NCBI GenBank assembly: GCA_040080835.1 | Contig: JBEBHP010000020.1 | Coordinates: 5,900 to 69,899, forward strand | Source of the DNA: Micropepsaceae bacterium | GTDB taxonomy: Bacteria; Pseudomonadota; Alphaproteobacteria; Micropepsales; Micropepsaceae | Length of the DNA: 64,000 nt | Direction of reading: 5' to 3' | Shown here: piece after piece, positions 1 to 64,000 of the stretch | Layout of the letters: each line of letters begins with the position of its first letter | Numbering within the stretch: position 1 is the stretch's first letter | Made by a program: the position numbers and the translations under genes | Notes under the pieces: generated by a model | The model's input: the letters and a program-made list of their open reading frames with translations, nothing else | Told to the model about the DNA's origin: nothing | Database searches by the model: none

Positions 1-1
1 C

Positions 2-277
2 AGCCCTGACCGTATTGCACAGGAAGTGGCCCTGCTGCTGGTCCGCGCGGATGTGCGCGAGGAAATCGACCGGTTGAAGTCGCATCTCACACAGGCGAAC
101 GACCTGCTGGCGTCCAAGGGAGCGCAGGGTCGGCGGCTCGACTTCCTGTCACAGGAACTCAACCGGGAAGCCAACACGCTTTGTTCAAAGTCGTCTGACA
201 TCCAGCTCACGCGCGTCGGTCTTGAGCTCAAGACCATCATCGATCAGTTCCGTGAACAGGTTCAAAACGTTGAATGA
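2..277 (+). CDS. YicC/YloC-family protein, C-terminal part (5' end outside window)
   Basis: The frame is open from the window edge. The translation ...EEIDRLKSHL...GRRLDFLSQELNREANTLCSKS...REQVQNVE fits the conserved YicC C-terminal signature. The stop overlaps the gmk start (ATGA). Confidence 0.8.
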   Translation, partial: SPDRIAQEVALLLVRADVREEIDRLKSHLTQANDLLASKGAQGRRLDFLSQELNREANTLCSKSSDIQLTRVGLELKTIIDQFREQVQNVE

Positions 278-909
278 GCGAACCAACAAGGATTGCTCGC
301 CGCGGAATGATGCTGGTTCTGTCTTCGCCATCCGGCGCGGGCAAGACGACGCTTTCAAGACGCATTCTGGCACGCGACCCGATCATTCGGATGTCGGTTT
401 CTGTGACGACGCGCAGCAAGCGCCCTGGCGAGGTGGAGGGCGTCGACTACCATTTCGTGGACCAGGCGAAGTTCGCTTCGAAAGTGAAAAATGGTGAGTT
501 CCTGGAATCCGCTTCCGTATTTGGCAATTCTTACGGAACGTTGCGGTCGCCAGTCGAGGACGCATTGAAAGCCGGGCTGGACATCCTGTTTGACATCGAC
601 TGGCAGGGCACGCAGCAACTGAAGGAAAAAGCGCGGGAAGACGTCGTGAGCATATTCATCCTGCCCCCGACACGCCTTGAGCTTGAAAAACGCCTGTCGT
701 CGCGTGGTCAGGACTCAGCAGAAACGGTAACCAGGCGAATGGCGCAGGCAAACGCTGAAATCAGCCACTGGGCCGAATACGACTACGTTATCGTGAACGA
801 TGACCTGGATGTCGCCGAAGGAAGAATTGTGGAAATCGTGGACGCCGAACGGTGCAAGCGAGCCCGCCAAACTGGCCTGTCCGATTTTGTAAGGACGCTG
901 ATCGCCTAG
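274..909 (+). CDS. gmk: guanylate kinase
   Basis: 211 aa with P-loop [10 protein letters not shown] and guanylate kinase core ([24 protein letters not shown]). Translationally coupled to the upstream gene. Confidence 0.95.
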
Positions 910-1751
910 CCGCGGCGGCCAAACGCCCGTGCTAGCGCCGCAAATCCTTCCACAGGAATTTCCTCAGCGCGCGCCGTCGGGGCAATCTGGGCTTCTGCAA
1001 GCAACTCGTCGCTGAAAGGCCCCAGCGACTTGAGGCTCGAACGCAACATCTTGCGACGCTGGCCAAATGCGGCGGCAGTCACTCGTTCGAGGTCACGGCA
1101 ACTGGCGTCTCCGCGCGGTCGTTCCAGCAAGGCAAACCTGACCACGCTGGACGTGATTTTGGGTGGTGGCGTGAAGGCGCTGCGATGGACATCAAAGAGG
1201 ATTGAGGGGCTGGTCCGCCACTGGCTGATGACGGAGAGCCTCCCATAGGCCGGAGTCGACGGCTTGGCGACGATCCGCTCGGCCACCTCGCGCTGAAACA
1301 TAAGCGTCAGCGTCTCGAACCATGGCGGCCAGGGGTCGACGGTCAGCCACTTCAGCAACAGAGCGGTGCCCACATTATAGGGGAGGTTGGCGACAACCTG
1401 CGCCTTCTGGCCATTGAGCAGTTCAGGTTCGCGAACATCGACGGCATCCCCAAGGTGGATGCGCATGCGGCCGGAAGACGCCGCCGCGATGTCTTCCAGG
1501 GCCGGCAAACAGCGTTCGTCGCGTTCGACGACAATGAGCGTCGCAGCGCCTTCGGCCAATATCGATCTCGTCAGGCCGCCGGGACCGGGTCCCACTTCCA
1601 GTACGGTTTTTCCCTGCAATGGGCCCGCCTCGCGCGCAATGCGCCGTGTCAGGTTCAGGTCCAGCAGAAAATTCTGGCCCAACGATTTTCGCGCCGAAAG
1701 TTCAAGCGCTGCAATCACTGTCTTGAGAGGCGGCAAGTCCTCGAGAGTCAT
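906..1751 (-). CDS. rsmA: 16S rRNA (adenine1518/1519-N6)-dimethyltransferase
   Basis: 281 aa with SAM-binding [12 protein letters not shown] and the NLPYNVGT motif. There is a 4-nt overlap with the pdxA stop, matching the classical surA-pdxA-ksgA order. Confidence 0.95.
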
Positions 1752-2755
1752 GCGTGCGCTGCGCGATTGCGGCTCATCTCGTCGGCAAGCCTCAATGCGG
1801 CGAGAAGGCTGGAGGGGTCGGCCTTTCCCGAACCCGCTATGTCAAACGCCGTGCCGTGATCGGGCGATGTCCGGACAATCGACAGACCCAGCGTCGTGTT
1901 GACGCCATGCTGGAAGTCGAGCGTCTTCAGGGGAATGAGTGCCTGGTCATGATACATGCAAATCACGGCATCAAAGCGTTTGCGGGAGCCCGCGTGGAAC
2001 AGAGTATCGGCTGGCAGCGGGCCAACCACATTCACACCCTGCTGGCGCAATTGCGTGACGGCGGGGCTGATAATCCGAACCTCTTCATCGCCCATTGTCC
2101 CGTCTTCACCCGCGTGCGGATTGAGTGCAGCGACGGCGATCCGTGGCATGGCGATACCGAATTCCTTCCTCAGAGCCAGGTTCGTCGTGACGGCAGCACT
2201 TACGATGCTGTCTACCGTCAGGCTTTTGATTGCGCTGGCGAGCGACTGGTGAACCGTGACCGGCACGACGCGCAAGCCCTCGATGCAGAGCATCATCACT
2301 GCGTGGCCGCCACCGGTCAGGTCTGCAAGGAACTCGGTGTGACCGGGAAATTTGAACCCTGCCGCATACAGCGCAGCCTTGTGGATCGGGTTTGTGACGA
2401 CGGCGCTTGCATGACCGGATATCACAAGATCAACCGCGTGGCGGATGGACTGGGTCACGGCAGCGGCATTGGCTGGATGCGGCATACCGAAGGTCGGCCG
2501 CTCGGCCAAAGCGACGGGCAGCACCGGAATGCCGTCCGCAAATCTGACGACAGCCTCGTCACACGAAGAAACTTCCACCACATGGTAGTGACTTCTGATG
2601 CGGTGCGCTTCAGCACGAAGCCAGGCCGGATCACCCAGATACACAAAGGGCGGAACCGGTTTCCCGTCTCCCGCCCAGGCCTTTACAACAATTTCTCCGG
2701 CAATCCCTGACGGCTCGCCCATGGTGAGCGCGAGAGGCTTGCGCGGTTGATGCAT
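1748..2755 (-). CDS. pdxA: 4-hydroxythreonine-4-phosphate dehydrogenase
   Basis: PdxA core ([37 protein letters not shown]). I trimmed the ORF-track frame (to 3007) to the ATG at 2755, which gives 335 aa and sits just downstream of the surA stop at 2763. Confidence 0.9.
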
Positions 2756-2762
2756 TGAGGAT

Positions 2763-4160
2763 CTAGTTTTCCTTGACTTCAATTGTCGCGTCACGACGCA
2801 GGTCCCGCAGGTAGCGGCGCGCGAGCATCGTGAGTTCCTGATTGAACAAGCGGTTTTCGATGTCTTCTTTCGAGACGTCGCTTGCAGCCTTGTCGCCGCC
2901 CTGTTCGCCGCCACCGCCAACAGTAACCGCCGGACGCATGCCGCCATCGCAGATAACGTACATTTCAATGCCGTTCGCGCCGCGCAGCGGCGGAGTGGAA
3001 CGCCCATTAGGCGTTTTTTTCAGGATTTCGATGAACGGCGGCGCCAGATCCTTCACAGTGACTGGTCCGATCATGTCGAACTTCGCACCGCGGGATTTCG
3101 CAAGCGCCCCCGCAGTCGAGCAACCGTTCACTGCACGGAAAATCTCAACTGCATTCTTGCGCACCTGTTCTTCCTTGGCTTTTGGCGAACCCTGCGCCAG
3201 CGGCACCGAGAAACGGGCCAGCGTAATTACTGCCTTCATCTTTTGTTCGGGTTGGGGCGTAGCCGGAGCCGCCGCAACTTGCGGCGCAGGCGCTGAGCCC
3301 GCCGCCAGGCGCTTCTGGCGCAGCCCAAGAAGATAGTAACCGCCGGGTGCCCGGATTGGCTCCGAAATCGCGCCAGACGTCATGGTTTTCACCTGTCTGG
3401 CGACTGCATCCGGCAAGTCTCCAAGCGATATCCAGCCCATGTCGCCGCCACTGCTTGCGGTAGCCGACTGGCTGAACTGGCGTGCCAGCGCTGCGAAATT
3501 TGCGCCCGCCTTCAGCTGCGTGATGATGCCTTGCGCATTTTGTTTCACCTGTTCCTCGGCGCTGGGAACGTCAACAGCGAGAAAGATTTCCGACAGCAGA
3601 TACTGGGGCTGTTTGGAAGTCTCTTGCGCGGCGGTGAAGGCGTTGTCCACTTCTTCGTCCGACACCGTGACGCGGGGTGCCAGGCGTTGCTGGATCAGCT
3701 TTTGCCACGCGAGGTCCGCCTTGATCTGGTTCTGCAGCGTCGTGCGGGAAATGTTGTTTTCATCGAGCGTCTTGTAGATTTGATCGACGGTGATGTTGTT
3801 TTGCTGAGCGATACGCTTGAAGCTCTTGTCCAGATCGTCGGCACCAATAGCGATCTTGGCCTTTTGCGCTTCCTGCAGTTGCAGCAGTTCGTCGATCAAC
3901 TGTCGCAGAACCTGAGCACGCAACTTTTTGGCAACGTCAGGACCCTGCGCACCCGAAGTGACCATCATCAGCTTGACGCGCTGGTCGAGATCGTAGGTCG
4001 AAATGACAAGGTCATTCACCACCGCAGCGGCGCGCATGGTGGCGGCGTCCTTTGTCGGCGTGGCAGCAGTGGCGGGAGGACACAGCACGAGCGGTGCGCA
4101 CGTCAATGCGAGCAAAGTTGCAAGTGTGCGGGGCAACCGACCTAAGCGTGAACTCAACAT
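2763..4160 (-). CDS. surA: periplasmic chaperone / parvulin-type PPIase SurA
   Basis: 465 aa with a signal peptide, a SurA N-terminal chaperone region and a parvulin segment (GGDMGWISLGDLP...GGYYLLGL). Located between lptD and pdxA. Confidence 0.85.
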   Translation of the reverse strand: MLSSRLGRLPRTLATLLALTCAPLVLCPPATAATPTKDAATMRAAAVVNDLVISTYDLDQRVKLMMVTSGAQGPDVAKKLRAQVLRQLIDELLQLQEAQKAKIAIGADDLDKSFKRIAQQNNITVDQIYKTLDENNISRTTLQNQIKADLAWQKLIQQRLAPRVTVSDEEVDNAFTAAQETSKQPQYLLSEIFLAVDVPSAEEQVKQNAQGIITQLKAGANFAALARQFSQSATASSGGDMGWISLGDLPDAVARQVKTMTSGAISEPIRAPGGYYLLGLRQKRLAAGSAPAPQVAAAPATPQPEQKMKAVITLARFSVPLAQGSPKAKEEQVRKNAVEIFRAVNGCSTAGALAKSRGAKFDMIGPVTVKDLAPPFIEILKKTPNGRSTPPLRGANGIEMYVICDGGMRPAVTVGGGGEQGGDKAASDVSKEDIENRLFNQELTMLARRYLRDLRRDATIEVKEN

Positions 4161-4309
4161 GAAAATACCTGAGATCCATCATTCGTGGGGCGCTGAGTTT
4201 CAAGACTCAGCGTCGACGGGGAGCGAATGGCGCAACAATAGCGACTTTTAACCCGCGATCAATGCCACCAGAGCGGGTCCAAACATTGAAATTAGGCCAC
4301 AATTCTGCC

Positions 4310-6511
4310 CTAGTTCACGCCCTTTAGCCGGAACGTGAATAGGACTGAGCTCGCGGGCTCAATGTCGCGGTCGCGGGTAAACCTGCGCCGGAAATCAATG
4401 CCGAACTCGGCACAGTCATCTTCGTAGGCCAAGCCGAACTTGCTTTCGATCATTTGGTCGCCGGCCAAATCGCGGCGTCCTGAACCCTTCAGCCAGATAT
4501 TGTCGACTGCCCGGAAAGAGCCCAGGAAATTGACTTCTTCGCGCTGGTCCGGAAGCAGTGGATCGGGCTCAAGCAGCACGTAGCCAGCGCGGAACAGGTA
4601 CCAGTCCGGATCGCTGGCTTCCGCGTAGACTTCATTTCTTTCGAAACTGTAGTCCTGCTCGTTGATCCGGAAGCGGTTCACGATGCGGATCTCGCTGGTC
4701 GGCTGGATCGTGAACCGGCCGACAAAATCACTCTGCTGACCACGCAGACCTGATTGTACGGTGAAAGCATCATCCTCGTGAAGGCGGAAGCTTTCGCCGA
4801 TGATGGCTTCCACAAATCCGTCATCAAAATAGGCAGCCGCACGCACGCCGGCATTGATGCGCGGTCCTGTTTCCCAACGGTCCAGACCCGGGAATTTGTT
4901 GAATGAGAACAAATTCGTCTCGTCAAATTCAAAGCTGCCGCTGTCTTCATTCGGTATGCCGGCCGGATTGCCGCCATAGGGCGCGCCAATCACCTGAACG
5001 ATCGGTTCGATGACCTGTTTCCAGCCCCAGTCCGTACGCACGAGCGGATACCGCCACTCAATTCCGGCCCATGGCAGGAAGCGGGTGACTGTCTCTGCAT
5101 CGGCGCCCGGTGCAGAGTCGGTGACGTAATAGGCGTCCCCACGAACGTTTGCGAACAAGGTAAGCAGGTGGCCACCTTCCGTCGTCAGGGGAAGTTTCCA
5201 GGACGCCGTCGCAGAGACCCGGCTCGTGTCTTGTCCTTCCGACCTGTGAAGAAAGAGGCCATTGGCCGAGAAAGTGAACCGACCGCCCAGAACAGTCTCG
5301 TCCGGAACGTATTCAAGCTCTGCAAGTGGCAGCACCAGAGGTGTCGTTCCCGGATCATCGGTTTCACGCAGTCCCTGGAAGTACCAGGCATTGACGGCAC
5401 TGTAGGAGCGACCATTGATGCCTTCGAGGAACAGGTTGTTTTGCAGGCGATCAAGCGAAGAAATATCGTACCGCTTCAGATACGTGTCATTCGATGTAAG
5501 TTGCGCGTTGTAACCCCAGCTCCAGACATCATCAATGTTGAATTTTCCCGAGCCGAAGATGTGGCCTTGCAAAGTGTCGTCCCTGACTTCGTCGCCAAAG
5601 CGATCGCGCGGCTTGCCATAGCGACCGCTGGCCTGAATGTTGTATGAGCCGGTCTCGGTGCGCTGGCGCCATTCGCCTTTGACAAGTGGACCGTCATTCT
5701 CCGTGTACATCGGAGCCAGCAGCAGGTCGTAACTCGGATCGAGCGCAAAATAGTACGGAATTTCGGCGAAATAGCCGATGTCGGTCGAATGACCCACTCC
5801 CGGAACCAGGAAGCCTGACTCGCGTGGAGCTTCAGGATCGGAGTGAGAGAAATAGGGCAGATACAGGATTGGAACGCCAAAAACTTCGAAAAATGCATCT
5901 TCGTATTCAACGCGAGCTTTTTCCTGATTGTAGACGATGCGAAACGCCTTGATCTGCCATGTTGGCGCTTTCGAAGGATCGTCCTTGCAGGGTTTGCAGG
6001 TCGTGTAGACAGCTTTCTCAAGCGTCATCACGTTTCCATCGCTTCGGGTTGCCTTGGCAGCGGCCAGTCGGCCTCTGCCTGCGACGACAACGTTCAGGCT
6101 CTCGATGATGCCGTCCTTCATGTCATCTGTAACTTCAATGCGGCTGCCCGTCAGCGTCGTGCCATTAGCCTCGCGAAGCGTTGCGTTGCCTTCAGCTATC
6201 ACGATGCGGCTCTGCTGGTTGTAGCTCAGCCGGTCGGCAAGCAGCGTCCGCTCGCCATATGTCACTTCCACGTTGCCTTCGGCGCTCACGACGTTCGTCG
6301 TCGTGTCGTATGACATCTTGTCGGCGCGGATCAGAACTTCCTGCTGCTTCTGGGGCGTTGCTGGAGTAGCGCCTGGAGTGCCGCCTTCCGGTGCGTCACT
6401 GGTCTGCGTGCGGGCAAGCGCAAGCACCACGCTGTCTCCGCCTGCAAAAGCGAAGGGTGCCGCAATCAGACAAAAAAGAAGGGCTGTGATGAGGCGAAAC
6501 GCAACCTTCAT
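4310..6511 (-). CDS. lptD: LPS-assembly outer-membrane protein LptD (OstA/Imp)
   Basis: 733 aa with a signal peptide (..FAFAGG), an OstA-like N-terminal beta-jellyroll and a long beta-barrel-type C-terminus. Conserved position upstream of surA. Confidence 0.9.
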   Translation of the reverse strand: MKVAFRLITALLFCLIAAPFAFAGGDSVVLALARTQTSDAPEGGTPGATPATPQKQQEVLIRADKMSYDTTTNVVSAEGNVEVTYGERTLLADRLSYNQQSRIVIAEGNATLREANGTTLTGSRIEVTDDMKDGIIESLNVVVAGRGRLAAAKATRSDGNVMTLEKAVYTTCKPCKDDPSKAPTWQIKAFRIVYNQEKARVEYEDAFFEVFGVPILYLPYFSHSDPEAPRESGFLVPGVGHSTDIGYFAEIPYYFALDPSYDLLLAPMYTENDGPLVKGEWRQRTETGSYNIQASGRYGKPRDRFGDEVRDDTLQGHIFGSGKFNIDDVWSWGYNAQLTSNDTYLKRYDISSLDRLQNNLFLEGINGRSYSAVNAWYFQGLRETDDPGTTPLVLPLAELEYVPDETVLGGRFTFSANGLFLHRSEGQDTSRVSATASWKLPLTTEGGHLLTLFANVRGDAYYVTDSAPGADAETVTRFLPWAGIEWRYPLVRTDWGWKQVIEPIVQVIGAPYGGNPAGIPNEDSGSFEFDETNLFSFNKFPGLDRWETGPRINAGVRAAAYFDDGFVEAIIGESFRLHEDDAFTVQSGLRGQQSDFVGRFTIQPTSEIRIVNRFRINEQDYSFERNEVYAEASDPDWYLFRAGYVLLEPDPLLPDQREEVNFLGSFRAVDNIWLKGSGRRDLAGDQMIESKFGLAYEDDCAEFGIDFRRRFTRDRDIEPASSVLFTFRLKGVN

Positions 6512-7602
6512 CCGTCCTCCTGATTAAACATGTACGCCATACCAAGTAATAGTGCAGTCGTTGCAGGTGCCCACGCAGCCAGCGCAACCGGAACTACGCC
6601 GGATACCCCCAACGCGCCTGCCACGTCGGTGAAGAAATACAGCACAAATCCAGTCAAGACGCTCGAGATAATGAGCCTTGCAGCCCCCCCAAGTCGCGCC
6701 AGCCGAAGCGAGAACGCCGCCGCTATGAATATCATAGCGCATAATAGGACCGGGCCTGCAAGCAATGCATGGTAGTGTAAACGGTGTTTGGTCGCCGAAA
6801 AGCCCGCCGATTCAGCCTGTTCGATAAAGTCGGGCAAGTCCCAAAATGCTATGGTTTCTGGGGTTGCGAAGCTTTCTTGAATTTGGTTGTGAGTTAGTGA
6901 CGTTTTCACATCAAGCAGCGGGTAAAAAACGGCAGGACGCTCCGGACCGGTAACCCAGGCCTCTTCGAGGTGCCATTTTTCCTTCTGCAGCGTGGCGACC
7001 TTGGCGTCGATTCGTCCCTTGAACGCCTCTTTGCCTTCATAGATGAACAGCACCACATCCTGGAGATGTAGACCGCTGTTCGATACGCCCTTGGCGTGAA
7101 TTACCGTCTGCCCTTTTTCGTCTCCCTGGCGCAGCCATAATCCGTTGTTCGAAACGGCCAGCAGCGATGGCCGACCCTGAATGTAGCGTGCCTGAAACTC
7201 CTCAAACCGTGAAATCAGTCTTGCAGCAAAGGGATTGTAGACGGTTGTCATGAACGTCCCGATCACGAGGGCCATGATCAGTGCCGGCGCCAAAAACAGC
7301 CATGCAGACACACCGGCTGCGCGCGCGATGATCAGTTCCTGGCTGCGGGTCATGCGCGCAAAGCACGAGATCGCGCCGAACATCACCGCGAAGGGCATCA
7401 TCTTTTCAGTGAGGTTCGGAAGTTTCAGCAGTGCCATGCCGATGACAATGTTGAACGGAACGTGTTCATGACCGGCCGTTCGCTGGAGCAGATCGACGAT
7501 GTCGATGACAAAGGCCAGGATCAGGCAGAATCCGAAGACAATGCCAACGCTGATCAGGAATTGCTGTGCCAGATAACGCGACAGGGTCCAGCTGATGTAC
7601 AT
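6508..7602 (-). CDS. lptG: LPS export ABC permease LptG
   Basis: 364-aa YjgP/YjgQ-type permease with 6 TM segments and a periplasmic insert. Second gene of the lptFG pair; 4-nt overlap with the lptD start. Confidence 0.9.
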   Translation of the reverse strand: MYISWTLSRYLAQQFLISVGIVFGFCLILAFVIDIVDLLQRTAGHEHVPFNIVIGMALLKLPNLTEKMMPFAVMFGAISCFARMTRSQELIIARAAGVSAWLFLAPALIMALVIGTFMTTVYNPFAARLISRFEEFQARYIQGRPSLLAVSNNGLWLRQGDEKGQTVIHAKGVSNSGLHLQDVVLFIYEGKEAFKGRIDAKVATLQKEKWHLEEAWVTGPERPAVFYPLLDVKTSLTHNQIQESFATPETIAFWDLPDFIEQAESAGFSATKHRLHYHALLAGPVLLCAMIFIAAAFSLRLARLGGAARLIISSVLTGFVLYFFTDVAGALGVSGVVPVALAAWAPATTALLLGMAYMFNQEDG

Positions 7603-7603
7603 C

Positions 7604-8731
7604 TCAAGCCCCTCCCGGCGTTGCGGCCACGATGCCGGAACTCTTCAGGTATTCGAACCTGGGCACAGACAGCATGAACAGGATGCCCACGATCCAGATC
7701 GCAGGCCAAAGGTACATCGTGAATGCGGCATCCGGCATCGAACTTGTCATTTGCTGAAATGCAAACCCTGGAAGCCGCGCGATCAGCACGGCACCGCATG
7801 CCAGCGCAATTCGCCCGCCGTAGCCACGCCGGTTAAATGTGCCGCCAACAAGCGCGTATACGCCAATCAGCGCAAATACCAGACAATACAGAGGGCTGCT
7901 GAGGCGATTGTGGGCGTCAGCGAAGTATTTCCGCCGTGCTTTGTCCGACACCGTTTTTTCAGGATAGAGAAGTTCATTGAGGTACCGCTCGCTGGCCTCG
8001 CGCGAACCTTCGTCACGCGTCTTGTCGAACTGTCCGAGATCGAACGTATACTTTTCGAAGTCCAGTACCTTTAGCCGGCCCGCGCCGCCTTCAAGCCATT
8101 GCACATTGCCCTTGTACATGATCAGCCGCGGACCCTGCGGCGTGTTTGCAAGCACGCCGCGCTGAGCCATATAGGTGGCGATGCCCTTTGGATTTCTGGC
8201 GTCGTGCACGAGTATGCCGCGAATGTCCCCACCCGCATTGTTTTCCGAAACATAGACCGTGAGGCCGGCGATCGGGTTAGTGAACGCACCCTCACGAACA
8301 AATGTGTTCACGAGGTCGGCGCGGATCTCGAAGACGCGATCCTTCACTTCACGCATGCCGGCCGGCATGATTGCAAGATTGGTCACGTAGGCAGCGATTG
8401 TCGTCATGATGGCCAGCGACAGGATGGGCCACACGACAGCCCAGCGATTGAAACCGGCCGCCCAGATCACGACGAGCTCGCTTTCGACATACATCCGGTT
8501 CAGCGCATAGATCACGGCAATCACCAGCGCGAAAGGCAACAAGAGCCCGATCACCTGGGGCAGCGCAAGGATGGTCAGATAAAGATAGGTGGCCGCTGAC
8601 TGGCTCTGGTTGATGACAAGATCCAGCATGCGCAGCGACTGCGATAGCCAGGCGACGCCTACCAGCGCGAACATGAAAAAGATGAGCGGTCCCAACACCT
8701 GCCGGAAGATATAACCTTGAACTCCGGACAT
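7604..8731 (-). CDS. lptF: LPS export ABC permease LptF
   Basis: 375-aa YjgP/YjgQ-type permease, divergent from pepA as in the canonical pepA<>lptF-lptG arrangement. Confidence 0.9.
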   Translation of the reverse strand: MSGVQGYIFRQVLGPLIFFMFALVGVAWLSQSLRMLDLVINQSQSAATYLYLTILALPQVIGLLLPFALVIAVIYALNRMYVESELVVIWAAGFNRWAVVWPILSLAIMTTIAAYVTNLAIMPAGMREVKDRVFEIRADLVNTFVREGAFTNPIAGLTVYVSENNAGGDIRGILVHDARNPKGIATYMAQRGVLANTPQGPRLIMYKGNVQWLEGGAGRLKVLDFEKYTFDLGQFDKTRDEGSREASERYLNELLYPEKTVSDKARRKYFADAHNRLSSPLYCLVFALIGVYALVGGTFNRRGYGGRIALACGAVLIARLPGFAFQQMTSSMPDAAFTMYLWPAIWIVGILFMLSVPRFEYLKSSGIVAATPGGA

Positions 8732-8945
8732 GAGTTACGCGCCCATTGCTTTTATCGACACTGCTCGCTTCACATTGATCCGCCACATCGTTACAACCCG
8801 ATGCGTTACTGCAAAGTTAGGACATTAGCCGTTGCGATAATGCGGGCCGCCAAACTGAACGACACCCGAATAGTCCAGCCGCCGGGTCCAGGCAACAACT
8901 TTGGCTGATTTCCTGAGAATTTCTTGATCAAAGAGATAACGTCAC

Positions 8946-10433
8946 ATGCAAATAAATTTCACCCGGATCGACTCGTCTGAAGACGGAGCCCTCGCCGTGG
9001 GGGTTGCCGCGTTCGATGACGACCTGCCTGATTCACTGGCAGCACTCGACAAAAAGGCCAAGGGCGCCATCGCCCGGGCTCTGAAAGCGGCAAGGTTCAC
9101 CGGCGGCAAGGGTCAAATGGCTGACATTCTTGCGCCAGCCGGCCTCGATCTCGATCGGCTCGTCGTGGTTGGCCTCGGCAAAATCGATGATTTTGGCAAG
9201 CAGCAAGCGCACGATTTTGGAGCGGCGGTGACAGCCCGCCTGTTAACCAGCGGCGAGAAATCTGCCACGCTCAGGTTGCAGAGCCCGTTCGTGGATAACG
9301 CAGAGCTTGCATCGGCAACAGCTTTTGGCGCCCTGCTGCGCGCCTATCGCTTTGACCAGTATCGCACGACGCAAAAAAAATCGGAAAAGCCAACGCTTGG
9401 GAAAATAAGCATAGAATGCAGTGACCCGGCAGACGCCAAGAAAGCCTGGCGCGCGCCGGAGGCAGTCGCCAAGGGCGTCTATTTCACCCGCGATCTTGTC
9501 TCCGAGCCGCCGAATGTCCTTCACCCGGAAGAATTTGCCAAGCGAACACGCAAGCTCGAAGAACTTGGCGTCGATGTCGAGATACTTGGCGAAAAGGAGA
9601 TGGCAAAACTCGGCATGAACACGCTGCTCGGCGTGGGGCAGGGCTCCGAATGCGAGTCTCAGCTTGTCGTAATGCACTGGAAGGGCGCCAAGGACAAGAA
9701 CGCGACCCCGATCGCTTTTGTCGGCAAGGGCGTCACCTTTGATACCGGAGGCATTTCCCTGAAGCCCGGCCCTGGCATGGATGCGATGAAATACGACATG
9801 GGTGGTGCCGGAACGGTGACCGGCCTCATGCATGCGCTTGCAGGCCGCAAGGCCAAAGTCAACGCAATCGGCATCATCGGTCTCGTCGAAAACATGCCGG
9901 ACGGCAAGGCGCAGAGACCTGGTGACATCGTGAAATCGATGTCGGGTCAGACAGTTGAAATCCTGAACACCGATGCCGAAGGCCGCCTCGTGCTTGCTGA
10001 TGCACTCTGGTACTGCCAAAACCGCTTCAAGCCGAAATTCATGGTGGACCTCGCGACATTGACAGGTGCGATCCGTGTCTCTCTCGGTCTCGAGATTGCA
10101 GGCCTGTTCTCCAACAATGACGAGCTCGCCAGCCGGCTTGCAGCAGCCGGCAAGGCCGAAGGCGAAGAGTTGTGGCGCATGCCCATGAATGAACGCTTCG
10201 ACAAGCTGATCGACAGCCCCGTCGCCGACATGAAGAACATCGGCGGAGCCTTTGGAGGTTCGATCACGGCGGCTGTATTCCTCCAACGCTTTGTGAACAA
10301 GGTCCCATGGGCTCACCTGGATATCGCGGGGACAGCCTGGGCGGAAGAATCCCGGGGGGTGACACCCAAAGGCGCCAGCGGCTTTGGTGTCAGGCTGTTG
10401 AACCGTCTGGTTGCTGACTACTACGAAAGCTGA
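8946..10433 (+). CDS. pepA: leucyl aminopeptidase (M17)
   Basis: 495 aa with the M17 signature [14 protein letters not shown] and metal ligands ([11 protein letters not shown]). Confidence 0.95.
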
Positions 10434-10897
10434 TGCCGGAAGTTCTTTTCTATCATCTGGAACGGGCAAGCCTTGAAGACGTCTTGCCCGGCCTGCTTGA
10501 AAAGTCCCGCGAACGGGGCTGGAAGGCGCTCATTCGGGTCAGTTCGCAGGAGCGCCTGGAGGCACTGGACAGCCACTTATGGACATACAAGGAAGAAAGT
10601 TTTCTTCCTCACGGCACGTTCAAGGATTCTCGCGCAGCCGATCAGCCGGTATTGCTGACAACCGCGGACGGCAACCCCAATGGTGCAAACGTCGCGTTCT
10701 TTGCCGACGGCGCCAACCCGGACGACTGGACATCAGACCTGGTGAAGGCCTGCCAACGCATAGTGCTCATGTTCGATGGCCGAGATCCCGCAGCGATGGA
10801 AAGTGCTCGCGCGCAGTGGAAGCTCGCACGCGCCACTGGCTATGACACGACCTATTGGCAACAAACCGAACACGGAGGTTGGGAAAAAAAAGCCTGA
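10433..10897 (+). CDS. holC: DNA polymerase III subunit chi
   Basis: 154 aa with the N-terminus MPEVLFYHL...LLEK..ERGW and HLWTY...FLPHG. Overlaps the pepA stop, in the conserved pepA-holC pairing. Confidence 0.85.
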   Translation: MPEVLFYHLERASLEDVLPGLLEKSRERGWKALIRVSSQERLEALDSHLWTYKEESFLPHGTFKDSRAADQPVLLTTADGNPNGANVAFFADGANPDDWTSDLVKACQRIVLMFDGRDPAAMESARAQWKLARATGYDTTYWQQTEHGGWEKKA

Positions 10898-10900
10898 CGC

Positions 10901-11650
10901 CTATTTCGTTGCACCGTGCGCCAGAAGCACCTGCTCGGTCGCGCCGCATTCAACCGGATGCATGTCCTTGATGTTCTCAAGTCGCGCGAGCGGGGTCTGG
11001 CCTGAAGACTTGGCGTTCACGTCTGCGCCGTGGTCAATCAGCAGACCAACCAGGTTTGGCAGGCAGGCAAAGGCCGCCTCCATGAGTGCCGTTCCACCGT
11101 ACTCGTCCTTGTGCTTGACGGAAGCGCCGTGAGCAAGCAGCACCTTCGCTATTTCGACGGCGTCGTTTTCGTTCATCTGATAAAAATCATCGAAATTTGA
11201 TGCGAGGCTTGAAGTCACGTGCATGAGAGCGGTTGAGTTGTACTGATCAACCATGTTCACCTTGGCGCCATGTTGGAGCAAGAGTTCGGCCGATGCTGCG
11301 TTGCGCACATAGCCAAGCGGCATGTGGTCCTTGTTACCTACGACATTGGCACCCGCCTTGATCAGTGCTCGCACATTGTCGACTTTCGCCGTGGTGAGCG
11401 CGGAACCGAGCGCGTTGCTCGACCCGGCGTTCAGGCAGCGACCATTGACTTTCGCTCCTTTGGAGAGAGCCGCCGCAACGTCTGCCGGCGTACCGGACTT
11501 CGCTGCAGTACAAAGAGCCTCCTGGAGAGTTGGGGCCGCTGTCGCTGGCAGGGATGCGAAGAACGACATCAAAATCAACAGGCATGATTTGCGCACAATG
11601 TGGCTCCCGTGTCCGACGACCCTGCCACCACTATAGTCCCGGGCTGCCAC
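10901..11650 (-). CDS. exported ankyrin-repeat protein
   Basis: A hydrophobic signal-like N-terminus (..CLLILMSFFASLPATAAP) followed by about five ANK-type turns (GAKVNG, GANVVG, HGAKVNM, HGASVKH, HGADVNA). The start is uncertain; a GTG at 11596 is an alternative. Confidence 0.75.
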   Translation of the reverse strand: MAARDYSGGRVVGHGSHIVRKSCLLILMSFFASLPATAAPTLQEALCTAAKSGTPADVAAALSKGAKVNGRCLNAGSSNALGSALTTAKVDNVRALIKAGANVVGNKDHMPLGYVRNAASAELLLQHGAKVNMVDQYNSTALMHVTSSLASNFDDFYQMNENDAVEIAKVLLAHGASVKHKDEYGGTALMEAAFACLPNLVGLLIDHGADVNAKSSGQTPLARLENIKDMHPVECGATEQVLLAHGATK

Positions 11651-11771
11651 GGATACCCGATTATATTGGCTGACGGTCTGGTAGCAGGCGACCCTCTCAC
11701 ATGGCCCTCACAGTCAGCGCTCCGGTCCGTTTACCTTGCACGAAATCAGAAAGGGCTGATATTCCTGCTTC

Positions 11772-13607
11772 ATGCAACGCAAATTGACCGTCATCCTTTC
11801 AGCAGACGTAGTGGGCTATAGCGGTCTGATGGAGCGCGACGAGGCGGGGACGCTTTCGCTTCTGAAAGCGAACCGAACGTCCGTGTTCGATCCGCAGGTC
11901 GCAAAACATGGCGGACGGCAATTCAAGCTGATGGGCGACGGCGCGCTTGTAGAGTTCGGCAGCGTGGTGGCGGCTGTGAATTGCGCACTCGCGATCCAGG
12001 AAGCGACGGAGAATGCCAAAGGTTTGCGCTATCGTATGGGCATAAATTTGGGCGAAGTGATTGTCGAGGGTGACGACATTTACGGCGAAGGCGTCAACGT
12101 TGCGGCGCGCATTCAGGCACTGGCGCCCGTTGGGGGCGTGGCGTTGTCGAAGATGGTGCGCGATAACATTGATGGCAAGATGGCTTGCGTCTTCGAAGAC
12201 ATGGGCGAGCACAGCGTCAAAAACATCGAACGGCCAGTGCATGTGTTCAAGGTATTCGCCGTTCAACACGAAGGTCAAAAAGTGGAAGGCCCCCGCAAAC
12301 TCTCGATCTGTGTGCTGCCCTTCGCCAACATGAGCGATGATCCGCAGCAGGAATATTTTTCAGACGGAATCTCGGAAGATATCATCACCGATCTGAGCAA
12401 AGTGTCCGCGCTGGGCGTCACCGCGCGCAACACGTCGTTCCAGTTCAAGGGCAAGAGCGTCGATGTTCCGCAGGTCGCCCGTCAGGTCAAAGTGAGCCAC
12501 GTGCTGGAGGGCAGTGTTCGCAAGGCTGGCGGCCGTTTGCGCATCACGGCGCAGCTCATCGATGGTCGATCGGGCGAGCATGTTTGGGCCGAACGGTATG
12601 ATCGTGACCTCAATGACATCTTTGCGCTTCAAGACGAAATCTCCGAGGCCATCGTCAAGGCGCTGAAGCTGAAGCTGTTGCCAGAAGAAAAGACGGCGAT
12701 CGAAGCGCGTGGGACAGACAACGTCGATGCCTACAATCTTTATCTCATGGCGCGCCAATATTACGTCACCGGCAATTACGGCGATGCCAGGCGGGAGGAG
12801 GCAATCGTTCGCCTGTGCAAGCGTGCCACTGAAATCGACCCTGGCTACGCGCGCGCTTGGGCGCTGACGGCGCTGGCACAAAACTGGCAACGCTATTACT
12901 ACGGCAGCGTGGGCGACGGAGGCATGGCTTCGGCCGAAAAGGCGTTGGCGCTCGATTCAAATCTTTCCGAAGCGCATGGCGTAAAGGCTGGCATCTTGTT
13001 CGAAGCCGGTCGCCTGGCGGAGTCCGCGGCTGAGCTTGGCATCGCGCTGCGCCTCGACCCCGAATCCTATGAGGTCAACCGCGTCGCGGCGACCTTGTAC
13101 TATCGCCAAAAGCGGCTCGACGACGCCATTCGCCATTTCGAAAAGACGACGGCGCTGCTGGAAACCGACTTCAATTCGCCGGGCATGCTGATCAGCTGTT
13201 ACACTGCGACCGGCGACAATGCTGCCGCGCGGCGCGTAGCGCAACTGTCACTCACGCGCGCGGAAAAGGCGCTGACTCAGGATCAAAGCAACGGCGCGGC
13301 GATGGGTTTCGGGGTCGGCGCGCTCGCGGCCTTGGGCGAAGTCGAACGCGCCAAGGAGTGGATGGCCCGCGCGCTGCTGATCGATCCCGACAACATGAAC
13401 ATGCGCTACAACTTCGCTTGCGCCGCGGCCATCGACCTGAAGGAACCAGAACTGGCTCTCGATCTGATCGCTCCATTCCTCGCCACAACCACGATCGACT
13501 TCCTGAACCATGCCAAGGCCGATCCGGACCTCGATCCTCTGCGCGGCGACCCTCGCTTCAAGACCATGATCTCCGCCGCTGAGGCGAGGTTGGCGAGGAA
13601 AGACTGA
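11772..13607 (+). CDS. class III adenylate/guanylate cyclase fused to TolB_N-like and TPR domains
   Basis: N-terminal CHD domain (LTVILSADVVGYSGLME...KLMGDGALVEF...GEGVNVAARI). It is followed by the ICVLPFANMSDDPQQEYFSDGISEDIITDLS motif and C-terminal TPR-like repeats. Confidence 0.85.
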   Translation: MQRKLTVILSADVVGYSGLMERDEAGTLSLLKANRTSVFDPQVAKHGGRQFKLMGDGALVEFGSVVAAVNCALAIQEATENAKGLRYRMGINLGEVIVEGDDIYGEGVNVAARIQALAPVGGVALSKMVRDNIDGKMACVFEDMGEHSVKNIERPVHVFKVFAVQHEGQKVEGPRKLSICVLPFANMSDDPQQEYFSDGISEDIITDLSKVSALGVTARNTSFQFKGKSVDVPQVARQVKVSHVLEGSVRKAGGRLRITAQLIDGRSGEHVWAERYDRDLNDIFALQDEISEAIVKALKLKLLPEEKTAIEARGTDNVDAYNLYLMARQYYVTGNYGDARREEAIVRLCKRATEIDPGYARAWALTALAQNWQRYYYGSVGDGGMASAEKALALDSNLSEAHGVKAGILFEAGRLAESAAELGIALRLDPESYEVNRVAATLYYRQKRLDDAIRHFEKTTALLETDFNSPGMLISCYTATGDNAAARRVAQLSLTRAEKALTQDQSNGAAMGFGVGALAALGEVERAKEWMARALLIDPDNMNMRYNFACAAAIDLKEPELALDLIAPFLATTTIDFLNHAKADPDLDPLRGDPRFKTMISAAEARLARKD

Positions 13608-13909
13608 TGCAACGCAAGCTCACCGTCATCCTCTCAGCGGACCTGGTGGGCTACAGCGGGCTCATGGAACGCGACGAAGCGGGAACCCTGGCGCGCCTCA
13701 AGGGAAACAGGAAGACGTTGTTTGACCCCGTGGTCGCCGCGCATGGCGGGCGCATCTTCAAGCTCATGGGCGACGGCGTGCTGATCGAGTTTCCGAGTGC
13801 CGCGTCGGCGGTGATCTGCGCTCTCGAGATCCAGCACGCGGTGGAAGAGACTGCGGTACAGCAATCCGAGGTATCTGTCTCTGGTCGGAGCACTCGAGGC
13901 AAGGCTTGA
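13607..13909 (+). pseudogene. truncated tandem duplicate of the cyclase N-terminus
   Basis: The first ~85 aa (MQRKLTVILSADLVGYSGLMERDEAGTL...KLMGDGVLIEF) closely parallel the start of the upstream gene at both protein and DNA level. Homology is then lost and a stop follows. The start overlaps the upstream stop (TGATG). Confidence 0.6.
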
Positions 13910-13947
13910 ACAGGTCCTGGGACAGATGGACGAAGGAGGAGGTGACA

Positions 13948-14163
13948 ATGAACTTCAATACCTGGATACGGCAGCTTCATCGATGGCTATCGGTCATATT
14001 TTCCGTGATCGTTGCGAGCATTTTCGCCGCCCTCGGCGCAAAAATGGAACCCGCGCAGTGGGTATACTTCTTGCCGCTCATCCCGCTGGCACTGCTCATG
14101 CTCAGCGGCTTGTACCTCTTCGTTCTGCCTTATGTGACCAGGCGACCCGGCGGCCTGGGCTGA
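13948..14163 (+). CDS. small two-TM membrane protein (hypothetical)
   Basis: ATG preceded by a strong AGGAGGAGG Shine-Dalgarno. 71 aa with two hydrophobic helices and an N-terminal NTWIRQLHRWLS motif reminiscent of PepSY-associated TM helices. Confidence 0.5.
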   Translation: MNFNTWIRQLHRWLSVIFSVIVASIFAALGAKMEPAQWVYFLPLIPLALLMLSGLYLFVLPYVTRRPGGLG

Positions 14164-14271
14164 ACAAGGCCTCACCACGCAGGGGGACGCTTGCAAGGCG
14201 TCACTCACGTGTCGCATTGCAAGCAGGTTGACTTGCAGAGAAATCCGGAGTGCAGGGTGCGTCAGCTCCCG

Positions 14272-15039
14272 CTAATGCTCAATATTGTAATCAATCGTCA
14301 CCACCACACGAGCCGTCTTTGAGATTGTGCTCTTGTCGTACGTGCCGCCATAGCCATAGTCGCTGGAATCCACACTGGCACCCGCCGGCAGGATGTAGAA
14401 GGCACCTTGCGAGGCCGAACGCATCGCGCCCACAGTGGCGTTACCGTTCTTGGCGAATTCCTGCGCGCGCTTTTGCGCATTCTGCGTGGCAGCACCAATC
14501 AGGGACATCTTGATATCCTCGAGGCTCGAGACCAGGAACGATGGGCTTTCATAATGCACGGGGTGACCCTCGCCCTCGAACTGCAGAATGGCCTTGTGCG
14601 CCGCTTCGACGGCTGGCAGGTCCCGGCCCGTGACGAGAACATCCTGCGCCGCGTTGAAGCCGCGCTGGACCTGGCGCGTGCGCCCGCCTGGCAGTTCTTC
14701 ATCGACGAGGTTCGGCGTGACGCTCTCGTTGCCGTTCTTCACCGCGTCCTTGGCAAAGCCTTGTGCGGCAAGAAAGGCGTCGAGGGCAGGGCGCTCCTTG
14801 CGCAGCTTCGCCAGCGCGTCTGCAAACGTGGCACCCTGCACGCGCAGACCAACTGTCCATTCGGCGTAGTCCGCCTCCACCGGCTTCTCTGCCAGCCCTT
14901 TGACCGAAATGCTCTGTTTGCCCGCCCCGATCTGTTTGGCCTGGATGCCAAAGATGAAAGCGGCCAGCGACATGCCAAGCGCCAGCAGTACACCCAGGAT
15001 CACGACTGCCTTCGAATTGTCCAACGTCATGCGGTTCAC
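14272..15039 (-). CDS. SIMPL (DUF541) domain periplasmic protein
   Basis: 255 aa with an N-terminal membrane anchor and a typical SIMPL layout (ISVKGLAEKPVEADYAEWTVGL...ARVVVTIDY). Confidence 0.75.
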   Translation of the reverse strand: MNRMTLDNSKAVVILGVLLALGMSLAAFIFGIQAKQIGAGKQSISVKGLAEKPVEADYAEWTVGLRVQGATFADALAKLRKERPALDAFLAAQGFAKDAVKNGNESVTPNLVDEELPGGRTRQVQRGFNAAQDVLVTGRDLPAVEAAHKAILQFEGEGHPVHYESPSFLVSSLEDIKMSLIGAATQNAQKRAQEFAKNGNATVGAMRSASQGAFYILPAGASVDSSDYGYGGTYDKSTISKTARVVVTIDYNIEH

Positions 15040-15319
15040 TCCAGTTAGGTCCTTGCATCGATGTTGACGCCAGAATCATGGGTGAATTACGCAGACTTTG
15101 TGGCGGAATAGCGAGCCCGCCGATACCTGCCATGCGGCACTTGGGCTGACACGGCTCGCCGGCGAACGCTTGTTGCCGCGGAACACTCAAACTAGACTGG
15201 ATTGCGCTTCGCGTAGTGACACTTGTGAAAACCGGGTGGAACGAACCGGCGAGCGCTTCGTGGTCGCCACAATGGTCACGAACCAACACAAGACTGCTAA
15301 CACGGGACTGGAGGAACGA

Positions 15320-15619
15320 ATGAACAGAACGGTACTTTTGATTGTCGCGGTCGTTATCGCTGCGGGTGGAGCTTACTGGTACATGAATCGGAAGGCTGCG
15401 GATGCTCCGGCCGACCCGGCAGCAGTGACGGATCCGGCTGCGCCTGCCGCAGATCCGGCGGCTCCGGCCGACCCTGCAGCTGCTCCTGCAGATCCGGCTG
15501 CGGCACCCGCAGATCCGGCGGCCGCTCCAGTGGACGGAGCAGCCCCTCCGGGTGATCCGACCGCACCGGCGCAGCCGGTAGCCCCGCCTCCTCCTCCAGG
15601 CGATCCCACGAATCAATAG
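15320..15619 (+). CDS. membrane-anchored Pro/Ala/Asp-rich repeat protein
   Basis: GGAGGA Shine-Dalgarno 6 nt upstream of the ATG. One TM helix (VLLIVAVVIAAGGAYWY) is followed by PADPAAA-type repeats and a PPPPP tail. Confidence 0.55.
   Translation: MNRTVLLIVAVVIAAGGAYWYMNRKAADAPADPAAVTDPAAPAADPAAPADPAAAPADPAAAPADPAAAPVDGAAPPGDPTAPAQPVAPPPPPGDPTNQ
15404..15532 (+). repeat. in-frame tandem 18-21-nt repeats (unit gcagatccggc[gt]gc..., P-A-D-P-A-A-A)
   Basis: The word gcagatccggc recurs at 15449, 15488 and 15509, with related units on either side. Confidence 0.7.
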
Positions 15620-15729
15620 CCGAGGCACGATTTGACAGTTCTTGTGGCCGGCCAAAATGCCGGCCACATTTGTTTGTTTGGGGCGCCTTGCTACAATGGC
15701 CACCGAAAGGAGCCCATCAAATCTCGCGC

Positions 15730-17742
15730 ATGAAGTGGCTTCTGTCCGAACTGCAACGCCGACAGGTGACCCGTGTCGCTGCGAGTTACGTCGTCGCGAG
15801 CTGGATCATGCTCCAGGTCGCCGCATCGCTTGAAAACGCGCTCATGCTTCCGGCGTGGTTCGACACTGCGGTGCTGTACCTGCTGATCCTCGGCTTCCCG
15901 GCTGCCATTACCGTGTCCTGGATGTTCGAACTGACGCCCGAGGGGATCAAGCGCACCGTCGGGTTCGGAGACGGCGAACCAGCCAAACCGCGCGTCACCG
16001 ACTGGATACTGGTAGCGATGGTCATCATCGTCAGCGTGGTAGCTGGCGTGATGACGTTGTCCCCACGCGTGAGCGACCTCGCGCCCGGCGACCGGTCCAT
16101 CGCAATACTTCCGTTCGAAAACCGCTCGCAAATCAAGGACGATTCCGAATACGGCGACTGGTTGTCGGAACTCATCAGCAGCCTCTTGGGAAAGGCCAGC
16201 AATCTTCGCGTCATTTCGCAGACCTCGGCGTCTGTCTTCAAGGGCAAAGCTGTCGCCCTACCTGAGATCGCCAGGCAGCTCGGCGTGTCGTTGATCATTG
16301 AAGGCAGTGTGCGCAGTGAGGGCGACGATATGGTCATCAGTGCCCAGCTGATCAACGCAGCAACCGACACGCAGGTTTGGGCAGAGGTGTACGAACGCAA
16401 GACCGACAACGCATTGGGCGTCCAAAGCGAAGTCGCCGCCAGAGTGGCCGTCGCGGTTGCCGCGGCTTTGGATGTAACGATCGCCAGTGGCGAGCAGCAG
16501 GCTCTCAATCCGACGGCCAAGCCGAAGGCGTTTGAAGCCTACCAGAAGGCGCTGAAGCTCTACCGCACGACAACTGAAGCAAATGTGCGCAGCGCGCAGC
16601 GCTTGCTGAACGACGCCGTCGAAACCGATCCCGATTTTGCATTGGCCTGGGCGCTGTTATCGCGCGTCCATTCCTATTTCTATTTCAACCGCACGGATGC
16701 AACCGAAGGCCGGCGTGGCGCGGCCGGGCAGGCGTTGGCGCAGGCGCTCCGCCTGAAGCCCGACCTCGCTGAAGTTCTGCTCGCTGACGCCTACTTCGAA
16801 TACTGGGTGAAGCGCGACTATGAAGGGGCTCGGAGCCGGTTTGAAACGCTGAGCATGAAGTGGCCCAACAATGCAGATGTCCTGACTGCGCTCGCCAGCA
16901 TCACGCGCCGCCAGGGCCGATGGGGTGAGAGCAAAAACTATTTCGAGCGCGCCATCGCGATCGACCCGCTGCGCCCGGGCAGGCGTGTGAAGGCCGCCGA
17001 ACTTGCTTTCGCGACGCGCGACTTCACGGGTGCCTTGCATCAGCTCGACGCCTCGTTGGAGTATTGGCCGGAGGCGCCCGACAAACTTCCCTTCATCGCC
17101 AAGAAGGCGTTGATCTATCAGGCGCTTGGCCGCCTGGACGACGCCACGGTTCTGCTCGAAGGTCTTGATCCGCAGCCGGATGGCGAACTCGTTGAACCGA
17201 TCGTCATCCAGGCCATCCTGCGCCGGCAGTACGATGACGCGATCCCGCTGCTCGTATCTCTTCTCAAGCGTGATGAAGCCGAGGGCTCGGTTGGTCGCAC
17301 GTCAGTGGATCTGAATCTCTATCTCGGAAACCTGAGGCGGCTCTCCGGCGATGCAAAAGGCGCGAGGGCAAATTACCGGCAGGCGCTCGATGAACTGCGC
17401 ATGGACTTGGCGAAACAGCCTGAAAACGCCGACGTGCATTCCTATTTGGCATTGGTGTATTGCGGTCTCGGTGATCGCGCCCAGGCCACGAAGTTTGCAG
17501 CGCTTGCCGTGAAGACCGTGCCGGTCGCAAAGGACGCCTTGAGCGGCGCATACTATCTGGATGTGCAGGCGCGCGTCTGGGCGCGCTTGGGCGATCGGAA
17601 CGCCGCGATCGCCGCAATCGAATCCCTGATGAAACTGCCCGCGCCCTTGCCGCTGACGCCAGCGCTGCTGCGCCTGGATCCTGACTTCGACAAGCTCCGT
17701 TCAGATTTGCGCTTCAAGGCGCTGTTGAACGGTGTCCCCTGA
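15730..17742 (+). CDS. membrane-anchored TolB_N-like / TPR protein (cyclase-less paralogue of 11772..13607)
   Basis: Start placed at the ATG giving MKWLLSELQRRQV. It has TM helices, an IAILPFENRS...LISSLLGK...LIIEGSVR..LINAATDTQVWAEVYE module and long TPR-like repeats. Confidence 0.8.
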   Translation: MKWLLSELQRRQVTRVAASYVVASWIMLQVAASLENALMLPAWFDTAVLYLLILGFPAAITVSWMFELTPEGIKRTVGFGDGEPAKPRVTDWILVAMVIIVSVVAGVMTLSPRVSDLAPGDRSIAILPFENRSQIKDDSEYGDWLSELISSLLGKASNLRVISQTSASVFKGKAVALPEIARQLGVSLIIEGSVRSEGDDMVISAQLINAATDTQVWAEVYERKTDNALGVQSEVAARVAVAVAAALDVTIASGEQQALNPTAKPKAFEAYQKALKLYRTTTEANVRSAQRLLNDAVETDPDFALAWALLSRVHSYFYFNRTDATEGRRGAAGQALAQALRLKPDLAEVLLADAYFEYWVKRDYEGARSRFETLSMKWPNNADVLTALASITRRQGRWGESKNYFERAIAIDPLRPGRRVKAAELAFATRDFTGALHQLDASLEYWPEAPDKLPFIAKKALIYQALGRLDDATVLLEGLDPQPDGELVEPIVIQAILRRQYDDAIPLLVSLLKRDEAEGSVGRTSVDLNLYLGNLRRLSGDAKGARANYRQALDELRMDLAKQPENADVHSYLALVYCGLGDRAQATKFAALAVKTVPVAKDALSGAYYLDVQARVWARLGDRNAAIAAIESLMKLPAPLPLTPALLRLDPDFDKLRSDLRFKALLNGVP

Positions 17743-17836
17743 ACGAACCTTGATCAGGCAAGCTTCGTGCTTCATCTGCGCGCCGGTCATTCAGTGGCAC
17801 CAATGTCTGGGGTTGCGCCTCGCCCGTATACGAAAT

Positions 17837-18076
17837 TCAATGCTGCTGGCGATGCACCCGAAGCCATGCCTCACCGGCGGGAGTAAGCTTCACCAGGGAC
17901 TCGCAGTTCTCCCCCGTGGTTCGCTGCACGAAGCCTGAATCCACCGCGTCCTCCCAGACCGGCAACCTTGGGCAACTCGTGCGCCAGCTCGTCATCAGCT
18001 CATCATAGGGCCTCGGCTTGACGGCAACCCATTCCAGCAAATCAAGGATCAAAGTTTCCGGCGCGGTGAGTCGCAT
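17837..18076 (-). CDS. small hypothetical protein coupled to the GST
   Basis: 79 aa from an ATG 5 nt downstream of the GST stop. The composition is balanced and no motif is recognised. Confidence 0.4.
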   Translation of the reverse strand: MRLTAPETLILDLLEWVAVKPRPYDELMTSWRTSCPRLPVWEDAVDSGFVQRTTGENCESLVKLTPAGEAWLRVHRQQH

Positions 18077-18081
18077 ACACT

Positions 18082-18741
18082 TCAATCCCGGTCCGGCGCC
18101 CCCAGCGGAAAGAGCGGCCGATACGGTCGCGCCTCCTCAGCCGCGCGGGCGAAGGATGGGCGGGCAAGCAGCCGTGCACGATAGGCGCGAAGCGCAGTGT
18201 AGGTCTCCGGAATCCGGTAGACCCAGTCCGCATAGAACAGCGACGGCGCGGCCGCGCAGTCTGCGAGCGTGAAGTTGGCGCCGGCAACCCACGTCTTGCC
18301 TGCGAGATGTCCATCGATCCAGGCATAGGCACGTTCAAGCCGTTCGGTCGCAAGGGCGAGGCCTTCCGCGCTCTTCACGGGGACACGGCCCAGTGCACTG
18401 TCGACTGCAACCTGCATCGCGTCCATGACGTGCAGGTCGAAGAAGCGGTCAAGAAAGCGCACGTCGAGCGCTGCCATCGGGTCTGGGGGAAGCAGGCGCA
18501 CGGGCCCGGGATGCGCGAGTTGCAGGTATTCGATGATGATGCTGGTCTCCACGATGCTGCGGTCGCCGTCCACCAGCAGCGGAAACTTGGCGAGCGGCCA
18601 GCGCCTGAGCCACTCGGCAGCATGCTGAGGCGTGTCCGGTCCGATCACGCGGAACTCGAAAGGCGTGGCGTTCTCATAGAGCGCGATGAGCGCCTTCTGG
18701 GTGTACGAGGAGAAGGGGTGGCCATAAAGCACGAGCGGCAT
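18082..18741 (-). CDS. glutathione S-transferase
   Basis: Trimmed to MPLVLYGHPFSSYTQKALIAL..., a typical GST N-terminal beta-alpha-beta, followed by a helical C-terminal domain. 219 aa. Confidence 0.85.
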   Translation of the reverse strand: MPLVLYGHPFSSYTQKALIALYENATPFEFRVIGPDTPQHAAEWLRRWPLAKFPLLVDGDRSIVETSIIIEYLQLAHPGPVRLLPPDPMAALDVRFLDRFFDLHVMDAMQVAVDSALGRVPVKSAEGLALATERLERAYAWIDGHLAGKTWVAGANFTLADCAAAPSLFYADWVYRIPETYTALRAYRARLLARPSFARAAEEARPYRPLFPLGAPDRD

Positions 18742-19462
18742 TGCGGAATCTCCAGGTTCAGTCAATGTTTGTATTCCAATCAGGTGCAGCTTTGGGGTCC
18801 GACTTGAAATGCTTACCGCGATTGGGGAACGCCGCTGGCTGACACCCCGCACTTCCTGCCCGAACGCAAGTTCCAAAGACATCCAGGAAGGGCAGCAAGG
18901 CTCTCTCGCCGAGTTTCAGAGCGACTTTTTTGAGCGGGTTTGAGACAAAGGCTGTTCGGCTATTTTTGGCTTTTTTCCGCGGAAAACAGGTGCAAAGTGC
19001 AACAAGGTGTGGGGGTGTTTTTCATTTTGCACCGTGCCGGCGGCAAATGAAAATCGGGCTCGAAAATCAGGCGCAGTCCGGGGCACACACCCCGCAATTT
19101 CTTTTCGCGCGGGGCTCACGAGGCGGTCGCCTGGAATTCCCAGGTCCGCCGGGTAGGTATTCAGTTGTCAAGTTGGCAGCAGCCGGGGCTGGCGCCGGAA
19201 GGGAACATAATACGAACATTGGTGCCATACAAGAGGGTCCGGTGCGACACGTTGAGCGCACACTCCCTGGGAGCGCCGGCATCCTGCCGGCTCTGTCTTG
19301 CAGCGTGGGGGTGGTGCGTCGAAGGATGGAATGTGGCAGGGTGTGTGGTGGCAGGGAGGTTTTAATATGTCCCCGTTGTTCAAGTGGTGTCTGACCCCGA
19401 TTCCTCCCGATTCTCACCAGAAGTGCCCGCGCGAATTGAGAGCAAACCTAAGGAGTCTAAGC

Positions 19463-19681
19463 GTGACTGGTGAAAACAAAGAAAAGGATGATAAAGCGTG
19501 GGAGGTTGCCAAGGCTCAAATCTGGATTGCGTCGATTGTAGCGATTTTGCTGTGTGTTGCTGTAGTCTACTATTTTGGCGCACTCGCAGGAGTGGTGACG
19601 GGTGTAATCTCAATTGTGGTGATAAATGAAATGATTCGAAGTGCCGTTCGTCGCTATATGTTTAGAGTCGGAAAAGGTTGA
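19463..19681 (+). CDS. small two-TM membrane protein (hypothetical)
   Basis: GTG start 7 nt after TAAGGAG. 72 aa with two hydrophobic helices. It lies in a lower-GC patch. Confidence 0.4.
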   Translation: MTGENKEKDDKAWEVAKAQIWIASIVAILLCVAVVYYFGALAGVVTGVISIVVINEMIRSAVRRYMFRVGKG

Positions 19682-19879
19682 AACGGGGTTCTGTCCCTAT
19701 CTGCCTCCTCAAAACAAAATGCGAGCGGATTTGCGCGGTGACCGCAAGTTTGGGAGTGAGGTACCCTGGATTCTCCGGACAGGTTTAACCGACCGCACCA
19801 CTTCTGTCGTGACGAGTGTGTTGAATAAAGACCCCCGTTCCGTGTCTCACGGTCTCACTCAATTTGGCAGGAAGAGAAC

Positions 19880-20830
19880 CTAGTTTTTGACCCTTGGCTT
19901 TGCCTTCGCCGCTTTCGCCGCAGCCTTCGTGTCTTCGCTGGCCATGTAGTCGATCAGGGCGGTTGCTTCCTTCTCGCCTAGGCCAAAATTGGGCATCGGC
20001 ATGTCCTTGTACTTGGCCCTGAGCGCGGTTGCGACCGGATCACCTTCTTCGATCATCTTGTCGGGCTCTCTGATCCAGCGGCTCATCCAGTCATGCGGGC
20101 GCGATGACGCGACCCCAAGAAGGTCCGGACCCAGCCGGTCGCCGCTGCCCATTGTGTGGCAGGATACGCAGCGCGTTCGGAAGAGATACTCGCCCCGTGA
20201 CTGCGGCGGCAGTTGCCTTGCCACGGAGTAGTCCTGCTTCGTCCCCGCAATCGAGGTGGCATAGTTCGTCATGCGGTCAGTCAGCAGGTTCGCAAGCACA
20301 ACAGGGTCGTCATAGACCGAGCGCTTGATCCACTGGCCGGTGGTCTCGTTGGCCACCATCACGCTGGTGTCATGGTCGCGTGGCTTGCCCGGCTCGAATA
20401 CGCGCATGGCGAGCTTCTGCTGGATCAGCTTGATGTCTTCCTTGGCGCCCGTCAGGAACAGCCATCCCGGCTTCAGGCCAAAGGTGTGCATGTAGGTCTT
20501 GAGGACCTCGGGCGTGTCATGGTCCGGATCAATGGTGATCGAGTACATGTGGAAGTCCCGACCCACCCTGTCGCCAAGCTGAGCCTGGACCTGCGACAGC
20601 TGCGCCGTGTCCGCCGGGCAGATGTCCTTGCAGTTCGTATAGATGAAGTTGATCGTGACGATCTTGCCCTTCAGCAGGTCGTCATAGAACCGGTACCTGT
20701 TGCCATCCTGGTCGGTCAGTTCGACATTGGGGAAGTAGTTCCCGTGCCACTCGGCCGCAAGCGTCCAGCCAGCTGAACACAGCATCAGCGCAAGGGCCGC
20801 AACCAGGCGAACAGGCAGCTTGTGGCGCAT
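19880..20830 (-). CDS. SCO1/SenC copper chaperone fused to mono-haem cytochrome c
   Basis: Signal peptide, then a thioredoxin-fold SCO motif (FIYTNCKDICP, a CxxxC) with YSITIDPDHDTP. The C-terminal class I cytochrome c domain has CVSCH and a GPDLLGV...MPMPNFGL context. Confidence 0.85.
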   Translation of the reverse strand: MRHKLPVRLVAALALMLCSAGWTLAAEWHGNYFPNVELTDQDGNRYRFYDDLLKGKIVTINFIYTNCKDICPADTAQLSQVQAQLGDRVGRDFHMYSITIDPDHDTPEVLKTYMHTFGLKPGWLFLTGAKEDIKLIQQKLAMRVFEPGKPRDHDTSVMVANETTGQWIKRSVYDDPVVLANLLTDRMTNYATSIAGTKQDYSVARQLPPQSRGEYLFRTRCVSCHTMGSGDRLGPDLLGVASSRPHDWMSRWIREPDKMIEEGDPVATALRAKYKDMPMPNFGLGEKEATALIDYMASEDTKAAAKAAKAKPRVKN

Positions 20831-20849
20831 TCAGGTCTTTCCCAAAAAG

Positions 20850-20877
20850 GTCATGGCCCGCGCGAGCGAGCCATGAC
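20850..20877 (-). other. stem-loop in the MCO-SCO spacer
   Basis: gtcatggc / gccatgac forms an 8-bp inverted repeat with a 12-nt loop inside the 69-nt intergenic spacer. Confidence 0.3.
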
Positions 20878-20899
20878 GGATGTTCAGATGCAAGCCCTA

Positions 20900-23173
20900 T
20901 CAGTTTGCCGTCGGCAGTCCAAATGAAGGCTCATAGAAGGTGCCTTCCCAGGTCTGTCGCGGAGTCGGGATCGCAAGCGTCTGGCCAGGGTTCACCGAGT
21001 CCCACCGCAGAAGCATGGCATGGTCTTCATGCTGCGTGTTGTGGCAGTGCTCCATGTAGGTACCTGCAAATTCCCGGATGCGGATCGCAAGATCGACCGT
21101 TGCCGTCGAGTCGGGTGATACACCGATGCGGTACACGTCCTTGCGGGCGAAGGTTTCCCAGATCGGCGGGGCGACACCGCCACGCTGCAGGATCCGGCCT
21201 TCTTCGAAATGGATGTGCACGGGATGGCTCCAGCTCTGGCCCAGGTTGATCAGGTGCCAGATCTCAAGCGAACCTTTCTTTGGCGCCGCAGAGTAACGGT
21301 GGGGGTCCATGCCAAAGCCCTGGCCGCCGTCCGTCTTGATGGTCCACGGCGCAGCGTCGGTCGCATTCGCGCGGCCAAACTCGAACGTGCGCTGGCGGGC
21401 TGTCGACAGTTCTGCTGGCGTCATGACCGGCAGCGGGATCATCTGCTTCAGTCCTGCAACATACTGGGCAGGGTCCATGCTGAGGTCACTGTAGGTGTAG
21501 CTTGTCGTGTCGACACGGAACTCCATGATGCGTCCAACAGCCGGATCACCTGCGTAGGCGCCGCTGATGATGTCGGCCAGCGGAATTTCCCTGTTCGGAC
21601 CCATGCCGTTCACATGCTCAAGCAAGTTCACCATGTAGAGCTTGGTGCCGTTGGCAAGGTTCTTGAAGTCGATGACGATGTCGTAGCGCTCTGCAATCCC
21701 TTGCGTCGGCAGGTCCTGGCTCTGCGCGTTCGGGAACGGAACCGTGTGCTGCATCAGGTTGCCGTCGTTGGCCACCATGTAGTACGGCACGCGCACGCCT
21801 GCAGCCGTCACGATCGCCAGCTTGAAATAGCGCGAGACCGAGCCGTTCAGGATGCGGAATCGGTAACGTCGAGGACGAACCTTCAGGAATGGCTTGTAGG
21901 TCCAGTTCACGAGGACCCGGTCACCCAGGAAGCCATCCGTGTTCAGCGGATTGAATGTCAGCTGACCATTGGCGTCCCAGGCCTTGTCGGCGACGAGCAG
22001 GTTGACGTCGTAGTCGCGGTTGCCCCAGTCAAGTGCCGTGCCGCTTGGCAGACACATGTTCGGGTTGGCGGCGTTGGTGTAGTTGCACTTCAACCCCTCG
22101 CGACCGCGGTCGATAGATGAGTAGTAGTTCATCATCGCGGCGCTGCCCTTGTAGACATTCTGCGCCGTGAAATCGAGCATGTGGTCATGGAACCAGTGCG
22201 TGCTCATGGTTTCTTTCCAGTCACCACGCAGACGCTTGATGCCGCCGGCACCGTCCGGCATTCCGGCCCAGTCGGTGGTTGCTGTCGTGTTGATGTTGTC
22301 ATAACCCGCGATGATCATCGGCCAGCGATAGTCGTAATACTGGCCAGGAAAGAAGTAGGCGGCGGTATAGCCGTCGCTCTCTGCCGGGTTGTGACCATTG
22401 TGTTCGTGTGTCGACAGCGTGTGGAAGCCGAATCCGTTCGTCGCCGACGCATCAATCGGCAGCATGTTGTAGTGACGGAACAGGACGGGCTCGCCATAGC
22501 GCGCCATCAGCAGCTTCGGTGGCATGGTGCCGTCAAAGGTCCAGACGGAGTTAGCCTGCTGTGCAGGGAAGTTTGGATGGAACCTGACAGCGGTATTGGT
22601 GTTGGTTCCACCGTGATTGTAAAGTCCGCCTGGCTTGAATTCACCGACGGCATAGTGGTGTCGCTGCAGTGAATCTCTCAGTCCAAGGTTGGTGCGCGCG
22701 CCCGCTGAAGCCGACTGGAAGTAGACCTTGGGTGGAAATTCCGTCAGCCGCTGGTGGGCAAAATACTCGCCGCTCGGGCGCCCTTCAGCTGCGCTCTTGG
22801 CAAGCGCCTGGCCAATGCAGGTACCAATCGTTGCGGCCCACGGGTTGGGCTTGGTGGTGTTCGCCAGCCTGGTCATCCCCGGGCTCAGCGCCTGCTTCAG
22901 GAACGTGTCGATCGACGCAGACGCAGGTCCAAGCGTGCAGCTCTGCGGTGCTGGTACCGGCGTACACGTCGCGCAGGTCGTGCCGATATACGGCTTCGTG
23001 CCGAATTCCTCGAACAGCATCATTTCCTGTTCGAATTCACCCGCGTTGAACAGCGGGCTTGCTGGCAAGCCTGTCGGAATGCCTTGCGCGAGCGCCGAGC
23101 CCACGCCGAATGAAGAAGCGCCGCTCGCCAGCAGAATGGCACCCAGCGTCTTCGAGAATTTGTTCCTGACCAT
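20900..23173 (-). CDS. multicopper oxidase (CotA/bilirubin-oxidase-like, 3-domain with long N-terminal extension)
   Basis: All four copper motifs are present: HTLSTHEHNGH, HWFHDHM (22178..22198), HPVHIHFEEG and HCHNTQHEDHAML. There is a Sec-type signal. The start is placed at the ATG at 23173, preceded by AAGGGA; the ORF track begins at a TTG at 23188. Confidence 0.9.
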   Translation of the reverse strand: MVRNKFSKTLGAILLASGASSFGVGSALAQGIPTGLPASPLFNAGEFEQEMMLFEEFGTKPYIGTTCATCTPVPAPQSCTLGPASASIDTFLKQALSPGMTRLANTTKPNPWAATIGTCIGQALAKSAAEGRPSGEYFAHQRLTEFPPKVYFQSASAGARTNLGLRDSLQRHHYAVGEFKPGGLYNHGGTNTNTAVRFHPNFPAQQANSVWTFDGTMPPKLLMARYGEPVLFRHYNMLPIDASATNGFGFHTLSTHEHNGHNPAESDGYTAAYFFPGQYYDYRWPMIIAGYDNINTTATTDWAGMPDGAGGIKRLRGDWKETMSTHWFHDHMLDFTAQNVYKGSAAMMNYYSSIDRGREGLKCNYTNAANPNMCLPSGTALDWGNRDYDVNLLVADKAWDANGQLTFNPLNTDGFLGDRVLVNWTYKPFLKVRPRRYRFRILNGSVSRYFKLAIVTAAGVRVPYYMVANDGNLMQHTVPFPNAQSQDLPTQGIAERYDIVIDFKNLANGTKLYMVNLLEHVNGMGPNREIPLADIISGAYAGDPAVGRIMEFRVDTTSYTYSDLSMDPAQYVAGLKQMIPLPVMTPAELSTARQRTFEFGRANATDAAPWTIKTDGGQGFGMDPHRYSAAPKKGSLEIWHLINLGQSWSHPVHIHFEEGRILQRGGVAPPIWETFARKDVYRIGVSPDSTATVDLAIRIREFAGTYMEHCHNTQHEDHAMLLRWDSVNPGQTLAIPTPRQTWEGTFYEPSFGLPTAN

Positions 23174-23238
23174 GTGACGTCCCTTCAATTTTCTAAGGCA
23201 GATGAAGCATCTTCAGTACTGCCTGATGTCCCCGTTTT

Positions 23239-23269
23239 GGCGCCGCCGGTGCCCCACACCGCCGGCGCC
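23239..23269 (-). terminator. GC-rich stem-loop between peroxidase and MCO genes (possible attenuator or partial terminator)
   Basis: ggcgccgccggtg / caccgccggcgcc are 13-nt arms with one mismatch and a 5-nt loop. There is no U-tract on the transcribed strand. Confidence 0.35.
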
Positions 23270-23285
23270 CATGCCGTTCTCTCAA

Positions 23286-26200
23286 TCAAAGATGGAAGTC
23301 TGTGCTGACCAGGGTCGGCTCAGCCGGTTGCACATAGCCGCGCAACAGGATTTCAAAGTCAGCAGACAGGTTGTCGTTCAGGTTGCCCTGGATCAGTGTC
23401 GAGTCGAGCGAACCATTGCCGTCCGAGTCAAACAGCTGCCACCTGATCTGGCCGGCTGCCAGTGTGGCGCCCACCGTCGGATCGCTGAACGCCGCACTGC
23501 CGATGAAGTCGAAAGCCTGGTTGCCCGAAACCGTGGTGTTCGCATCGATGCTCGTGAGGTCGATGATGTCACCCTCGGCATGGTGGAAGTCCGTGATGAT
23601 CGACCGCCCGCCCCCGGTGCCGACGCCACCGCTCGACAGATACTGGAAGATATCGGCGTCGATCCCACCCGTCATCGTTTCAACACTGTTGCCAGCGATG
23701 AACGTGTCAATGCCGCCACCGCCGACAAACGTCACCGCGTTGGCGCCTCCCGCGGTACGACCCGTGAAGGTGTCGTTGCCCGAACCGCCGATGAAGGTTT
23801 CGATTGTCGACTGCTGCAAAAAGGCTGAAAGAACGTCGGTACCGATGTCCGTTCCGGTCGCGACCGCAAAGAACAGGTTTCCAATCACGTTGTTCAATTG
23901 CACCGTAACCGCATTCGTCGCAGCACTCATGTCAAGTGTGTCCGCACCTGCGCCACCATTGTAGGTATCGTTGCCGTCTCCTACGAACGCGATGAAGGTA
24001 TCGTTGCCATCGTCACCCGCAAGCGTGTTGTTGCCGGTATTTCCGGTGAGTACGTTTGCCAGGTTGTTGCCGGTGCCGTTGATGTTGCCTGTTCCCATCA
24101 GCGTCAGGTTTTCGACGTTGTTTCCAATCGTATAGGTGACGAACGATTGGACTGTGTCGGTGCCTGAACCCGCACCAGCGGCTTCGGTAATCGTGGTCAG
24201 GCCCGTCCCGCCGGTGTTGTGGCGCACGATGTAGGTGTCGTTGCCGAGACCGCCGATGAGCGTGTCCGTACCAGCCGTACCGCCATCCAGCGTGTCATTG
24301 CCGCCATTGCCGCGCAGCGTGTTGTTTGAGGAACTTCCGACAATGATATTGTCGTCGACACTGCCAGTGACATTCTCGATGCGGAACAGCAGGTCAGCGC
24401 CTGTAAGCGCACTCGTCGCCGTCCCACCCTGCGTGAGGTCGTTGGTGTTCGTCAGGTCGACATTCGTGTTACCGGCCGTGGACGCCATGTTGTAGGTGTC
24501 GGTACCCGTGCCGCCATCGTAGGTATCGTTGCCGTCACCAGTGCTTGCAAAGAACGTGTCGTTGCCAGCGCCACCCAGGACAAAGTCATCGCCCAGACCA
24601 GCGGTAATGCTGTCGTTGCCACCATTGCCGAAGATAAGGTCGATAGCAGCAGTGCCGGTGATGTTGTTGCCGCTTGCGGCATCGATGATGTAGTGCACCG
24701 CCGACCCATTCACGGTGTTCGTGTCGCCGTTGCCATCTGTATATGTAGACGTCACGCGGACAAGCCTTCCCGCCGCGCCGGTCGTGCCCGCCGGATTGAA
24801 GAACCGGGTGTCGGCACTGATCTGCGGCGCCGGAACCGGCAGCCAGGTCAAGCCATTGTCAGTTGACGTTTCCCAGACCAGCGTCGTCAGCTCATCAAGA
24901 ATGCCGCCGTCCGGGTCCTGCAGAGTGGAAAGTTGCTGCATCTGTGGAGCATTTGCTCCCACGACGCCTGTAACCGATACGTCTCCGATCAGGATCTCGT
25001 CCGTCACCGCAGGCGACAGGTGTCCTGGCGCGCCATCGTTGATGTTGCCCTGACCGTCCTCGTAGGTGATCGCCACCGAGATCGTATGCCCGATGTCGGT
25101 TTGCTGAACGATGTAGTCAGCGCCAATTGCTCCAGAAATCTCCACGCCGTCCCTGAGCCACTGAAACTGCTCGGAACCACTGGTGATGTCACCATCTGGA
25201 TCAAAGCCCAGGAACGCAGACAGTGAACCACCATTTGCAGCAGTTCCAGTCAGGAACGCAGGCGCCGTCCCGTCATCGACAGGCGCGACCGTGATGTTGA
25301 CCGTCTTTTCAGCACTCTTCAGCAAGCCGTCAAAGGCATAGTACTTGAAGCTGGCTGTACCCGCGAAGTCCTGCGTTGGCAGGAACGTGAACGTGCCGTT
25401 GTTGTTGAGAGTGACGGATCCATTTACCGCAGAACCAGGCACCAGCTTGTAGGCCAACGGATCGTTCGTCGGGTCCTGAGCCGCCAGGACGACACCGTCG
25501 AACAGCGTGTCTTCCAATGCGCCTGTGAGATCCACCGGATCCGCGCTCAGGAAGAATGGTGCACCACCATTGCTTATGACGTTGATGATGAAAGTGTCCG
25601 TCACACCCAGTTCTGTGCCAGGCGACCCGGGCGTGCCGACATCCGTTGCGGTGACAGTGATGCTGATCGGTCCAGTGACATTCACCGTGCCGGTGATGTT
25701 CGCACCCGAGACGCCGCCCAATCCATCTGGAACCAGGGTGAACGTCAGTCCGTTTGCACCAGCCGTACCATCCAGCACATGACCATTCGACGCCAGTTTG
25801 GCCGTATAAATCAGGTTTGTGGACGCGGTCTCGTTGTCCCCGAAAGTGCTTGTGATTGGCAGGAACAGGTTGATCGGAACACCAGTGCGGGCGCCCGTAT
25901 CCGGCAAGCCCGCAGGATTTTGCTGCTGCACCACAAACGGTGCGGTATTGACAGCCAGGTTTGGAAGCAGCAGTGCGGTCGGTGCCGAATTCACCGTTTC
26001 GTGGAACCCTTTGCCGTCCACAAAAGTCTCAACGACACGCAGCGCGTTTCCAAGCACCGCGTTCGTTGGGTTGAACGTCAGGCTGTCCGTGTTGGGGATG
26101 TTGACCCACTGCAAGCCACCGCCTGCGGTGACCATCTGCTGCTGCCACTGGAAATGCACCGATCCAGGTGCGATACCGTCCGAGTCAGTAACCGTCGACA

Positions 26201-29200
26201 CCGCCACTAGCGGAGTCCCGACAAAGGCATTGACCGGCGTCGCAGGGTTGCCATCATCATCGGTGATGATGAGAGAGCCACCAGGCAACGCGTTGTTTAC
26301 CGGTCCGTCTCCGATGTTGATGGTCACGTCCGCGAACTGAAGGCGCTCGATGTTGCGAACCTTGTCCACGCCGTCAGAGATCAGCACGCCGCCTCCGATG
26401 CCGACCGTCGCATTGTGCGTGATCGTGTAGAAGCCTTCTGCGTCCGGCGCGAAGCTGATCGAGTAATTCGAGAACACGTCACGATAGACAGCGGTATCGA
26501 TGTCACCGTCCGTGATGTCCCAACGGATTTCGCGGATGATGTCGGCACCAGCCACGCCGTGCTGAACCAGGTCAACGTGCAGCCACGCATCACCATCGAT
26601 GATGTCGTTGCCACCGCGGCCTGTGATCATGTCACTGCCATCGCCACCAAGAAGAATGTTGCCGTTGTTGAAACCGAGCGGATTCGTTACAGCGGCGATT
26701 GGCGTATCCGGCGCGAAGTTCGCCGCTACACCGCCTGCGAAGAATGTGTTGAGGTTGAAGATCAGGTCAACGTTTGTCAGCTCGTTCATGACACCGGCGG
26801 CACCGCCCCGGTCCTCTGTCCCCTGCATGAAGTCGTCAAACTTCGTGCCGCTGGCAGCTTCAGTTTCGATAAAGAAGTCACGCACCGCGTCACCGGCCAG
26901 CTGTTGCTGGTTCGGAATGAACTCGCGACGCTCCATGTCCAGGCTGACGCCGTACTGTTCTTTTTCGAAGTCGGCCCAGTCAAAGCCCAGCAGTCCGTTA
27001 AACTTGTCGAAGCCGCCTTCGCCCAGCATGATGTCGTCGCCGCTGAAGCCGACCATCTTGTCGCCAAAGGTGCCACCGTCGAGGACGTCGTTGCCCGCGA
27101 AAAGAGGCACTTGACCCGTTGGTGCGCCAGTGTCGCCGACCAGTCCGTCGCCGCCTGCACCACCTTCAAGCCAGTCGTCACCTTCGTTGCCGATCAGTGC
27201 GTCGTCGCTGTCACCACCGATGAGAATGTCGTTGCCGGCACCGCCCTGGGCTTCGTCTCCCAATGTCGCATTGCCGGTTTCAACGTAGTCGTTGCCGGCT
27301 CCGGCAAAGATCAGGTCGTCGCCCTGGCCACCATTGATCCAGTCGTCGCCCTCTTCGCCGTGAATGACGTCGTCGCCGGCGTTGTCGACGATCGTGTCGT
27401 TGCCGGTACCGCCATAGAGGAAATCGTTGCCGTTTCCACCGTCAATCCAGTCATTGCCCGCATCACCCCAGACGGTGTCGTCGTCTGCATGTCCCGCAAG
27501 CAGCCGGTCGTCACCCGCAGTGCCGCCAAGCACCATCGTGTTGCCGAAGAAGTTGTCATCGCCAATGAAGTGGACTGTTCCATCAGGCAACACTTCAACC
27601 AACAGCGCACCTGAAACCGGATTGCGAAGCCAGGTCGAAGAATCCGTTGCGATTCGGTGTCCGTTGATGTCGAGAAGGAAGTCGCCGTTGATGTCCTTCT
27701 GGAAGTACGACCCGGCTTCAATCGTATATTCCGGCGTCAGGAAGATGCTCGCTGGAATGTGTCGCGCGCCCGTATTCGCGATGATCATGTCCGCGAATGA
27801 GTTGTTTTCGATCTGGAATCCGAAGTCCATGCCTTCGATGCGCGGCAGGTAATAGAGCCGGTCGGCATCCTGGAGCGCTTCCAGTTGGGTTTCGAAGATG
27901 AAGTTGAAAGTTGAGCCAAGCAGGCCACCAAACAGGTTCTGCTTTTCGGCCAGACCACCGATCCACAAATCGATCGTATCCAGGCCCGTGACCGAACCCG
28001 TCGCCCACATCGCAGCGTGCGTCACGCCGTCGTCGGCAGTGCCCGGCAAGAGATCCGCACCAACGTCAATGTTCATCAGAGCGTTGTTGATGTGCGACCC
28101 GCCAGCCCACGTGTCGTCGGCCGTATTCAGCTTCGCATCACCGCCGACAACGCGGGTGTTGTTCGCCCAGTCGCCAAGGCTGTGCATGAAGTTGTAGGCA
28201 TCCTGGTGCTGCGCATCACCCGACGCACTGGCAGGGTCTGATCCCATCGTGATCAGATCCAAGGCTGCAGCGCGTTTTGCCAACATGGTCGATGCTGACG
28301 TGATCGACGAATGCGAGCCATAGGCCGCAATGAAGTTGATCAGTGAACCTTCATGCTTGAGGAATTGGCCAAACTCGAGCCAATTCGCATAGGGTTTCAG
28401 CGTTGCATCGTTCGTCGCGTCGTAGATCTGGGCGCGCACGAGGTTCAATGGCGCAACGCCGGTATCGCGGCCACGTGCGATGTTCAACGCGGCAAGGTCG
28501 AGCGGCAGACCCAAAAGGTTGTTTCTCAAGGCGCCGGTGACGAACTCGTCGATTTCGCTACCGATCTGGTGCGTCGCGCCCTGGATGATTTGCTGAGTAC
28601 CATCCGTGCCAAGACTGGCGAACAGCAGCGGGTTGGTAAAGGCCTGGATCAATCCCACATCTGTCAGAACGGGTTGACCATCGGGCCCGATTACCATCGT
28701 ACCGTCTGAGTTCGTTTCGAATATCGGAACGTTTTCGTCGAGCATCGAATGGCCAAAACGGTATACCGCATTGGCAAACTCGGACGTGATCGCCGGATCG
28801 AGGTGAATGTCGTTGTTGCCGAACAGGTGGATGGTTGGCGCTACCTTGCGGGCGAATTCTTCGAACACGAGATGCTGGTATTGCGTTTCGGTACCGAATT
28901 TCGCCGCCTGGAAGATGCGTTCGCCATTCCATTCGCCGGCCTGGATGCCATCCGCAAGGTTGGTGCCGGCCAAGACCCATTCGGAAGCAAAAGCGCTATC
29001 GCCGTTTGCAAGCTCTGCGCGAACCATGTCCTTGATCTGGTTGACCAGGCGATTGTGTTCGCTGTGGAAGATCTCGTGGACGGTTATCAGCGCAATGTTT
29101 TCGTTTACGCGACCATCACCGGCGATGTAGTGCGCATCCAGAAGTTCGTTGTCGTAGGTGCCAGCGCCTGGCGTGTTGCCGGCCAGTGTATCGCCGTCCT

Positions 29201-30608
29201 GCGCCAGCAGCACATGAGTCTGATTGTCGAACGGCGAGGCCGTCGCTGCCATGTCGTTGATGAAGGCATGGTCCGTGAATTGAACCGTACCACCTGTGGC
29301 TGTCTGAATTTGCGCAATGGTCAGCGGAGCGCTGGGATCAAGCACAAACGCAACGATGTTTGCACCCACCTTCACAGAAATCTGAACGTGGCCGGTTGCT
29401 GCATCTGGCGTGAAGTTGCCATAGGCATCCGACAGGAGAACGGGAACGTTGCCGACGTACTTGTCTTCAAGTACCAGACCGAACTTCAGGGCGTTCGCCT
29501 TCACATCGCTCCACGTCGCCATGCCCGAGTTGTCATCGGCATTGCCGAGAACTCCATCCTTGCCGGCCGCATGCTGAAGCAGGTTGCCGGTCGTGTGCAG
29601 CTTACCGTCGATGCCTAGGATGTATTCGCGCAGGAACACCTGGTGCGAAGGATGCGAAGAGTAGGTCTGGTTCTGGTCGACGAAAGGCGAAGTGGTGTTG
29701 ATGTTCTCGTGAATATCGTCGGACGTTCCGATGATACCGTCAGCGCCCGCCGATACAGTCAGGTTGGTCGCGCGCGTCAGCGCCATGAACTGCAGATTTG
29801 GATTTGTAATTTCATCGCCGGTTCCGGCAATGCCGTCCGGACCCAGTGTGATCAGTGGGTCATCTGCTGCAAGCGGGATGAAGACTGTTCCCTGGCTGCC
29901 CTTGGTGATGAGATCCAGGCCGTGATCGAAGAACTGACCGAAGAACGTCATCCAGCTGTTGAACGGCGCCGAGAGGCCTGCGTCCGGTGTCACGTTTCCG
30001 ATGAACAGGTTGACTTTGTCGGCGGGCGAGAGGTCGTCAGAGTTTCCTGAAATGCCATCAGCGCCCCACAGGTCGTCGACATTGCCTGCGATTCCGTCAA
30101 GGCCCGCGCCCCATGCATCGTCGGCGGTACCAAAGACGCCATCTGCACCGGGTAGAATCAGGCCACTGGGGTTAGACGAGAAGTCGGTGTAGCCGTCGCC
30201 GAGCTGTGCGGCGAAATCCTGTGCGGCTTGAAGGGCTGCGGGGTTGTTTGCACTGATGTCCGAGATCAGATTTGAAATTGTGCGTGGGGCGCCATCAACA
30301 ACATTGACCCCCATGATTGCGCCCGGTGCGGTTGACGCATAGGTCATGAAATCGCCTGCAACACCGCGATGGGCGTCGAAGATGGTTTCGTCGACATTGA
30401 CCGTGCGGAAATACTCTTGCGTGTAGGTGGCGAAGGGCTGGTCGGCCGACCCAAATGTGCTTTGCCCGGGAACCGAGTTGTTGTTCGTTCCCGCAACCTC
30501 TCGCAGACCAAAAGCCAGATGCGGGCTGACCGGAGGTGTGTTGGTCTCAGCCATCTGGATCTGCGTCAGCAGGTACTGAAGGTCATTTTTTGTAAATGTA
30601 ACAGCCAT
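23286..30608 (-). CDS. giant secreted animal-type haem peroxidase with RTX Ca-binding repeats (MopA-like)
   Basis: The distal-His motif [10 protein letters not shown] maps to 29913..29942. [22 protein letters not shown] is also present. The proximal-His motif RFGHSML maps to 28740..28760. [15 protein letters not shown] and DLWIGGLAE complete the peroxidase signatures. Two blocks of GGxGxD nonapeptide repeats follow, then three ~60-aa W-x-W beta-domain repeats and an uncleaved C-terminal T1SS-type tail (..[11 protein letters not shown]...STDFHL). The ATG at 30608 is preferred over the TTG at 30614. Confidence 0.95.
   Translation of the reverse strand: [2440 protein letters not shown]
23580..24677 (-). 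repeat. RTX nonapeptide repeat block 2 (ORF-track aa ~1980-2345)
   Basis: [27 protein letters not shown]...[10 protein letters not shown]...AGDDGNDTF...[10 protein letters not shown]. Confidence 0.9.
27000..27536 (-). repeat. RTX nonapeptide repeat block 1 (ORF-track aa ~1027-1205)
   Basis: [47 protein letters not shown]..., consecutive GGxGxDxUx units. Confidence 0.9.
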
Positions 30609-30991
30609 GGTCAAACACCCCTAGAATTTCCGGGCTTTCGCGCCTTTGGTTACAGCTCTGCAACCTTTGAGCCCAAAGCGCGCACCCGATTTGTTGAATC
30701 TCGACGGCACAATTCCCGCACCGCGCAAACTCAATCTGCAACCTGACGGGAAGCTGACTTGTTAGTGCGACGGCCTGTCGCACTTCGGGCTTGGAATAAA
30801 CTGGAAGTGCCATTTTTTTGGCTGGAAAATAGGAAAACCATTGATGGTCTCGGTGCCAAAAAAGCCAGAAAAAATCAGGGTTTTTTGAGGACTGTTAGAG
30901 GGTGGGAAATGGGTGCCAATTGCGAATGTCTCATATGTGCAGCACGGCTTCGTCGAATAGGTATTAATACTAATTAGTAGGGATTAATTCC
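30609..30991. promoter_or_regulatory. AT-rich divergent control region (peroxidase operon <> atypical response regulator)
   Basis: 383 nt, visibly lower in GC. It contains homopolymer runs (T7 at 30813, A6 at 30858, A6 at 30869, T6 at 30881). There is a 9-bp inverted repeat, ttttttggc (30814-22) / gccaaaaaa (30855-63). Three AT palindromes (attaat, taatta, attaat) lie at 30963-30988, directly before the GTG start. Confidence 0.5.
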
Positions 30992-31729
30992 GTGCGCGTG
31001 CTTTTGGGCGAAAATCAGCGACAATTCGGACTGCAGTTGCGGCAGCGGCTGCGTGCACAATGCGAGGTGGACTTCGCCAGAGACGTGCCAAATCTGAACA
31101 GTTTTCTACTGCAACGTGCTTACGGGTTAGTCATTTTGGCTATGGACGTACCTAAAGAAGACAGAATTAAGCTCATTGAGTTGTGCAAGCAGTTCTCGCA
31201 GAAAACAGCCATCATGATCGTTACCGATCCCGCGCCGGTGCATGAGCGCGTGCAAGCCCTCGAAGCAGGTGCGGACGATGTGTTGATGCGGCCCGTGCAT
31301 CTGGATGAGCTGGTCGCGCGCGCCAGGGCGCTGATGCGCCGTGCGGACGCGTCACTGCTGGCAAAGATACGCGTTGGCAATCTTGAACTTGCTGATGACG
31401 GCGAGATCTATTTCCACGGCGCGCGAGCAGTGTTGCAGCAGGCCGAGCAGAAAGTGCTGTCAATCCTGGTTCGACGTGCGGGTCGACTGGTCACCAAGTC
31501 GATGATCGACCGGGCAGTAACGGGTGTCGACAGCGAAGAGCTGTCGTCCAATGCCATCGAGCAGCGAATGTCGCGCTTGCGTAGGATACTCGACACGTCG
31601 AACACCAACGTGCAGATCAACACGATCCGCGGCTCAGGCTATATCCTGGAGGCAAGGCCGTTGCACTCTCGGGTCAATGAAGACCACGAGGACCAGGAAG
31701 CGACGGAGATGCGGGTCCACGGCGCTTGA
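30992..31729 (+). CDS. OmpR/PhoB-family winged-helix regulator with pseudo-receiver domain
   Basis: GTG start. The C-terminal wHTH is clear (RVGNLELADDG...LSILVRRAGRLVTKSMI...RMSRLRRIL...INTIRGSGYILE). The receiver fold is retained, but the acidic pocket DD is EN, the phospho-acceptor position is Ala (LVILAMDVP, codon 31139..31141) and the conserved Lys is Arg (DDVLMRPV). Confidence 0.85.
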   Translation: MRVLLGENQRQFGLQLRQRLRAQCEVDFARDVPNLNSFLLQRAYGLVILAMDVPKEDRIKLIELCKQFSQKTAIMIVTDPAPVHERVQALEAGADDVLMRPVHLDELVARARALMRRADASLLAKIRVGNLELADDGEIYFHGARAVLQQAEQKVLSILVRRAGRLVTKSMIDRAVTGVDSEELSSNAIEQRMSRLRRILDTSNTNVQINTIRGSGYILEARPLHSRVNEDHEDQEATEMRVHGA

Positions 31730-31745
31730 GGATTGCGTGATCGTT

Positions 31746-32018
31746 CTACTCTGCCGCCCGCTGACGAAGCGCCAGCTCGAACGGGACGACGTTCTCCGGT
31801 AACGGCTTGACCCGTGCACGTCGTTTGGGTTGCGGATCGGGCAGCCTTTCATAGATGCCTGCGTCTTCGCCGGCTTCCATGAAGGAGTCGAGCACCTCAA
31901 TAAGTTTCATGAACTGGAACCAGGCATACGGCGTTTGCGTGCCAGTGGTCATGCGGTCCACTGCCCAGTCTTTTAGAACACGCATCTGCGTGTCTGGCGT
32001 CCTTGCCGATTTCATCAA
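31746..32018 (-). CDS. hypothetical protein
   Basis: A 90-aa ORF with protein-like composition, convergent with the regulator. No motif recognised. Confidence 0.35.
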   Translation of the reverse strand: MMKSARTPDTQMRVLKDWAVDRMTTGTQTPYAWFQFMKLIEVLDSFMEAGEDAGIYERLPDPQPKRRARVKPLPENVVPFELALRQRAAE

Positions 32019-32101
32019 GCCCTACCCAAACTAGTTTCTGATCATCGCGAATCAGTAGCATCGAGATTGAGCCACCCCGGTTAATCGACACTTAATGCAG
32101 G

Positions 32102-33994
32102 TCAGGCGCCGCCGTCGACCGGCTTGCGTGCTGCTTCATAGGTCTCGGAGGCCTGCAGCCATGCTGTCTCCGCAACTTCAATCTGCTTCTGCAAATCCGC
32201 GCGCTGCTTTGTCAGCGAAGTCACCTGACCAGGCTCCTTCTCGTAGAGATCGGGCGCATTGAGCGCAGTCTCCATCTTCTGGAGGTCTGCCTGGAGCCTG
32301 GCGATCCGCTTTTCCGCTTCATCAGCGGCCTTCTTCAGCGGAGCAATCTGCGCGCGCCTGTCGGCTGCAGCCTTGCGTTCCTCCGCCTTGGTGAGCTTCG
32401 GCGCAGACGAAGCAGACTTGCTGCTGGCTGGCTTTCGTTCATCGAGCAGGACGCGTCGGTAGTCATCCATGTCCCCGTCAAAGGGTGTGACGCATCCATT
32501 GGCCACCAGCCACAGGCGATCAGCGCAGGTTTCCACCAGATGCGGATCGTGACTGATCAGAAGCACGGCGCCCGGATAGTCGTTAAGCGCCAAAACCAAT
32601 CCTTCTCGGCTGTCGATATCGAGATGGTTCGTCGGTTCGTCAAGAATAAGCAGATGCGGCGCATCAAGCGATGCGATCATGATGAGGAGCCGTGCGCGTT
32701 CGCCGCCTGAAAGGTTTCCAATGATGGTGTCGGCTTTGGATTCCGGAAACCCGGCAGTCCCCAATCGCGTGCGCGCTTCTTGCTCCCGGATATGGGGCAA
32801 CAGGTTCATGAGATGGCGCACGGGCGTGATGTTCGCAGACATTTCGTCAAGTTGGTGCTGGGCGAAGTAGCCGATCCTGAGACGTCGCGCCCTGGTCACG
32901 GTGCCTTCCATCGGTTTCAGCCGGCTGGAGATCAGCTTGGCGAATGTGGATTTGCCATTTCCGTTTGCACCCAGCAGGGCGATGCGGTCATCCGGATCGA
33001 TGCGAAGTTCCATGCCCGACAGAATCGCCCGGCCGTCGTAACCGGCACTCACGCGATCGAGGGCAAGAAGTGGCGGCGACAATTCCTCTGGTTCACCCAG
33101 CCGAAAAGGGGCCACCCGCTCGTTGGAGATACCGGCAATCGGCTGCAGCTTCGCAATTGCCTTCAGGCGGCTTTGCGCCTGACGAGCCTTGGAGGCCTTG
33201 TAGCGAAAGCGGTCGACAAAGGCCTGCATGTGCTTGCGCTGCACATCCTGTTTCGTGCGTTGTGCTTCAGCAACCGCCATACGCTCGCTGCGCGTTCTTT
33301 CGAAGGTGTCATAGTTGCCCGTGTAGAACGTGAGCTTCTTGTCTTCCAGGTGCAGGATTGAATCGACGGCGGTATTCAGCAAATCGCGATCATGACTGAT
33401 GAGAAGCATGGTTCCCTGAAAGCGCTTGAGGTATTGCTCAAGCCAGATCGAACCTTCAAGATCAAGATAGTTTGTCGGCTCGTCGAGGAGCAGCAGGTCC
33501 GGATTGGAAAACAGCACCGCCGCCAGCGCAACCCGCATGCGCCAGCCACCGGAGAACTCCGAGCATGGACGCAGTTGCGCCGCCGCATCAAAGCCAAGGC
33601 CCGCCAGGATTTCGGCCGCCCGCGCGGGTGCCCGGTGGGCGCCGATGTCGGAAAGCCGTGTTTCAATTTCGGCAATGCGCAAAGGGTCGGTTGCCGATTG
33701 CGATTCCGCGAGCAGGTTCGCCCGCTCGACATCGGCCTCAAGCACGGTGTCGATGAGCGAGGTGGGGCCGCCGGACACTTCCTGCGCCACGCCACCAATG
33801 CGCCAGTCTCGCGCGATGGTAATTTCACCACCATCAGTTTCGACTTCCTGGCGGATCAGCCGGAAGAGCGTCGTTTTGCCTGTTCCATTGCGTCCGACCA
33901 GGCCGACCTTGTGGCCGCCAGGAATATTTGCCGAGGCCTGCTCAAAAAGCGGCCGACCTTCGATCCGATAGGTAAGGTTGTTGATACGTAACAT
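32102..33994 (-). CDS. ABC-F family ATPase (Uup/YheS-like translation-associated factor)
   Basis: 630 aa with two Walker A sites (GRNGTGKTT, GANGNGKST), two LSGG signatures, no TM domain and a C-terminal coiled-coil tail. Confidence 0.9.
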   Translation of the reverse strand: MLRINNLTYRIEGRPLFEQASANIPGGHKVGLVGRNGTGKTTLFRLIRQEVETDGGEITIARDWRIGGVAQEVSGGPTSLIDTVLEADVERANLLAESQSATDPLRIAEIETRLSDIGAHRAPARAAEILAGLGFDAAAQLRPCSEFSGGWRMRVALAAVLFSNPDLLLLDEPTNYLDLEGSIWLEQYLKRFQGTMLLISHDRDLLNTAVDSILHLEDKKLTFYTGNYDTFERTRSERMAVAEAQRTKQDVQRKHMQAFVDRFRYKASKARQAQSRLKAIAKLQPIAGISNERVAPFRLGEPEELSPPLLALDRVSAGYDGRAILSGMELRIDPDDRIALLGANGNGKSTFAKLISSRLKPMEGTVTRARRLRIGYFAQHQLDEMSANITPVRHLMNLLPHIREQEARTRLGTAGFPESKADTIIGNLSGGERARLLIMIASLDAPHLLILDEPTNHLDIDSREGLVLALNDYPGAVLLISHDPHLVETCADRLWLVANGCVTPFDGDMDDYRRVLLDERKPASSKSASSAPKLTKAEERKAAADRRAQIAPLKKAADEAEKRIARLQADLQKMETALNAPDLYEKEPGQVTSLTKQRADLQKQIEVAETAWLQASETYEAARKPVDGGA

Positions 33995-34145
33995 GGGCCG
34001 CGGTCTCTAAAGCGCTTCGCGCCCCAGGGGAAGCCCAAACGGTCTGGCCGCGACAATGAGGGGAGGGGGTGGTCCTTGCAGGTCAGCCCCCCCGTCTGTA
34101 TGAAAGCGGCCAAATTTCCCCTCAGTTTACCTAAGGAATTGCTAC

Positions 34146-34568
34146 ATGACGACGGAACGCACCTTTTCCATCATCAAACCGGACGCTACCCGCCGCAATC
34201 TGACGGGAAAGGTGGTCGAGCGCCTCGAAGCCGCAGGACTCAGGGTTGTTGCGTCAAAGCGCGTCTGGTTGTCCACGAAACAGGCTGAAGCGTTCTACGG
34301 CGTGCACAAGGCCCGTCCATTCTTCCATGATCTCGTGAAGTTCATGACCTCCGGGCCTGTCGTGGTTCAGGTCCTGGAAGGCGTGAACGCCGTCGCGAAG
34401 AACCGCGAAGTGATGGGGGCTACCGATCCCTCCAAGGCGGCGCCGGGCACCATCCGCAAGGATTTTGCCGAGTCGATCGAAGCGAACTCGGTGCATGGTT
34501 CCGATAGCGTCGAGAACGCCGCCAACGAAATCCGCTTCTTCTTTTCGGATACCGAAATCGTCGGCTAG
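34146..34568 (+). CDS. ndk: nucleoside-diphosphate kinase
   Basis: 140 aa with [10 protein letters not shown] and the active-site NSVHGSDS. Confidence 0.97.
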
Positions 34569-34604
34569 GCCGACCTGCGCCTCACAGTACCCTTGAAAGG
34601 CGGA

Positions 34605-34643
34605 ACAGCGGTTGCAGGTAGTGCAGGCCGCTGTCTTTCTTTG
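34605..34643 (+). terminator. candidate terminator after ndk
   Basis: A 7-bp stem, acagcgg / ccgctgt, with a 16-nt loop, followed by ctttctttg. It lies between convergent genes. Confidence 0.35.
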
Positions 34644-34660
34644 TGGCCGCTTGACCGCCG

Positions 34661-35107
34661 CTATTTGCTGTAGATTGTGTATTTGAAGGTTTTCGCGGTG
34701 ATGGCCGCCGAGTAGAAGTGTTTTGCCGCCTCTCCGCTTGAGCAGGGCGGCTGCAGTTGCGAAGCCGACCCGCGCCGAATGAATGCATTGCCGTCGGTTG
34801 GAATGCACACTGGCGAAAAGTCTCTGTCTTCTTGCCATTCGCCATTTTCATTGAACGCAAAATAATACAGCTTTTCTCCAGTGTAGTCCCCGGTCAGCGC
34901 TACAAAGCAATCGCCGTTTTCCATCGGTTGCCACCCTCGCGCCTCGATTGTGTCATATGGAACAGTTACATGCGCTGCGATCGACACATTCAAAAATGTG
35001 CCTGTCTTGTTGCAAAAGGTAACATCTGCGCTGGCGGCCTGGCTGCTGGCAACGAGCAAGCCCAGTCCCAAAAGGAACGATTGAACCAGTTTCTGCATTG
35101 AATTCAT
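34661..35107 (-). CDS. exported Cys-containing protein, DUF1036-like
   Basis: A signal peptide (..SSQAASA) and then the pattern FCNKT...V..A......GW......C.....YYFAF....W......C......F......C, as I recall for DUF1036. Not verified by HMM. Confidence 0.55.
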   Translation of the reverse strand: MNSMQKLVQSFLLGLGLLVASSQAASADVTFCNKTGTFLNVSIAAHVTVPYDTIEARGWQPMENGDCFVALTGDYTGEKLYYFAFNENGEWQEDRDFSPVCIPTDGNAFIRRGSASQLQPPCSSGEAAKHFYSAAITAKTFKYTIYSK

Positions 35108-35146
35108 CCTCCATATCCTGAAAATCTTTGTTTCAAAGACTGCAAT

Positions 35147-35641
35147 CTAGTTTCGTTTGGCAGCGCTTGATGTGGCTGACGTCAGGCTGGTACCGGTTCC
35201 TGCCACGCTGAATGCTTTCGAAATGGCCGTGGTAATTGCGTCCCGTTCGCTGCTGGTCGTCTTGTCCGTGATGGTCCAGTGTCCGGGCGCAACATCCGTA
35301 CGGCTGGACGTGAGTGCAATCGTCTTGGTTCCGTCCTTCACGTCGACCGAAACAGAACACTTCTCGTCATTGCTCTTGAGCGATACGGAATAGGCATCCG
35401 TCGGCGATGGAGCAGTGACAACAACATCAATGATGCGGCTCAGTTCTGCTCCCGCACCTTGGGTGGTCGGCCCCTGCAATGGGATCGCTGCATAAGCTGC
35501 CGGTTGCTGGTTCGCTTTCACAATGTGCCCCGCCTGCGTGGTAGCACTTTCGGTGGAGTCGGCATGGGCCAAAGGAAATGCTGTGGCCGCAAATATCGTG
35601 CACGCAGTGACAAGCGCTGCAGAGAAATTTGGATTTTTCAT
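35147..35641 (-). CDS. exported hypothetical protein, paralogue A
   Basis: ATG at 35641 after AGAGG. The signal peptide ends AHA|DSTE. Paralogous to 35973..36452. Confidence 0.6.
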   Translation of the reverse strand: MKNPNFSAALVTACTIFAATAFPLAHADSTESATTQAGHIVKANQQPAAYAAIPLQGPTTQGAGAELSRIIDVVVTAPSPTDAYSVSLKSNDEKCSVSVDVKDGTKTIALTSSRTDVAPGHWTITDKTTSSERDAITTAISKAFSVAGTGTSLTSATSSAAKRN

Positions 35642-35920
35642 GAGACCTCTTTTCAAAGTTCTGAATGATTATGTTCACAAGTCGCCAGTTCGCCATGAAG
35701 AGCAACAGCGAGAGAAATCACGCTAGCGTCTAGAAAATGAGAGGGCAACAAAGTGTTTGTCCGCGTCGTGTGTGGATTGCCAGCGACGCACAGCAGCTTG
35801 TGTATGAACGGAAATCTGCACATGTTCAGGCGAACGGCACCGGAAGGCTTCAACCCATGGCGTATGCACACAGAGGCGATTGCGACTGATCGATTCACTT
35901 GCTGATTGAATCGGTTAAAT

Positions 35921-35944
35921 GAAAAACGGCCCCGTCAGGGGCCG
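35921..35944 (-). terminator. rho-independent terminator after paralogue B
   Basis: cggcccc-gtca-ggggccg is a 7-bp GC stem. On the minus strand it is followed by a T5 run (plus-strand aaaaa at 35922-26). Confidence 0.7.
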
Positions 35945-35972
35945 CACAACAGGAACGAGAGTTTGCTGAAAC

Positions 35973-36452
35973 TCAGCGCGCGCGCTGGCCGGCCAGCGCA
36001 ATGCCGCGAGCACCACCAGCAGACGGATCGGAAAGGATCATCTCGTTTGCGATCGATTGCGAAATCTGCGCCATCTCTGCAGGCGATGTCCTGCCGGTCA
36101 CTGTCCAGGCGCCGATGACGCGGTTGGACTTTACCGATGCAAGCCTGATGGTTTTCAACGACGCACCGTCGCTCGTCACTGTCAGGACCGTGTTGTTCTG
36201 GTCATCCGACATGGACATGCTGTACGCGCCTTGCGACGAACCAGGGGACACGATAATGTCAAGCAACCGCTGCACCTCTGTGCCCGCCACAGGGCGTGTC
36301 GCTGTATCCAGCGGCGCAGACCTGAATTGCCCGGTTGATTTCGACAGAGAACCCTTCACGGACACCTCGGTCGAATCAGCATGTGCACTACACGTTGCAA
36401 GCAACCCGACTGAACCGGCCAGAGCCAGTCGCGCAATAGCAAGATCTTTCAT
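35973..36452 (-). CDS. exported hypothetical protein, paralogue B
   Basis: Start trimmed to MKDLAIARLALAGS.... The signal peptide ends AHA|DSTE. It shares the core ..RLLDIIV.PGSS.GAYSMS...D......V.SDG..LKTI.LAS......G.WTVTG.TS..E. with paralogue A. Confidence 0.6.
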   Translation of the reverse strand: MKDLAIARLALAGSVGLLATCSAHADSTEVSVKGSLSKSTGQFRSAPLDTATRPVAGTEVQRLLDIIVSPGSSQGAYSMSMSDDQNNTVLTVTSDGASLKTIRLASVKSNRVIGAWTVTGRTSPAEMAQISQSIANEMILSDPSAGGARGIALAGQRAR

Positions 36453-36570
36453 GACAAGTCTCCTGATCGTTGTCCTGTACGAGCAGGCTGTGCGCTGAAC
36501 CGTGTCTGATTCAAGCAGAGCCATCTCCAGTTAACCTCAATTTGAGCGTTGAGGCAATGTCCGGAAGCGG

Positions 36571-37077
36571 TCACTGACCGGATTGGTTCAGTTCCTCCGG
36601 GCCGTCCCAGCCATACTTCAGGACAAGCGAAAGCGTGTAGCCCTCCTTGCCATCCAGGAAGCGCACGTCATCAAGCACCCAGCCGGTCTTCGCCTTTTCC
36701 CAGAAAAAGTGGTTCTCCATCTCCTGGTCAAAGTTTTTGAAGCGAACAACCACGATGCGCCGTGCCGGACCGTTCTCGACGGTGCGAATGCTGACCTTGC
36801 TGCGGCTGACTTTTGAATCCTGGCCGTTCACAAAATAGTCGAAGTCAATGCGACCAACTTCGTCCTTGCCTGTCTCGTGCTCGTCGAGCGCGAATAGTCC
36901 AGCAAGCCTTGCTGATAGCGGTAGTTCGACTTCCTGGGATTCTTTTTCAAGCGCCGCGTATGCGGCCCTCATGGCAACTTCCGGGTCCGACACCTTGATC
37001 GGCTTTGCCTGTGTCGGTGAGCTGGCAAGGGTCATCATCGATGCGATCAGCGCACCGGCAGCAAAAGTAGTGTTCAT
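36571..37077 (-). CDS. exported hypothetical protein
   Basis: 168 aa with a signal peptide (..SSPTQA|KP). Soluble, acidic, no recognised motif. Confidence 0.55.
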   Translation of the reverse strand: MNTTFAAGALIASMMTLASSPTQAKPIKVSDPEVAMRAAYAALEKESQEVELPLSARLAGLFALDEHETGKDEVGRIDFDYFVNGQDSKVSRSKVSIRTVENGPARRIVVVRFKNFDQEMENHFFWEKAKTGWVLDDVRFLDGKEGYTLSLVLKYGWDGPEELNQSGQ

Positions 37078-37089
37078 GATTTTGGTCCG

Positions 37090-37377
37090 CTAGAGAGCTT
37101 CGATAGCAGTCACGCAGGGCGAAGGCGGTTGATTGGCCTTGTGCACGGCGTCAACAACGCGTTGCTTGTCATCGGCATGAATGTCGATCTCGGTGGCAAT
37201 CGACCGGATCAGCGCATTGGCCTGGTCCTGCGACAGCGTTCCGCCTTCAACGGCAGTGTCAATGACCTTGCAGGCGCCCACATAAGCACCGCCGACGCCT
37301 CCCAGCACGGCGCCACCCAGCGCGCCGGCAACACCGCCCAGCAGGAATACAAACAGAAATGCGAAAAACCGGCCCAT
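37090..37377 (-). CDS. small Gly-rich membrane-anchored protein (hypothetical)
   Basis: 95 aa with an N-terminal glycine-zipper-like TM (FLLGGVAGALGGAVLGGVGGAYVGA). It ends 12 nt upstream of the next gene. Confidence 0.5.
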   Translation of the reverse strand: MGRFFAFLFVFLLGGVAGALGGAVLGGVGGAYVGACKVIDTAVEGGTLSQDQANALIRSIATEIDIHADDKQRVVDAVHKANQPPSPCVTAIEAL

Positions 37378-37524
37378 GAAAAATCCTCCTCAAGTGCAAT
37401 CACCTGAAGGGATGAATGTGGCAGTTGTGAGGTAGTCATTCAAGACGCGGCTCCCGAAGCCGCCCGGCTCGCTGCGTCGTGCCGCCGCGGCAGGGCCCCT
37501 TGCTATGATCCACTAACATCAGTA

Positions 37525-37552
37525 ATTTCTGTAATGACAGAAATAACTGTCA
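37525..37552. promoter_or_regulatory. candidate operator: overlapping palindromes upstream of the GbsR/MarR gene
   Basis: atttctgt-aatg-acagaaat has perfect 8-bp arms (37525..37544). It overlaps tgacag-aaataa-ctgtca (37535..37552), which ends 10 nt before the ATG. Confidence 0.45.
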
Positions 37553-37561
37553 GGTGCTGCC

Positions 37562-38095
37562 ATGCCAATGCCTCCTGTCCTCGAAAAAGTTGTTCTGCAC
37601 TGGGGTGAAATGGGGGCGCGTTGGGGCGTCAACCGTTCAGTCGCACAGATCCATGCGCTTTTGTGGCTCTCGGGTCGCGCGATGACCGCAGAGGAGATTT
37701 CCGAGACGCTGGGCATCGCAAGATCGAACGCCTCGACCTCCCTCGATGAGCTGCAAGCCTTCCGGCTTGTGACGCTCGTGCATGTCATCGGCGACCGGAG
37801 AAACTACTACGAAGTCAGGGGTGACACCTGGGACATCGTCCAGGTCATCGTGGACGAGCGCAAGAAGCGCGAGATCGACCCAACGCTTTCTGTGTTGCGT
37901 GAAGCGCAACTGCAGGCGGGCACAGACGCCTCTACGCCAGCTGACGTGAAGCTGAGGTTGGAAGAGATGCTGGGCTTCATCGAGCGCATGACGGGCTGGT
38001 ACGAGCAGATGCGCCGGGTCCCGAGACCGACCTTGCAGAGGCTGATCAGGCTTGGCGCCGGAGTCGTCCGCTTCGTCAGCAAAAAAGCGAGCTAG
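37562..38095 (+). CDS. GbsR/MarR-family transcriptional regulator
   Basis: WGVNRSVAQIHALLWLSGRAMTAEEISETLGIARSNASTSLDELQAFRLV...GDRRNYYEV...ERKKREIDPT is the family-typical wHTH. Confidence 0.8.
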   Translation: MPMPPVLEKVVLHWGEMGARWGVNRSVAQIHALLWLSGRAMTAEEISETLGIARSNASTSLDELQAFRLVTLVHVIGDRRNYYEVRGDTWDIVQVIVDERKKREIDPTLSVLREAQLQAGTDASTPADVKLRLEEMLGFIERMTGWYEQMRRVPRPTLQRLIRLGAGVVRFVSKKAS

Positions 38096-38097
38096 AA

Positions 38098-38757
38098 ATG
38101 AAGGCGACACCATCGGCCTGGTTTTGGAGTGGTCCAAAGGCGATCATTGAAGACTTCGACCGGACGACAAATGATACAATCCTGCGAATTATAGGCGCAA
38201 GACAATGGCTGCAGCTTCCTGCAGATGTTCGAAGGCGATTTGAGCGGGTTCTGCCTGCGGCCTACGCCGGTGAGACCGAGACGACGCTCAACCTGGCTGG
38301 TCGCATCTTTGCGATGACTCTGCTTGTCTTCGGTGCGCCCATCCCCGTGCTGACGGGAAAGCGAAGCGCAACAGTTTTTGTAAACGTCAAGGATGGCGGC
38401 ATGTCATGGACGCGTATTTATCGCGGCCCCGCCGGACTGGCGTTTCGTGTGCGTTCGATCAAGCGACTGTCGGAAGACGGGCGCCTGTTCGAATGCTGTG
38501 CGGGCGGATGGACGATGCTGCTTGATGTCTTCGCCGACCAGGGCAGCCTCGTCTTCCGTTCGCGGCAATTCTTCTGGCGGTGTGGCGCCGTGAGTATCCC
38601 GCTGCCTCTATGGATGACCCCCGGCCTTGCCGAAGTTCGCCATATCGACCAGGGCAAGGGAAGCTTTCGGTTCACATTGTCATTTGATCATCCCTGGTTT
38701 GGTCGGACAGTATTCCAGGACGGCGTATTCCAGGACCCGCAGGAGTGGAACAAATGA
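38098..38757 (+). CDS. DUF4166-like protein
   Basis: 219 aa. The name rests on my recollection that DUF4166 proteins sit next to TIGR01777-type SDR genes and on the general sequence pattern. Not HMM-verified. Confidence 0.5.
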   Translation: MKATPSAWFWSGPKAIIEDFDRTTNDTILRIIGARQWLQLPADVRRRFERVLPAAYAGETETTLNLAGRIFAMTLLVFGAPIPVLTGKRSATVFVNVKDGGMSWTRIYRGPAGLAFRVRSIKRLSEDGRLFECCAGGWTMLLDVFADQGSLVFRSRQFFWRCGAVSIPLPLWMTPGLAEVRHIDQGKGSFRFTLSFDHPWFGRTVFQDGVFQDPQEWNK

Positions 38758-40361
38758 CGGCAACCATGCTTGCCCTGCTGACGTTGCAGATTGTGTTCGG
38801 CGCGCTCGACAATATTTTACACCACGAAATCACCGAGCGACTGCCGTCAAAGCCTTCGGCACGATATGAACTCGCCCTCCACAGTGCGCGGGAAGGCATC
38901 TATGGATGCCTGTTTTTGATATTTGCCTGGACCGAGCCTGCCGGGTTCTTTGCGGCACTCGTGCTTGTGTTGCTCGCCACTGAAATCGTAGTCACGATCC
39001 TGGATTTCCTCGAAGAGGACCGCTCGCGGCACCTGCCGCCTTTCGAGCGCGTTTTGCATACCGTGTTGGCAATCTTCTATGGCGGGTTCCTCATTTCCGT
39101 CATTCCCTGGCTTGCCGCCTCTGCGATGAGCGCCAGCCAGATCAACTTTGTCGATCACGGCGCCCTTTCCTGGTTCTTCACGGTTTCGTCAATCGGCGTG
39201 TTTGCATTTTCGGTTCGCAATTTCATCGCGGTTCGCGTACTCGGGAAGCAAGCCACTCGCCAGCACCTGGTTCAGCCGCAAAGCGGAAGAACTGTTTTGG
39301 TCACAGGCGGCACGGGCTTTGTTGGATCTGCCCTGGTTGCAAGGCTCGAGACCAGAGGGGACAGGGTGTTCGTTCTCTCCCGCGATGTACGCCAGGCAAA
39401 GGTGCTTCTGGGCGCAAATGTGCGCCACTTGGCATCATTGTCTGAGTTGCCGGCTGAAACGCGCATCGACGCAGTTGTCAATCTGGCTGGTGCGCCTATC
39501 ATTGGACTTCCCTGGACGGCTTCAAGGCGCAGGGCGATCTGGCGATCACGCATCGAAACGACCGATGCCCTGGTCGACTGGATGAAAACCCTTGAACAAA
39601 AACCACGCGTGCTCGTGAGTGGTTCCGCGGTTGGTTATTATGGCGATCGCGCCGACGAGGCACTGTCTGATGACGAAAACAGGGGACGCGGCTTCGCAGC
39701 GGAACTCTGTGCCGCCTGGGAAGAAGCCGCGATGGGCGCGCGCGACCTTGGCATCCGCGTTGTCTGTTTGCGGCTCGGCCTTGTTCTCGACCTTGACGGC
39801 GGCGCGCTGCCCATGATGGCGTTGCCATGCCGCTTTGGACTTGGTGCCATCTTCGGCAACGGGCAACAATGGATGAGCTGGATTACGCGCAACGATCTTT
39901 TGAGAATGATCGTCACCGCGATCGATTCAGACAAGTGGCAGGGCGCCATCAACGCGGTTGCGCCCGAGCCGGTGCGGCATGCTGACTTCCAGAAATCTAT
40001 GGCGCGCTCGTTGCGTCGCCCGCTCTATTTCCGCGTGCCTGCGTGGGCACTTCGCCTGGGTATGGGCGAAATGTCCTCGATCTTTCTCTATTCCCAGCGC
40101 GTTGTGCCAGACAGCGCCCGGAATCTGGGGTTTGCTTTCGACGTGCACTGGGCCGCTGATGCGCTGGAACTGATCATTGGTGCACAGTCAGTTGAATGCG
40201 CCATGCCCAAACAGTCATTGCAAACAGCACGCCCGATAGGGGACAATCCAGTCATTCAGCACTCACAAACCGGATTGCAAGATGACGATCACACTTCACG
40301 GCTCGCCCCTGTCCCCATTCGTGCGCAAGGTGCGGGTGGTGCTTGCGGAAAAGCAGCTTGA
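38754..40361 (+). CDS. membrane domain fused to a TIGR01777/YfcH-like NAD-dependent epimerase (SDR, DUF1731 C-terminus)
   Basis: ATGA coupling to the upstream gene. About 170 aa of TM helices, then the Rossmann motif VLVTGGTGFVGSAL and a YfcH-like body (SGSAVGYYGD...RLGLVL...). The C-terminal tail runs 80 nt into the next gene. Confidence 0.8.
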   Translation: MTATMLALLTLQIVFGALDNILHHEITERLPSKPSARYELALHSAREGIYGCLFLIFAWTEPAGFFAALVLVLLATEIVVTILDFLEEDRSRHLPPFERVLHTVLAIFYGGFLISVIPWLAASAMSASQINFVDHGALSWFFTVSSIGVFAFSVRNFIAVRVLGKQATRQHLVQPQSGRTVLVTGGTGFVGSALVARLETRGDRVFVLSRDVRQAKVLLGANVRHLASLSELPAETRIDAVVNLAGAPIIGLPWTASRRRAIWRSRIETTDALVDWMKTLEQKPRVLVSGSAVGYYGDRADEALSDDENRGRGFAAELCAAWEEAAMGARDLGIRVVCLRLGLVLDLDGGALPMMALPCRFGLGAIFGNGQQWMSWITRNDLLRMIVTAIDSDKWQGAINAVAPEPVRHADFQKSMARSLRRPLYFRVPAWALRLGMGEMSSIFLYSQRVVPDSARNLGFAFDVHWAADALELIIGAQSVECAMPKQSLQTARPIGDNPVIQHSQTGLQDDDHTSRLAPVPIRAQGAGGACGKAA

Positions 40362-40959
40362 ATACAAGCTTGACCCGATTTCACCCTTTGCGCCACCGCC
40401 CGACTTCGAAAAGATTTCACCATTGAAACGCATCCCGGTCTTGCGCGATGAAAGCGAAGGACCGAATGCAATCCTGCCAGACTCCTCAGCCATCTGTGGC
40501 TATCTGGAAAAAAAGCATCCGCTCCCGGCACTCTATCCATCCCAGCCTTTTGCATATGGCCAGGCGCTCTGGTTCGAAGAATACGCAGACACGGATTTCG
40601 TTGCAGCAACCGGCCTTGGCATGTTTCGACCTGTTGTCGTCAACATGTTCTCGAAAAAAGCGCCGGACATGGCCCAGGCCCAGGATGTCTGGGACAACAA
40701 GGTCCAGAAGTTCCTGGAGTACTATGAAGCCCACCTCAAGGACCGCACCTGGTTTGCAGGTGACAGCTTCTCCATCGCAGACATCTCTGTTGCATCACCC
40801 TTCGTAAACGTCGCGCACACGGGATTTGCGCCGGATGCTGGCAAGTTTCCAAACTTGACCCGCTTGCTCAAGACTGTGTTGGCAAGACCAAGCTTTGCGG
40901 CCTGCGTGGCGCACGAACTCAAGATCGTTGCACCGCTTGGATTGAAATACGCGCTCTGA
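40282..40959 (+). CDS. glutathione S-transferase
   Basis: 225 aa. MTITLHGSPLSPFVRKVRVVL...KRIPVL is the GST N-terminal domain, followed by a helical C-terminal domain. Confidence 0.9.
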   Translation: MTITLHGSPLSPFVRKVRVVLAEKQLEYKLDPISPFAPPPDFEKISPLKRIPVLRDESEGPNAILPDSSAICGYLEKKHPLPALYPSQPFAYGQALWFEEYADTDFVAATGLGMFRPVVVNMFSKKAPDMAQAQDVWDNKVQKFLEYYEAHLKDRTWFAGDSFSIADISVASPFVNVAHTGFAPDAGKFPNLTRLLKTVLARPSFAACVAHELKIVAPLGLKYAL

Positions 40960-40981
40960 ACCAATTCGTCGCGAGGTTGAT

Positions 40982-43078
40982 ATGCAGAAAGTCGCGTTGG
41001 CAGCACTGTCAATTGTGATCATGACAGTTACGGGAGTTTCCATGGCTCAGGAAGCCGATCAGTTTCAGTGGCTGGAAGATGTTGAAGGCGCCAGGGCGCT
41101 GGAATGGGTAACTGCACAAAATGAGCGTTCGCTGAAACTGCTCAAGTCGGATGAAAGATTTTCCGACCTCGAAGCCAAGGCGCTGGCAATTCTTGAGGCA
41201 AAGGATCGAATTCCGTCGCCCGCTTTTCGTGCGGGCCAGGTGTACAACTTCTGGCAGGATCAGAGCGCCGTGCGCGGCATCCTCCGCCGAACTACAACAT
41301 CTTCATTCCGGACGGATGCACCAGCCTGGGAAACGGTGCTGGATGTCGATGCACTGTCAAAGTCCGAAGGCGCCAATTGGGTTTACAAGGGCAGCAACTG
41401 CCTGCAGCCCGAAGAAACGCGCTGCATGATCGAGCTCTCAGACGGCGGCAAGGATGCGGTCGAAATCCGTGAGTATGACCTGAAAAGCAAAACATTCATG
41501 GACGGCGGCTTCAAGCTCTCGGCAGGCAAGCAGAACGTTGACTGGCTGGACCAAGATACGCTGTACGTCTCGCGTGAGTGGGGCCCGGGCACAATGACTG
41601 AGTCCGGCTATCCCTACATCGTCAAGAAGTGGACGCGCGGCACTAAAATCGATGACGCTGTCGAAGTCTATCGCGGCAAGCAGACAGACGTCGCCGCGGG
41701 CGGGGGAGCGTGGCGAGACGAAAATGGAAAAGTCCAGGCCGTCATTTTCTTCCGCTATCCGTCATTTTTTGAAACGGAATATTACCTTTCGACAGACAAT
41801 GGCCCGGTCAAACTGCCGTTCCCGCTCAAGTCATCCTTAAAGGCGTTGGTGGCACATCAGCTGATCCTGACACTGGACGACGACTGGAAGTGGAATGGAA
41901 AGTCCTATGCCAAAGGGGCGGTGCTCTCTTTCAATCTGGACGACATCAGGAAGGACAGTGCCAACGCGAACGCCACACTGATCTTCGCGCCGGGACCGCG
42001 CGAGTCTGTCGAAGAAGTCTCAAGCACGCGCAACCTGCTGTTGCTCGCAGTGTACGAAAATGTGAAGGGCGGACTGTATGCTTTCAGTTTTGAAGGCGGT
42101 ACGTGGCTGAAGAAAAAGCTGACGCTGCCAGCGAACGCGACGATCAACATCCTCTCGACCCGCAACGAGGACGATGCAGTGTTCGTCAACGCTGCAAGCT
42201 TTGTCGAACCCGACGGTCTGTATTTCGGCGATGCCAGCAAGAACAACCTCGAACGGGTCAAGTCGCTACCCGCCCGTTTTGACGCATCCAGAATTCAGGT
42301 CGATCAGTTCGAAGCCGCATCCACCGATGGCACGAAAATCCCGTACTTCATCGTGCACCGAAAAGACATCAAGCTTGATGGCACCAATCCGACACTGCTC
42401 TATGGGTATGGCGGCTTCCAGGTCTCGATGACACCAAGCTACTCCGGCACCGTCGGAAAGCTGTGGCTTGAGCTGGGAGGGGTCTATGTTCTCGCAAACA
42501 TACGTGGCGGCGGTGAGTTCGGTCCGGCCTGGCACGACGCCGGGCTGAAGACCAAGCGGCAGATCATCTATGACGACTTCGTTGCGGTCGCCAACGACCT
42601 GATTTCACGCAAGGTGACTTCGCCGCGCCGTCTCGGAATTGAGGGCGGCTCGAATGGTGGGCTTCTGATGGGGGTCGAGTTCACGCAGCATCCGGAACTC
42701 TGGAATGCCGTTGTGATCCAGGTCCCGCTGCTTGACATGCTTCGTTACCACAAACTTTTGGCTGGTGCCTCGTGGATGGGTGAATACGGTGATCCTGACG
42801 ACCCGGTTGAAGGCGCCTTCCTGCGCAAGATCTCGCCGTATCACAATCTGAAGGAAGGCGTGAAATATCCCGAGCCGTTCTTTGTTACTTCGTCAAAGGA
42901 CGATCGTGTGCATCCAGGACACGCGCGCAAGATGGCGGCCAGAATGGAAGCAATGCACCTGCCGTTCCTCTACTATGAGAACGTCGACGGAGGCCACGCT
43001 GCAGCCGCAAACCAGCGCGAGCGCGCCAAGCGCATCGCTCTCGAGTTCACGTATCTGTCACGCAAGCTGATGGACTAG
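40982..43078 (+). CDS. prolyl oligopeptidase family serine peptidase (S9A)
   Basis: 698 aa with a signal peptide, a beta-propeller region and an alpha/beta hydrolase domain with GGSNGGLL (nucleophile Ser) and a DDRVHP / GGH triad context. Confidence 0.9.
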   Translation: MQKVALAALSIVIMTVTGVSMAQEADQFQWLEDVEGARALEWVTAQNERSLKLLKSDERFSDLEAKALAILEAKDRIPSPAFRAGQVYNFWQDQSAVRGILRRTTTSSFRTDAPAWETVLDVDALSKSEGANWVYKGSNCLQPEETRCMIELSDGGKDAVEIREYDLKSKTFMDGGFKLSAGKQNVDWLDQDTLYVSREWGPGTMTESGYPYIVKKWTRGTKIDDAVEVYRGKQTDVAAGGGAWRDENGKVQAVIFFRYPSFFETEYYLSTDNGPVKLPFPLKSSLKALVAHQLILTLDDDWKWNGKSYAKGAVLSFNLDDIRKDSANANATLIFAPGPRESVEEVSSTRNLLLLAVYENVKGGLYAFSFEGGTWLKKKLTLPANATINILSTRNEDDAVFVNAASFVEPDGLYFGDASKNNLERVKSLPARFDASRIQVDQFEAASTDGTKIPYFIVHRKDIKLDGTNPTLLYGYGGFQVSMTPSYSGTVGKLWLELGGVYVLANIRGGGEFGPAWHDAGLKTKRQIIYDDFVAVANDLISRKVTSPRRLGIEGGSNGGLLMGVEFTQHPELWNAVVIQVPLLDMLRYHKLLAGASWMGEYGDPDDPVEGAFLRKISPYHNLKEGVKYPEPFFVTSSKDDRVHPGHARKMAARMEAMHLPFLYYENVDGGHAAAANQRERAKRIALEFTYLSRKLMD

Positions 43079-44103
43079 GCTTTCAAGAGTCCTTGCGCGA
43101 TCAGGCTGTCTGCAGTCGCCACGATGGCGTCTTCGGTGGAATGGCGTGTCCAGCCCAGCGTCCGGCAGGCTTTCTCGCCGGTTGCCGGACGCACGCGTCC
43201 CAGTTCCGGAACAATCTGGCCAACGATGGGATCGAAGCGCGCCACGATGCGAACGAGCCAGTTGGGCAGCGTGCGCGTCGGTACACGCCGTGCTGCTTCT
43301 CCCATGCGGGCTTTCAGGATTTTCGCAACATCCGACATCCAGCAGAACTGCTCGTTGGTCGCAAGAAAGCGCTGGCCGGCTGCTGCCGGATGGCGCATGG
43401 CGCGAATATGAAGATCGGCAACGTCGCGGACATCGACGATTGAAAAGCCGATTTTCGGACAGCCCGGGAAAGATCCATCCATCAACTTTTTCACGATCTC
43501 GATGGACGTCGAATAATCCTTGCCAAGCACCGGACCCAGCACGGCGACGGGATTGACTACGGCAAGCTCCAGTCCTTCGCGATTGGCAAAATCCCAGGCC
43601 GCCTTTTCAGCAATCGTTTTTGACTTCACATACGCGCGAACATCTGCGCCTTCCGGGTCGGTCCAGTCTTCTTCATGGAAAGGCTTGGAAGGGTTTCCCG
43701 GTCTTCCATAGCCAATCGCTGCGAAGGAAGACGTTACAACAGCGCGTTTTACGCCCGCCGCCTTTGCTGCCTTCAGCGCCCGCAACGTGCCTTCGCGTGC
43801 GGGAATGATAAGCTCGTCTTCATGCTTTGGCACGGCGGGAGGAAAAGGAGATGCAATATGCAGGAGATAGTCACAGCCCTTTGCAGCTTCGTTCCAGCCG
43901 ACATCCGACATCAGGTCGGCCTGCGCAAACGACAGTTGATCGCCGGCTTGCGCACCACCCGCAGCCACAATACCGCGCACCTCGGCCTCTCGTGAGGGCG
44001 TGCGCAAGGTTGCCCGCACCCGGTTGCCAGCCTTGAGCAGTTGCACGATCGAATGCACGCCGATGAAGCCCGAACCACCGGTGACAAGGACCAGATCACT
44101 CAT
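43075..44103 (-). CDS. NAD-dependent epimerase/dehydratase-family (aldehyde/flavonol reductase-like) SDR
   Basis: Trimmed to MSDLVLVTGGSGFIGVHSIVQLL. 342 aa, with a YxxxK context (YVKSK). Confidence 0.85.
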   Translation of the reverse strand: MSDLVLVTGGSGFIGVHSIVQLLKAGNRVRATLRTPSREAEVRGIVAAGGAQAGDQLSFAQADLMSDVGWNEAAKGCDYLLHIASPFPPAVPKHEDELIIPAREGTLRALKAAKAAGVKRAVVTSSFAAIGYGRPGNPSKPFHEEDWTDPEGADVRAYVKSKTIAEKAAWDFANREGLELAVVNPVAVLGPVLGKDYSTSIEIVKKLMDGSFPGCPKIGFSIVDVRDVADLHIRAMRHPAAAGQRFLATNEQFCWMSDVAKILKARMGEAARRVPTRTLPNWLVRIVARFDPIVGQIVPELGRVRPATGEKACRTLGWTRHSTEDAIVATADSLIAQGLLKA

Positions 44104-44309
44104 TGCCGTTTCTCCAATGTTCAATGCGGCGCATGCAATTGAGCGAAAGTATCCGCTCCCGAATGGCAATGATAGCGCGAACGGAGAATGAAACTGGTGG
44201 GAAGTGGTCGTGGGTATTGCGGTGCTGCGCCCCCGTATGATCTTGCCCCGCACGCTGTTTTCATGGACAAACTCGTCAAGCAAGCCGAACCCCGGAGCGC
44301 AATCGACTC

Positions 44310-45908
44310 ATGACCCAGGACGTTCTCATCATCGGTGGAGGCCACAACGGACTCGTCTGCGCGTTTTATCTGGCGCGCGCCGGTCTGAAGGTAACGGTTC
44401 TGGAACGTCGCCACGTGGTGGGAGGTGCCGCAGTAACCGAAGAATTTCATCCCGGATTCCGAAACTCGACCGCAGCCTACACCGTCAGCCTTCTGAACCC
44501 GAAGGTGATCGCGGATCTTGAGCTTCACACTCACGGTTTGAAGATCGTGCATCGCAAGCTCGCGAATTTCATACCCGTTGATGATCGCTCCTATCTGGCC
44601 GTCGGCGCAGGCCGTACGCAGCAGGAAGTTGCCAAGTTCTCCGCGCGCGATGCCCAGGCAGTCAACGTCTATTACGACCGCATCGGCGCACTGGCAGATG
44701 TGCTGCGCGACATGGTTTTGATGAGCCCGCCAAATGTGATGGAAAGCGGCTGGTTCGGTGCGCTGCCTGAACTGTTGAAATCGGCGTCGCTGGGGTCGAA
44801 ACTCGCTGGCCTTTCGATGCAGACCCGCCGCGATCTGCTCGCGATCTTTACGCGCTCGGCAGGAGAATACCTCGACAGCTGGTTCGAAAGCGATCCGATC
44901 AAGGCCATCCTGGGGTTCGACGGAATTGTCGGAAACTACGCGTCGCCCTACACTCCCGGCACTGCATATGTGTTGCTGCATCATCTGTTCGGTGAAGTGA
45001 ATGGAATAAGGGGTGAGTGGGGCCATGCGATCGGCGGCATGGGTGCCATCACGCAGGCGATGGCAAAAGCCGCGGAGGCAAAAGGCGTCACCATCAGGTT
45101 GAATGCGGGCGTGAAGGAAGTGCTGGTCCGGGATGGAAAAGCCGTCGGCGTAGTCACAGAAGCAGGCGAAAGGATCGAGGCTCGCATCATCGCTTCGAAT
45201 ACGAACCCCAAGCTGCTCTATGAGCGCCTGCTGGACCCGGCGCATTTGCCTGATGACTTCCGCGAGCGCATCAGGAACTACAAATGCGGCTCGGGCACGT
45301 TCCGGATGAACGTTGCACTTTCAGAACTTCCAAAGTTTACGTGCCTTCCAACACCCGGTGATCATCTGACATCCGGCATCGTGATCGGACCAAGTCTGAA
45401 ATATCTTGATCAGGCGTACCACGACGCGCGCGCTGGCGGATGGTCGAAGGAGCCGATCGTGGAAATGCTGATCCCGTCAACACTCGACAACAGCCTCGCG
45501 CCAGAGGGCAAGCATGTAGCAAGCCTCTTTTGCCAGCACGTGGCGCCCGAGCTTTCAGGGGGGCGCTCATGGAGTGACCACCGTGATGAGGTGGCTCAGG
45601 TGATGATAAACACTGTTGACAGGTTTGCGCCTGGGTTCAGGAACTCTGTGATCGGATACATGGCGATGACGCCAATGGACCTTGAAACGACGTTCGGTCT
45701 CATCGGCGGCGACATCATGCATGGGGCGTTGTCGCTTGATCAGCTCTTTTCGGCGCGCCCGGTACTGGGAAATGGAAATTACAGGGCGCCCATTGCAGGT
45801 TTGTACATGTGCGGGGCTGGCACGCACCCCGGTGGTGGCGTCACTGGTGCGCCAGGCCACAATGCGGCACGCGAAATACTACGCGATCTGGGCAAGCGCT
45901 TTTCGTAG
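44310..45908 (+). CDS. phytoene-desaturase-family NAD(P)/FAD-dependent oxidoreductase
   Basis: 532 aa with the dinucleotide fold DVLIIGGGHNGLVCAFYLARAG and a CrtI-like C-terminus (GLYMCGAGTHPGGGVTG). Confidence 0.85.
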   Translation: MTQDVLIIGGGHNGLVCAFYLARAGLKVTVLERRHVVGGAAVTEEFHPGFRNSTAAYTVSLLNPKVIADLELHTHGLKIVHRKLANFIPVDDRSYLAVGAGRTQQEVAKFSARDAQAVNVYYDRIGALADVLRDMVLMSPPNVMESGWFGALPELLKSASLGSKLAGLSMQTRRDLLAIFTRSAGEYLDSWFESDPIKAILGFDGIVGNYASPYTPGTAYVLLHHLFGEVNGIRGEWGHAIGGMGAITQAMAKAAEAKGVTIRLNAGVKEVLVRDGKAVGVVTEAGERIEARIIASNTNPKLLYERLLDPAHLPDDFRERIRNYKCGSGTFRMNVALSELPKFTCLPTPGDHLTSGIVIGPSLKYLDQAYHDARAGGWSKEPIVEMLIPSTLDNSLAPEGKHVASLFCQHVAPELSGGRSWSDHRDEVAQVMINTVDRFAPGFRNSVIGYMAMTPMDLETTFGLIGGDIMHGALSLDQLFSARPVLGNGNYRAPIAGLYMCGAGTHPGGGVTGAPGHNAAREILRDLGKRFS

Positions 45909-46469
45909 GGCTTCCGGATAGGTGGAATGCTCGGCTTCCAGGATGCGCGCGCTCAGGGCCTCCACCGTGTCACCTGGAAAAACCGGCACTTGAGCCTGCG
46001 CTATGATCGGACCAGCATCGAGTTCGGGGATGACAAAGTGAACCGTACACCCTGAAACAGTGGCGCCGGCGTCAATCGCCTGCTTCTGTGGGTGCATCCC
46101 GCGAAACGCAGGCAGGAGAGAGGGGTGTATATTGACTATGCGGCCCTCCCACTTGCGGACAAAATTCGGCGACAGGATGCGCATGAAACCTGCAAGGCAA
46201 ACGAATTCGATGTTGGACGCGCTCAGCACCTGATGTAGCTCGGCGTCGAAAGCTTCACGGTCCCGGTTCTCGCGGCGGAAACGTACCTGATCGACAAGGG
46301 CTGTTCGCACGCCCAGCGACTTTGCGATTTCCAGCCCTTCGGCATCTGCCTGGCTTGATACGACCAACGCGATTTCGCCCGGGAAATCAGTTGCGCGCGA
46401 CGCTTCGATGAGCGCGCGCATGTTGCTGCCACGTCCGGATATCAGGATACCGATGCGAACCCGTTTCAT
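45879..46469 (-). CDS. purN: phosphoribosylglycinamide formyltransferase
   Basis: Trimmed to MKRVRIGILISGRGSNM. It has NIHPSLLP and a formyltransferase core, and starts 8 nt after the purM stop. Confidence 0.9.
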   Translation of the reverse strand: MKRVRIGILISGRGSNMRALIEASRATDFPGEIALVVSSQADAEGLEIAKSLGVRTALVDQVRFRRENRDREAFDAELHQVLSASNIEFVCLAGFMRILSPNFVRKWEGRIVNIHPSLLPAFRGMHPQKQAIDAGATVSGCTVHFVIPELDAGPIIAQAQVPVFPGDTVEALSARILEAEHSTYPEALRKALAQIA

Positions 46470-46479
46470 GCAGTGCGCC

Positions 46480-47544
46480 TCAGAGGATTGTGCGACCCTT
46501 GTATCGAACCCTGGGTTCACCCTTGCCAATCACAAGCCTGCCAAGGATGAACACGTCCTCACCGGAGTCGCGCAGGATCTGGATGGCAGCAGCGGCCTTC
46601 GCCTCGGGAACGATGGCGATCATCCCGATGCCGCAGTTGAACGTGCGCAGCATCTCCCCCTCTTCCACGCCACCGGCCTTTGCCAGCCACTGAAATACGG
46701 GCGGCACCTTCCAGCTCCCCAGATCGATCTCGAGGTCAAAGTCATCCGGGACCACGCGCGGACAGTTCTCTGTCAATCCGCCACCCGTGATATGTGCGAA
46801 ACCCTTGACCTCGCCCTTGCGTATCAGGTTCAGCGCTGACTTCACGTAAATGCGGGTGGGCGCGAGCAGCGCACGACCAAGCGACACGCCACCCGCGAAG
46901 GGAGCCGGACTGTCGTAGTTCAGACCCTGGTCGGTTATGATCCATCGAACCAGAGAATAGCCGTTGGAATGGATGCCCGATGACGCAAGGCCCAGGATGA
47001 CGTCGCCTGCGCTCATGTCCCGGCGAGGCAGCACCTGATCGCGTTCGACCGCTCCAATCGCAAACCCCGCAAGATCATAGTCTCCACGGGCGTACATCCC
47101 GGGCATTTCAGCTGTCTCGCCCCCAACCAGCGCGCAACCAGCCTGCAGGCAGCCTTCTGCAACGCCTTTCACGACAGCCGTTCCTACGGCGACATCCAGC
47201 TTGCCGGTCGCGAAGTAGTCGAGAAAAAGCAGCGGCTCGGCACCCTGCACGACAATGTCGTTCACCGACATTGCAACCAGGTCGATGCCAACCGTGTCGT
47301 GAATGCCGGACTCGATGGCAACCTTGAGCTTCGTACCTACGCCGTCCGTACCGGCCACCAGCAGGGGGTCCCTGAACCCGGCAGCTTTCAGGTCAAATAA
47401 TCCGCCGAACCCCCCCAGTGAAGCATCGGCCCCCGGGCGCGCTGTCGACTTTGCCAGCGGTTTGATCGCCTCAACCAGGGCGTCGCCAGCATCGATGTCA
47501 ACACCCGCCTGGGCATAGGTTAGTCCGTTCTTTTGTCCGGTCAT
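46480..47544 (-). CDS. purM: phosphoribosylformylglycinamidine cyclo-ligase (AIR synthetase)
   Basis: 354 aa with [22 protein letters not shown] and a GGETAEMPG-type core. Confidence 0.95.
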
Positions 47545-47695
47545 CTCTTGTCCTGGGCCGATTTTCTTGGGGCGTTAAAGCAGAACTGGGCCAACGAGCC
47601 AAGCGACAGGGAAGCTTTGATCACAGATAGGCGTTTCTATAAGGTCCGCCTCCCAATGCGCCGGATTCATCTATCTGGTGCGCAAGAGAAGAACC

Positions 47696-49450
47696 ATGAC
47701 CCAGAACCGAATTCTCATTACCAGCGCCCTTCCTTACATTAACGGCATCAAGCACTTGGGCAATCTGGCGGGCTCAATGCTGCCCGCCGACGTTTACGCG
47801 CGGTACCAGCGTTCCCGCGGGCGCGACGTCCTGTACATCTGCGCCACGGACGAACACGGCACACCGGCGGAGCTGGCAGCGATCGCCGAAGGGCTCCCGG
47901 TCGACGAATACTGCGAGAAATGGTGGAGCGTGCAAAAGAAGCTGTCAGATGGCTTCGGGCTTTCATTCGACTATTTCGGGCGCTCATCCAGCCATCAGAA
48001 TCGTGAGCTGACCCAGCATTTCGCAAAGGTACTGTGGGAGCGCGGATTCATCGAAGAACGGTCAACAACCCAAGTCTATTCGAACGCGGAGAAAAGGTTT
48101 CTGCCGGACCGCTATGTCGTCGGCACTTGCCCACATTGCGGCTACGAGCGTGCGACCGGCGACCAGTGCGAGAACTGCACCCGCGTTCTGGATCCGGTCG
48201 ACCTGAAGTCTCCTCGCTCTTCGCTGTCCGGTTCGACAGACATCGAGTTTCGCGACAGCAAGCATTTGTTCCTGAAGCAGTCGGTCTTTTCGGACGAATT
48301 GCGCAGCTGGATTTCTTCGCGCACCGAATGGCCGCAGCTTGTCAGTTCAATCGCTTTCAAATGGCTTGATGAAGGACTGCAGGATCGTGGCATCACGCGG
48401 GACCTTTCCTGGGGCGTGCCCGTCAACGCAGAAGACTGGGGGCCAAACCCGCAAGGGCAGAAGCCTGATGTCGGGGGGTTGAAGGGAAAGGTCTTTTACG
48501 TCTGGTTCGACGCGCCAATTGAATATATTGGCGCAACGCGCGAATGGGCCGATGCGGCACCCGGCAACAATGCGCGAGACTGGAAGTCCTGGTGGGTGGG
48601 CGAGGACGCACAGAAAAACGTGCGCTACGTTCAGTTCATGGGCAAGGACAATGTGCCGTTCCACACCGTCGGTTTCCCCGTCACGATCCTGGGTTCCGGA
48701 GAGAAGTGGAAGCTGGTCGACCAGATCAAGGGCTTCAACTGGCTCAACTATTACAACGGAAAGTTCTCGACCAGCCAGAAGCGCGGCATCTTCATGGATA
48801 CAGCGCTCGAGCTCTTGCCGGCTGATTACTGGCGCTGGTTCCTGACAGCGAATGCGCCTGAAACTTCGGACGCTTCCTTCACCTGGCAGCATTTCTCGGA
48901 CACGGTGAACAAGGACCTTGCTGATGTGCTGGGCAACTTCGTCAACCGGACATTGAAGTTCACGCAGGGCAAGTTTGGAAACGAGGTTCCGGATGGTGGA
49001 AAACCTGGCGCGCGCGAAACCAAATTGTTCGACGCGCTCGAGAAGCGCTTTGGCATCTACTCGGCATTCATGGAAGAAATCCAGCTGCGCAAGGCTGCCG
49101 CCGAATTGCGTTCGATCTGGGTGCTGGGCAACGAGTATCTGGCGGACGCTGCTCCATGGACAGCCATACGCACGGACAAGGATTCAGCGGCACTCAGCGT
49201 GCGCGTCGCTATCAACCTGATCAGGCTGTTTGCAATCCTGTCATCGCCGGTGATTCCGTTTGCAGCCGAGACGATGGCGAAGGGACTGGGTGTGGACAAC
49301 CTGAAATGGCCGAAGGGGAAAATCGCAGACGAACTTAACGCGCTGAAGCCAGGCCACAAATTCCAGATTCCCGATGTCCTGTTCGCAAAGATACTGCCGG
49401 AGCAGATCACCGCGTGGGAAACCCAGTTCGGTGGCGCGCCGGCCGCATGA
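47696..49450 (+). CDS. metG: methionine--tRNA ligase
   Basis: HIGH-type [14 protein letters not shown], a zinc knuckle CPHCG...CENC and a KMSKS-type KFSTSQ. ATG at 47696 is preferred over the upstream GTG. Confidence 0.95.
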
Positions 49451-49962
49451 ACGCGATCAGAATAAGGCGGCTGCAACCAGCGGACGCAGTCGCTGTTCGC
49501 GACTTGCGGCTGGAAGGATTGAGAACGTTTCCATCGAACTTCGGCAGCGCCTGGGAAGAAGAGGCGACGCAGCCGCTCTCTTTTTTCGAGAACCGATTGA
49601 AGGGCCCCGCACGCACGCTGGGTGCGGAAATCGGTTCGACGCTTGCAGGCATGGCTTCGGTGTCCCCAAATTCACGCGTCAAATTGGCGCACAACGTTGA
49701 GATCACGGGCTTCATTGTTCGTCCGGCGTTCCACCGGCAGGGGGTTGGCCGCGCACTCATGCAATCTGCAATGGAGTTGATACGCTCCGGTGAATTCCCC
49801 GCTCAGGCGTATTTTGCAACTCTGGCTGTGACGTCCAAAAACGAGGGGGCACGAAGGTTGTATGAATCGTTCGGATTCAAAGTGTGTGGACAACTTGAGC
49901 ATGAACTTCGCATCGATGGCGATTTCTACGATGAGTTGTTGATGCGCGCGCGTATCTCGTGA
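49447..49962 (+). CDS. GNAT-family N-acetyltransferase
   Basis: ATGA overlap with the metG stop. It has the acetyl-CoA motif ([15 protein letters not shown]). Confidence 0.8.
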
Positions 49963-50081
49963 TCGCTACCCTTTTGGGTAGTTGAAACGCACACAGAATT
50001 GTTTCACTTTTGAAATACAGAAGGGACCGGGCTGCTGATGGGGATTAGTACCGGTGCGGGGAAGTCGAGCTGGGGGCATTC

Positions 50082-51233
50082 ATGCCGCGTCAAGCGACTT
50101 TCGCTTTGGGTATTATTGCTGTTTTACTAAGTGCCGGTAGTGTTGGAAGCCAGGACCCGTACAGAGCCAGATCCGAAGCTGAGTCGGCTGCGACCGCGCT
50201 TCCAATCTATGCTCCAGATGCGATTTCTGCACCTTCAGGCGACGTGTATCAACCCCGGGATGGGCAAGCAGGGCATGCGCCAACGCGCATTGCGCCTGAA
50301 GAAGCCGCTCCTGAAGCACCAGCACCTGTTTCGGCACAGCCAGTCGCAAGCCATGCAGCGTTCAACGCCACAGGCGTAACGTCGCTGGCCGTTGCTGCGC
50401 CGGCAATCGCTTCGTTCGTGCCTGCACAGGCCCGCGCAATGATGGCCGTGCCAGCTGAAGCCGTGAGCCAGCCGCAACAACCGGCAGCGTCTCCGGAACA
50501 GGTCACAGCACAACCAGCGATAGGCGTGACGCCTCCACCGGATTCACTTCTTCAGGAAGAGACCACGCCAATCTCTTCTCTCGCTCAGAAGCGCCTTTTC
50601 GCGACGGTGCCAACAGACATCGAGCCTTATTTCGACTTGTTCATGTATGTCAGCAAGTCAACGCGCGGCCCGCTGGCACAGCACATGTTCATCTTTCAGC
50701 GCGACGCCGATGGCAGGATCATTCCCTATGCGGAGTGGAAGGTTTCAACCGGCCGCGAGAAAATCGAGATCCACAATGAGCGCACTGTGCGGACCAACAC
50801 ACCGGAAGGCATCTTCCAGCTCGATCCGGAGCGCATGCACGAGAAGTACTGGTCGCACACCTGGAACGGCGCGCCCATGCACTACGCGATGTTCTATGAC
50901 CTGATGAATAATGGTTACCAGTCAGGGCTGGCGATCCATGCCGCAATCGGGAAATCCAAGATTGCCCGACTGGGAAGGCGCGATAGTGCCGGCTGCATCC
51001 GGCTTTCGCCGAAAAATGCGGCTGAGTTGTTCTTCAAGGTACGCAACACGACAAAAGGCAGGGTGCCGGTTCTCGCCATGAACGAAAAGGGCTCAACCGA
51101 CCGCTGGGGCCGGGTGCAGCACGATCCGGCGGGTTCCATGCTGCTGCAGGACGGTTACCGCGCGGTCCTGTTTGTCGAGAATTTCGACGGCCGCGAGGAG
51201 ATCTCGGGCCCGGTTGTCGCATATACCAATTAG
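50082..51233 (+). CDS. L,D-transpeptidase (YkuD) family protein
   Basis: A signal peptide, a long Ala/Pro-rich linker and a C-terminal YkuD domain with IHAA...GRRDSAGCIRL. Confidence 0.8.
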   Translation: MPRQATFALGIIAVLLSAGSVGSQDPYRARSEAESAATALPIYAPDAISAPSGDVYQPRDGQAGHAPTRIAPEEAAPEAPAPVSAQPVASHAAFNATGVTSLAVAAPAIASFVPAQARAMMAVPAEAVSQPQQPAASPEQVTAQPAIGVTPPPDSLLQEETTPISSLAQKRLFATVPTDIEPYFDLFMYVSKSTRGPLAQHMFIFQRDADGRIIPYAEWKVSTGREKIEIHNERTVRTNTPEGIFQLDPERMHEKYWSHTWNGAPMHYAMFYDLMNNGYQSGLAIHAAIGKSKIARLGRRDSAGCIRLSPKNAAELFFKVRNTTKGRVPVLAMNEKGSTDRWGRVQHDPAGSMLLQDGYRAVLFVENFDGREEISGPVVAYTN

Positions 51234-51392
51234 CATTTGCCACCCTTCCAAGGTGGTAAATGACCTTCACATTGTCCTCATTGTCGCGTTGCAAAAAGGC
51301 TGCAACCATCGCGAGTTAAGCAACTAACTTGCAACGAGATATTGAGGATTGGGTAGCTATTAGTACACTCCGGCTCGGAATAGGGGATAGCC

Positions 51393-52463
51393 ATGGGTTG
51401 GTGGCTCAGAGCACTGAGCATTGCGTTTATCGTATCCGGTATGTCGGTGGGCTCGTTTGTCATGCTTCAGGGCGGCAACGGCGAGCGCCTTAACGCCGAG
51501 GCGATGAAACTGCGTCCGGCGATTGACGACTTCGTCAATCAGGGTGGCGATGCGATCAAGACACTGTTTGAATCGTCACGCACAGCGGTGGCGGTGGTTG
51601 AGCGATCGCGCGGCCCCGCTGCCCCTCAGTCGGCCCAGGTGTCGTCCGACAAGATGGGCAAACTGCCCTTCATGGAAATCGAGCCCAGGGACTTTTCTGC
51701 ACCTGCCATCAAGGCGCCATCGGGGATGGTTCCGATCGAGCAGGTCAACCCGGCAGGCGCATCCGACTTACGGCTGACGCAGGCGGAAGGACAGTCGCCG
51801 ATGGACCTGTCTCCCGTCGAATCTCGCCTGCGCATGCGGGTACCGCAGGAGGTTCTCGAATATTTCGATCTGTTTCTCTATGTGAGCAAGGCGTCGTCTG
51901 ACAAAGGCACCTGGGCCCAGAAGCTGTTTGTGCTGGCCAAGACAGAAGGCCACGTCTACGAGCTCAAGCACAGCTGGCCTGTGTCGACCGGCTTGGAAGA
52001 GCAGGTCAAGTCTCCGTCCGGGCGCTTGCTCGGCACCCACACGCCCGAAGGTGTCTTCAAGCTCGACCGCGATCGCAGCTATGAAGATTACACCTCCCGC
52101 CAGTGGCAGTCGCCGATGCCATACGCGATGTTCTTTGACTGGCAGATCGAAGGCCGTCCTTCTGGCCTTGCCATCCACGGTTCGGATGCGAAGGGTGAAG
52201 CTGAACTGGGCAGGCGCGCGTCCCACGGCTGCATCCGCCTGTCGACCGCGAACGCCCGCGTCCTGTTTGAGATGATCACCGCGCAATACAAGGGCCGCGT
52301 GCCGCAGTTCAGGATCGATCCGCAAACCGGCACGATGGACACCAAGGGCGTACTCGTCAGGGATGCGAACGGAAAGGTTCAGCTGACACGGGGCTACAAG
52401 GTCCTGGTCTTCATCGAAGACTACGGTGGGCCTTCGTCCGACACGGTTGCTGCGCTCTTCTGA
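51393..52463 (+). CDS. L,D-transpeptidase (YkuD) family protein
   Basis: An N-terminal anchor and a C-terminal YkuD domain with IHGS...GRRASHGCIRL. Paralogous to the preceding gene (shared YFDLF.YVSK...W.VSTG...TPEG.F.LD). Confidence 0.8.
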   Translation: MGWWLRALSIAFIVSGMSVGSFVMLQGGNGERLNAEAMKLRPAIDDFVNQGGDAIKTLFESSRTAVAVVERSRGPAAPQSAQVSSDKMGKLPFMEIEPRDFSAPAIKAPSGMVPIEQVNPAGASDLRLTQAEGQSPMDLSPVESRLRMRVPQEVLEYFDLFLYVSKASSDKGTWAQKLFVLAKTEGHVYELKHSWPVSTGLEEQVKSPSGRLLGTHTPEGVFKLDRDRSYEDYTSRQWQSPMPYAMFFDWQIEGRPSGLAIHGSDAKGEAELGRRASHGCIRLSTANARVLFEMITAQYKGRVPQFRIDPQTGTMDTKGVLVRDANGKVQLTRGYKVLVFIEDYGGPSSDTVAALF

Positions 52464-52549
52464 ACAAGTCCTGAGCTGACATTGCACGCCATCTCCTTGC
52501 CGGGGTACAGCTTCGCGTAACTGCAACTGTCCCTTCAAGGAAATCGCAA

Positions 52550-53143
52550 ATGACAAGTCCCAGAACAGCAGATCACCCCATCGACCCGCGCTTTACGCAG
52601 CGCTGGTCGCCGCGGGCATTTGATCCGCGCCCGATCACACACGACCAGCTCGCCTCGCTGTTTGAAGCTGCACGCTGGGCGCCCTCATGCTTGAATAGCC
52701 AGCCTTGGCGTTTTGTCTACGCAATGCGGGACACGGGTGACTGGCAGCGTTTCGTCGATCTTCTGACACCCAACAACCAGTCATGGGCGAAGAACGCGTC
52801 TGCTCTGGTAATCGTCGCGTCTCACACTCAAATGGCATTTCCGGGTTCCACCAATTTCGTTCCTTCGCCAACCCACAGCTTCGATACGGGCGCCGCATGG
52901 ATGCAGTTGGCACTTCAGGCAGTGGAGCAGGGCTTGCAGACGCACGGCATGGCAGGCTTCGACCGCGAACGCGCCGCCCGCGACCTCGACATTCCCTCCG
53001 ACTATCGCGTGGAAGCCGCCATCGCCATAGGCTGGCCGGGAGACAAGGCTTCACTGCCAGAAGCACTTCAGGCGCGCGAGATGCCAAGCCCCCGTAACCC
53101 CATATCCCGCTTCGCCTTCCCCGGCCGCTTCATCGGGTCCTGA
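52550..53143 (+). CDS. nitroreductase-family protein
   Basis: 197 aa with RWSPRAF and AARWAPSCLNSQPWRF, the nitroreductase fold signature. Confidence 0.85.
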   Translation: MTSPRTADHPIDPRFTQRWSPRAFDPRPITHDQLASLFEAARWAPSCLNSQPWRFVYAMRDTGDWQRFVDLLTPNNQSWAKNASALVIVASHTQMAFPGSTNFVPSPTHSFDTGAAWMQLALQAVEQGLQTHGMAGFDRERAARDLDIPSDYRVEAAIAIGWPGDKASLPEALQAREMPSPRNPISRFAFPGRFIGS

Positions 53144-53156
53144 CACCACCACGCGA

Positions 53157-53455
53157 GTCATCCTGCTCGCCATGCGGCACGAAGTGACGCGTTGCGAGCG
53201 GAACCCATCCGCGAGGTGAGCCCTCTCCGGAAATCCTGTTCCACGCGTGGCTCCCGTCCGCACAGCACTGCTCATCGCTGCAGTGCGTACAGGACGACGG
53301 CGGTGGGGCAACTACGCTTACGCCAACATCGTCATCCCGGCGAACGCCGGGACCCAGAAGCGTCAGGGCGAAGCGCATGGTGTCCCGGAGTCCCTGACAG
53401 CAACACTTGCAAATCAACTGCTTCGCAGTTGAACTCGTGTAGCGTCCGGAATGAC
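53157..53455. repeat. composite nested-palindrome element, copy A (sub-units 53157..53298 and 53331..53455)
   Basis: It begins gtcatcctgctcgccatgcggcacgaagtgacgc and ends ...gtccggaatgac. It is collinear with copy B, about 80% identical by eye. Each sub-unit has gtcatcc.../...ggatgac-type inverted termini. Confidence 0.8.
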
Positions 53456-53532
53456 AGCGATGGGTTGTGCGATCCCGTAGCGGGTGAAAATCCAAATATG
53501 CGTGGCTGTGCCGGGATGCTATTGCCAACACT

Positions 53533-54045
53533 CTAGCTGCATACGCCTTCATACCCCAGCGTTCGCTTCTTGTGAGATGCCATATCCAGAAATTTACCGC
53601 ATTGAGCGAAGCCCGATTTGCCAAAGACATCCGTCAGGTCACACTTGATAAGCAACATCTCGTCAGGCTCCGCAATTGTTGTCGCCTTTCGGAACGCCCC
53701 ATTTGATCGCACCCAGAACCCTTTGTCGGCGAGCACAACAAGTAACTCCTCACCCCTTAGCGCGTGAGGCGTATAGTCAACGGGAATGGGCCAACGGCGT
53801 ATAACTCTTCCATGGAGATTGAGTTCGACAACGACGTCGGAAAGCAGTGGGCCTTCCTTTGCGGTTGGCAACTTGGAGACCAGTGCATTGGCCACTTCGC
53901 CGCAGGGATGCTCCGAAAGGCCTTGAAACCCTGGCGCGGCCTTGGCACCCGGTCCGGGCCAGAACCGAAACAACTCAGTACCGGACGCATTGCTCAACCC
54001 GCTGATAACCAGCAGGCATACGAACCAGAAAATACGCGTGTGCAT
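53533..54045 (-). CDS. exported hypothetical protein
   Basis: Trimmed to MHTRIFWFVCLLVISGLSNASG (signal peptide). 170 aa, no recognised motif. It is flanked by the two repeat copies. Confidence 0.5.
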   Translation of the reverse strand: MHTRIFWFVCLLVISGLSNASGTELFRFWPGPGAKAAPGFQGLSEHPCGEVANALVSKLPTAKEGPLLSDVVVELNLHGRVIRRWPIPVDYTPHALRGEELLVVLADKGFWVRSNGAFRKATTIAEPDEMLLIKCDLTDVFGKSGFAQCGKFLDMASHKKRTLGYEGVCS

Positions 54046-54130
54046 CACGGGCTCCTGACGGCGTTGCATCGTCAAGAGCGAGCCTACCTGTTTTCCCAGG
54101 CACAGCAACCAGCAAATCAAAACTCAAACT

Positions 54131-54431
54131 GTCATCCTGCTTGCCATGCGGCACGAAGTGACGCTTTGCAAGCGGGACCCAAACGAGGTGAGGCCTCTCC
54201 GGATATCCCTCACCTCGTTTGGGTCCCGTACGCACTGCACCGCTTCGCGCTGCAATGCGTACGGGATGACGACGGTGGGAATGTTTCATCATAACCCAAC
54301 ACTCTCGTCATCCCGGCGAACGCAGGGACCCAGAAGCCGGAGGGTGAGTTGCATAGTGTCCCTAGGTCCCGGACAGCAACACTCGCAAATCAACTGCTTC
54401 GCAGTTGAGCTCGTGTAGCTTCCGGAATGAC
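54131..54431. repeat. composite nested-palindrome element, copy B (sub-units 54131..54270 and 54307..54431)
   Basis: Same order and orientation as copy A. It contains a perfect 20-bp hairpin, gggacccaaacgaggtgagg (54174-93) / cctcacctcgtttgggtccc (54208-27), and the word gtcatcccggcgaacgcagggacccag. Confidence 0.8.
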
Positions 54432-54445
54432 GGCGGTGGTGGCCT

Positions 54446-55123
54446 TTACTCCCGACCCAACACCGCCGCCCTGAGCGCCATCAACAGCAACGGCGTCCAG
54501 CTCGCAAAAAAGCCGAGCGACTGCAGCCAGATCCACTTGAGGTCAACGGCCATCATCGCGACGCCGATGGCAGGCAGGCAGAGCAGCACGCCGAGGATCG
54601 GGCGGCGCGCCTCTGATGTGAAACACAGCCCGGCGAGACACAGTCCGTTGAGCCCCAACGCCGCGAACTTGATCCACGCCGCATTGGCCGACGTCGCAAG
54701 CGCTTCAGTGCTGGGCGACAGGTCGGGCGTGTAGGCAAGCAGGCTCAGCGTTTCGACATAGTCGGCGGCGCATGCGACCAACGCTGCTACAATCGCCGCA
54801 AGCGCCAGCGGCACGAGCCGCCCCACTGAAAGGAAGAGCGCTGCAAATACCGCAAACGCCGTATACGAAGGTATGAAAGCATGAATATCGAGCGTGTTTA
54901 CGGCGTCCACCGCAGCAATGATCTTGCCACGGCACGCGCTTTCGACCGGACCGAATATCGCGAGCAGCGTATCAATGCTGCGTGCCAGCTCGAAGCGGAT
55001 GACCGCTTCGCCAGCGTTGCAAGCCTGGGCGGCCTTCACCTCACCAAGCATTTGAAAAGTGGCGACCGTCCCAAGCGAGGCGATACCCGTGATGGCGGTG
55101 AGCAGGGCCCAGAACCGTGTCAT
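54446..55123 (-). CDS. polytopic membrane protein (hypothetical)
   Basis: 225 aa with about 6 hydrophobic helices. No motif recognised. Confidence 0.55.
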   Translation of the reverse strand: MTRFWALLTAITGIASLGTVATFQMLGEVKAAQACNAGEAVIRFELARSIDTLLAIFGPVESACRGKIIAAVDAVNTLDIHAFIPSYTAFAVFAALFLSVGRLVPLALAAIVAALVACAADYVETLSLLAYTPDLSPSTEALATSANAAWIKFAALGLNGLCLAGLCFTSEARRPILGVLLCLPAIGVAMMAVDLKWIWLQSLGFFASWTPLLLMALRAAVLGRE

Positions 55124-55149
55124 GCGTTTTCCCTCTTCCGATGTTGAAC

Positions 55150-56886
55150 CTACTCCGCCGCCATCGCCCGCGGCTCGCGTTGAGGCCCGCGCACCACGCG
55201 GCCCGGACGAACAGCCTGCACCTCACCGTTGCGAAATGTCACCTCGCCGCTCTTGATGGTCGCCACGTAACCTTCCGCCTTTTGCAAGAGCCGCTTGCCA
55301 CCAGCGGGAAGGTCGAACGCAAGCCACGGCTTGCCGAGCTTTAACGTCGCAAGGTCAATCACGTTGATGTCCGCGAGATAGCCCGGCTTCAGCAACCCGC
55401 GGTCTTCCATGCCATAGAGCATCGCCGTATCGCGGCATTGGCGCTTGATGGCAAGCTCAAGCGGAATCCTGCCGCGCTTGCGGTCGCGCACCCAGTGCTG
55501 CAACAGGAAGGTCGGCGAAGCCGCATCACAGATCGTGCCGCAATGCGCGCCGCCATCCGACAGCGAGATCACGGCGTCCTCGCGTTCAAGCAGGCCCTTC
55601 ACGAAATCAAGATTGCCGTCCGCATAGTTCAGCAGCGGCAGATAGATGAAGCCCGTGCCGTCATTCTCCATGAGCAGGTCATAGGCAAATTCGTCCCCGG
55701 TCACGCCCTTGGCCGCGGCGAGCGCCATGATTGTCTCACCCGGCGTCGGCTCGTAGTTGAAGTCATCATTCATCGCATACTGCGTGAACCAGCCCTTGCC
55801 GATCACCATGCGCAGGCCCGCGAGTTCGCCTTCCAGGATTGGTTCCTCAGCCAGGATCTTCGCCCGGAACGCAGGATCACGCAGCGTCTTCAGCTGCTGG
55901 TCCCATGGCTTGCCCGCAACCTCGGCCCATGATGGGCGCAGCAGGAACGGATGCACCGTCCCGCGCCATGCCATCAGGATACCGGTCCCGCGCAGCGCAA
56001 TCTGGGCGACTATGTTCGCGCCCTTGTCGTTCTCGGATTTCATCGTCGACATCTGCTCTTCCCAGGGAAGTTCCTTGGCAATCGACTGCAGCATCGCGAA
56101 GGTAACGGGCATTTTCGTCTCGCGGCTGAGCTCGCCCATCCATTCGAATTCTTTCCATTCACGCTTCAGGTCGGACGCCATCTCGAACACGCCGTGACCG
56201 ACGCGTCCCATGGCGCGACCAATGCCGATGAGCTCTTCCTTTGTTGCCGTCGTGCCGGGCACGAGCTCGCCATCAACCGAGCGGTGCAGGATCGTGCGAG
56301 AAGTCGAAAAGCCCAACGCACCGGCCCGCAGGCCTTCCTCGACGATCTGGGACATGCGCGCTATGTCGGTCTCGGTCGGCGCCTCGTTGCGCGCGCCGCG
56401 TTCACCCATGACATAGGCCCGCACCGCGCCATGCGGCACGTGCGTGGCGACATCCACCGTGCGCGGCAGTTCCTCGAGCGCATTCATGTATTCGGGAAAG
56501 CTCTCCCAGTTCCACTTCATGCCTTCGGCGAGCGCCGTGCCTGGAATGTCCTCCACGCCTTCCATCAGGCTGATCAGCCACTGATGACGGTCAGGGCGCG
56601 CAGGCGCAAAGCCGACGCCGCAATTGCCCATGACAACTGTTGTCACGCCATGCCAGCTCGACGGCGCCATCACATCGTCCCAGGTCGCTTGTCCATCGTA
56701 GTGCGTGTGGATATCGACGAAGCCTGGTGCAACAATCTTGCCAGACGCATCGATCTCTTCCTTGCCGCGACCGCTTACGTTGCCAACTGCCGTGATGCGT
56801 CCGTTGTCGACTGCGACGTCCGCGGTGAAAGGCTTGCAGCCAGTACCGTCAACAACAGTACCGCCGCGAATGACCAGATCGTGCAT
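55150..56886 (-). CDS. N-acyl-D-amino-acid deacylase (D-aminoacylase) family amidohydrolase
   Basis: 578 aa. The N-terminus is [16 protein letters not shown]...[16 protein letters not shown] with a downstream metal-ligand context. Confidence 0.9.
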
Positions 56887-57056
56887 GTGAATAGTTCCCT
56901 GATTGAGTTTTGGTTTGAGGCCACGCTAGCAGCGAAACTCTCGAGCGGGAAGGGCAGGCAGTCCGTAGCGAAATCCGGCGACATGCAAGCGCGTCTTGCA
57001 TCCGGGCTCCGGCTGCGGCAACTCTTTGGCAGCAGAAATTCAGAGTGCGGAACACG

Positions 57057-57833
57057 ATGGACGCCATATTCAGGGTCGAGAACAACGACGTCACTGTGAG
57101 CCCCTTTGCGGCAGGACCGTGGAATCCGGGGCTGCAACATGGCGGCGCACCATCATCACTTGCGGTTTGGGCCGCAGAGCAGGTGCCGACGCAGACCCCG
57201 ATGCGCATTGCACGCTTGACGATCGACCTGTTGCGCCCGGTGCCGATTGCCCCCATGCGCATCCGCCCGGAGGTTGTGCGCGAAGGAAAAAAGATTCAGC
57301 TGCTTTCAATCCATCTTGAAAGCGGCGGCGTGGAAGTAGCCCGCGCGAGCATTCTGAAGGTCAGGCGGTCTGCCAGCAGCTACGAGGCAATCGCCACAGC
57401 AGACAGGCTTGAGCTTCCAAACCACGAGCATGGCCGCCCGCGCAACATCATGGGTCGCGCAACGGTGGGATTTGCTTCCGGCGCAACCATTCTCGCCGTG
57501 AAGGGCGAGTTCGGCCGGAAGGGTCCGGCGGCAGTCTGGTTCCGGTTTGAGCGCCCATTTGTGGAAGGTCACCCAAGTAGCGCGGTCATGCGCAGTGTTG
57601 CGACGGCAGACTTCACCAACGGTGTGTCATCGGCGTTGAATTTTGACGAATGGACTTTCATCAACGCCGATCTCAACGTGTCACTGGCACGCGATCCGGT
57701 TGGCGATTGGATCCTGCTCGACGCCGAAACCTGGCTCGGTCCCGACGGTGGCGGCATCGCGTTCGCAAGGCTCGCCGACAGCAAGGGCTATTATGGCCGG
57801 GTCGTGCAAAACCTTGTCGTTGAAGCGCGCTGA
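57057..57833 (+). CDS. thioesterase-superfamily (TesB-like double hot-dog) protein
   Basis: 258 aa from the ATG at 57057. PWNPGLQHGGAPSSL and the C-terminal half are typical of acyl-CoA thioesterase-like proteins. Motif-level call only. Confidence 0.7.
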   Translation: MDAIFRVENNDVTVSPFAAGPWNPGLQHGGAPSSLAVWAAEQVPTQTPMRIARLTIDLLRPVPIAPMRIRPEVVREGKKIQLLSIHLESGGVEVARASILKVRRSASSYEAIATADRLELPNHEHGRPRNIMGRATVGFASGATILAVKGEFGRKGPAAVWFRFERPFVEGHPSSAVMRSVATADFTNGVSSALNFDEWTFINADLNVSLARDPVGDWILLDAETWLGPDGGGIAFARLADSKGYYGRVVQNLVVEAR

Positions 57834-57845
57834 ACCAGCGAACCG

Positions 57846-58280
57846 CTATTTCGGCAAATTGCCTTTCGGCCATGAACCCTTGAGCGCACACAATTTGCGG
57901 CCGAGCGCTCGCGTCACGGCATCTGTTTTTGCCGTCATGACATGCGGATCTTTTTGCCAGCCGGTTTTCGAAACGCTTCCCGTGCCATCAGCACCCGGAT
58001 CGGAGGTGAAATAGACCGTGTCCTTGCCGCAGTCATAGGCCCAGATGTACCATCCCTTGACCTTGTCAGTCGTCGCATCGGCGTCGCTCACGAAATTCAT
58101 GCGCGCATAGACGAAACCCGTCGCGGTGTCTTCCAAGCCGCTATCGATATCGAAAAAGTGCCTTGAATCCTTGGACGCATAAGGATCATCAGGTGTCACC
58201 ATCAGCCATTTTGCAGCCATGGCAGATGAGGGACTGCAGATACAAAGCGCGACAAGCGCAAGAACAATGCGGGCGTCCAT
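57846..58280 (-). CDS. exported hypothetical protein
   Basis: Trimmed to MDARIVLALVALCICSPSSAMA (signal peptide). 144 aa. Confidence 0.5.
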   Translation of the reverse strand: MDARIVLALVALCICSPSSAMAAKWLMVTPDDPYASKDSRHFFDIDSGLEDTATGFVYARMNFVSDADATTDKVKGWYIWAYDCGKDTVYFTSDPGADGTGSVSKTGWQKDPHVMTAKTDAVTRALGRKLCALKGSWPKGNLPK

Positions 58281-58425
58281 TCGCGACCTCCATTCAGGGA
58301 CCGGGCAATTCGTGAGCCGACGACGCAACTCTATGCCAGTTTGGACATCGACGAGAGATTTATTGCATCAGCAAGGCCTACGCGAAGAATGTAGGCGCAC
58401 TTACCCGAGAGTATCGCGCGCACTG

Positions 58426-60699
58426 TCAGTGCGCTTCGCTCTCGGCCGGTGCCGCAACCTTGGGGTCTGGCCCCTCATGCCCCTTGATCGGGCCCTGCCG
58501 CAAGGCCCATCCCACCATCAGGGACAGCGTCAGCCAGAAACCGATGGAGCCTGCGAGAGCCAGCTCAAGATTGAGCGAGACGGACACATCGTCCTCGACT
58601 TTCCTGGCGCGAAACGCTTCCGGTACATCTTCGTCGTGCTGGCGGGGCGCCAGTATGGTCAGATAGCCAACCACGTCATCGTCCCCGGAAATTTGAAGCG
58701 GGCGATGAACCGGCGCCTCGCTGTGGGCCACTGGGTGCAGTTGCTTGAGTGCACCGGCAAAAGTCAGTTGCTGGAATGCTGCTGAGAGACCCAGCAGCAG
58801 CAGCCCAATCGTAATTGCAAGCAAAGGCCAAAGATCCGTCATCGGCACACGCCGAAGGATGAGCGCGCCGGTTGCGGCCGACACAAGTCCCGCCAGCGCG
58901 ACAATGCCGCGATTGGTTGCAACCAGATCAGGCTGGACCACTGCGACCCAGAAAGCGACCGCAAGCCCGCCCAGCAATGACACCGCGCCCCACCAGTGCG
59001 GCAACTCACGGCCGGGTCTCAGGTATGGCGCCAGCACGGCAAGCCCAAACGTTGGAACGAACCATGCACCCACCAGAAGCAGCACGACGCCAACCATGCC
59101 GTCCAGCACCGGCGCGACTGCGGACAGGACCATGCCCAGTAGCATCATGCCGGAAATCGTCATCAGGCTGCTGTCGCCGGAAGATCCCACAGCACGCGCC
59201 CAGACGACACACGTCGGCACGAACAGGGCAGGCAGCGAGATCCAGCCCGGAATGGTGACGCCAACTTCTCCGGACGCAAGCCAGCGAACCATGCCCGGTA
59301 TGAAATTGAACACGCCCGGCACCGCGTGTGAGACCGTGCTCGCGGGGTCCAGCATCAGCAGCCACAAAAACGGCAACAGCCGAACAAATGTGATAACTGC
59401 GGCTGCAATCAGGCCCGCAACCCACAGCGCGCAGAACGCGATGAACATGCGAAAGCCGAATTCTCGCAAGCTGGTTCCGGTGCCGCCCGCAGAGGTGAGA
59501 TAACTCAGATACACGCCAACCACCATGGCTGACGTGCACCACATCAGGAACATGAGTCCCATATCCCACCACAGGATCGGCAGTGGCTTGATCACGCCTG
59601 GAAACGCCGAGGCCAGCAGGTCCCGGTTGAGCGCCCGCATGTCGGAAGGCGCGATGAGTTTCCCCGAGCCCGCAACGGCCAGTCCGCGACGGGCCGCCTC
59701 GTCACACAGCATGTACCGGGCATTGGGCGAGCTGAGCCGGATCGCATCACAGGCGTCGCGCTGGTTGACCAGCTGCAACAGTACTTCCGGCCCAAGCCCA
59801 AGTGGCTTACGCAGAAAGTCCTGCGCGAAACTCTTCGCATCGTACAGGTCATGGCGACCAACGAGGTTTTGCATGGCGCGCGCAAGCCTGGTCGCGCGGG
59901 CATTGTCATCAAGCGACAGCAGGTAGTTGCGACATTCTGCAATCTTCTGCGGCTGCACTGGCGCCAGCAACGCAGCGTTTGGTGAAACCTTTGGCATTGG
60001 GATCAGGGCAATTGGCCGGACGCAGGCGTTGCTGCCGGTCCTTAGCCCGATTGTTCCAAAGGCCGGCACATTCGAGAAAAACGCCTGGGCGATTGTTTCG
60101 TCGCTCGGCTGAAGCTCGTGCGCAAAGATTTCCAGACGCTGGCGCGCGGAGATCAGTGCCAGCACGCGCGCGCCTGCGGAAGCATCGGGGACTGCGCCAG
60201 CCTGGCCAACGTGAGTCGCATCGGCGCTGAGTTGCCGGAGAAGCGCCAGGCTTTCCCCAGGACCCAAAGCCTCATCCGCCTGCGCTTCATCGCGGCCCGC
60301 GATGGACGCCGCGATGCGCTTGATGCCGTCGAAGTCTCCCGAAAGTTCCCGCGCGAAGTCTTCGAACGCCGAAGCCGACAGTTCGAATACAACCACCAGC
60401 GAAAGCCCGGTAATGAACGCCCGTTTCGTGCGCCCGCCAACCTTGAACTCGCCGCTCTCGATCGTTTCCCAGAGCCGCTCTGCCGTCCAGGCGACAGCCA
60501 TGGAAATAATCAGCCCCGCCGCAACCCCCGTGATTTTCGTCGGCACGTCGCCGTGCTCAAGCATGTGCGCGAACACGACGTAGAGCACAAAACCACAAAT
60601 GACGCTGAACAGGCCACACGCCGCCGCAATCACCCCCGCCTTCACGTGAAGCGGCGCTGCGCTGAACGCATCGATGGGTCGTAGAAGAAATGATCCCAT
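58426..60699 (-). CDS. large polytopic membrane protein of unknown function
   Basis: 757 aa. By eye: ~3 N-terminal TM helices, a ~290-aa soluble insert, ~10 further TM helices, and an acidic segment plus a final TM at the C-terminus. No enzymatic or transporter signature recognised. Confidence 0.7.
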   Translation of the reverse strand: MGSFLLRPIDAFSAAPLHVKAGVIAAACGLFSVICGFVLYVVFAHMLEHGDVPTKITGVAAGLIISMAVAWTAERLWETIESGEFKVGGRTKRAFITGLSLVVVFELSASAFEDFARELSGDFDGIKRIAASIAGRDEAQADEALGPGESLALLRQLSADATHVGQAGAVPDASAGARVLALISARQRLEIFAHELQPSDETIAQAFFSNVPAFGTIGLRTGSNACVRPIALIPMPKVSPNAALLAPVQPQKIAECRNYLLSLDDNARATRLARAMQNLVGRHDLYDAKSFAQDFLRKPLGLGPEVLLQLVNQRDACDAIRLSSPNARYMLCDEAARRGLAVAGSGKLIAPSDMRALNRDLLASAFPGVIKPLPILWWDMGLMFLMWCTSAMVVGVYLSYLTSAGGTGTSLREFGFRMFIAFCALWVAGLIAAAVITFVRLLPFLWLLMLDPASTVSHAVPGVFNFIPGMVRWLASGEVGVTIPGWISLPALFVPTCVVWARAVGSSGDSSLMTISGMMLLGMVLSAVAPVLDGMVGVVLLLVGAWFVPTFGLAVLAPYLRPGRELPHWWGAVSLLGGLAVAFWVAVVQPDLVATNRGIVALAGLVSAATGALILRRVPMTDLWPLLAITIGLLLLGLSAAFQQLTFAGALKQLHPVAHSEAPVHRPLQISGDDDVVGYLTILAPRQHDEDVPEAFRARKVEDDVSVSLNLELALAGSIGFWLTLSLMVGWALRQGPIKGHEGPDPKVAAPAESEAH

Positions 60700-60835
60700 G
60701 AGACGTTGGTCCGCCCGCCTGATTTCCTGGATTGAGCAAGACTAGTTGATCCGGCGCCTTTTGGCTATCGTGGCCCCGAAGTACCGATTTCATGCAGGAT
60801 GAGTCGGCAAGACCGCCGTCTGTCGAGACGCGCGA

Positions 60836-61367
60836 TCAAGCAGGAACGTAGGTCAGCCTGATCAAGTCCTTGCCAAAGCGATCGGCGGAAATGAGGCAGA
60901 ATGGTGGCCGCGGGCCAGCGAAGAATGCCTTGCCGCGACCAAGCACGATGGGGTGGACGAAGAGTCGATACTCATCAATAAGACCAATGTCGACCAGGCT
61001 TTGCGCTAGCTCCGGTCCGGCAACATCAATCTCTCCATCGAACCGGACTTTCAGCCCAGCTAAAGCCGCCTCGATGTCACCTTCGACCAGCGTGGCGTTG
61101 GGGCCGACGGACTTCAACCAGCGCGACACGACCCACTTCGGTTGGCGCCGCCACGCCGTAGCTAAGTCGCGTTCCGCCGCATCCCACTCGGGATGATCCT
61201 CGTCCCAATAACGCATGACCTCATACATACGGCGACCAGTACACACTGCCTGTGAGGTCGCGGACCTGCTCGGTGAAGTGACGAAAGAGCGTGGGGTCTG
61301 GCGCAAATTCCTCATGGCCCACATAGCCGTCCAGGGACTGGTTCATTCCAAAGACGAGCTTTGCCAT
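60836..61367 (-). pseudogene. RibD_C/dihydrofolate-reductase-family gene interrupted by a +1 frameshift
   Basis: The N-terminal part MAKLVFGMNQSLDGYVG...DLTGSVY is in one frame (stop at 61221). The continuation GRRMYEVMRYW...LVEGD...IDEYRLFVHPIVLGRGKAFF is in another. Removing one nucleotide at ~61238-61241 (tac-t-ggt) restores ..GSVYGRRMYEV... Confidence 0.6.
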
Positions 61368-61507
61368 GCTGCAAAATCTCCACCGCAGGGTATTCAGAAT
61401 AGCTTGGGGCGACATTACCCAAAAGTCAGGTTGGGCATAAACTGCGCGGTACAAAGCGTCAGTGTCTATCCGCCAGTCAATGCATTCGGCGGTCATCAGG
61501 CGGGCGC

Positions 61508-61996
61508 TTACAATCGTTCCGGATGCGATGCCACGTCAATCGAGCCGCATGGGGCCGCAAACGGGGTTCGAAACGTAAACGCCTCGGTCGATGGTCCGCG
61601 AGACGCAAGTACTGCAAGCCTGGCCATACCATCCGCAACACTGGGGCGGTGGCCTTGTGGAACCCACCAAAGGGCGAACGACACCTCCATTGGCTCAAAC
61701 CATTCATGCTTGCGCCGCATGACCGAAAGGTGCTTGCTGTTTCGATACGCGAAAGCACCGAGCGAAGCTATGTCGCGCCACACCGACATGTTCACGATCA
61801 GAAGTGGATCATCGGGGACAGCTTCCACGTCTGTTGCGTTGTTCCCTTCTCCAACCAGCCGCCACACAAACCCCGGCGACGCCTCGGCCTTCGCATTCAC
61901 ATCATCGAGCGCCGCCATGAACGGTGCATTCGCAGCATGCTCCTTGGGCAGCGCAAAGCGGGCAATATTGATCTGCGCGAGTTCGAATTGCGACAT
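61508..61996 (-). CDS. DUF3291-like protein
   Basis: Trimmed to MSQFELAQINIARF...SPGFVWRL..., a pattern I associate with DUF3291. Not HMM-verified. Confidence 0.6.
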   Translation of the reverse strand: MSQFELAQINIARFALPKEHAANAPFMAALDDVNAKAEASPGFVWRLVGEGNNATDVEAVPDDPLLIVNMSVWRDIASLGAFAYRNSKHLSVMRRKHEWFEPMEVSFALWWVPQGHRPSVADGMARLAVLASRGPSTEAFTFRTPFAAPCGSIDVASHPERL

Positions 61997-62081
61997 GATG
62001 GTGCCGTTGGGAAGACTGTAATGGGAAAAGGCGATGCCGAATGACGTACTGCCAATATCGGGCATCGCCTCCGGAATTCAA

Positions 62082-62107
62082 GTCTCGCGCACCCTAGCGC
62101 GCGAGAC
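62082..62107 (-). terminator. stem-loop downstream of the SPFH gene
   Basis: gtctcgcgc / gcgcgagac forms a 9-bp perfect stem with an 8-nt loop. The U-tract on the minus strand is weak. Confidence 0.4.
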
Positions 62108-62124
62108 CAACCGGATGCACGGTT

Positions 62125-62862
62125 TCACGCAGCCGTCGACGCCAGTTTGATGATGTCCGATGGCAGCATGATGACGGTCGTCGTGTTGTTTTCCGCGCCG
62201 ATCTCTGCAACCATCTGAAGCCTTCGCAACTCAAGCGCCATCGGGCTTTGCGTCATCAGCAAGGCCGCCGAGGTCAGCTTCTGCGCCGCTTCCTCTTCGG
62301 CCTCGGCCTTGATGAGACGCGCTCGTTTCTCACGTACCGCTTCAGCTTCCCGCGCCATCGCACGCTGCATGACTTCAGGAATCTCGACGTCCTTCATTTC
62401 CACCATCTCGATGTTCACGCCCCAGGCCTCTGTCGCCTGGTCGACGATCGCGCGCAGGGAGCCATTGATAGCATCGCGGTCCTTCAGCACTTCGTCGAGA
62501 GCATGCTGGCCGATGATGTTGCGAAGGCTGGTCAGTGCCACCTGATAGACCGCAGTGCCGTATTTCTCGACCGCAAGTACGGCCAGTTTGGGATCCGATA
62601 CCTTGTACCAGAGTACCGCGTTGACGTTGATCGTCACGCTGTCCTTGGTGATCGTCTCCTGGCGTTCAATGTCGACCGTTCGTGTGCGAAGGTCGATCTT
62701 CGTCGTCCACTCTGCCAGCGGAATGATCCAGAAAACCCCTGGTCCGCCGATGCGCGAAAAGCGACCCAGCCGGAACACGACGCATCGTTCGTACTCCTGC
62801 ACGATACGCACACCCGCAACAGCCAGCGCGAGAAGCGCAAGCAAAACATATAGGAAAGTCAT
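62125..62862 (-). CDS. SPFH/Band 7 (stomatin-like, slipin) membrane protein
   Basis: Trimmed to MTFLYVLLALLALAVAGVRIVQEYERCVVFRLGRF, with an SPFH core and an Ala/Glu-rich coiled C-terminus. Confidence 0.85.
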   Translation of the reverse strand: MTFLYVLLALLALAVAGVRIVQEYERCVVFRLGRFSRIGGPGVFWIIPLAEWTTKIDLRTRTVDIERQETITKDSVTINVNAVLWYKVSDPKLAVLAVEKYGTAVYQVALTSLRNIIGQHALDEVLKDRDAINGSLRAIVDQATEAWGVNIEMVEMKDVEIPEVMQRAMAREAEAVREKRARLIKAEAEEEAAQKLTSAALLMTQSPMALELRRLQMVAEIGAENNTTTVIMLPSDIIKLASTAA

Positions 62863-63241
62863 GATGTCACCTGAATGACGGCCGGAACGCATTGTTCGCG
62901 CCGCAACGCCGGAAGCCGGTGCGCGTCTGCGCCTTTCATTCGGCGGGGCACCGGCAATCGTCCGGTTGCGAATAAAGATGATGCGAGTGCAAGGCGCAGT
63001 CAACTCTTGAATTCGCCATCATTGGAATCCGGGTGCCGGTTAACTAGGAGGGAATTGCGCGGAAAGGATACGTATTTCGTACCAGCATGTGCCGGATGCA
63101 TGGCTGTTCTGCGGCAGCCCCGGCCGCAATCGGTGAGACAGCCCCTGTCCCGCGGTTTCACCAATATGAGCCCGAATTTAACGCCATTTTACCGCAGGAT
63201 GGTTTACACCCTCGGGAGCGCTCAACCGGGGACGGACAGCA

Positions 63242-64000
63242 TTGAAGGACGACATCGAAATCGCGCGCGCGGCGCGAATGAAGCCCATCGAAGACATCGC
63301 AATGTCGATCGGCATTCCGAACGACGCGCTTCACGCTTATGGCAAGCACAAAGCCAAGATCGATTTCGAATTCATCGAAGGTCTGCGCACGCACCCGCAT
63401 GGCAAGCTTGTCCTGGTTACCGCAATAACACCCACCCCAGCGGGTGAGGGCAAGACCACGACAACGGTCGGCCTCACCGACGGGCTCAATCACATCGGCA
63501 AGCGCGCCGTCGGCTGCATTCGCGAACCATCCCTAGGGCCGTGCTTCGGCATGAAAGGCGGAGCGGCGGGCGGCGGCCGAGCCCAAGTCGTGCCGATGGA
63601 AGACATCAATCTTCACTTCACCGGAGATTTCCACGCCATAACCTCGGCCAACAATCTGCTCGCCGCGATGATCGACAATCACATCTATTGGGGCAACGCG
63701 CTCCAGATCGATCCGCGCCGCGTGTTCTGGCGCCGTGTCATGGACATGAACGACCGTGCGCTGCGCCAGATCGTCAGTTCCTTGGGCGGTGTCGCCAACG
63801 GGTTTCCGCGCGAAGACGGTTTCGACATCACGGTGGCGTCGGAAGTGATGGCAATCTTCTGTCTGGCAAAAGATCTGAAGGATCTGGAACGGCGACTGGG
63901 CAACATCGTAGTGGCCCAAACGCGCGAGAAGAAGAACATCACCGCGCGCGACATCCAGGCTGCCGGCGCCATGGCCGTGCTGCTCAAAGATGCCCTGATG
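63242..64000 (+). CDS. fhs: formate--tetrahydrofolate ligase (3' end outside window)
   Basis: This frame is not in the ORF track. (L/M)[19 protein letters not shown]...[17 protein letters not shown]...[18 protein letters not shown] is unmistakably Fhs. An in-frame stop lies at 63179-81. The only plausible start is the TTG at 63242, with ggacgga upstream. Confidence 0.9.

Follow-up and report, generated by a model that had tools for sequence, protein, structure and literature searches.

Strains of Pseudomonas putida GB-1 that have only McoA or only MnxG oxidize Mn(II) as well as complexes of Mn(III) with ligands, and the one-electron step alone is thought to be the part played by the heme peroxidase MopA (PMC5906577). 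The mopA and mcoA genes lie about 680 genes apart in GB-1 (PMC11409713), so linkage is not needed for function; across genomes, McoA and MopA co-occur above expectation (bioRxiv 10.1101/2022.11.10.515945). Pseudomonas mcoA is followed by a SCO1/SenC gene, a pair that has already been described (PMC11409713), and cytochrome c maturation (ccm) genes are required for Mn oxidation in GB-1 (PMC13631088), which fits a required cytochrome c domain. The genome paper on U9-1i, a cultured Mn(II) oxidizer, names one MopA-like protein and leaves its multicopper oxidase (MCO) unmentioned (PMC5122683); RAST labels that MCO “glycoprotein gp2.”

The window, the whole 64-kb stretch of DNA that we analyzed, comes from a metagenome-assembled genome of the Micropepsaceae rather than from the Hyphomicrobiales setting assumed in the initial annotation. 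Its host is an alphaproteobacterium of soil or freshwater. Three intact, adjoining open reading frames (ORFs) run in the same direction on the minus strand, as that annotation had described: a MopA-like secreted animal-type heme peroxidase by prediction (23286..30608; 2,440 aa), an McoA-type MCO (20900..23173; 757 aa), and a SCO1/SenC–cytochrome c fusion (19880..20830; 316 aa). Given their lengths and E values, these ORFs cannot be of chance origin. The spacers between them, at 112 nt (23174..23285) and 69 nt (20831..20899), have exactly the lengths previously given. Pfam searches bore out the peroxidase, MCO, SCO1/SenC, and cytochrome c calls, and every motif that had been quoted for the MCO and the fusion protein was located. 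We postulate that the cluster encodes a module for oxidizing Mn(II) outside the cell, in which the two enzyme classes known to oxidize manganese are combined with a putative copper-loading helper, a reading to which we assign a probability of roughly 0.55. Each part is of a known type; what appears new is their tight, conserved linkage, which offers a testable reason for bacteria keeping several manganese oxidases.

The peroxidase length of 2,440 aa is counted from an ATG; the longest ORF begins at a TTG at 30614. An_peroxidase (Pfam) matches the protein in three stretches (E = 4.5e-51), and lactoperoxidase and peroxinectin A from the PDB align to the same segments, giving a single heme catalytic region at about aa 200 to 960 (27729..30011, minus strand) with the motifs FGQFFDH at 223, GDGRVNE at 497, and RFGHS at 617. 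HemolysinCabind (Pfam) matches seven stretches (E = 9.5e-47). The first RTX calcium-binding block (aa ~1057 to 1155; 27144..27440, minus strand) has GGxGxD at 1057, 1066, 1093, 1122, and 1149, and the C-terminal block (aa ~2004 to 2300) has it from 2012 to 2296. The latter block, together with the C terminus, spans 23286..24599 (minus strand) and ends in DFHL, presumed to be a type I secretion signal. At aa 1692 to 1776 (25281..25535, minus strand) Pfam identifies an Ig-like domain (Big_9, E = 1.8e-11; Cadherin_5, E = 4.3e-11), and serralysin and RTX models of NCBIfam match the protein partially. No N-terminal signal peptide was found in the peroxidase. It shares 44% identity over ~970 aa (683 bits) with the N-terminal heme domain of a 3,588-aa peroxidase encoded beside mcoA in P. 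putida (CP039371.1) and 54 to 75% identity with the peroxidases upstream of MCO orthologs in relatives. Domain content, catalytic residues, and the P. putida homology mark it as MopA-like.

The MCO length of 757 aa is likewise counted from an ATG, with a GAAGGG ribosome-binding site ahead of it; the longest ORF begins at a TTG at 23188. Pfam gives Cu-oxidase_2 (3e-10) and a weak Cu-oxidase_3 match, and the copper motifs are HEHNGH at 256, HWFHDH at 326, HPVHIHFEEG at 650, and HCHNTQHEDHAM at 709. The protein shares 52% identity over aa 29 to 755 (800 bits) with the P. putida McoA-type protein P0157. At the P0157 locus the order is MCO, SCO-cytochrome c, GGDEF/EAL, and phosphonate-binding protein, an order that the GB-1 mcoA operon shares over its first four genes (PMC11409713); it is by this matching operon content, and not by the GB-1 sequence itself, that P0157 appears orthologous to GB-1 McoA. 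The functional grounding of the family is Pseudomonas genetics. Many of its more than 4,450 homologs carry the JGI name “manganese oxidase,” which is an annotation only.

An alternative hypothesis is that the locus serves copper homeostasis, with a CueO- or PcoA-like cuprous oxidase and a periplasmic copper chaperone. SCO proteins bind copper, some database members of the MCO family are named “copper efflux oxidase,” and the best NCBIfam match of the MCO is CueO. That match is weak, however: its 88 bits fall far below the 525 that the model requires, and the homology to McoA is far stronger. The MCO has a Sec-type signal peptide rather than a Tat signal, as is the case across the family, in which we found no consistent twin-arginine motif; it is nowhere rich in methionine (no stretch of 40 aa has more than 4 Met), and cop, cus, and pco genes and copper sensors are absent from the 64-kb window. 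We consider a copper homeostasis role very improbable. The grouping with CueO/CopA enzymes that had earlier been raised did not appear, and the MCO is best described, from its homology, as McoA-type and not CueO-like.

The third protein combines a SCO1-SenC domain (Pfam, E = 3e-24, aa 37 to 152) with a class I cytochrome c (Cytochrom_C, E = 7.5e-09, aa 212 to 298) and has a Sec signal peptide. Its motifs are CKDIC at 67, which supplies the copper-site cysteines C67 and C71, DPDHDTP at 101, which is the signature of the SCO family, CVSCH at 221, and MPMPN at 277; H153 is likely the copper-ligand histidine. The cytochrome c domain aligns over 91 residues with PDB 2L4D, “SCO1/SenC family protein/cytochrome c” (E = 1.7e-23). 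We predict that the fusion is a copper chaperone.

The SCO–cytochrome c gene lies directly downstream of the MCO gene in 58 of 65 evaluable relatives from many phyla, as in Pseudomonas, so this part of the architecture was already known. A peroxidase gene is linked (within 10 kb) in 11 of the 34 fully evaluable relatives. Within the alphaproteobacterial clade of the window, which includes U9-1i, most loci that could be evaluated have it directly upstream of the MCO, again in the order peroxidase, MCO, and SCO and with short spacers between the genes. The lack of synteny in relatives that the initial annotation had named as grounds for rejection was not observed. Elsewhere the arrangement varies: peroxidase, ABC transporter, HlyD, MCO, and SCO in Sphingomonas; a divergent peroxidase, three type I secretion genes, mcoA, and sco in P. 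putida; and other linked arrangements in Methylobacter and Methyloglobulus. The MCO-SCO pair is thus a conserved core and the peroxidase an add-on whose linkage recurs, in a clade-specific manner, without being universal. The initial annotation had called the linked architecture uncharacterized. This holds for the peroxidase, whose linkage to the pair we found nowhere described in the literature that could be searched, but not for the MCO-SCO pair itself, known in Pseudomonas (PMC11409713; PDB 2L4D).

The spacers complicate the picture of a single operon. The 112-nt spacer contains the GC hairpin noted previously (23239-23270) and folds as a whole at -43.4 kcal/mol (z = -2.98); we found no U tract 3′ of the hairpin, and a terminator scan made no call there. 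In the 69-nt spacer (-29.2 kcal/mol, z = -3.56), a 12-bp GC-rich stem at 20850-20877 is followed by CUUUUUGG and resembles an intrinsic terminator. A screen for a hairpin plus T-tract, with looser criteria than the terminator scan, flagged the MCO-SCO spacer in 21 of 64 relatives; most of the stronger hits were nonalphaproteobacterial. Because the hairpin between the MCO and SCO genes is terminator-like, a single transcript is not assured, and with stable hairpins in both spacers separate transcripts are possible.

These hairpins are consistent with the genes being neighbors that act independently, with a self-contained mcoA-sco pair and, upstream by happenstance in this lineage, an RTX peroxidase that has a secreted or adhesin-like role of its own. 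The same reading would accommodate the occurrence of the pair without the peroxidase in most relatives, the distance between the genes in GB-1, and the opposite directions in which FleQ regulates MopA and the MCOs in that strain (PMC9765421). We nonetheless judge it improbable. The genes stay close in at least four different arrangements among distant lineages (the alphaproteobacterial clade, Sphingomonas, Methylococcaceae, and Pseudomonas), and McoA and MopA co-occur across genomes. Genes for An_peroxidase are also uncommon in bacteria: by a rough estimate of ours, one would fall within 10 kb of any given gene by chance in ~1% of genomes, and the observed value is 32%.

A divergent intergenic region, presumed to contain the promoter (30609..30991), separates the peroxidase gene from that of an OmpR-family response regulator (30992..31729, plus strand; Response_reg and Trans_reg_C in Pfam). 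The intergenic region had only weak sigma-70-like matches, no commoner than in shuffled sequence, and only short repeats. Aligned to PDB 1KGS, the regulator is atypical: Ala takes the place of the phospho-acceptor Asp, and Arg that of the conserved Lys. It is an orphan, in that we found no adjoining histidine kinase gene, and it shares only 26 to 35% identity with the regulators beside related clusters, to which it is not orthologous. Its tie to the cluster is uncertain, and the “private regulator” proposed earlier is doubtful.

The analysis shows what each part is, that the parts have homologs in Pseudomonas, and that gene order is conserved; on this footing we infer a substrate, routes of secretion, delivery of copper, shared regulation, and joint action of the two enzymes. 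Export of the peroxidase probably depends on a type I secretion system with genes outside the 64-kb window, in which we found none, and the protein would fold with Ca2+ outside the cell. There, by analogy with MopA, it may convert Mn(II) to Mn(III), with H2O2 as the direct oxidant or with superoxide as an intermediary. With a Sec rather than a Tat signal, the MCO would enter the periplasm unfolded and without copper. The downstream fusion could load it, with Cu(I) held by the thioredoxin-like SCO domain (C67, C71, and H153) and an electron from the cytochrome c domain keeping copper or thiols reduced. Once mature, the MCO might form Mn(III,IV) oxide by oxidizing Mn(II) and Mn(III) held by ligands, with O2 as the oxidant. 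Judged by the findings in GB-1, the chemistries of the two enzymes are complementary, and the linked oxidases could act as a relay that takes Mn(II) to Mn(III) and then to MnO2. The initial annotation had mentioned “ROS coupling”; a supply of H2O2 by the MCO is an unlikely basis for it, since the product of O2 reduction by MCOs is water.

The module might instead be a general system that oxidizes organic matter outside the cell, such as phenolics and humic or lignin-derived material, or that handles reactive oxygen, with the MCO a laccase, the peroxidase acting on organic substrates, and Mn at most a mediator. The nearest solved structures to the MCO are bilirubin oxidase and CotA laccase, related metagenome-assembled genomes bear lake, peat, soil, and sediment sample names, a Phenol_MetA_deg-like outer-membrane protein adjoins one related cluster, and Roseobacter MopA-type enzymes work via superoxide, according to passages in two papers that cite this (PMC5122683, PMC5906577). 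Against this, the nearest functionally studied relatives of both enzymes are genetically identified Mn oxidases, the same cluster occurs in U9-1i, an isolate selected for Mn(II) oxidation, and we found no aromatic catabolic genes in the 64-kb window. We regard such a role as unlikely and favor Mn(II) oxidation.

Compared with the Pseudomonas McoA system, the window MCO has identical copper motifs, 52% identity across the whole catalytic region, the same Sec-type signal peptide, and a same-strand SCO1/SenC-cytochrome c gene directly after it. The 1,130-aa Pseudomonas form has a ~100-aa N-terminal extension and C-terminal Ig-like (Big_9/Cadherin) domains, both absent from the window MCO. The window also differs in having no GGDEF/EAL or phosphonate-binding genes downstream and no nearby MnxS/MnxR-type sigma-54 regulators, and in having a peroxidase gene directly upstream of the MCO. 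The P. putida KT2440 SCO1/SenC-cytochrome c protein (PDB 2L4D, in which only the cytochrome c domain is solved) shares the two-domain architecture of the window fusion, with CxxxC plus His and CxxCH plus Met in both. The cytochrome of the Pseudomonas fusion can reportedly reduce the copper-bound or oxidized SCO domain, a finding ascribed to Banci et al. in 2011.

MopA, a Ca2+-binding Mn(II) oxidase of the animal heme peroxidase type, is known from Aurantimonas manganoxydans SI85-9A1, Erythrobacter SD-21, P. putida GB-1, and Roseobacter AzwK-3b. Like MopA, the window peroxidase is very large, lacks an N-terminal signal peptide, carries RTX repeats, and retains the catalytic His and Arg and the proximal His of the An_peroxidase domain. 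It has one heme domain, whereas GB-1 MopA has two (PMC9765421); unlike MopA, it has an Ig-like domain, a gene directly upstream of one for an McoA-type MCO, and no adjoining type I secretion genes. The U9-1i cluster, unlike that in the window, is accompanied by a divergent pair of genes for a response regulator and a histidine kinase and, downstream, by a methyltransferase gene. The order and orientation of the cluster are those of the window, with identities of 54% for the peroxidase heme region, 68% for the MCO, 57% for SCO, and 60% for cytochrome c.

The cluster consists of three intact, co-oriented genes on the minus strand, as the initial annotation had described, and open reading frames (ORFs) and Pfam domains agree on this: a 2440-amino-acid (aa) peroxidase (23286 to 30608), a 757-aa multicopper oxidase (MCO; 20900 to 23173, ATG start after GAAGGG), and a 316-aa SCO1/SenC-cytochrome c fusion (19880 to 20830). 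A motif scan recovered all of the motifs quoted in that annotation, each at a sensible position. Its affiliation of the DNA with Hyphomicrobiales has to be replaced, as exact protein matches lead to a Micropepsaceae metagenome-assembled genome. The window is ordinary chromosome, with flanking genes that include gmk, ksgA, pdxA, surA, lptD/F/G, pepA, ndk, metG, purM, and purN. When a plasmid collection was searched for near-identity DNA matches to the window, none was found, and a protein search of the collection returned distant MCOs only (≤44% identity), with no Pseudomonas entries among them. The source record, numbered here from MEQ1756125 to MEQ1756127, has a single accession number between the SCO protein and the neighboring regulator (19880 to 31729), so the MCO or the peroxidase may be without a protein record, even with both ORFs intact. 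Elsewhere in the window, ORFs of 757 aa (58426 to 60699, minus strand), 334 aa (14699 to 15703, minus), 225 aa (54446 to 55123, minus), and 268 aa (61215 to 62021, plus) are without a Pfam match. Large TPR-repeat proteins are encoded on the plus strand a few kilobases from the cluster, at 11772 to 13607 and 15670 to 17742, the former with an adenylate/guanylate cyclase domain at its N terminus.

The MCO was assigned to Cu-oxidase_2 in Pfam, with a subthreshold match to Cu-oxidase_3, and has all four copper motifs (HxH, HxH, HxxHxH, and HCHxxxHxxxxM, at aa 256, 326, 650, and 709). Over the whole catalytic region (aa 29 to 755 versus 101 to 921), it aligns at 52% identity and 800 bits with P0157, an McoA-type protein of Pseudomonas putida (CP039371.1); the copper motifs are kept in this alignment, and their flanks differ conservatively. 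P0157 is treated as the equivalent of McoA from the model Mn oxidizer P. putida GB-1 on the basis of matching operon content and not of the GB-1 sequence itself: the order at the P0157 locus (MCO, SCO-cytochrome c, GGDEF/EAL, phosphonate-binding protein) is repeated by the four genes that open the published mcoA operon of GB-1. An alternative hypothesis is that the enzyme is a copper-resistance MCO of the CueO/PcoA/CopA kind. CueO is among the closest solved structures, ranking with CotA after bilirubin oxidase (E value of 5e-38, partial alignment), but the NCBIfam CueO model scored 88 bits against a cutoff of 525, a twin-arginine motif is missing, and the Met-rich region is absent (≤4 Met per 40 aa). 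Because homology to P0157 is strong and the matches to the CueO model and to solved structures are much weaker, the MCO is, judged by its sequence, a member of the McoA family and does not cluster with CueO or CopA. Its homologues number in the thousands, many of them carrying the JGI annotation “manganese oxidase.” At least 595 relatives turned up when species-representative genomes were scanned, and the 80 nearest to the window MCO belong to Alpha-, Gamma-, and Betaproteobacteria, Planctomycetota, Myxococcota, Verrucomicrobiota, and other groups. The protein begins with a predicted Sec-type signal peptide, and since only 10 of 120 McoA-family homologues show even a loose twin-arginine pattern, the signals of the family are Sec type and not Tat type.

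McoA of Pseudomonas differs from the window MCO in having an N-terminal extension and an Ig-like tail. The proteins of the P. putida group are about 1130 aa long and carry Big_9/Cadherin Ig-like domains at the C terminus; those of the P. fluorescens group are about 935 aa long and have no such domains. The Pseudomonas MCOs were reached by way of a search with a 95-aa fragment, PDB 2L4D, which led to short fragments, from these to Pseudomonas loci, and then to intact MCOs; among these loci, L085 is a frameshifted long-read assembly whose MCO was stitched by hand, and L084 ends at a contig edge. Two further Pseudomonas loci, putida group by similarity (L082, at 10001 to 10276, and L083), hold just a 91-aa SCO-cytochrome c remnant that is 98% identical to 2L4D; the next genes are those for GGDEF/EAL and integrase from the mcoA operon. 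These remains point to the loss of mcoA, and of most of sco, by a recent deletion.

Directly downstream of the MCO, on the same strand and after a 69-nt spacer, lies the gene for the fusion protein, which matched SCO1-SenC (E value of 3e-24) and Cytochrom_C in Pfam and begins with a predicted Sec-type signal peptide. The SCO domain is thioredoxin-like, with C67 and C71 (CxxxC) and H153 at the expected spacing, the His being assigned by that spacing and not from a structure. The C-terminal cytochrome c domain is class I, with CVSCH at 221 and an axial-Met motif, MPMPN, at 277, and it matched 2L4D, which is titled “SCO1/SenC family protein/cytochrome c” (E value of 1.7e-23). Among 65 relatives with enough downstream sequence, 58 have an SCO-cytochrome c fusion on the same strand within 2.5 kb downstream of the MCO. 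At least one locus missed by this strict count, L042, also has the pair, as does the P. putida locus L087. In P. putida GB-1, a SCO1/SenC gene directly follows mcoA, and this pair is the sole part of the operon region conserved in strains MS-1 and DSV-1 (PMC11409713). This half of the cluster is thus already known as the mcoA pair. In seven relatives, including L001, L002, L003, L010, and L021, a methyltransferase of about 520 aa (MethyTransf_Reg plus PKMT winged helix) is encoded just downstream of SCO; the window has no such gene.

The peroxidase combines An_peroxidase (E value of 4.5e-51), HemolysinCabind (E value of 9.5e-47, seven stretches), and Big_9/Cadherin_5 matches. Its catalytic motifs align with those of lactoperoxidase: FGQFFDH with the distal His at aa 223, the Arg/Glu motif GDGRVNE at aa 497, and RFGHS with the proximal His at aa 617. 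Each occurs once, and we read the three An_peroxidase stretches as a single heme domain at about aa 200 to 960. GB-1 MopA (PMC9765421) and its relatives, including the peroxidase at L087, differ in having two heme domains. Over about 970 aa, the heme region shares 44% identity with that of the P. putida CP039371.1 peroxidase, and it is 54 to 75% identical to those of alphaproteobacterial relatives; two heme domains define a Pseudomonas subtype and not the whole MopA class. The idea that the Ig-like region of the peroxidase is related to the tail of the same type in Pseudomonas McoA was rejected, as the two showed no similarity. No N-terminal signal peptide was found on the peroxidase, and the 64-kb window contains no type I secretion genes. 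The 12 GGxGxD repeats, arranged in two blocks, and the C-terminal DFHL fit a type I secretion style, and export is predicted.

Linkage of the peroxidase to the MCO-SCO pair is more restricted than the pair itself. When the count is limited to MCO genes flanked by 8 kb or more on each side, a peroxidase heme domain lies within the locus for 11 of 34. In a neighbor-joining tree, these peroxidase-linked MCOs dominate the alphaproteobacterial clade that contains the window, where most evaluable loci repeat the order peroxidase-MCO-SCO, with the peroxidase directly upstream on the same strand and spacers of at most about 130 nt. Some MCOs in the clade are unlinked, either in loci truncated by contig ends (L006 and L015) or with full flanks that are free of a peroxidase (L005 and L011). 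The expectation that the three-gene linkage is conserved thus holds widely for MCO-SCO and mostly within this clade for the peroxidase, but not for the peroxidase across all relatives.

The same order occurs in U9-1i, a cultured Mn(II)-oxidizing alphaproteobacterial isolate, which has a divergent response regulator/kinase, a 2291-aa peroxidase, a 769-aa MCO, and SCO-cytochrome c. Its genome paper names the MopA-like protein U91I_01921, which may or may not be the cluster peroxidase, as the candidate oxidase and leaves the MCO unmentioned (PMC5122683). Outside the clade, the parts are rearranged: peroxidase, ABC transporter, HlyD, MCO, and SCO in Sphingomonas sp. CPCC 101669; a divergent 3588-aa two-domain peroxidase, three type I secretion genes, mcoA, and sco in P. 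putida CP039371.1; same-strand peroxidase and MCO genes separated by a single gene in Methylobacter luteus; and the two divergent in Methyloglobulus morosus. At L002, L009, L010, and L014 (the last two on the same contig, JAGOBA010000004.1), duplicated MCO-SCO pairs flank a peroxidase. Counting L053, a Planctomycetota contig with three MCO copies, such tandem or flanking duplicates surround one or two peroxidase genes. Peroxidase genes of the MopA kind are rare in bacteria, and their persistence close to mcoA, despite several rearrangements, speaks for a functional connection. McoA and MopA have been reported to co-occur in genomes (bioRxiv 10.1101/2022.11.10.515945). The literature we searched contained no description of mopA-mcoA linkage and nothing on manganese oxidation in Micropepsaceae. 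The architecture that the initial annotation took to be uncharacterized is therefore partly known, in its MCO-SCO half; what is new is the linked peroxidase, a conserved variant that is both clade specific and recurrent.

The MCO-SCO spacer contains a 12-bp GC-rich stem (20850 to 20877, minus strand) followed by CUUUUUGG, a terminator-like arrangement. Our own looser screen for a hairpin plus T tract flagged this spacer in 21 of 64 relatives, the stronger cases being mainly nonalphaproteobacterial. Terminator-like hairpins with T tracts between mcoA-type and SCO genes were seen at L016, L044, L047, L049, L051, L052, L056, L057, L065, L068, L073, and L078. Because the hairpin recurs in distant lineages, the enzyme and its chaperone may plausibly be transcribed separately or be subject to attenuation. 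Between the peroxidase and MCO genes, the spacer forms a strong GC hairpin, which no U tract follows.

The neighboring gene (30992 to 31729, plus strand), proposed earlier as a private regulator of the cluster, encodes an OmpR-family protein in which Ala replaces the phospho-acceptor Asp (LVILAMDVP), Arg replaces the conserved Lys, and E-N replaces the N-terminal acidic pair; no histidine kinase gene is adjacent. It appears from these residues to be phosphorylation independent. Orthology with the regulators beside related clusters was rejected, since 26 to 35% identity amounts to family-level similarity only, and the label of private regulator is doubtful. These traits, like the spacer hairpins and the lack of type I secretion genes in the window, weigh against the picture of an operon. 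In the region that separates the regulator from the peroxidase, the repeats are short and uninterpretable, and a promoter scan gave no more sites than it did in shuffled sequence. Immediately upstream of the regulator start codon, at 30958 to 30988, a direct repeat (TAGGTATTAAT and TAGGGATTAAT, 20 nt apart) could be a binding site or due to chance.

From the identities of its parts by Pfam and motifs, and with an MCO unlike CueO, a Mn oxidation module is a credible reading of the cluster; this much of the initial interpretation stands, apart from its doubtful regulator and its taxonomy. We speculate that the peroxidase would be secreted by a type I route and fold outside the cell in a Ca2+-dependent manner. 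MopA-type enzymes are thought to carry out the one-electron step from Mn(II) to Mn(III), and McoA and MnxG oxidize Mn(II) and also Mn(III)-ligand complexes (PMC5906577), so the two enzymes might form a relay from Mn(II) through Mn(III) to Mn(IV). With Sec-type signals, the MCO should reach the periplasm copper free, which would explain why a periplasmic SCO chaperone is dedicated to it; SCO would load the MCO with copper, and the fused cytochrome c might keep copper or thiols reduced. In P. putida, Mn oxidation depends on cytochrome c maturation genes (cited in PMC13631088), a need that the cytochrome c domain of the fusion may explain.

A stronger version postulates that, among freshwater and soil Alphaproteobacteria of a clade comprising Micropepsaceae, Terricaulis and Hyphomonadaceae-like genomes together with isolate U9-1i, both Mn oxidase classes were selected into one transcriptional module as an obligate relay, in which the peroxidase makes Mn(III) or superoxide and the SCO-matured MCO makes Mn(IV) oxide. 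We consider this tentative, with a probability of roughly 0.3. If true, genetic evidence would for the first time show the two classes to be cooperating and not redundant, and the cytochrome c maturation requirement would be accounted for. The question of why a Mn oxidizer should have more than one unrelated Mn oxidase has been raised explicitly (PMC5906577; bioRxiv 10.1101/2022.11.10.515945).

The SCO-cytochrome c fusion may be a dedicated copper insertion factor for a Sec-exported MCO. MoxA of Pedomicrobium ACM 3067 reportedly falls among non-Mn MCOs (PMC8218464), whereas the window MCO groups with McoA. The family of the window MCO, with relatives in at least 595 scanned species genomes, may be a better environmental marker of Mn oxidation than MoxA. 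In GB-1, mopA and mcoA lie far apart, the Mn oxidase genes being scattered (PMC11409713) and oppositely regulated (PMC9765421), so that any cooperation would be hidden. The co-oriented peroxidase-McoA-SCO cluster, which recurs rearranged in Sphingomonas, methanotrophs, and some P. putida strains, offers a direct genetic handle and occurs in a culturable Mn oxidizer, U9-1i.

What the first reader, a model, noticed from the sequence alone, without database searches (positions are those of the whole stretch)
23286..30608. Unusual architecture of the giant peroxidase: Asp-rich DGxxGxxDD inserts, a triplicated W-x-W beta domain, two RTX blocks, and a T1SS-type tail with no T1SS genes nearby
Seen in the sequence (ORF-track numbering):
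- The catalytic domain spans aa ~200-930 and carries FGQFFDH, HSEHNRL, RFGHSML and RGRDTG.
- It is interrupted repeatedly by short acidic motifs of the form (A/G)DG(I/V)xG(T/N)(A/S)DD, at aa 156-194 (three in a row), 258-267, 290-300, 352-361, 829-834 and 857-862.
- RTX block 1 covers aa 1027-1205, with a short extra block at aa 1316-1345.
- Three ~60-aa repeats share the pattern (H/Q)FQW...G..W..I......(F/Y).P......G..(L/I)RV...Y.DG.G. They lie at aa 1487-1549, 1816-1870 and 1911-1976 (nt 25968-26156, 25005-25169, 24687-24884).
- RTX block 2 covers aa 1980-2345.
- The protein ends in an uncleaved C-terminal tail.

Inference: this looks like a Ca-stabilised, surface-retained or secreted oxidase with adhesin-like spacer domains. 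Export would need a type I system (ABC, MFP, TolC), and none is encoded anywhere in this 64-kb window. The acidic inserts within a peroxidase fold are not something I can assign to a known family.
Basis: partly seen in the sequence, partly recalled or inferred. Interest (0 to 1): 0.6.

Follow-up and report, generated by a model that had tools for sequence, protein, structure and literature searches.

The report
MopA-type secreted haem peroxidase, ordinary architecture

Summary
A 2440/2442-aa minus-strand ORF (23286..30608/30614) carries an animal-haem-peroxidase domain, six acidic inserts, two RTX blocks, three ~80-aa W-x-W repeats and an acidic, Cys-free C-terminal tail.

The architecture is not unusual.
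1. The acidic inserts fit the published PERCAL calcium-binding motif G-x-D-G-x-x-[GN]-[TN]-x-D-D (PMC3396595). That motif was defined from such insertions in the Pseudomonas putida homologue. Three sites are positionally shared with Pseudomonas MopA/PehA.
2. The W-x-W repeats occur in the MopA homologues I fetched. They belong to a very large bacterial repeat family: 36,324 cluster representatives, with up to 58 tandem copies in one protein. Pfam labels the canonical copies IG_AIR9/SCAB-Ig (Ig-like), but the copies here fall below Pfam detection.
3. A complete PrtD-type T1SS (ABC + MFP on contig C49, TolC on C14) is in the genome. Its 68-72%-identical counterparts in five sister species lie directly beside MopA genes.

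The protein is collinear with P. putida PehA/MopA, at 41% identity over ~1,550 residues.

Structure prediction of the N-terminal 1015 aa failed (pLDDT 59.6), so the geometry of the Ca sites is untested.

Verdict: a new member of a known kind, of low interest. The same scan separately noted the peroxidase-MCO-SCO cluster (e1-3951381).

The parts
23286..30608 (-). Gene for a single-domain MopA/PehA-type haem peroxidase ('long peroxicin'). 2440 aa from the ATG at 30608; the ORF is open from the TTG at 30614.
   Evidence: Collinear with the 3619-aa P. putida protein.
27570..30614 (-). aa 1-1015: N-terminal extension plus an expanded animal-haem-peroxidase domain. Residues Q227, D230, H231, R502, E505, H622 and N711 are present.
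   Evidence: Pfam PF03098 E 4.5e-51. Profile against PDB: cyanobacterial peroxidase 8s6c at 6.4e-46, also LPO and MPO. Residues are invariant in alignment A2. Their functional roles are assigned from my knowledge of myeloperoxidase numbering.
30033..30149 (-). Three tandem PERCAL motifs (aa 156-194): GADGVFGTADD, GLDGIAGNVDD, GADGISGNSDD.
   Evidence: The first site is shared with Pseudomonas, Luteimonas and other homologues; the second and third vary in presence.
29811..29843 (-). PERCAL variant GPDGIAGTGDE (aa 258-268).
   Evidence: Present in some homologues only.
29715..29747 (-). PERCAL motif GADGIIGTSDD (aa 290-300). It is the most widely shared site: 17 of the 18 aligned homologues carry it or a near variant.
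29532..29564 (-). PERCAL motif GKDGVLGNADD (aa 351-361).
   Evidence: Shared with Pseudomonas MopA; lost in three alphaproteobacterial homologues.
28020..28157 (-). Lineage-specific 46-aa insertion (aa 820-865) carrying two half-motifs (..NTADD.., ..PGTADD..).
   Evidence: In several congeners the matches break at residues 820-866.
26994..27536 (-). RTX block 1 (aa 1027-1207), about 12 nonapeptides.
26580..26669 (-). Short extra RTX element (aa 1316-1345).
25944..26210 (-). W-x-W repeat 1 (aa 1469-1557), an A9/SCAB-Ig-like module. It ends the unit (aa ~5-1550) that is duplicated in two-domain MopA proteins.
25287..25541 (-). Bacterial Ig / cadherin-like domain (aa 1692-1776).
   Evidence: Pfam Big_9 1.8e-11 and Cadherin_5 4.3e-11.
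24999..25205 (-). W-x-W repeat 2 (aa 1804-1872). The second Trp is replaced (..DGVEISGA..).
24669..24938 (-). W-x-W repeat 3 (aa 1893-1982).
   Evidence: AlphaFold2 model pLDDT 83.
23574..24668 (-). RTX block 2 (aa 1983-2347), about 14 nonapeptides, many of the GxGNDT type.
23289..23573 (-). C-terminal ~95 aa ending ..STDFHL: an uncleaved T1SS-type secretion region.
   Evidence: Sequence. Homologues end ..DFIL..DFFL or ..DFILAS. That this is the T1SS signal is inferred from the serralysin/lipase-type substrates.
20900..23188 (-). Context: multicopper oxidase (762 aa) with a signal peptide and four Cu motifs, 97 nt downstream on the same strand.
   Evidence: Synteny is conserved.
19880..20830 (-). 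Context: SCO1/SenC-cytochrome c fusion (316 aa).
   Evidence: Synteny is conserved.

Best explanation
The gene encodes a single-domain member of the MopA/PehA family, the 'long peroxicins' (Family 5 of the peroxidase-cyclooxygenase superfamily).

**Architecture.**
- A haem peroxidase core enlarged by loop insertions, several of which are PERCAL Ca2+-binding motifs.
- An RTX beta-roll.
- A spacer of five beta-modules: three A9/SCAB-Ig-like 'W-x-W' repeats, one cadherin/Big_9 domain and one unassigned T/G-rich stretch.
- A second RTX block and an uncleaved C-terminal secretion signal.

**Likely mechanism (inferred).**
- The unfolded, Cys-free, very acidic chain is threaded C-terminus first through the PrtD-type ABC/MFP pair on contig C49 and a TolC.
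- It folds outside the cell as Ca2+ fills the RTX and PERCAL sites.
- It then acts as an extracellular or loosely cell-associated haem oxidase.

**Likely role.** Given the conserved operon with a multicopper oxidase and a SCO1-cytochrome c copper chaperone, the most likely role is Mn(II) -> Mn(III) oxidation, as for characterised MopA.

**What is shown and what is inferred.**
- Shown: family membership, the identity of the motifs and repeats, and the presence and orthology of the T1SS.
- Inferred: export, Ca-dependent folding and the substrate.
For: **Family.**
- Pfam An_peroxidase scores 4.5e-51 and HemolysinCabind 9.5e-47.
- Residues 7-1572 align at 40.5-41.4% identity to each of the two units of the 3619-aa P. 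putida protein. Residues 1717-2357 align at 31% to its C-terminal part.
- 568 tblastn-confirmed relatives were found among genome contigs.

**PERCAL.**
- Six matches were seen against 0.0004 expected.
- Sites are shared with Pseudomonas.
- The motif, its Ca2+ binding and its restriction to the peroxidase domain are published (PMC3396595). Reviews list PERCAL plus hemolysin-type repeats as the marks of long peroxicins/MopA (PMC4420034; PMC6247904).

**Repeats.**

**T1SS.**
- The ABC matches TIGR01842 at 644 bits and the MFP matches TIGR01843 at 372 bits. Both are over cut-off and adjacent on C49.
- TolC is over cut-off on C14.
- The counterpart ABC/MFP (68-72% / 61-65% identity) lies directly beside two-domain MopA genes in the three congener regions examined (G004, G015, G017). 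By coordinates the ABC also lies beside them in G005 and G007.
- In G004 the T1SS flank keeps homologues of this genome's C49 neighbours.
- A 68%/62% pair lies directly upstream of a MopA gene in MAG locus L048. Copies at 44%/31% lie beside mopA in many Pseudomonas, where they are the pehBCD genes (PMC9518985).

**Export in relatives.** MopA is found in the culture supernatant of P. putida GB-1 (PMC13689576). PehA was immunodetected on the cell surface.

**Operon.** Peroxidase-MCO-SCO synteny holds in about 14 alphaproteobacterial loci and in congeners, where the unit is even duplicated.
Against: - No experiment bears on this protein. Secretion, haem loading and substrate are all unverified.
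- The T1SS is unlinked: both genes sit well inside their contigs (C22 73 kb, C49 140 kb). Its pairing with this substrate therefore rests on orthology alone.
- The strict motif count found only one other RTX-rich ORF in the genome, a 595-aa protein on C2. It could be the T1SS's main client.
- The PDB profile alignment covers the core in separate blocks, and the AlphaFold2 model of aa 1-1015 is poor (pLDDT 59.6). The position of the PERCAL loops around the haem domain is therefore unknown.
- P. putida PehA is discussed as an oxidative-stress and rhizosphere-fitness peroxidase rather than a Mn oxidase. MopA's role in Mn oxidation in P. putida GB-1 shows only in a triple mutant.
Confidence: 0.82

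Rival explanations
1. Same protein family and export route, but the physiological job is general extracellular peroxide/ROS defence or modification of organic substrates, as proposed for P. putida PehA, rather than Mn(II) oxidation.
For: PehA shows peroxidase activity and raises rhizosphere fitness, and its T1SS is induced by H2O2 (PMC9518985). All classical peroxidase catalytic residues are kept. There is no evidence that MopA enzymes use H2O2 for Mn oxidation.
Against: The tight, widely conserved and even co-duplicated linkage to a multicopper oxidase and a SCO1 copper chaperone points to metal oxidation. In P. putida the Mn-oxidising MCOs lie with SCO1 genes.
Confidence: 0.3
2. A LapA-like, surface-anchored adhesin in which the Ig-like, cadherin-like and RTX modules are the functional part and the peroxidase is accessory. 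Retention would be controlled by a LapG/LapD-type system.
For: Ig-like and cadherin-like spacer modules are present. The W-x-W repeat family is typical of giant tandem-repeat proteins, and 20 of the 150 best hits carry RTX repeats. PehA was detected on the cell surface.
Against: There are only five spacer modules, against tens in true adhesins. The N-terminus is part of the conserved peroxidase region, not a retention module. No LapG-type protease (PF06035) was found in a genome scored 100% complete. About 40% of the chain is the enzyme.
Confidence: 0.07
3. The gene is a non-exported relic: it was stranded when the T1SS-linked two-domain paralogue was lost, and is no longer functional.
For: The T1SS is unlinked and the two-domain paralogue of sister species is absent. 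The gene's distribution within the genus is patchy: 10 of 18 other genomes searched have a match.
Against: The 2442-codon frame is intact. All 200-odd invariant family residues are kept. The tail and RTX blocks are intact, the operon partners are intact, and the T1SS genes have no stops.
Confidence: 0.03

Closest known systems
PehA/PepA (PP_2561) of Pseudomonas putida KT2440 and MopA (PputGB1_3353) of P. putida GB-1
   Same: Peroxidase core with PERCAL inserts, then RTX, a W-x-W repeat, further repeats, RTX and a ..DFxL-type tail. Identity is 41% over ~1,550 residues to each unit. The T1SS ABC is 44% identical to the one in this genome.
   Different: The Pseudomonas proteins carry two peroxidase units (3,608-3,619 aa) and their T1SS lies next door. 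This protein has one unit, an unlinked T1SS, and an MCO + SCO1-cytochrome c directly downstream. It has six PERCAL matches in one domain, against five per domain in P. putida.
MopA of Erythrobacter sp. SD-21 (A5PER4, 2138 aa)
   Same: Single peroxidase domain with PERCAL motifs (three) plus a C-terminal hemolysin-type Ca-binding domain. It is an alphaproteobacterial enzyme with Ca-dependent Mn(II) -> Mn(III) oxidation (PMC6247904; PMC3396595 Table 3).
   Different: I could not compare the sequences directly, because no tool returned that sequence. Lengths differ by about 300 aa.
Cyanobacterial short peroxidase (PDB 8s6c, Cyanobacterium TDX16) and Dictyostelium DdPoxA (6erc)
   Same: These are the closest solved structures by sequence profile (6.4e-46 and 5e-31). 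They share the catalytic motifs.
   Different: They are about 520 aa and lack the PERCAL inserts, the ~150-residue beta-rich insertion (profile positions 302-453), the RTX blocks and the spacers.
Pfam IG_AIR9 (PF23197) / SCAB-Ig (PF16709) Ig-like repeats
   Same: Canonical bacterial copies of the W-x-W repeat family are recognised by these models. hhalign between my repeat alignment and canonical copies gives 99.9% probability, E 4.4e-32.
   Different: The three copies here get no Pfam hit even at E <= 10. The AlphaFold2 model has no significant PDB neighbour (best E 0.23).

Membership tests
MopA/PehA-type long peroxicin (peroxidase-cyclooxygenase superfamily, Family 5) | Animal-haem-peroxidase domain with distal Gln/Asp/His, distal Arg/Glu, and proximal His with its Asn partner | tested here: met
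   PF03098 E 4.5e-51. FGQFFDH at 225, GRVNE at 501-505, RFGHSML at 619 and LNIARGRD at 710-717 are all invariant in alignment A2.
MopA/PehA-type long peroxicin (peroxidase-cyclooxygenase superfamily, Family 5) | PERCAL inserts G-x-D-G-x-x-[GN]-[TN]-x-D-D inside the peroxidase domain, none outside | tested here: met
   Five strict matches plus one D-E variant, all at aa 156-361. Shuffles give 0.0004. Motif definition from PMC3396595.
MopA/PehA-type long peroxicin (peroxidase-cyclooxygenase superfamily, Family 5) | Hemolysin-type (RTX) Ca-binding repeats C-terminal to the catalytic domain | tested here: met
   PF00353 E 9.5e-47, seven stretches. Nonapeptide map.
MopA/PehA-type long peroxicin (peroxidase-cyclooxygenase superfamily, Family 5) | End-to-end collinearity with a characterised family member | tested here: met
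   blastp against the 3619-aa P. putida protein (L089): residues 7-1572 match both units and 1717-2357 match the C-terminal part.
MopA/PehA-type long peroxicin (peroxidase-cyclooxygenase superfamily, Family 5) | Haem-dependent peroxidase and/or Ca-dependent Mn(II) oxidase activity | not testable with these tools
   Needs enzymology. Only the operon context with MCO and SCO1 bears on it.
Type I secretion (RTX) substrate | RTX repeats, uncleaved C-terminal signal, no N-terminal signal peptide, acidic, Cys-free | tested here: met
   D+E 305 against K+R 76, 0 Cys, tail ..STDFHL. The N-terminus aligns to the conserved peroxidase N-region.
Type I secretion (RTX) substrate | Cognate ABC, MFP and TolC encoded in the genome | tested here: met
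   C49:71682-74760 (ABC 644 bits, MFP 372 bits, both over cut-off) and C14 TolC at 341 bits. Counterparts lie beside MopA genes in congeners.
Type I secretion (RTX) substrate | Demonstrated export | not testable with these tools
IG_AIR9 / SCAB-Ig Ig-like repeat | Direct match to the Pfam models | tested here: not met
   No hit for any of the three copies at E <= 10.
IG_AIR9 / SCAB-Ig Ig-like repeat | Profile-level homology to repeats that the Pfam models do recognise | tested here: met
   An HMM of 70 canonical copies finds the three copies here (7e-12, 1.7e-5, 1.4e-3). hhalign gives 99.9%. Coordinates overlap the Pfam hits.
IG_AIR9 / SCAB-Ig Ig-like repeat | Ig-like beta-sandwich fold | tested here: inconclusive
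   AlphaFold2 pLDDT 83, but only four strands were called. The best Foldseek hits are Ig/PKD-like at E 0.23-1.4 and TM <= 0.43. The weak profile hits to PDB include a phage Ig-like protein and SCAB1 (E 0.17 and 1.4).
LapA-type surface-retained adhesin | LapG-type periplasmic protease (PF06035) in the genome | tested here: not met
   No match in a genome scored 100% complete.

The most novel reading that the evidence does not exclude
In this alphaproteobacterial genus the unit [MopA peroxidase - multicopper oxidase - SCO1/cytochrome c] behaves as one co-inherited, co-duplicated module served by one dedicated T1SS. That would suggest an obligate two-enzyme extracellular relay: the haem enzyme makes Mn(III) and the MCO carries it on to Mn(IV) oxide. 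In that reading the Ig-like W-x-W and cadherin modules hold the peroxidase on the oxide or EPS matrix. The genome in hand would be a natural 'minimal' version: one peroxidase, and a T1SS left orphaned by loss of the two-domain paralogue.
Probability: 0.2. Interest if true: 0.45.

Novelty: new member of a known kind. Interest (0 to 1): 0.18.

Why it matters
The result mainly closes a question: the 'unusual' features are the published hallmarks of MopA/PehA-type peroxidases. Three by-products have modest value.

1. The W-x-W module that ends each MopA unit is not mentioned in the MopA papers I read, which describe only peroxidase, PERCAL and RTX parts. It belongs to a very large bacterial repeat family that Pfam covers only through two models named for plant proteins.
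2. The genus gives a clean comparative series for asking which parts of the Mn-oxidation kit are needed: T1SS + two-domain MopA + MCO/SCO + single-domain MopA + MCO/SCO, against this reduced genome.
3. The case shows that a missing adjacent T1SS is weak evidence about export.

Tried and rejected
- **The search for homologous proteins** on aa 100-1000 timed out, so I obtained no source names for close relatives.
- **AlphaFold2 of aa 1-1015** with a 36-row alignment gave mean pLDDT 59.6 and pTM 0.53. The haem-core helices were among the worst parts. Foldseek then returned only peroxidase/COX structures, at TM 0.2-0.3.
- **Foldseek of the repeat model** gave no significant neighbour, and the profile-against-PDB search gave nothing significant.
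- **Pfam and NCBIfam** have no model that hits the W-x-W copies here or PERCAL.
- **Self-blastp of aa 1201-2000** did not pair the three repeats. Only profiles show their kinship.
- **A second peroxidase, or remnants of one,** in this genome: none found.
- **LapG-type retention system:** not found.
P. putida stood in for them.
- **Promoter and terminator scans** across the cluster were at chance level.
Full report
**What is there.** The minus strand between 23286 and 30614 is one open frame of 2442 codons from a TTG. The ATG two codons in (30608) is the likelier start. It lies about 9 nt downstream of a TAGGGG Shine-Dalgarno-like site, and homologues begin at the equivalent Met.

- Pfam finds an animal haem peroxidase domain (E 4.5e-51), RTX nonapeptide repeats (E 9.5e-47, seven stretches) and one bacterial Ig/cadherin-like domain at aa 1692-1776.
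- The closest solved structures by sequence are a cyanobacterial peroxidase (8s6c), Dictyostelium DdPoxA, and lactoperoxidase and myeloperoxidase. RTX proteins match the C-terminal parts.
The residues I assign as distal Gln/Asp/His, distal Arg/Glu and proximal His/Asn are invariant across 36 aligned homologous domains. The role assignment rests on my knowledge of myeloperoxidase.

**The acidic inserts are PERCAL.** Six stretches match G-x-D-G-x-x-[GN]-[TN]-x-D-[DE], at aa 156, 171, 184, 258, 290 and 351. In 20,000 shuffles of aa 1-1015 the mean was 0.0004 matches and no shuffle exceeded one. None occurs in the D/G-rich C-terminal 1,400 residues.

[quoted passage not shown] A consensus peptide and the purified N-terminal domain bound Ca2+ (KD 33-79 uM and 12 uM). 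The motif was reported to lie inside the peroxidase domains, while hemolysin-type repeats lie outside (PMC3396595).
- Later reviews list PERCAL plus hemolysin-type repeats as the marks of the 'long peroxicins', and of MopA in particular (PMC4420034; PMC6247904).
- In my alignment of 18 homologues, the site at aa 290-300 is kept as a motif or near variant in 17. The site at 351-361 is kept in most, and the first of the N-terminal trio in many. The other sites come and go as indels.
That insertion is seen only in this protein and its nearest relatives.
- Six matches in one domain is slightly more than the five per domain tabulated for P. putida. This is a quantitative detail only.

**The W-x-W repeats are a family-wide Ig-like module.**

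- The three copies lie at aa 1469-1557, 1804-1872 and 1893-1982. Pairwise BLAST does not link them.
- An HMM built from them finds about three to five copies in each full-length homologue listed, at matching positions in the alphaproteobacterial orthologues (the listing was cut after L069). The P. putida representative L089 has four.
- In two-domain proteins the duplicated unit is peroxidase + RTX1 + linker + first repeat, that is aa ~5-1550 of this protein.
- A profile of 72 copies, searched against 1.84 billion cluster representatives, hit 36,324 proteins at E <= 1e-3 (4,814 at <= 1e-30). One 6,116-aa protein carries 58 tandem copies.
- In five of those giants the copies coincide with Pfam IG_AIR9 (PF23197) and SCAB-Ig (PF16709) matches.
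- Pfam itself reports nothing for the copies here, even at E <= 10.
- An AlphaFold2 model of repeat 3 is fairly confident (pLDDT 83). Its PDB neighbours are Ig/PKD-like domains at non-significant scores.
- I therefore call the module 'A9/SCAB-Ig-like, probably a beta-sandwich'. Membership holds at profile level, and the fold is unconfirmed.
- In this genome only the peroxidase carries the module.

**RTX blocks and tail.** The chain has no cysteine, and D+E is 305 against K+R 76. It ends ..STDFHL, and homologues end ..DFIL..DFFL or ..DFILAS. I infer from the serralysin/lipase class of substrates that this is a type I signal.

**Where the T1SS is.** The window has none. The only ABC gene (32102..33994) is an ABC-F ATPase without a membrane domain.

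- This genome (4.43 Mb, 51 contigs, scored 100% complete) has one PrtD-type ABC (644 bits, cut-off 510). A HlyD-type MFP follows it directly (372 bits, cut-off 209), at C49:71682-74760.
- A TolC above cut-off lies on C14, and two further ABC/MFP pairs lie on C3 and C11.
- Both the C49 genes and the peroxidase sit tens of kb from their contig ends, so the separation is real.
- In five species of the same genus, the best homologues of the C49 ABC (70-72% identical) lie directly beside two-domain MopA genes.
- The fetched regions of G015, G017 and G004 show the order MCO/SCO - ABC - MFP - two-domain MopA. In G004 there is a full array: T1SS - two-domain MopA - MCO - SCO - single-domain MopA - MCO - SCO. 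The G004 T1SS flank also carries homologues of this genome's C49 neighbours.
- The same linkage is seen in an alphaproteobacterial MAG (L048, 68%/62% identity). It is also seen in many Pseudomonas (44%/31%), where the genes are pehBCD flanking pehA (PMC9518985).
- This genome lacks the two-domain paralogue.
- The simplest reading is that the C49 system is the family's dedicated exporter, now serving the one remaining peroxidase. A 595-aa RTX protein on C2 is another possible client.
- No LapG-type protease was found, so a LapA-style regulated anchoring is not supported.

**Function.** The relatives give the range of possibilities.

- MopA oxidises Mn(II) to Mn(III), is found in culture supernatant, and needs Ca2+ in Erythrobacter.
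- PehA is a surface-detected peroxidase that raises rhizosphere fitness.
- Here the gene is followed, after 97 nt, by a signal-peptide-bearing multicopper oxidase with all four Cu motifs. A SCO1/SenC-cytochrome c fusion comes next.
- This trio is conserved in about 14 alphaproteobacterial loci and is duplicated as a unit in a congener.
- That context, already noted by the scan as a separate finding, tips me toward Mn or metal oxidation over general peroxide defence. It is still inference.

**Comparison and verdict.** The protein is collinear with P. putida PehA/MopA at 41% identity. It passes every sequence-level membership test for the long peroxicin/MopA family. It differs in three ways: it has one catalytic unit (as in Erythrobacter MopA), an unlinked T1SS, and the MCO-SCO partners directly downstream. 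None of the features flagged as unusual lies outside the known family pattern. I rate it a new member of a known kind, of low interest.

**What remains open.**
- The geometry of the PERCAL sites, because the N-terminal model failed (pLDDT 59.6).
- The true fold of the W-x-W module.
- Actual export, and the substrate.

Noticed in passing
window 19880-23188 (-); loci L017-L033, L099-L102: The peroxidase is followed by an MCO and a SCO1-cytochrome c fusion. This trio is syntenic in about 14 alphaproteobacterial loci. In congener G004 it occurs twice in a row, next to a two-domain MopA and two T1SS ABC/MFP pairs.
   Followed up: partly
G000 C40:89787-92036 (-): A second multicopper oxidase, 70% identical to the window's MCO, lies on another contig with no SCO1 homologue detected beside it. 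It may be the partner left behind by a lost two-domain MopA.
   Followed up: no
G000 C49:70288-74760: The PrtD-type T1SS has no RTX substrate gene next to it. It is preceded by a 348-aa ORF ending ..KYSF, which could be an outer-membrane beta-barrel. In sister species a two-domain MopA gene follows the MFP at this position.
   Followed up: partly
G000 C2:278921-280708 (+): A 595-aa ORF with six RTX nonapeptides, ending ..QPDIII. It is the only other RTX-rich ORF found by the strict motif count, and a second candidate T1SS client.
   Followed up: no
window ~29130-29625 (-), aa ~330-495: A beta-rich insertion of about 150 residues lies inside the peroxidase core and has no counterpart in the 8s6c short peroxidase (profile positions 302-453). 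It is conserved in all MopA homologues aligned, and was the best-predicted part of an otherwise poor model (pLDDT 80-94).
   Followed up: partly
window 29919-29942 (-), aa 225-232: The residue after the distal His is Gly (FFDHGLD) in all 36 aligned MopA-type domains, whereas 8s6c has Asp (FLDHDLD). From my knowledge of myeloperoxidase, that Asp is a ligand of the classical distal Ca2+ site, so the canonical Ca site may be altered in this family.
   Followed up: no
window 20850-20877 (-): A 12-bp GC-rich hairpin followed by CTTTTTGG lies between the MCO stop and the SCO1-cytochrome c start. It looks like a terminator, but the number of such sites in the region is at chance level.
   Followed up: no
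The genome search relatives: Within the genus the peroxidase is patchy: 10 of 18 other genomes searched have a match. Several of them carry both a single-domain and a two-domain copy.
   Followed up: partly

Follow-up and report, generated by a model that had tools for sequence, protein, structure and literature searches.

Several regulators of the OmpR/PhoB family are known to work without a phosphorylated aspartate. ChxR of Chlamydia trachomatis, HP1043 of Helicobacter pylori and GlnR of actinomycetes retain the receiver and winged-helix architecture of the family, have a degenerate phosphorylation pocket and no partner kinase, and bind direct repeats as constitutive dimers, independently of phosphorylation (PMC4395418, PMC12632262, PMC3960148, PMC8345958). 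Among bacterial receiver domains several percent are pseudo-receivers, and approximately 2% of OmpR-type regulators are without the acceptor Asp (PMC4395418). Two further orphan OmpR-type regulators, the redox-sensing aspartate-less receiver (ALR) protein RitR of Streptococcus and the oxidative-stress regulator CosR of Campylobacter, are tied to oxidative or metal physiology, and RitR senses through a Cys instead of a kinase (PDB entry title; PMC4395418). The regulation of metal oxidase genes is poorly known beyond Pseudomonas, and even there the control of mopA is largely open (PMC13689576). In Pseudomonas putida GB-1, the two-component-type regulator MnxS1/MnxS2/MnxR and FleQ control the multicopper oxidase and MopA-type peroxidase genes; MnxR is sigma54-dependent and phosphorylated with two kinases, FleQ is c-di-GMP-responsive, and neither is an OmpR-type pseudo-receiver.

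We analysed a window of 64,000 nucleotides from a Micropepsaceae genome and found a regulator of this already known class, an aspartate-less (pseudo-receiver) regulator, in a new setting. Its gene lies on the forward strand (30992–31729), starts with GTG and encodes 245 amino acids. A preliminary description made from the letters of the window had proposed that the protein is an OmpR-type regulator with the receiver fold and the winged helix intact, and Pfam and AlphaFold2 agree. Response_reg matches residues 12–111 at 43.6 bits (cut-off 30.2), and Trans_reg_C matches residues 147–219 at 49 bits (cut-off 26.2), as expected for a C-terminal winged helix. The AlphaFold2 model (mean pLDDT 87.5) consists of a (beta-alpha)5 domain followed by a winged helix: the pseudo-receiver domain (aa 1–120; 30992–31351) has five beta-alpha units with pLDDT of at least about 90 and superposes on the PhoP receiver with a target TM-score of 0.88–0.89, and the DNA-binding domain spans aa 125–221 (31364–31654). 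The top Foldseek matches are without exception OmpR/PhoB-family regulators. RitR and CosR structures (5u8m, 5u8k, 8uvx) are among the closest fold matches, and HP1043 (2hqr) is among both the sequence and the fold matches, although identity to ChxR, HP1043 and GlnR is only about 23–25%. Since the best NCBIfam models (TctD, RppA, CopR, PmrA and PhoP) all score far under their equivalog cut-offs, the regulator falls outside any named orthologue group.

The phosphorylation pocket was compared with that of canonical receivers, using published definitions of ALRs and pseudo-receivers (PMC4395418, PMC12632262). The preliminary description had placed Ala at the acceptor position, a Glu-Asn pair in place of the two acidic residues and Arg in place of the conserved Lys, while allowing that an Asp two residues downstream of the Ala might be the true acceptor. 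Pairwise HMMER alignments to the solved structures of DrrD (1kgs) and BasR/PmrA (4s04), which are free of gaps in the beta3-alpha3 region, uphold all three substitutions. The acceptor Asp aligns with Ala50 (codon GCT, 31139–31141; VILAMDVP against VILDIMLP and LIVLDLGLP), the Glu-Asp pair with Glu7-Asn8, and the Lys with Arg100 (LMRPV against LPKPF). The same register is found in a 29-sequence and a 120-sequence alignment, where it is anchored by the proline at D+4 (Pro54). In the model, beta3 comprises residues 46–50 and ends with Ala50 at the site of the phospho-Asp, and Asp52 is a residue of the beta3-alpha3 loop (D+2) there and in every alignment; Asp52 is thus not the equivalent of the acceptor. 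The stronger statement that the phosphorylation chemistry is gone needs qualification: the acceptor Asp at the end of beta3, the second residue (DD2) of the Mg2+-binding acidic pair after beta1 and the Lys after beta5 are lost, but the first acidic residue (DD1, Glu7) and the conserved Thr after beta4 (Thr78) are kept. A receiver recognised by its profile yet devoid of the phosphorylatable Asp and of other catalytic residues is what defines an ALR or pseudo-receiver, and the protein has this character.

These replacements are not peculiar to one protein. We assembled a clade of 37 proteins with at least 51% identity and compared it with 83 canonical relatives in the 120-sequence alignment. Position D is Ala in 34/37 clade members and Gly in 3/37, compared to Asp in 82/83 of the relatives. 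DD2 is acidic in none of the 37 (Gly, Val, Asn, Ser or Arg) and Asp in 81/83 relatives, and position K is Arg in 36/37 members and Lys in all 83 relatives. DD1 remains Asp or Glu in 34/37 members, that is, in all those ungapped at this column, and Ser or Thr occupies the position of Thr78 in 35/37. The clade has also acquired residues of its own. D+2 is Asp in 36/37 members and Glu in 1/37 (Gly in 68/83 relatives), T+1, which is Asp79 here, is Glu in 30/37 and Asp in 7/37 (Ala in 82/83), and K+2, which is Val102 here, is Val in 31/37 (Phe in 81/83). His103 and Cys65 are invariant in the clade and unconserved among the canonical relatives; Cys65 lies in alpha3, where the relatives have a hydrophobic residue, and is probably buried. 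The combination of Ala at D, Asp at D+2, an acidic T+1 and Arg at K differs from the solutions described before: ChxR has Glu at D, HP1043 is broadly degenerate, and RitR has Asn at D with its sensing Cys128 in the linker rather than in alpha3.

The loss of three of the five catalytic residues could mean that the gene is the decaying relic of a two-component system and encodes a non-functional pseudo-regulator, the more so as sister genomes serve the orthologous operon with a canonical system. We consider this hardly credible. The receiver has a dN/dS of 0.03–0.04 between close pairs, against 0.05–0.10 for the DNA-binding domain, the reading frame is unbroken at all loci, the structural model is confident, and the clade has invariant residues of its own. 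As judged from these sequences, strong purifying selection acts on the receiver, which is no less constrained than the DNA-binding domain and shows no decay. In the recognition helix, the segment SxNAIEQRxSRLR shows no variation across the clade (invariant columns 185–197).

A partner kinase was sought in the neighbourhood and across the genome. Pfam detects no kinase domain among the genes neighbouring the regulator, and all 49 HATPase_c matches of the genome lie on other contigs, with none on the contig of the window (C22), which bears out the earlier remark that no histidine kinase gene is adjacent and identifies the protein as an orphan response regulator. A homologue on contig C19, 46% identical to the peroxidase-linked kinase of the sister genomes, was considered as a displaced partner and set aside; it lies among PHB-depolymerase and MFS genes, and nothing visible ties it to the oxidase cluster. 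A kinase encoded elsewhere might still phosphorylate the receiver at Asp52 or at another residue. Besides the 49 HATPase_c matches, the near-universal Asp at D+2 and the retained Thr or Ser at position 78 speak for this, and a CheY D57N mutant can reportedly be phosphorylated at the adjacent Ser56. The residues of the pocket make phosphorylation very unlikely, however, as Asp52 belongs to the D+2 loop, DD2 is acidic in no clade member, the Lys is replaced by Arg, and the T+1 residue is bulky and acidic where small residues normally open access to the phosphorylation site (PMC12632262). With the catalytic losses fixed in a clade under purifying selection and the contig free of kinases, the proposal that this is an atypical, phosphorylation-independent OmpR/PhoB regulator is supported, as far as comparative evidence reaches.

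The regulator gene is transcribed divergently from a presumed target operon on the minus strand. The first gene (23286–30608) encodes a haem peroxidase of approximately 2,440 aa with RTX repeats, in which Pfam finds An_peroxidase (174.5 bits), HemolysinCabind (156.9 bits), Big_9 and Cadherin_5 domains. As in MopA, an animal haem peroxidase domain precedes the Ca-binding RTX repeats (PMC13689576). By Pfam, the second gene (20900–23188) encodes a multicopper-oxidase-like protein of 762 aa and the third (19880–20830) a SCO1/SenC-cytochrome c fusion, the two together spanning 19880–23188. The cluster is thus MopA-like by its domain architecture, with Mn(II) oxidation as a putative function. A 90-aa ORF on the other side of the regulator (31746–32018, minus strand) was examined as a possible MirA-like inhibitor and rejected: it is a core gene present in 33/35 genomes of the genus, occurs independently of the regulator, and has no Pfam match.

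The divergent arrangement of peroxidase and regulator is found in the window and at loci L001, L002 (peroxidase 59% identical), L003, L054–L057 and L059–L061; the contigs of L058 and L062 stop short of where a peroxidase gene would be seen. Among 151 genomes of the order, the peroxidase is restricted to one genus, and a regulator orthologue occurs in just two (G000 and G010). The regulator and the oxidase genes have been gained and lost jointly inside a variable island. One genome (G094) has an empty site lacking a segment of approximately 20.8 kb (about 10.9–31.7 kb of the window), and another (G111), from which the peroxidase and the oxidase have been lost, retains nothing of the regulator but a C-terminal piece.

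Such an island raises the question of whether the regulator is a mere passenger that controls other genes, or acts globally, and is not dedicated to the oxidase. The segment missing from G094 includes the regulator, so that linkage could reflect co-transfer, and because most clade loci come from a single genus the conserved synteny is in part shared ancestry. Several observations argue against a passenger, which we regard as rather improbable. The head-to-head order and a spacer of approximately 375–383 nt hold down to 51% identity, and at L003 the pairing with the peroxidase persists although the neighbours otherwise differ (the downstream gene encodes SCO1). Conserved elements of the spacer, described below, occur solely at loci that carry the regulator. 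In G137, a sister protein with 42% identity again adjoins a peroxidase cluster, and the truncation of the regulator in G111 accompanies the deletion of peroxidase and oxidase. Both the retained divergent pairing, L003 included, and the joint gain and loss lend comparative-genomic support to the earlier suggestion of a private regulator, and the protein is probably dedicated to the oxidase operon. HP1043, in contrast, is an essential global regulator, whereas one neighbouring oxidase operon is presumed here.

Within the genus, the peroxidase-multicopper oxidase module is found with a canonical regulator-kinase pair, with such a pair plus a pseudo-receiver, or, as in the window, with a pseudo-receiver alone. 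In sister genomes of the same Micropepsaceae-like genus (G138, G039, G021 and G137), an OmpR-type regulator of the same family and a CusS-like histidine kinase precede the orthologous RTX haem peroxidase (72–74% identical), multicopper oxidase and SCO-cytochrome c genes, which are their presumed targets. None of the catalytic residues is missing from these regulators, which match Response_reg at about 99 bits (43.6 bits for the protein in the window) and are co-oriented with the peroxidase gene with the kinase adjoining, unlike the divergent, kinase-less regulator studied here. At about 30% identity (best E about 1e-22), the latter is no recent copy of them. Because a canonical pair, with no pseudo-receiver, serves the orthologous peroxidase in the sister species, the regulator is dispensable for the enzyme as such.

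The two genes are separated by a spacer of 383 nt (30609–30991), between the conserved ATG of the peroxidase gene at 30608 and the GTG of the regulator gene at 30992. Its GC content is 0.483 compared to 0.586 for the window and ranks among the lowest 0.3% for segments of 383 nt; the 200 nt richest in AT anywhere in the 64 kb also lie within it. The AT-richness reported before is therefore real, and so are the homopolymer runs (T7 at 30813, A6 at 30858, A6 at 30869 and T6 at 30881; 30813–30886) and the 9-bp inverted repeat (30814–30822 and 30855–30863). The spacer has four runs of at least 6 nt, where mononucleotide shuffling would yield 0.15 and a first-order Markov model predicts 1.06 (P = 0.02). 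The role suggested for the runs, through curvature, H-NS/MucR-type silencing or slippage, gains no support: they occupy the sole poorly conserved part of the spacer, its centre, and orthologous spacers have 0–2 runs, which are absent or non-homologous (unconserved in L057, L002, L001, L059, L060 and L062).

Conservation is concentrated elsewhere in the spacer. We mapped conserved blocks over 11 loci and counted invariance over the 10 orthologous spacers. A tandem direct repeat, AACCTGACG-N3-A-N-CTGAC (30740–30758, plus strand), places CTGAC at 30743 and 30754 with 11-bp phasing. Its core CTGAC-N6-CTGAC (30743–30758) is unchanged in 10/10 orthologous spacers while the flanks vary, and its distance to the regulator start is constant at 241–253 nt. 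It is confined to loci with the regulator and absent from peroxidase loci with a canonical two-component system. The strict 19-nt form occurs once within the window. OmpR/PhoB-family sites are usually direct repeats with a spacing of 10–11 bp. Direct repeats are also cited for ChxR (PMC4395418). The invariance of the repeat parallels that of the recognition helix, and on comparative grounds the repeat is the best operator candidate. CTGAC-N6-CTGAC is not enriched genome-wide (10 occurrences compared to 12 for a reversed control), which precludes inferring a regulon from it.

Next to the direct repeat lies an 8-bp inverted repeat, AGTGCGAC-N5-GTCGCACT (30764–30784), which could either be bound by a protein as a palindrome or fold into an RNA hairpin, with a 6-bp core kept in 10/10 loci. 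The block GGAATAAACTGGAA (30793–30806, plus strand), whose distance to the direct repeat is fixed, contains GGAATAA and is a possible promoter element. The preliminary description had overlooked all three elements. Immediately 5' of the regulator start codon, where it had recorded three AT palindromes (30963–30988), the motifs are present but are better read as direct repeats on the plus strand, ATTAAT/ATTAGT/ATTAAT, with an exact 10-bp spacing. They overlap the Shine-Dalgarno sequence AGGGA (30979–30983) and are kept in 8/10 loci; L060 lacks them, and L003 has a weak form. A sigma70 scan of the spacer returned no site fitting either gene. A TTGNCA-like hexamer on the minus strand (30859–30854) has no -10 partner at 16–19 nt and was dismissed as a promoter. 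A sigma54-like GGCAC-N5-CCGCA (30706–30720, plus strand), found at most loci and not at L003 or L060, is left unexplained; OmpR-type proteins are no sigma54 activators.

The direct repeat, the hairpin and the GGAATAA block might instead form an RNA leader in the 5' UTR of the peroxidase transcript or be bound by a different factor, with the regulator itself binding elsewhere, for example autoregulating its own gene through the ATTA repeats. None of the four changes in the inverted repeat disrupts pairing in RNA of the minus strand, the sense of the peroxidase gene (3 G-U wobble, 1 compensatory, 0 broken); in RNA of the opposite strand, each wobble would become an A-C mismatch. If the palindrome is paired in this RNA, the transcription start precedes it, which would put the direct repeat within the 5' UTR, in a repressor position or as an RNA element. 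The ATTA repeats, for their part, look like PmrA-type boxes, and the closest relatives of the regulator with solved structures include BasR/PmrA. Nevertheless, only a single compensatory event stands behind the hairpin, and an Rfam scan of 30400–32200 on both strands (E up to 10) gave two chance-level matches and no known riboswitch or leader family. The ATTA repeats are lost or weakened in L060 and L003 despite an invariant recognition helix there, and they cover a ribosome-binding site. The direct repeat is the sole element invariant everywhere and has the phasing typical of the family. We therefore treat an RNA leader or a foreign site as unlikely, though deserving of attention.

The explanation we favour, with reasonable though far from complete confidence, is that an orphan pseudo-receiver OmpR/PhoB factor acts independently of a kinase, binds the CTGAC repeat and controls the peroxidase operon. 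It would need no phosphorylated Asp and would bind, probably as a head-to-tail dimer that is already preformed, to the 11-bp-phased sites at 30743–30758 in the shared spacer; binding would activate or repress transcription of the peroxidase operon, perhaps along with that of the regulator gene itself. Dimerisation and DNA binding, established for ChxR, HP1043 and GlnR, are here predictions from sequence, and a redox role like those of RitR and CosR is putative. Output would be set by the abundance of the protein or by a non-kinase input on the conserved, remodelled pocket of Asp52, the acidic T+1 residue, Arg100, Val102 and His103. Receivers with Val, Ile, Leu or Ala at K+2 are tilted toward active conformations (PMC12632262). 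We tentatively suggest that the pocket is either a built-in phosphomimic or a direct metal or redox sensor, and that in both cases a self-contained regulator would naturally replace kinase signalling. As a phosphomimic, the D+2 and T+1 carboxylates facing the Arg, together with the activating Val at K+2, may lock the dimer in its active form. As a sensor, the remodelled pocket with the invariant His103 and Cys65 could detect a metal or redox signal.

The regulator class is known, and the locus introduces no new principle. It provides a first candidate regulator for a MopA-type peroxidase-multicopper oxidase cluster in freshwater and soil Alphaproteobacteria. The clade is a clean comparative system, with a sharp residue signature, a single presumed target operon and a candidate operator, and a contrast is available in the sister species, which drive the orthologous operon by a normal two-component system. 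A 2025 review calls the mechanisms by which pseudo-receivers are activated a mystery (PMC12632262). If the phosphomimic or sensor reading is true, this regulator would be a tractable case of how bacterial pseudo-receivers switch.

The regulator gene, a 245-aa ORF with a GTG start (30992-31729, + strand), encodes a receiver (Pfam Response_reg, 43.6 bits) followed by a winged helix of the OmpR type (Trans_reg_C, 49 bits). The nearest NCBIfam models are TctD, RppA, CopR, PmrA and PhoP, and since every score is far under the equivalog cut-off the regulator falls outside any named orthologue group. Its AlphaFold2 model (mean pLDDT 87.5, confident) is a (beta-alpha)5 fold followed by a winged helix, and the Foldseek matches were OmpR/PhoB-family regulators only, including the atypical CosR, RitR and HP1043. 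HMMER alignments to the solved DrrD (1kgs) and BasR/PmrA (4s04) run without gaps across beta3-alpha3 and place Ala50 on the acceptor Asp, Glu7-Asn8 on the Glu-Asp pair and Arg100 on the conserved Lys; multiple alignments concur. The register at the acceptor site is anchored by the D+4 proline, Pro54, and in the model beta3 spans residues 46-50, with Ala50 ending the strand and Asp52 in the loop at D+2. The acceptor is thus Ala, as first described, and the test of whether Asp52 is its equivalent came out negative. The preliminary description also held that the phosphorylation chemistry is gone. This is right for the acceptor Asp, the second acidic residue (DD2) and the Lys, replaced by Ala50, Asn8 and Arg100, but the conserved Thr is retained (Thr78). 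The regulator fails three of five canonical-receiver tests, falls within the definition of the aspartate-less OmpR-family class, and is very probably a pseudo-receiver protein.

A search of 5.8 billion proteins yielded a clade of 37 members (at least 51% identity, >175 bits). Beyond a sharp score gap, the next proteins are canonical relatives at ~130 bits, carrying VEDD...LDLxLPDGDG...KPF. The acceptor position is Ala in 34 and Gly in 3 of the 37, as against Asp in 82 of the 83 canonical relatives in the same alignment. DD2 is never acidic in the clade (Asp in 81 relatives), D+2 is Asp in 36 and Glu in one (Gly in 68), and the position after the conserved Thr, T+1, is Glu in 30 and Asp in 7 (Ala in 82). 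The conserved Lys is Arg in 36 (Lys in all 83), and K+2 is Val in 31 (Phe in 81). His103 and Cys65 are invariant in the clade and not conserved in the relatives. Between close pairs, dN/dS is 0.03-0.04 for the receiver, equal to or below the 0.05-0.10 of the DNA-binding domain. Judged from the sequences, this signature is conserved and selected and not a result of decay. Among pseudo-receivers DD2 is the position lost most often, small T+1 residues normally leave the phosphorylation site accessible, and a K+2 residue that is Val, Ile, Leu or Ala biases receivers to active conformations (Bourret et al., PMC12632262); the clade fits all three points. Searched with a profile, 1.84 billion cluster representatives gave only three that belong to the clade. 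Besides these, one further protein that is more degenerate and a sister group lacking the aspartate (P0121/P0122) ranked ahead of the canonical regulators; the sister group has Ala at D, Asp at D+2 and Glu at T+1, but its K position is Val or Met. By this measure the family is small and narrow.

Regulators of this kind are already known: aspartate-less receivers account for ~2% of the OmpR type (PMC4395418). The regulator probably works like ChxR, HP1043, GlnR and RitR (PMC4395418, PMC12632262, PMC3960148, PMC8345958), but it is an orthologue of none of the named members (23-29% identity).

The absence of an adjacent histidine kinase gene holds: the genes flanking the regulator on both sides contain no kinase domains, and HATPase_c has no match anywhere on the contig. 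The neighbouring operon (- strand) has three genes, which encode an RTX-repeat haem peroxidase (~2,440 aa; 23286-30608), a multicopper-oxidase-like protein of 762 aa and a SCO1/SenC-cytochrome c fusion. The peroxidase is presumed, from its architecture alone, to oxidise Mn. Known regulators of Mn-oxidase clusters in Pseudomonas are MnxS1/S2/MnxR and FleQ, and how mopA is controlled is still mostly unsettled (PMC13689576). The divergent regulator-peroxidase pair, with a spacer of ~375-383 nt, is kept wherever the contig of a clade locus extends as far as the peroxidase gene (L001, L002, recorded as a Micropepsaceae MAG, L003, L054-L057 and L059-L061; the contigs of L058 and L062 stop short), although most loci come from one genus and are therefore not independent. 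The pairing persists in L003 (51% identity) with a different downstream gene, SCO1. In this most distant clade locus, a stand-alone SCO1/SenC copper chaperone (2420-3037, - strand), a further copper-handling neighbour, is convergent with the regulator. The records of L001 (CAZYFM010000198.1) and L004 (CAZXAQ010000150.1) are both titled 'uncultured Flavobacteriaceae bacterium'; these labels look wrong, as the two appear to belong to genomes G165 and G137 of the window's alphaproteobacterial genus, with genes 63-91% identical to the window's.

Of the 151 genomes searched in the order, the window's genome and G010 alone carry the regulator orthologue, and G137 has a 42% sister protein. The peroxidase is confined to the window's genus (12/18 genomes) and was not found in the 132 searched genomes of other genera. 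We found three configurations in the genus. In configuration A (the window) the regulator is divergent from peroxidase-oxidase-SCO, with no kinase. In B (G137) a canonical regulator and a CusS-like kinase accompany the peroxidase, and the sister aspartate-less protein is encoded divergently from all three. In C (G138, G039, G021) the aspartate-less regulator is missing, and a canonical regulator and kinase immediately precede the peroxidase in the same orientation; G138 has the order oxidase, SCO-cytochrome c, regulator, kinase, peroxidase. The orthologous peroxidases of L081 (G138:C1), L083 (G039:C1), L084 (G021:C1) and L004 (G137:C150) are 72-74% identical and stand behind the regulator and kinase in one orientation; the canonical OmpR-type regulators have 221-241 aa and the HAMP/HisKA kinases, including the CusS-like sensor of G137, 473-503 aa. 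The window's genome has a 46%-identical homologue of this kinase with an adjacent regulator (L088, G000:C19, 5115-7236), surrounded by PHB-depolymerase and MFS transporter genes and with no visible link to the oxidase cluster.

Convergent with the regulator lies a 90-aa ORF (31746-32018, - strand), without a Pfam match and a core gene of the genus (33/35 genomes, 55-91% identity). In L095 (G094:C68) the genes matching window 4310-10897 abut this gene directly (8-nt gap), which marks window ~10.9-31.7 kb (about 10898-31745, ~20.8 kb) as a variable island containing cyclase/TPR genes, GST, the oxidase cluster and the regulator. In L096 (G111:C64, 5628-5840 and 6025-6906), from a sister genome, all that is left of the regulator is a C-terminal piece (aa 169-239, 56% identity), flanked by the 90-aa core gene on one side and the SCO-cytochrome c gene on the other; the peroxidase, multicopper oxidase and regulator N-terminus are deleted. 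These losses indicate that regulator and oxidase genes are gained and lost together, which is the strongest evidence at hand that the role is a dedicated one. With the retained divergent pairing, this favours the proposal of a private regulator of the oxidase cluster, and the regulator is probably dedicated to the peroxidase operon.

The spacer (30609-30991) is AT-rich and homopolymer-laden, as first described: its GC content is 0.483 against 0.586 for the window, it contains the window's most AT-rich 200 nt, and its four A/T runs of at least 6 exceed expectation. In an alignment of 11 orthologous spacers the runs fall in the central, least conserved part and are not conserved, other loci having 0-2 runs at non-homologous positions. 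What is conserved is a tandem direct repeat, AACCTGACG-N3-A-N-CTGAC (30740-30758; CTGAC at 30743 and 30754, 11 bp apart), invariant in all loci, an inverted repeat, AGTGCGAC-N5-GTCGCACT (30764-30784), and the block GGAATAAACTGGAA (30793-30806). Their mutual spacing is fixed, they lie 241-253 nt upstream of the regulator start, and all three are absent from type-C loci. G137 shows a degenerate version, AACCTGACG ... GAGAATAAAGTTGG, ahead of its sister-protein gene. Directly before the start codon a conserved block combines three 10-bp-phased repeats, ATTAAT/ATTAGT/ATTAAT (30963-30988), with a Shine-Dalgarno sequence. A sigma54-like GGCAC-N5-CCGCA (30706-30720, + strand) and the adjoining GATTTGTTGAAT block (30688-30699) recur in most of the orthologous spacers, though L003 and L060 do not conserve them. 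The spacer gave no promoter that could be assigned with confidence, and the region has no match in Rfam. In the palindrome, all four changes keep pairing in peroxidase-sense RNA (3 wobble, 1 compensatory, 0 broken), so it may be a leader hairpin of the peroxidase transcript, which would put the CTGAC repeat downstream of the transcription start.

OmpR-type dimers recognise direct repeats with a spacing of roughly one helical turn. Because of this preference and a recognition helix that does not vary across the clade, the CTGAC repeat is the best operator candidate, and we only tentatively assign it to the regulator. The regulator would act without phosphorylation, probably as a constitutive dimer. 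Bound at the CTGAC repeat, it would control the divergent peroxidase operon, and its activity may be set by its own level or by an input to the remodelled pocket.
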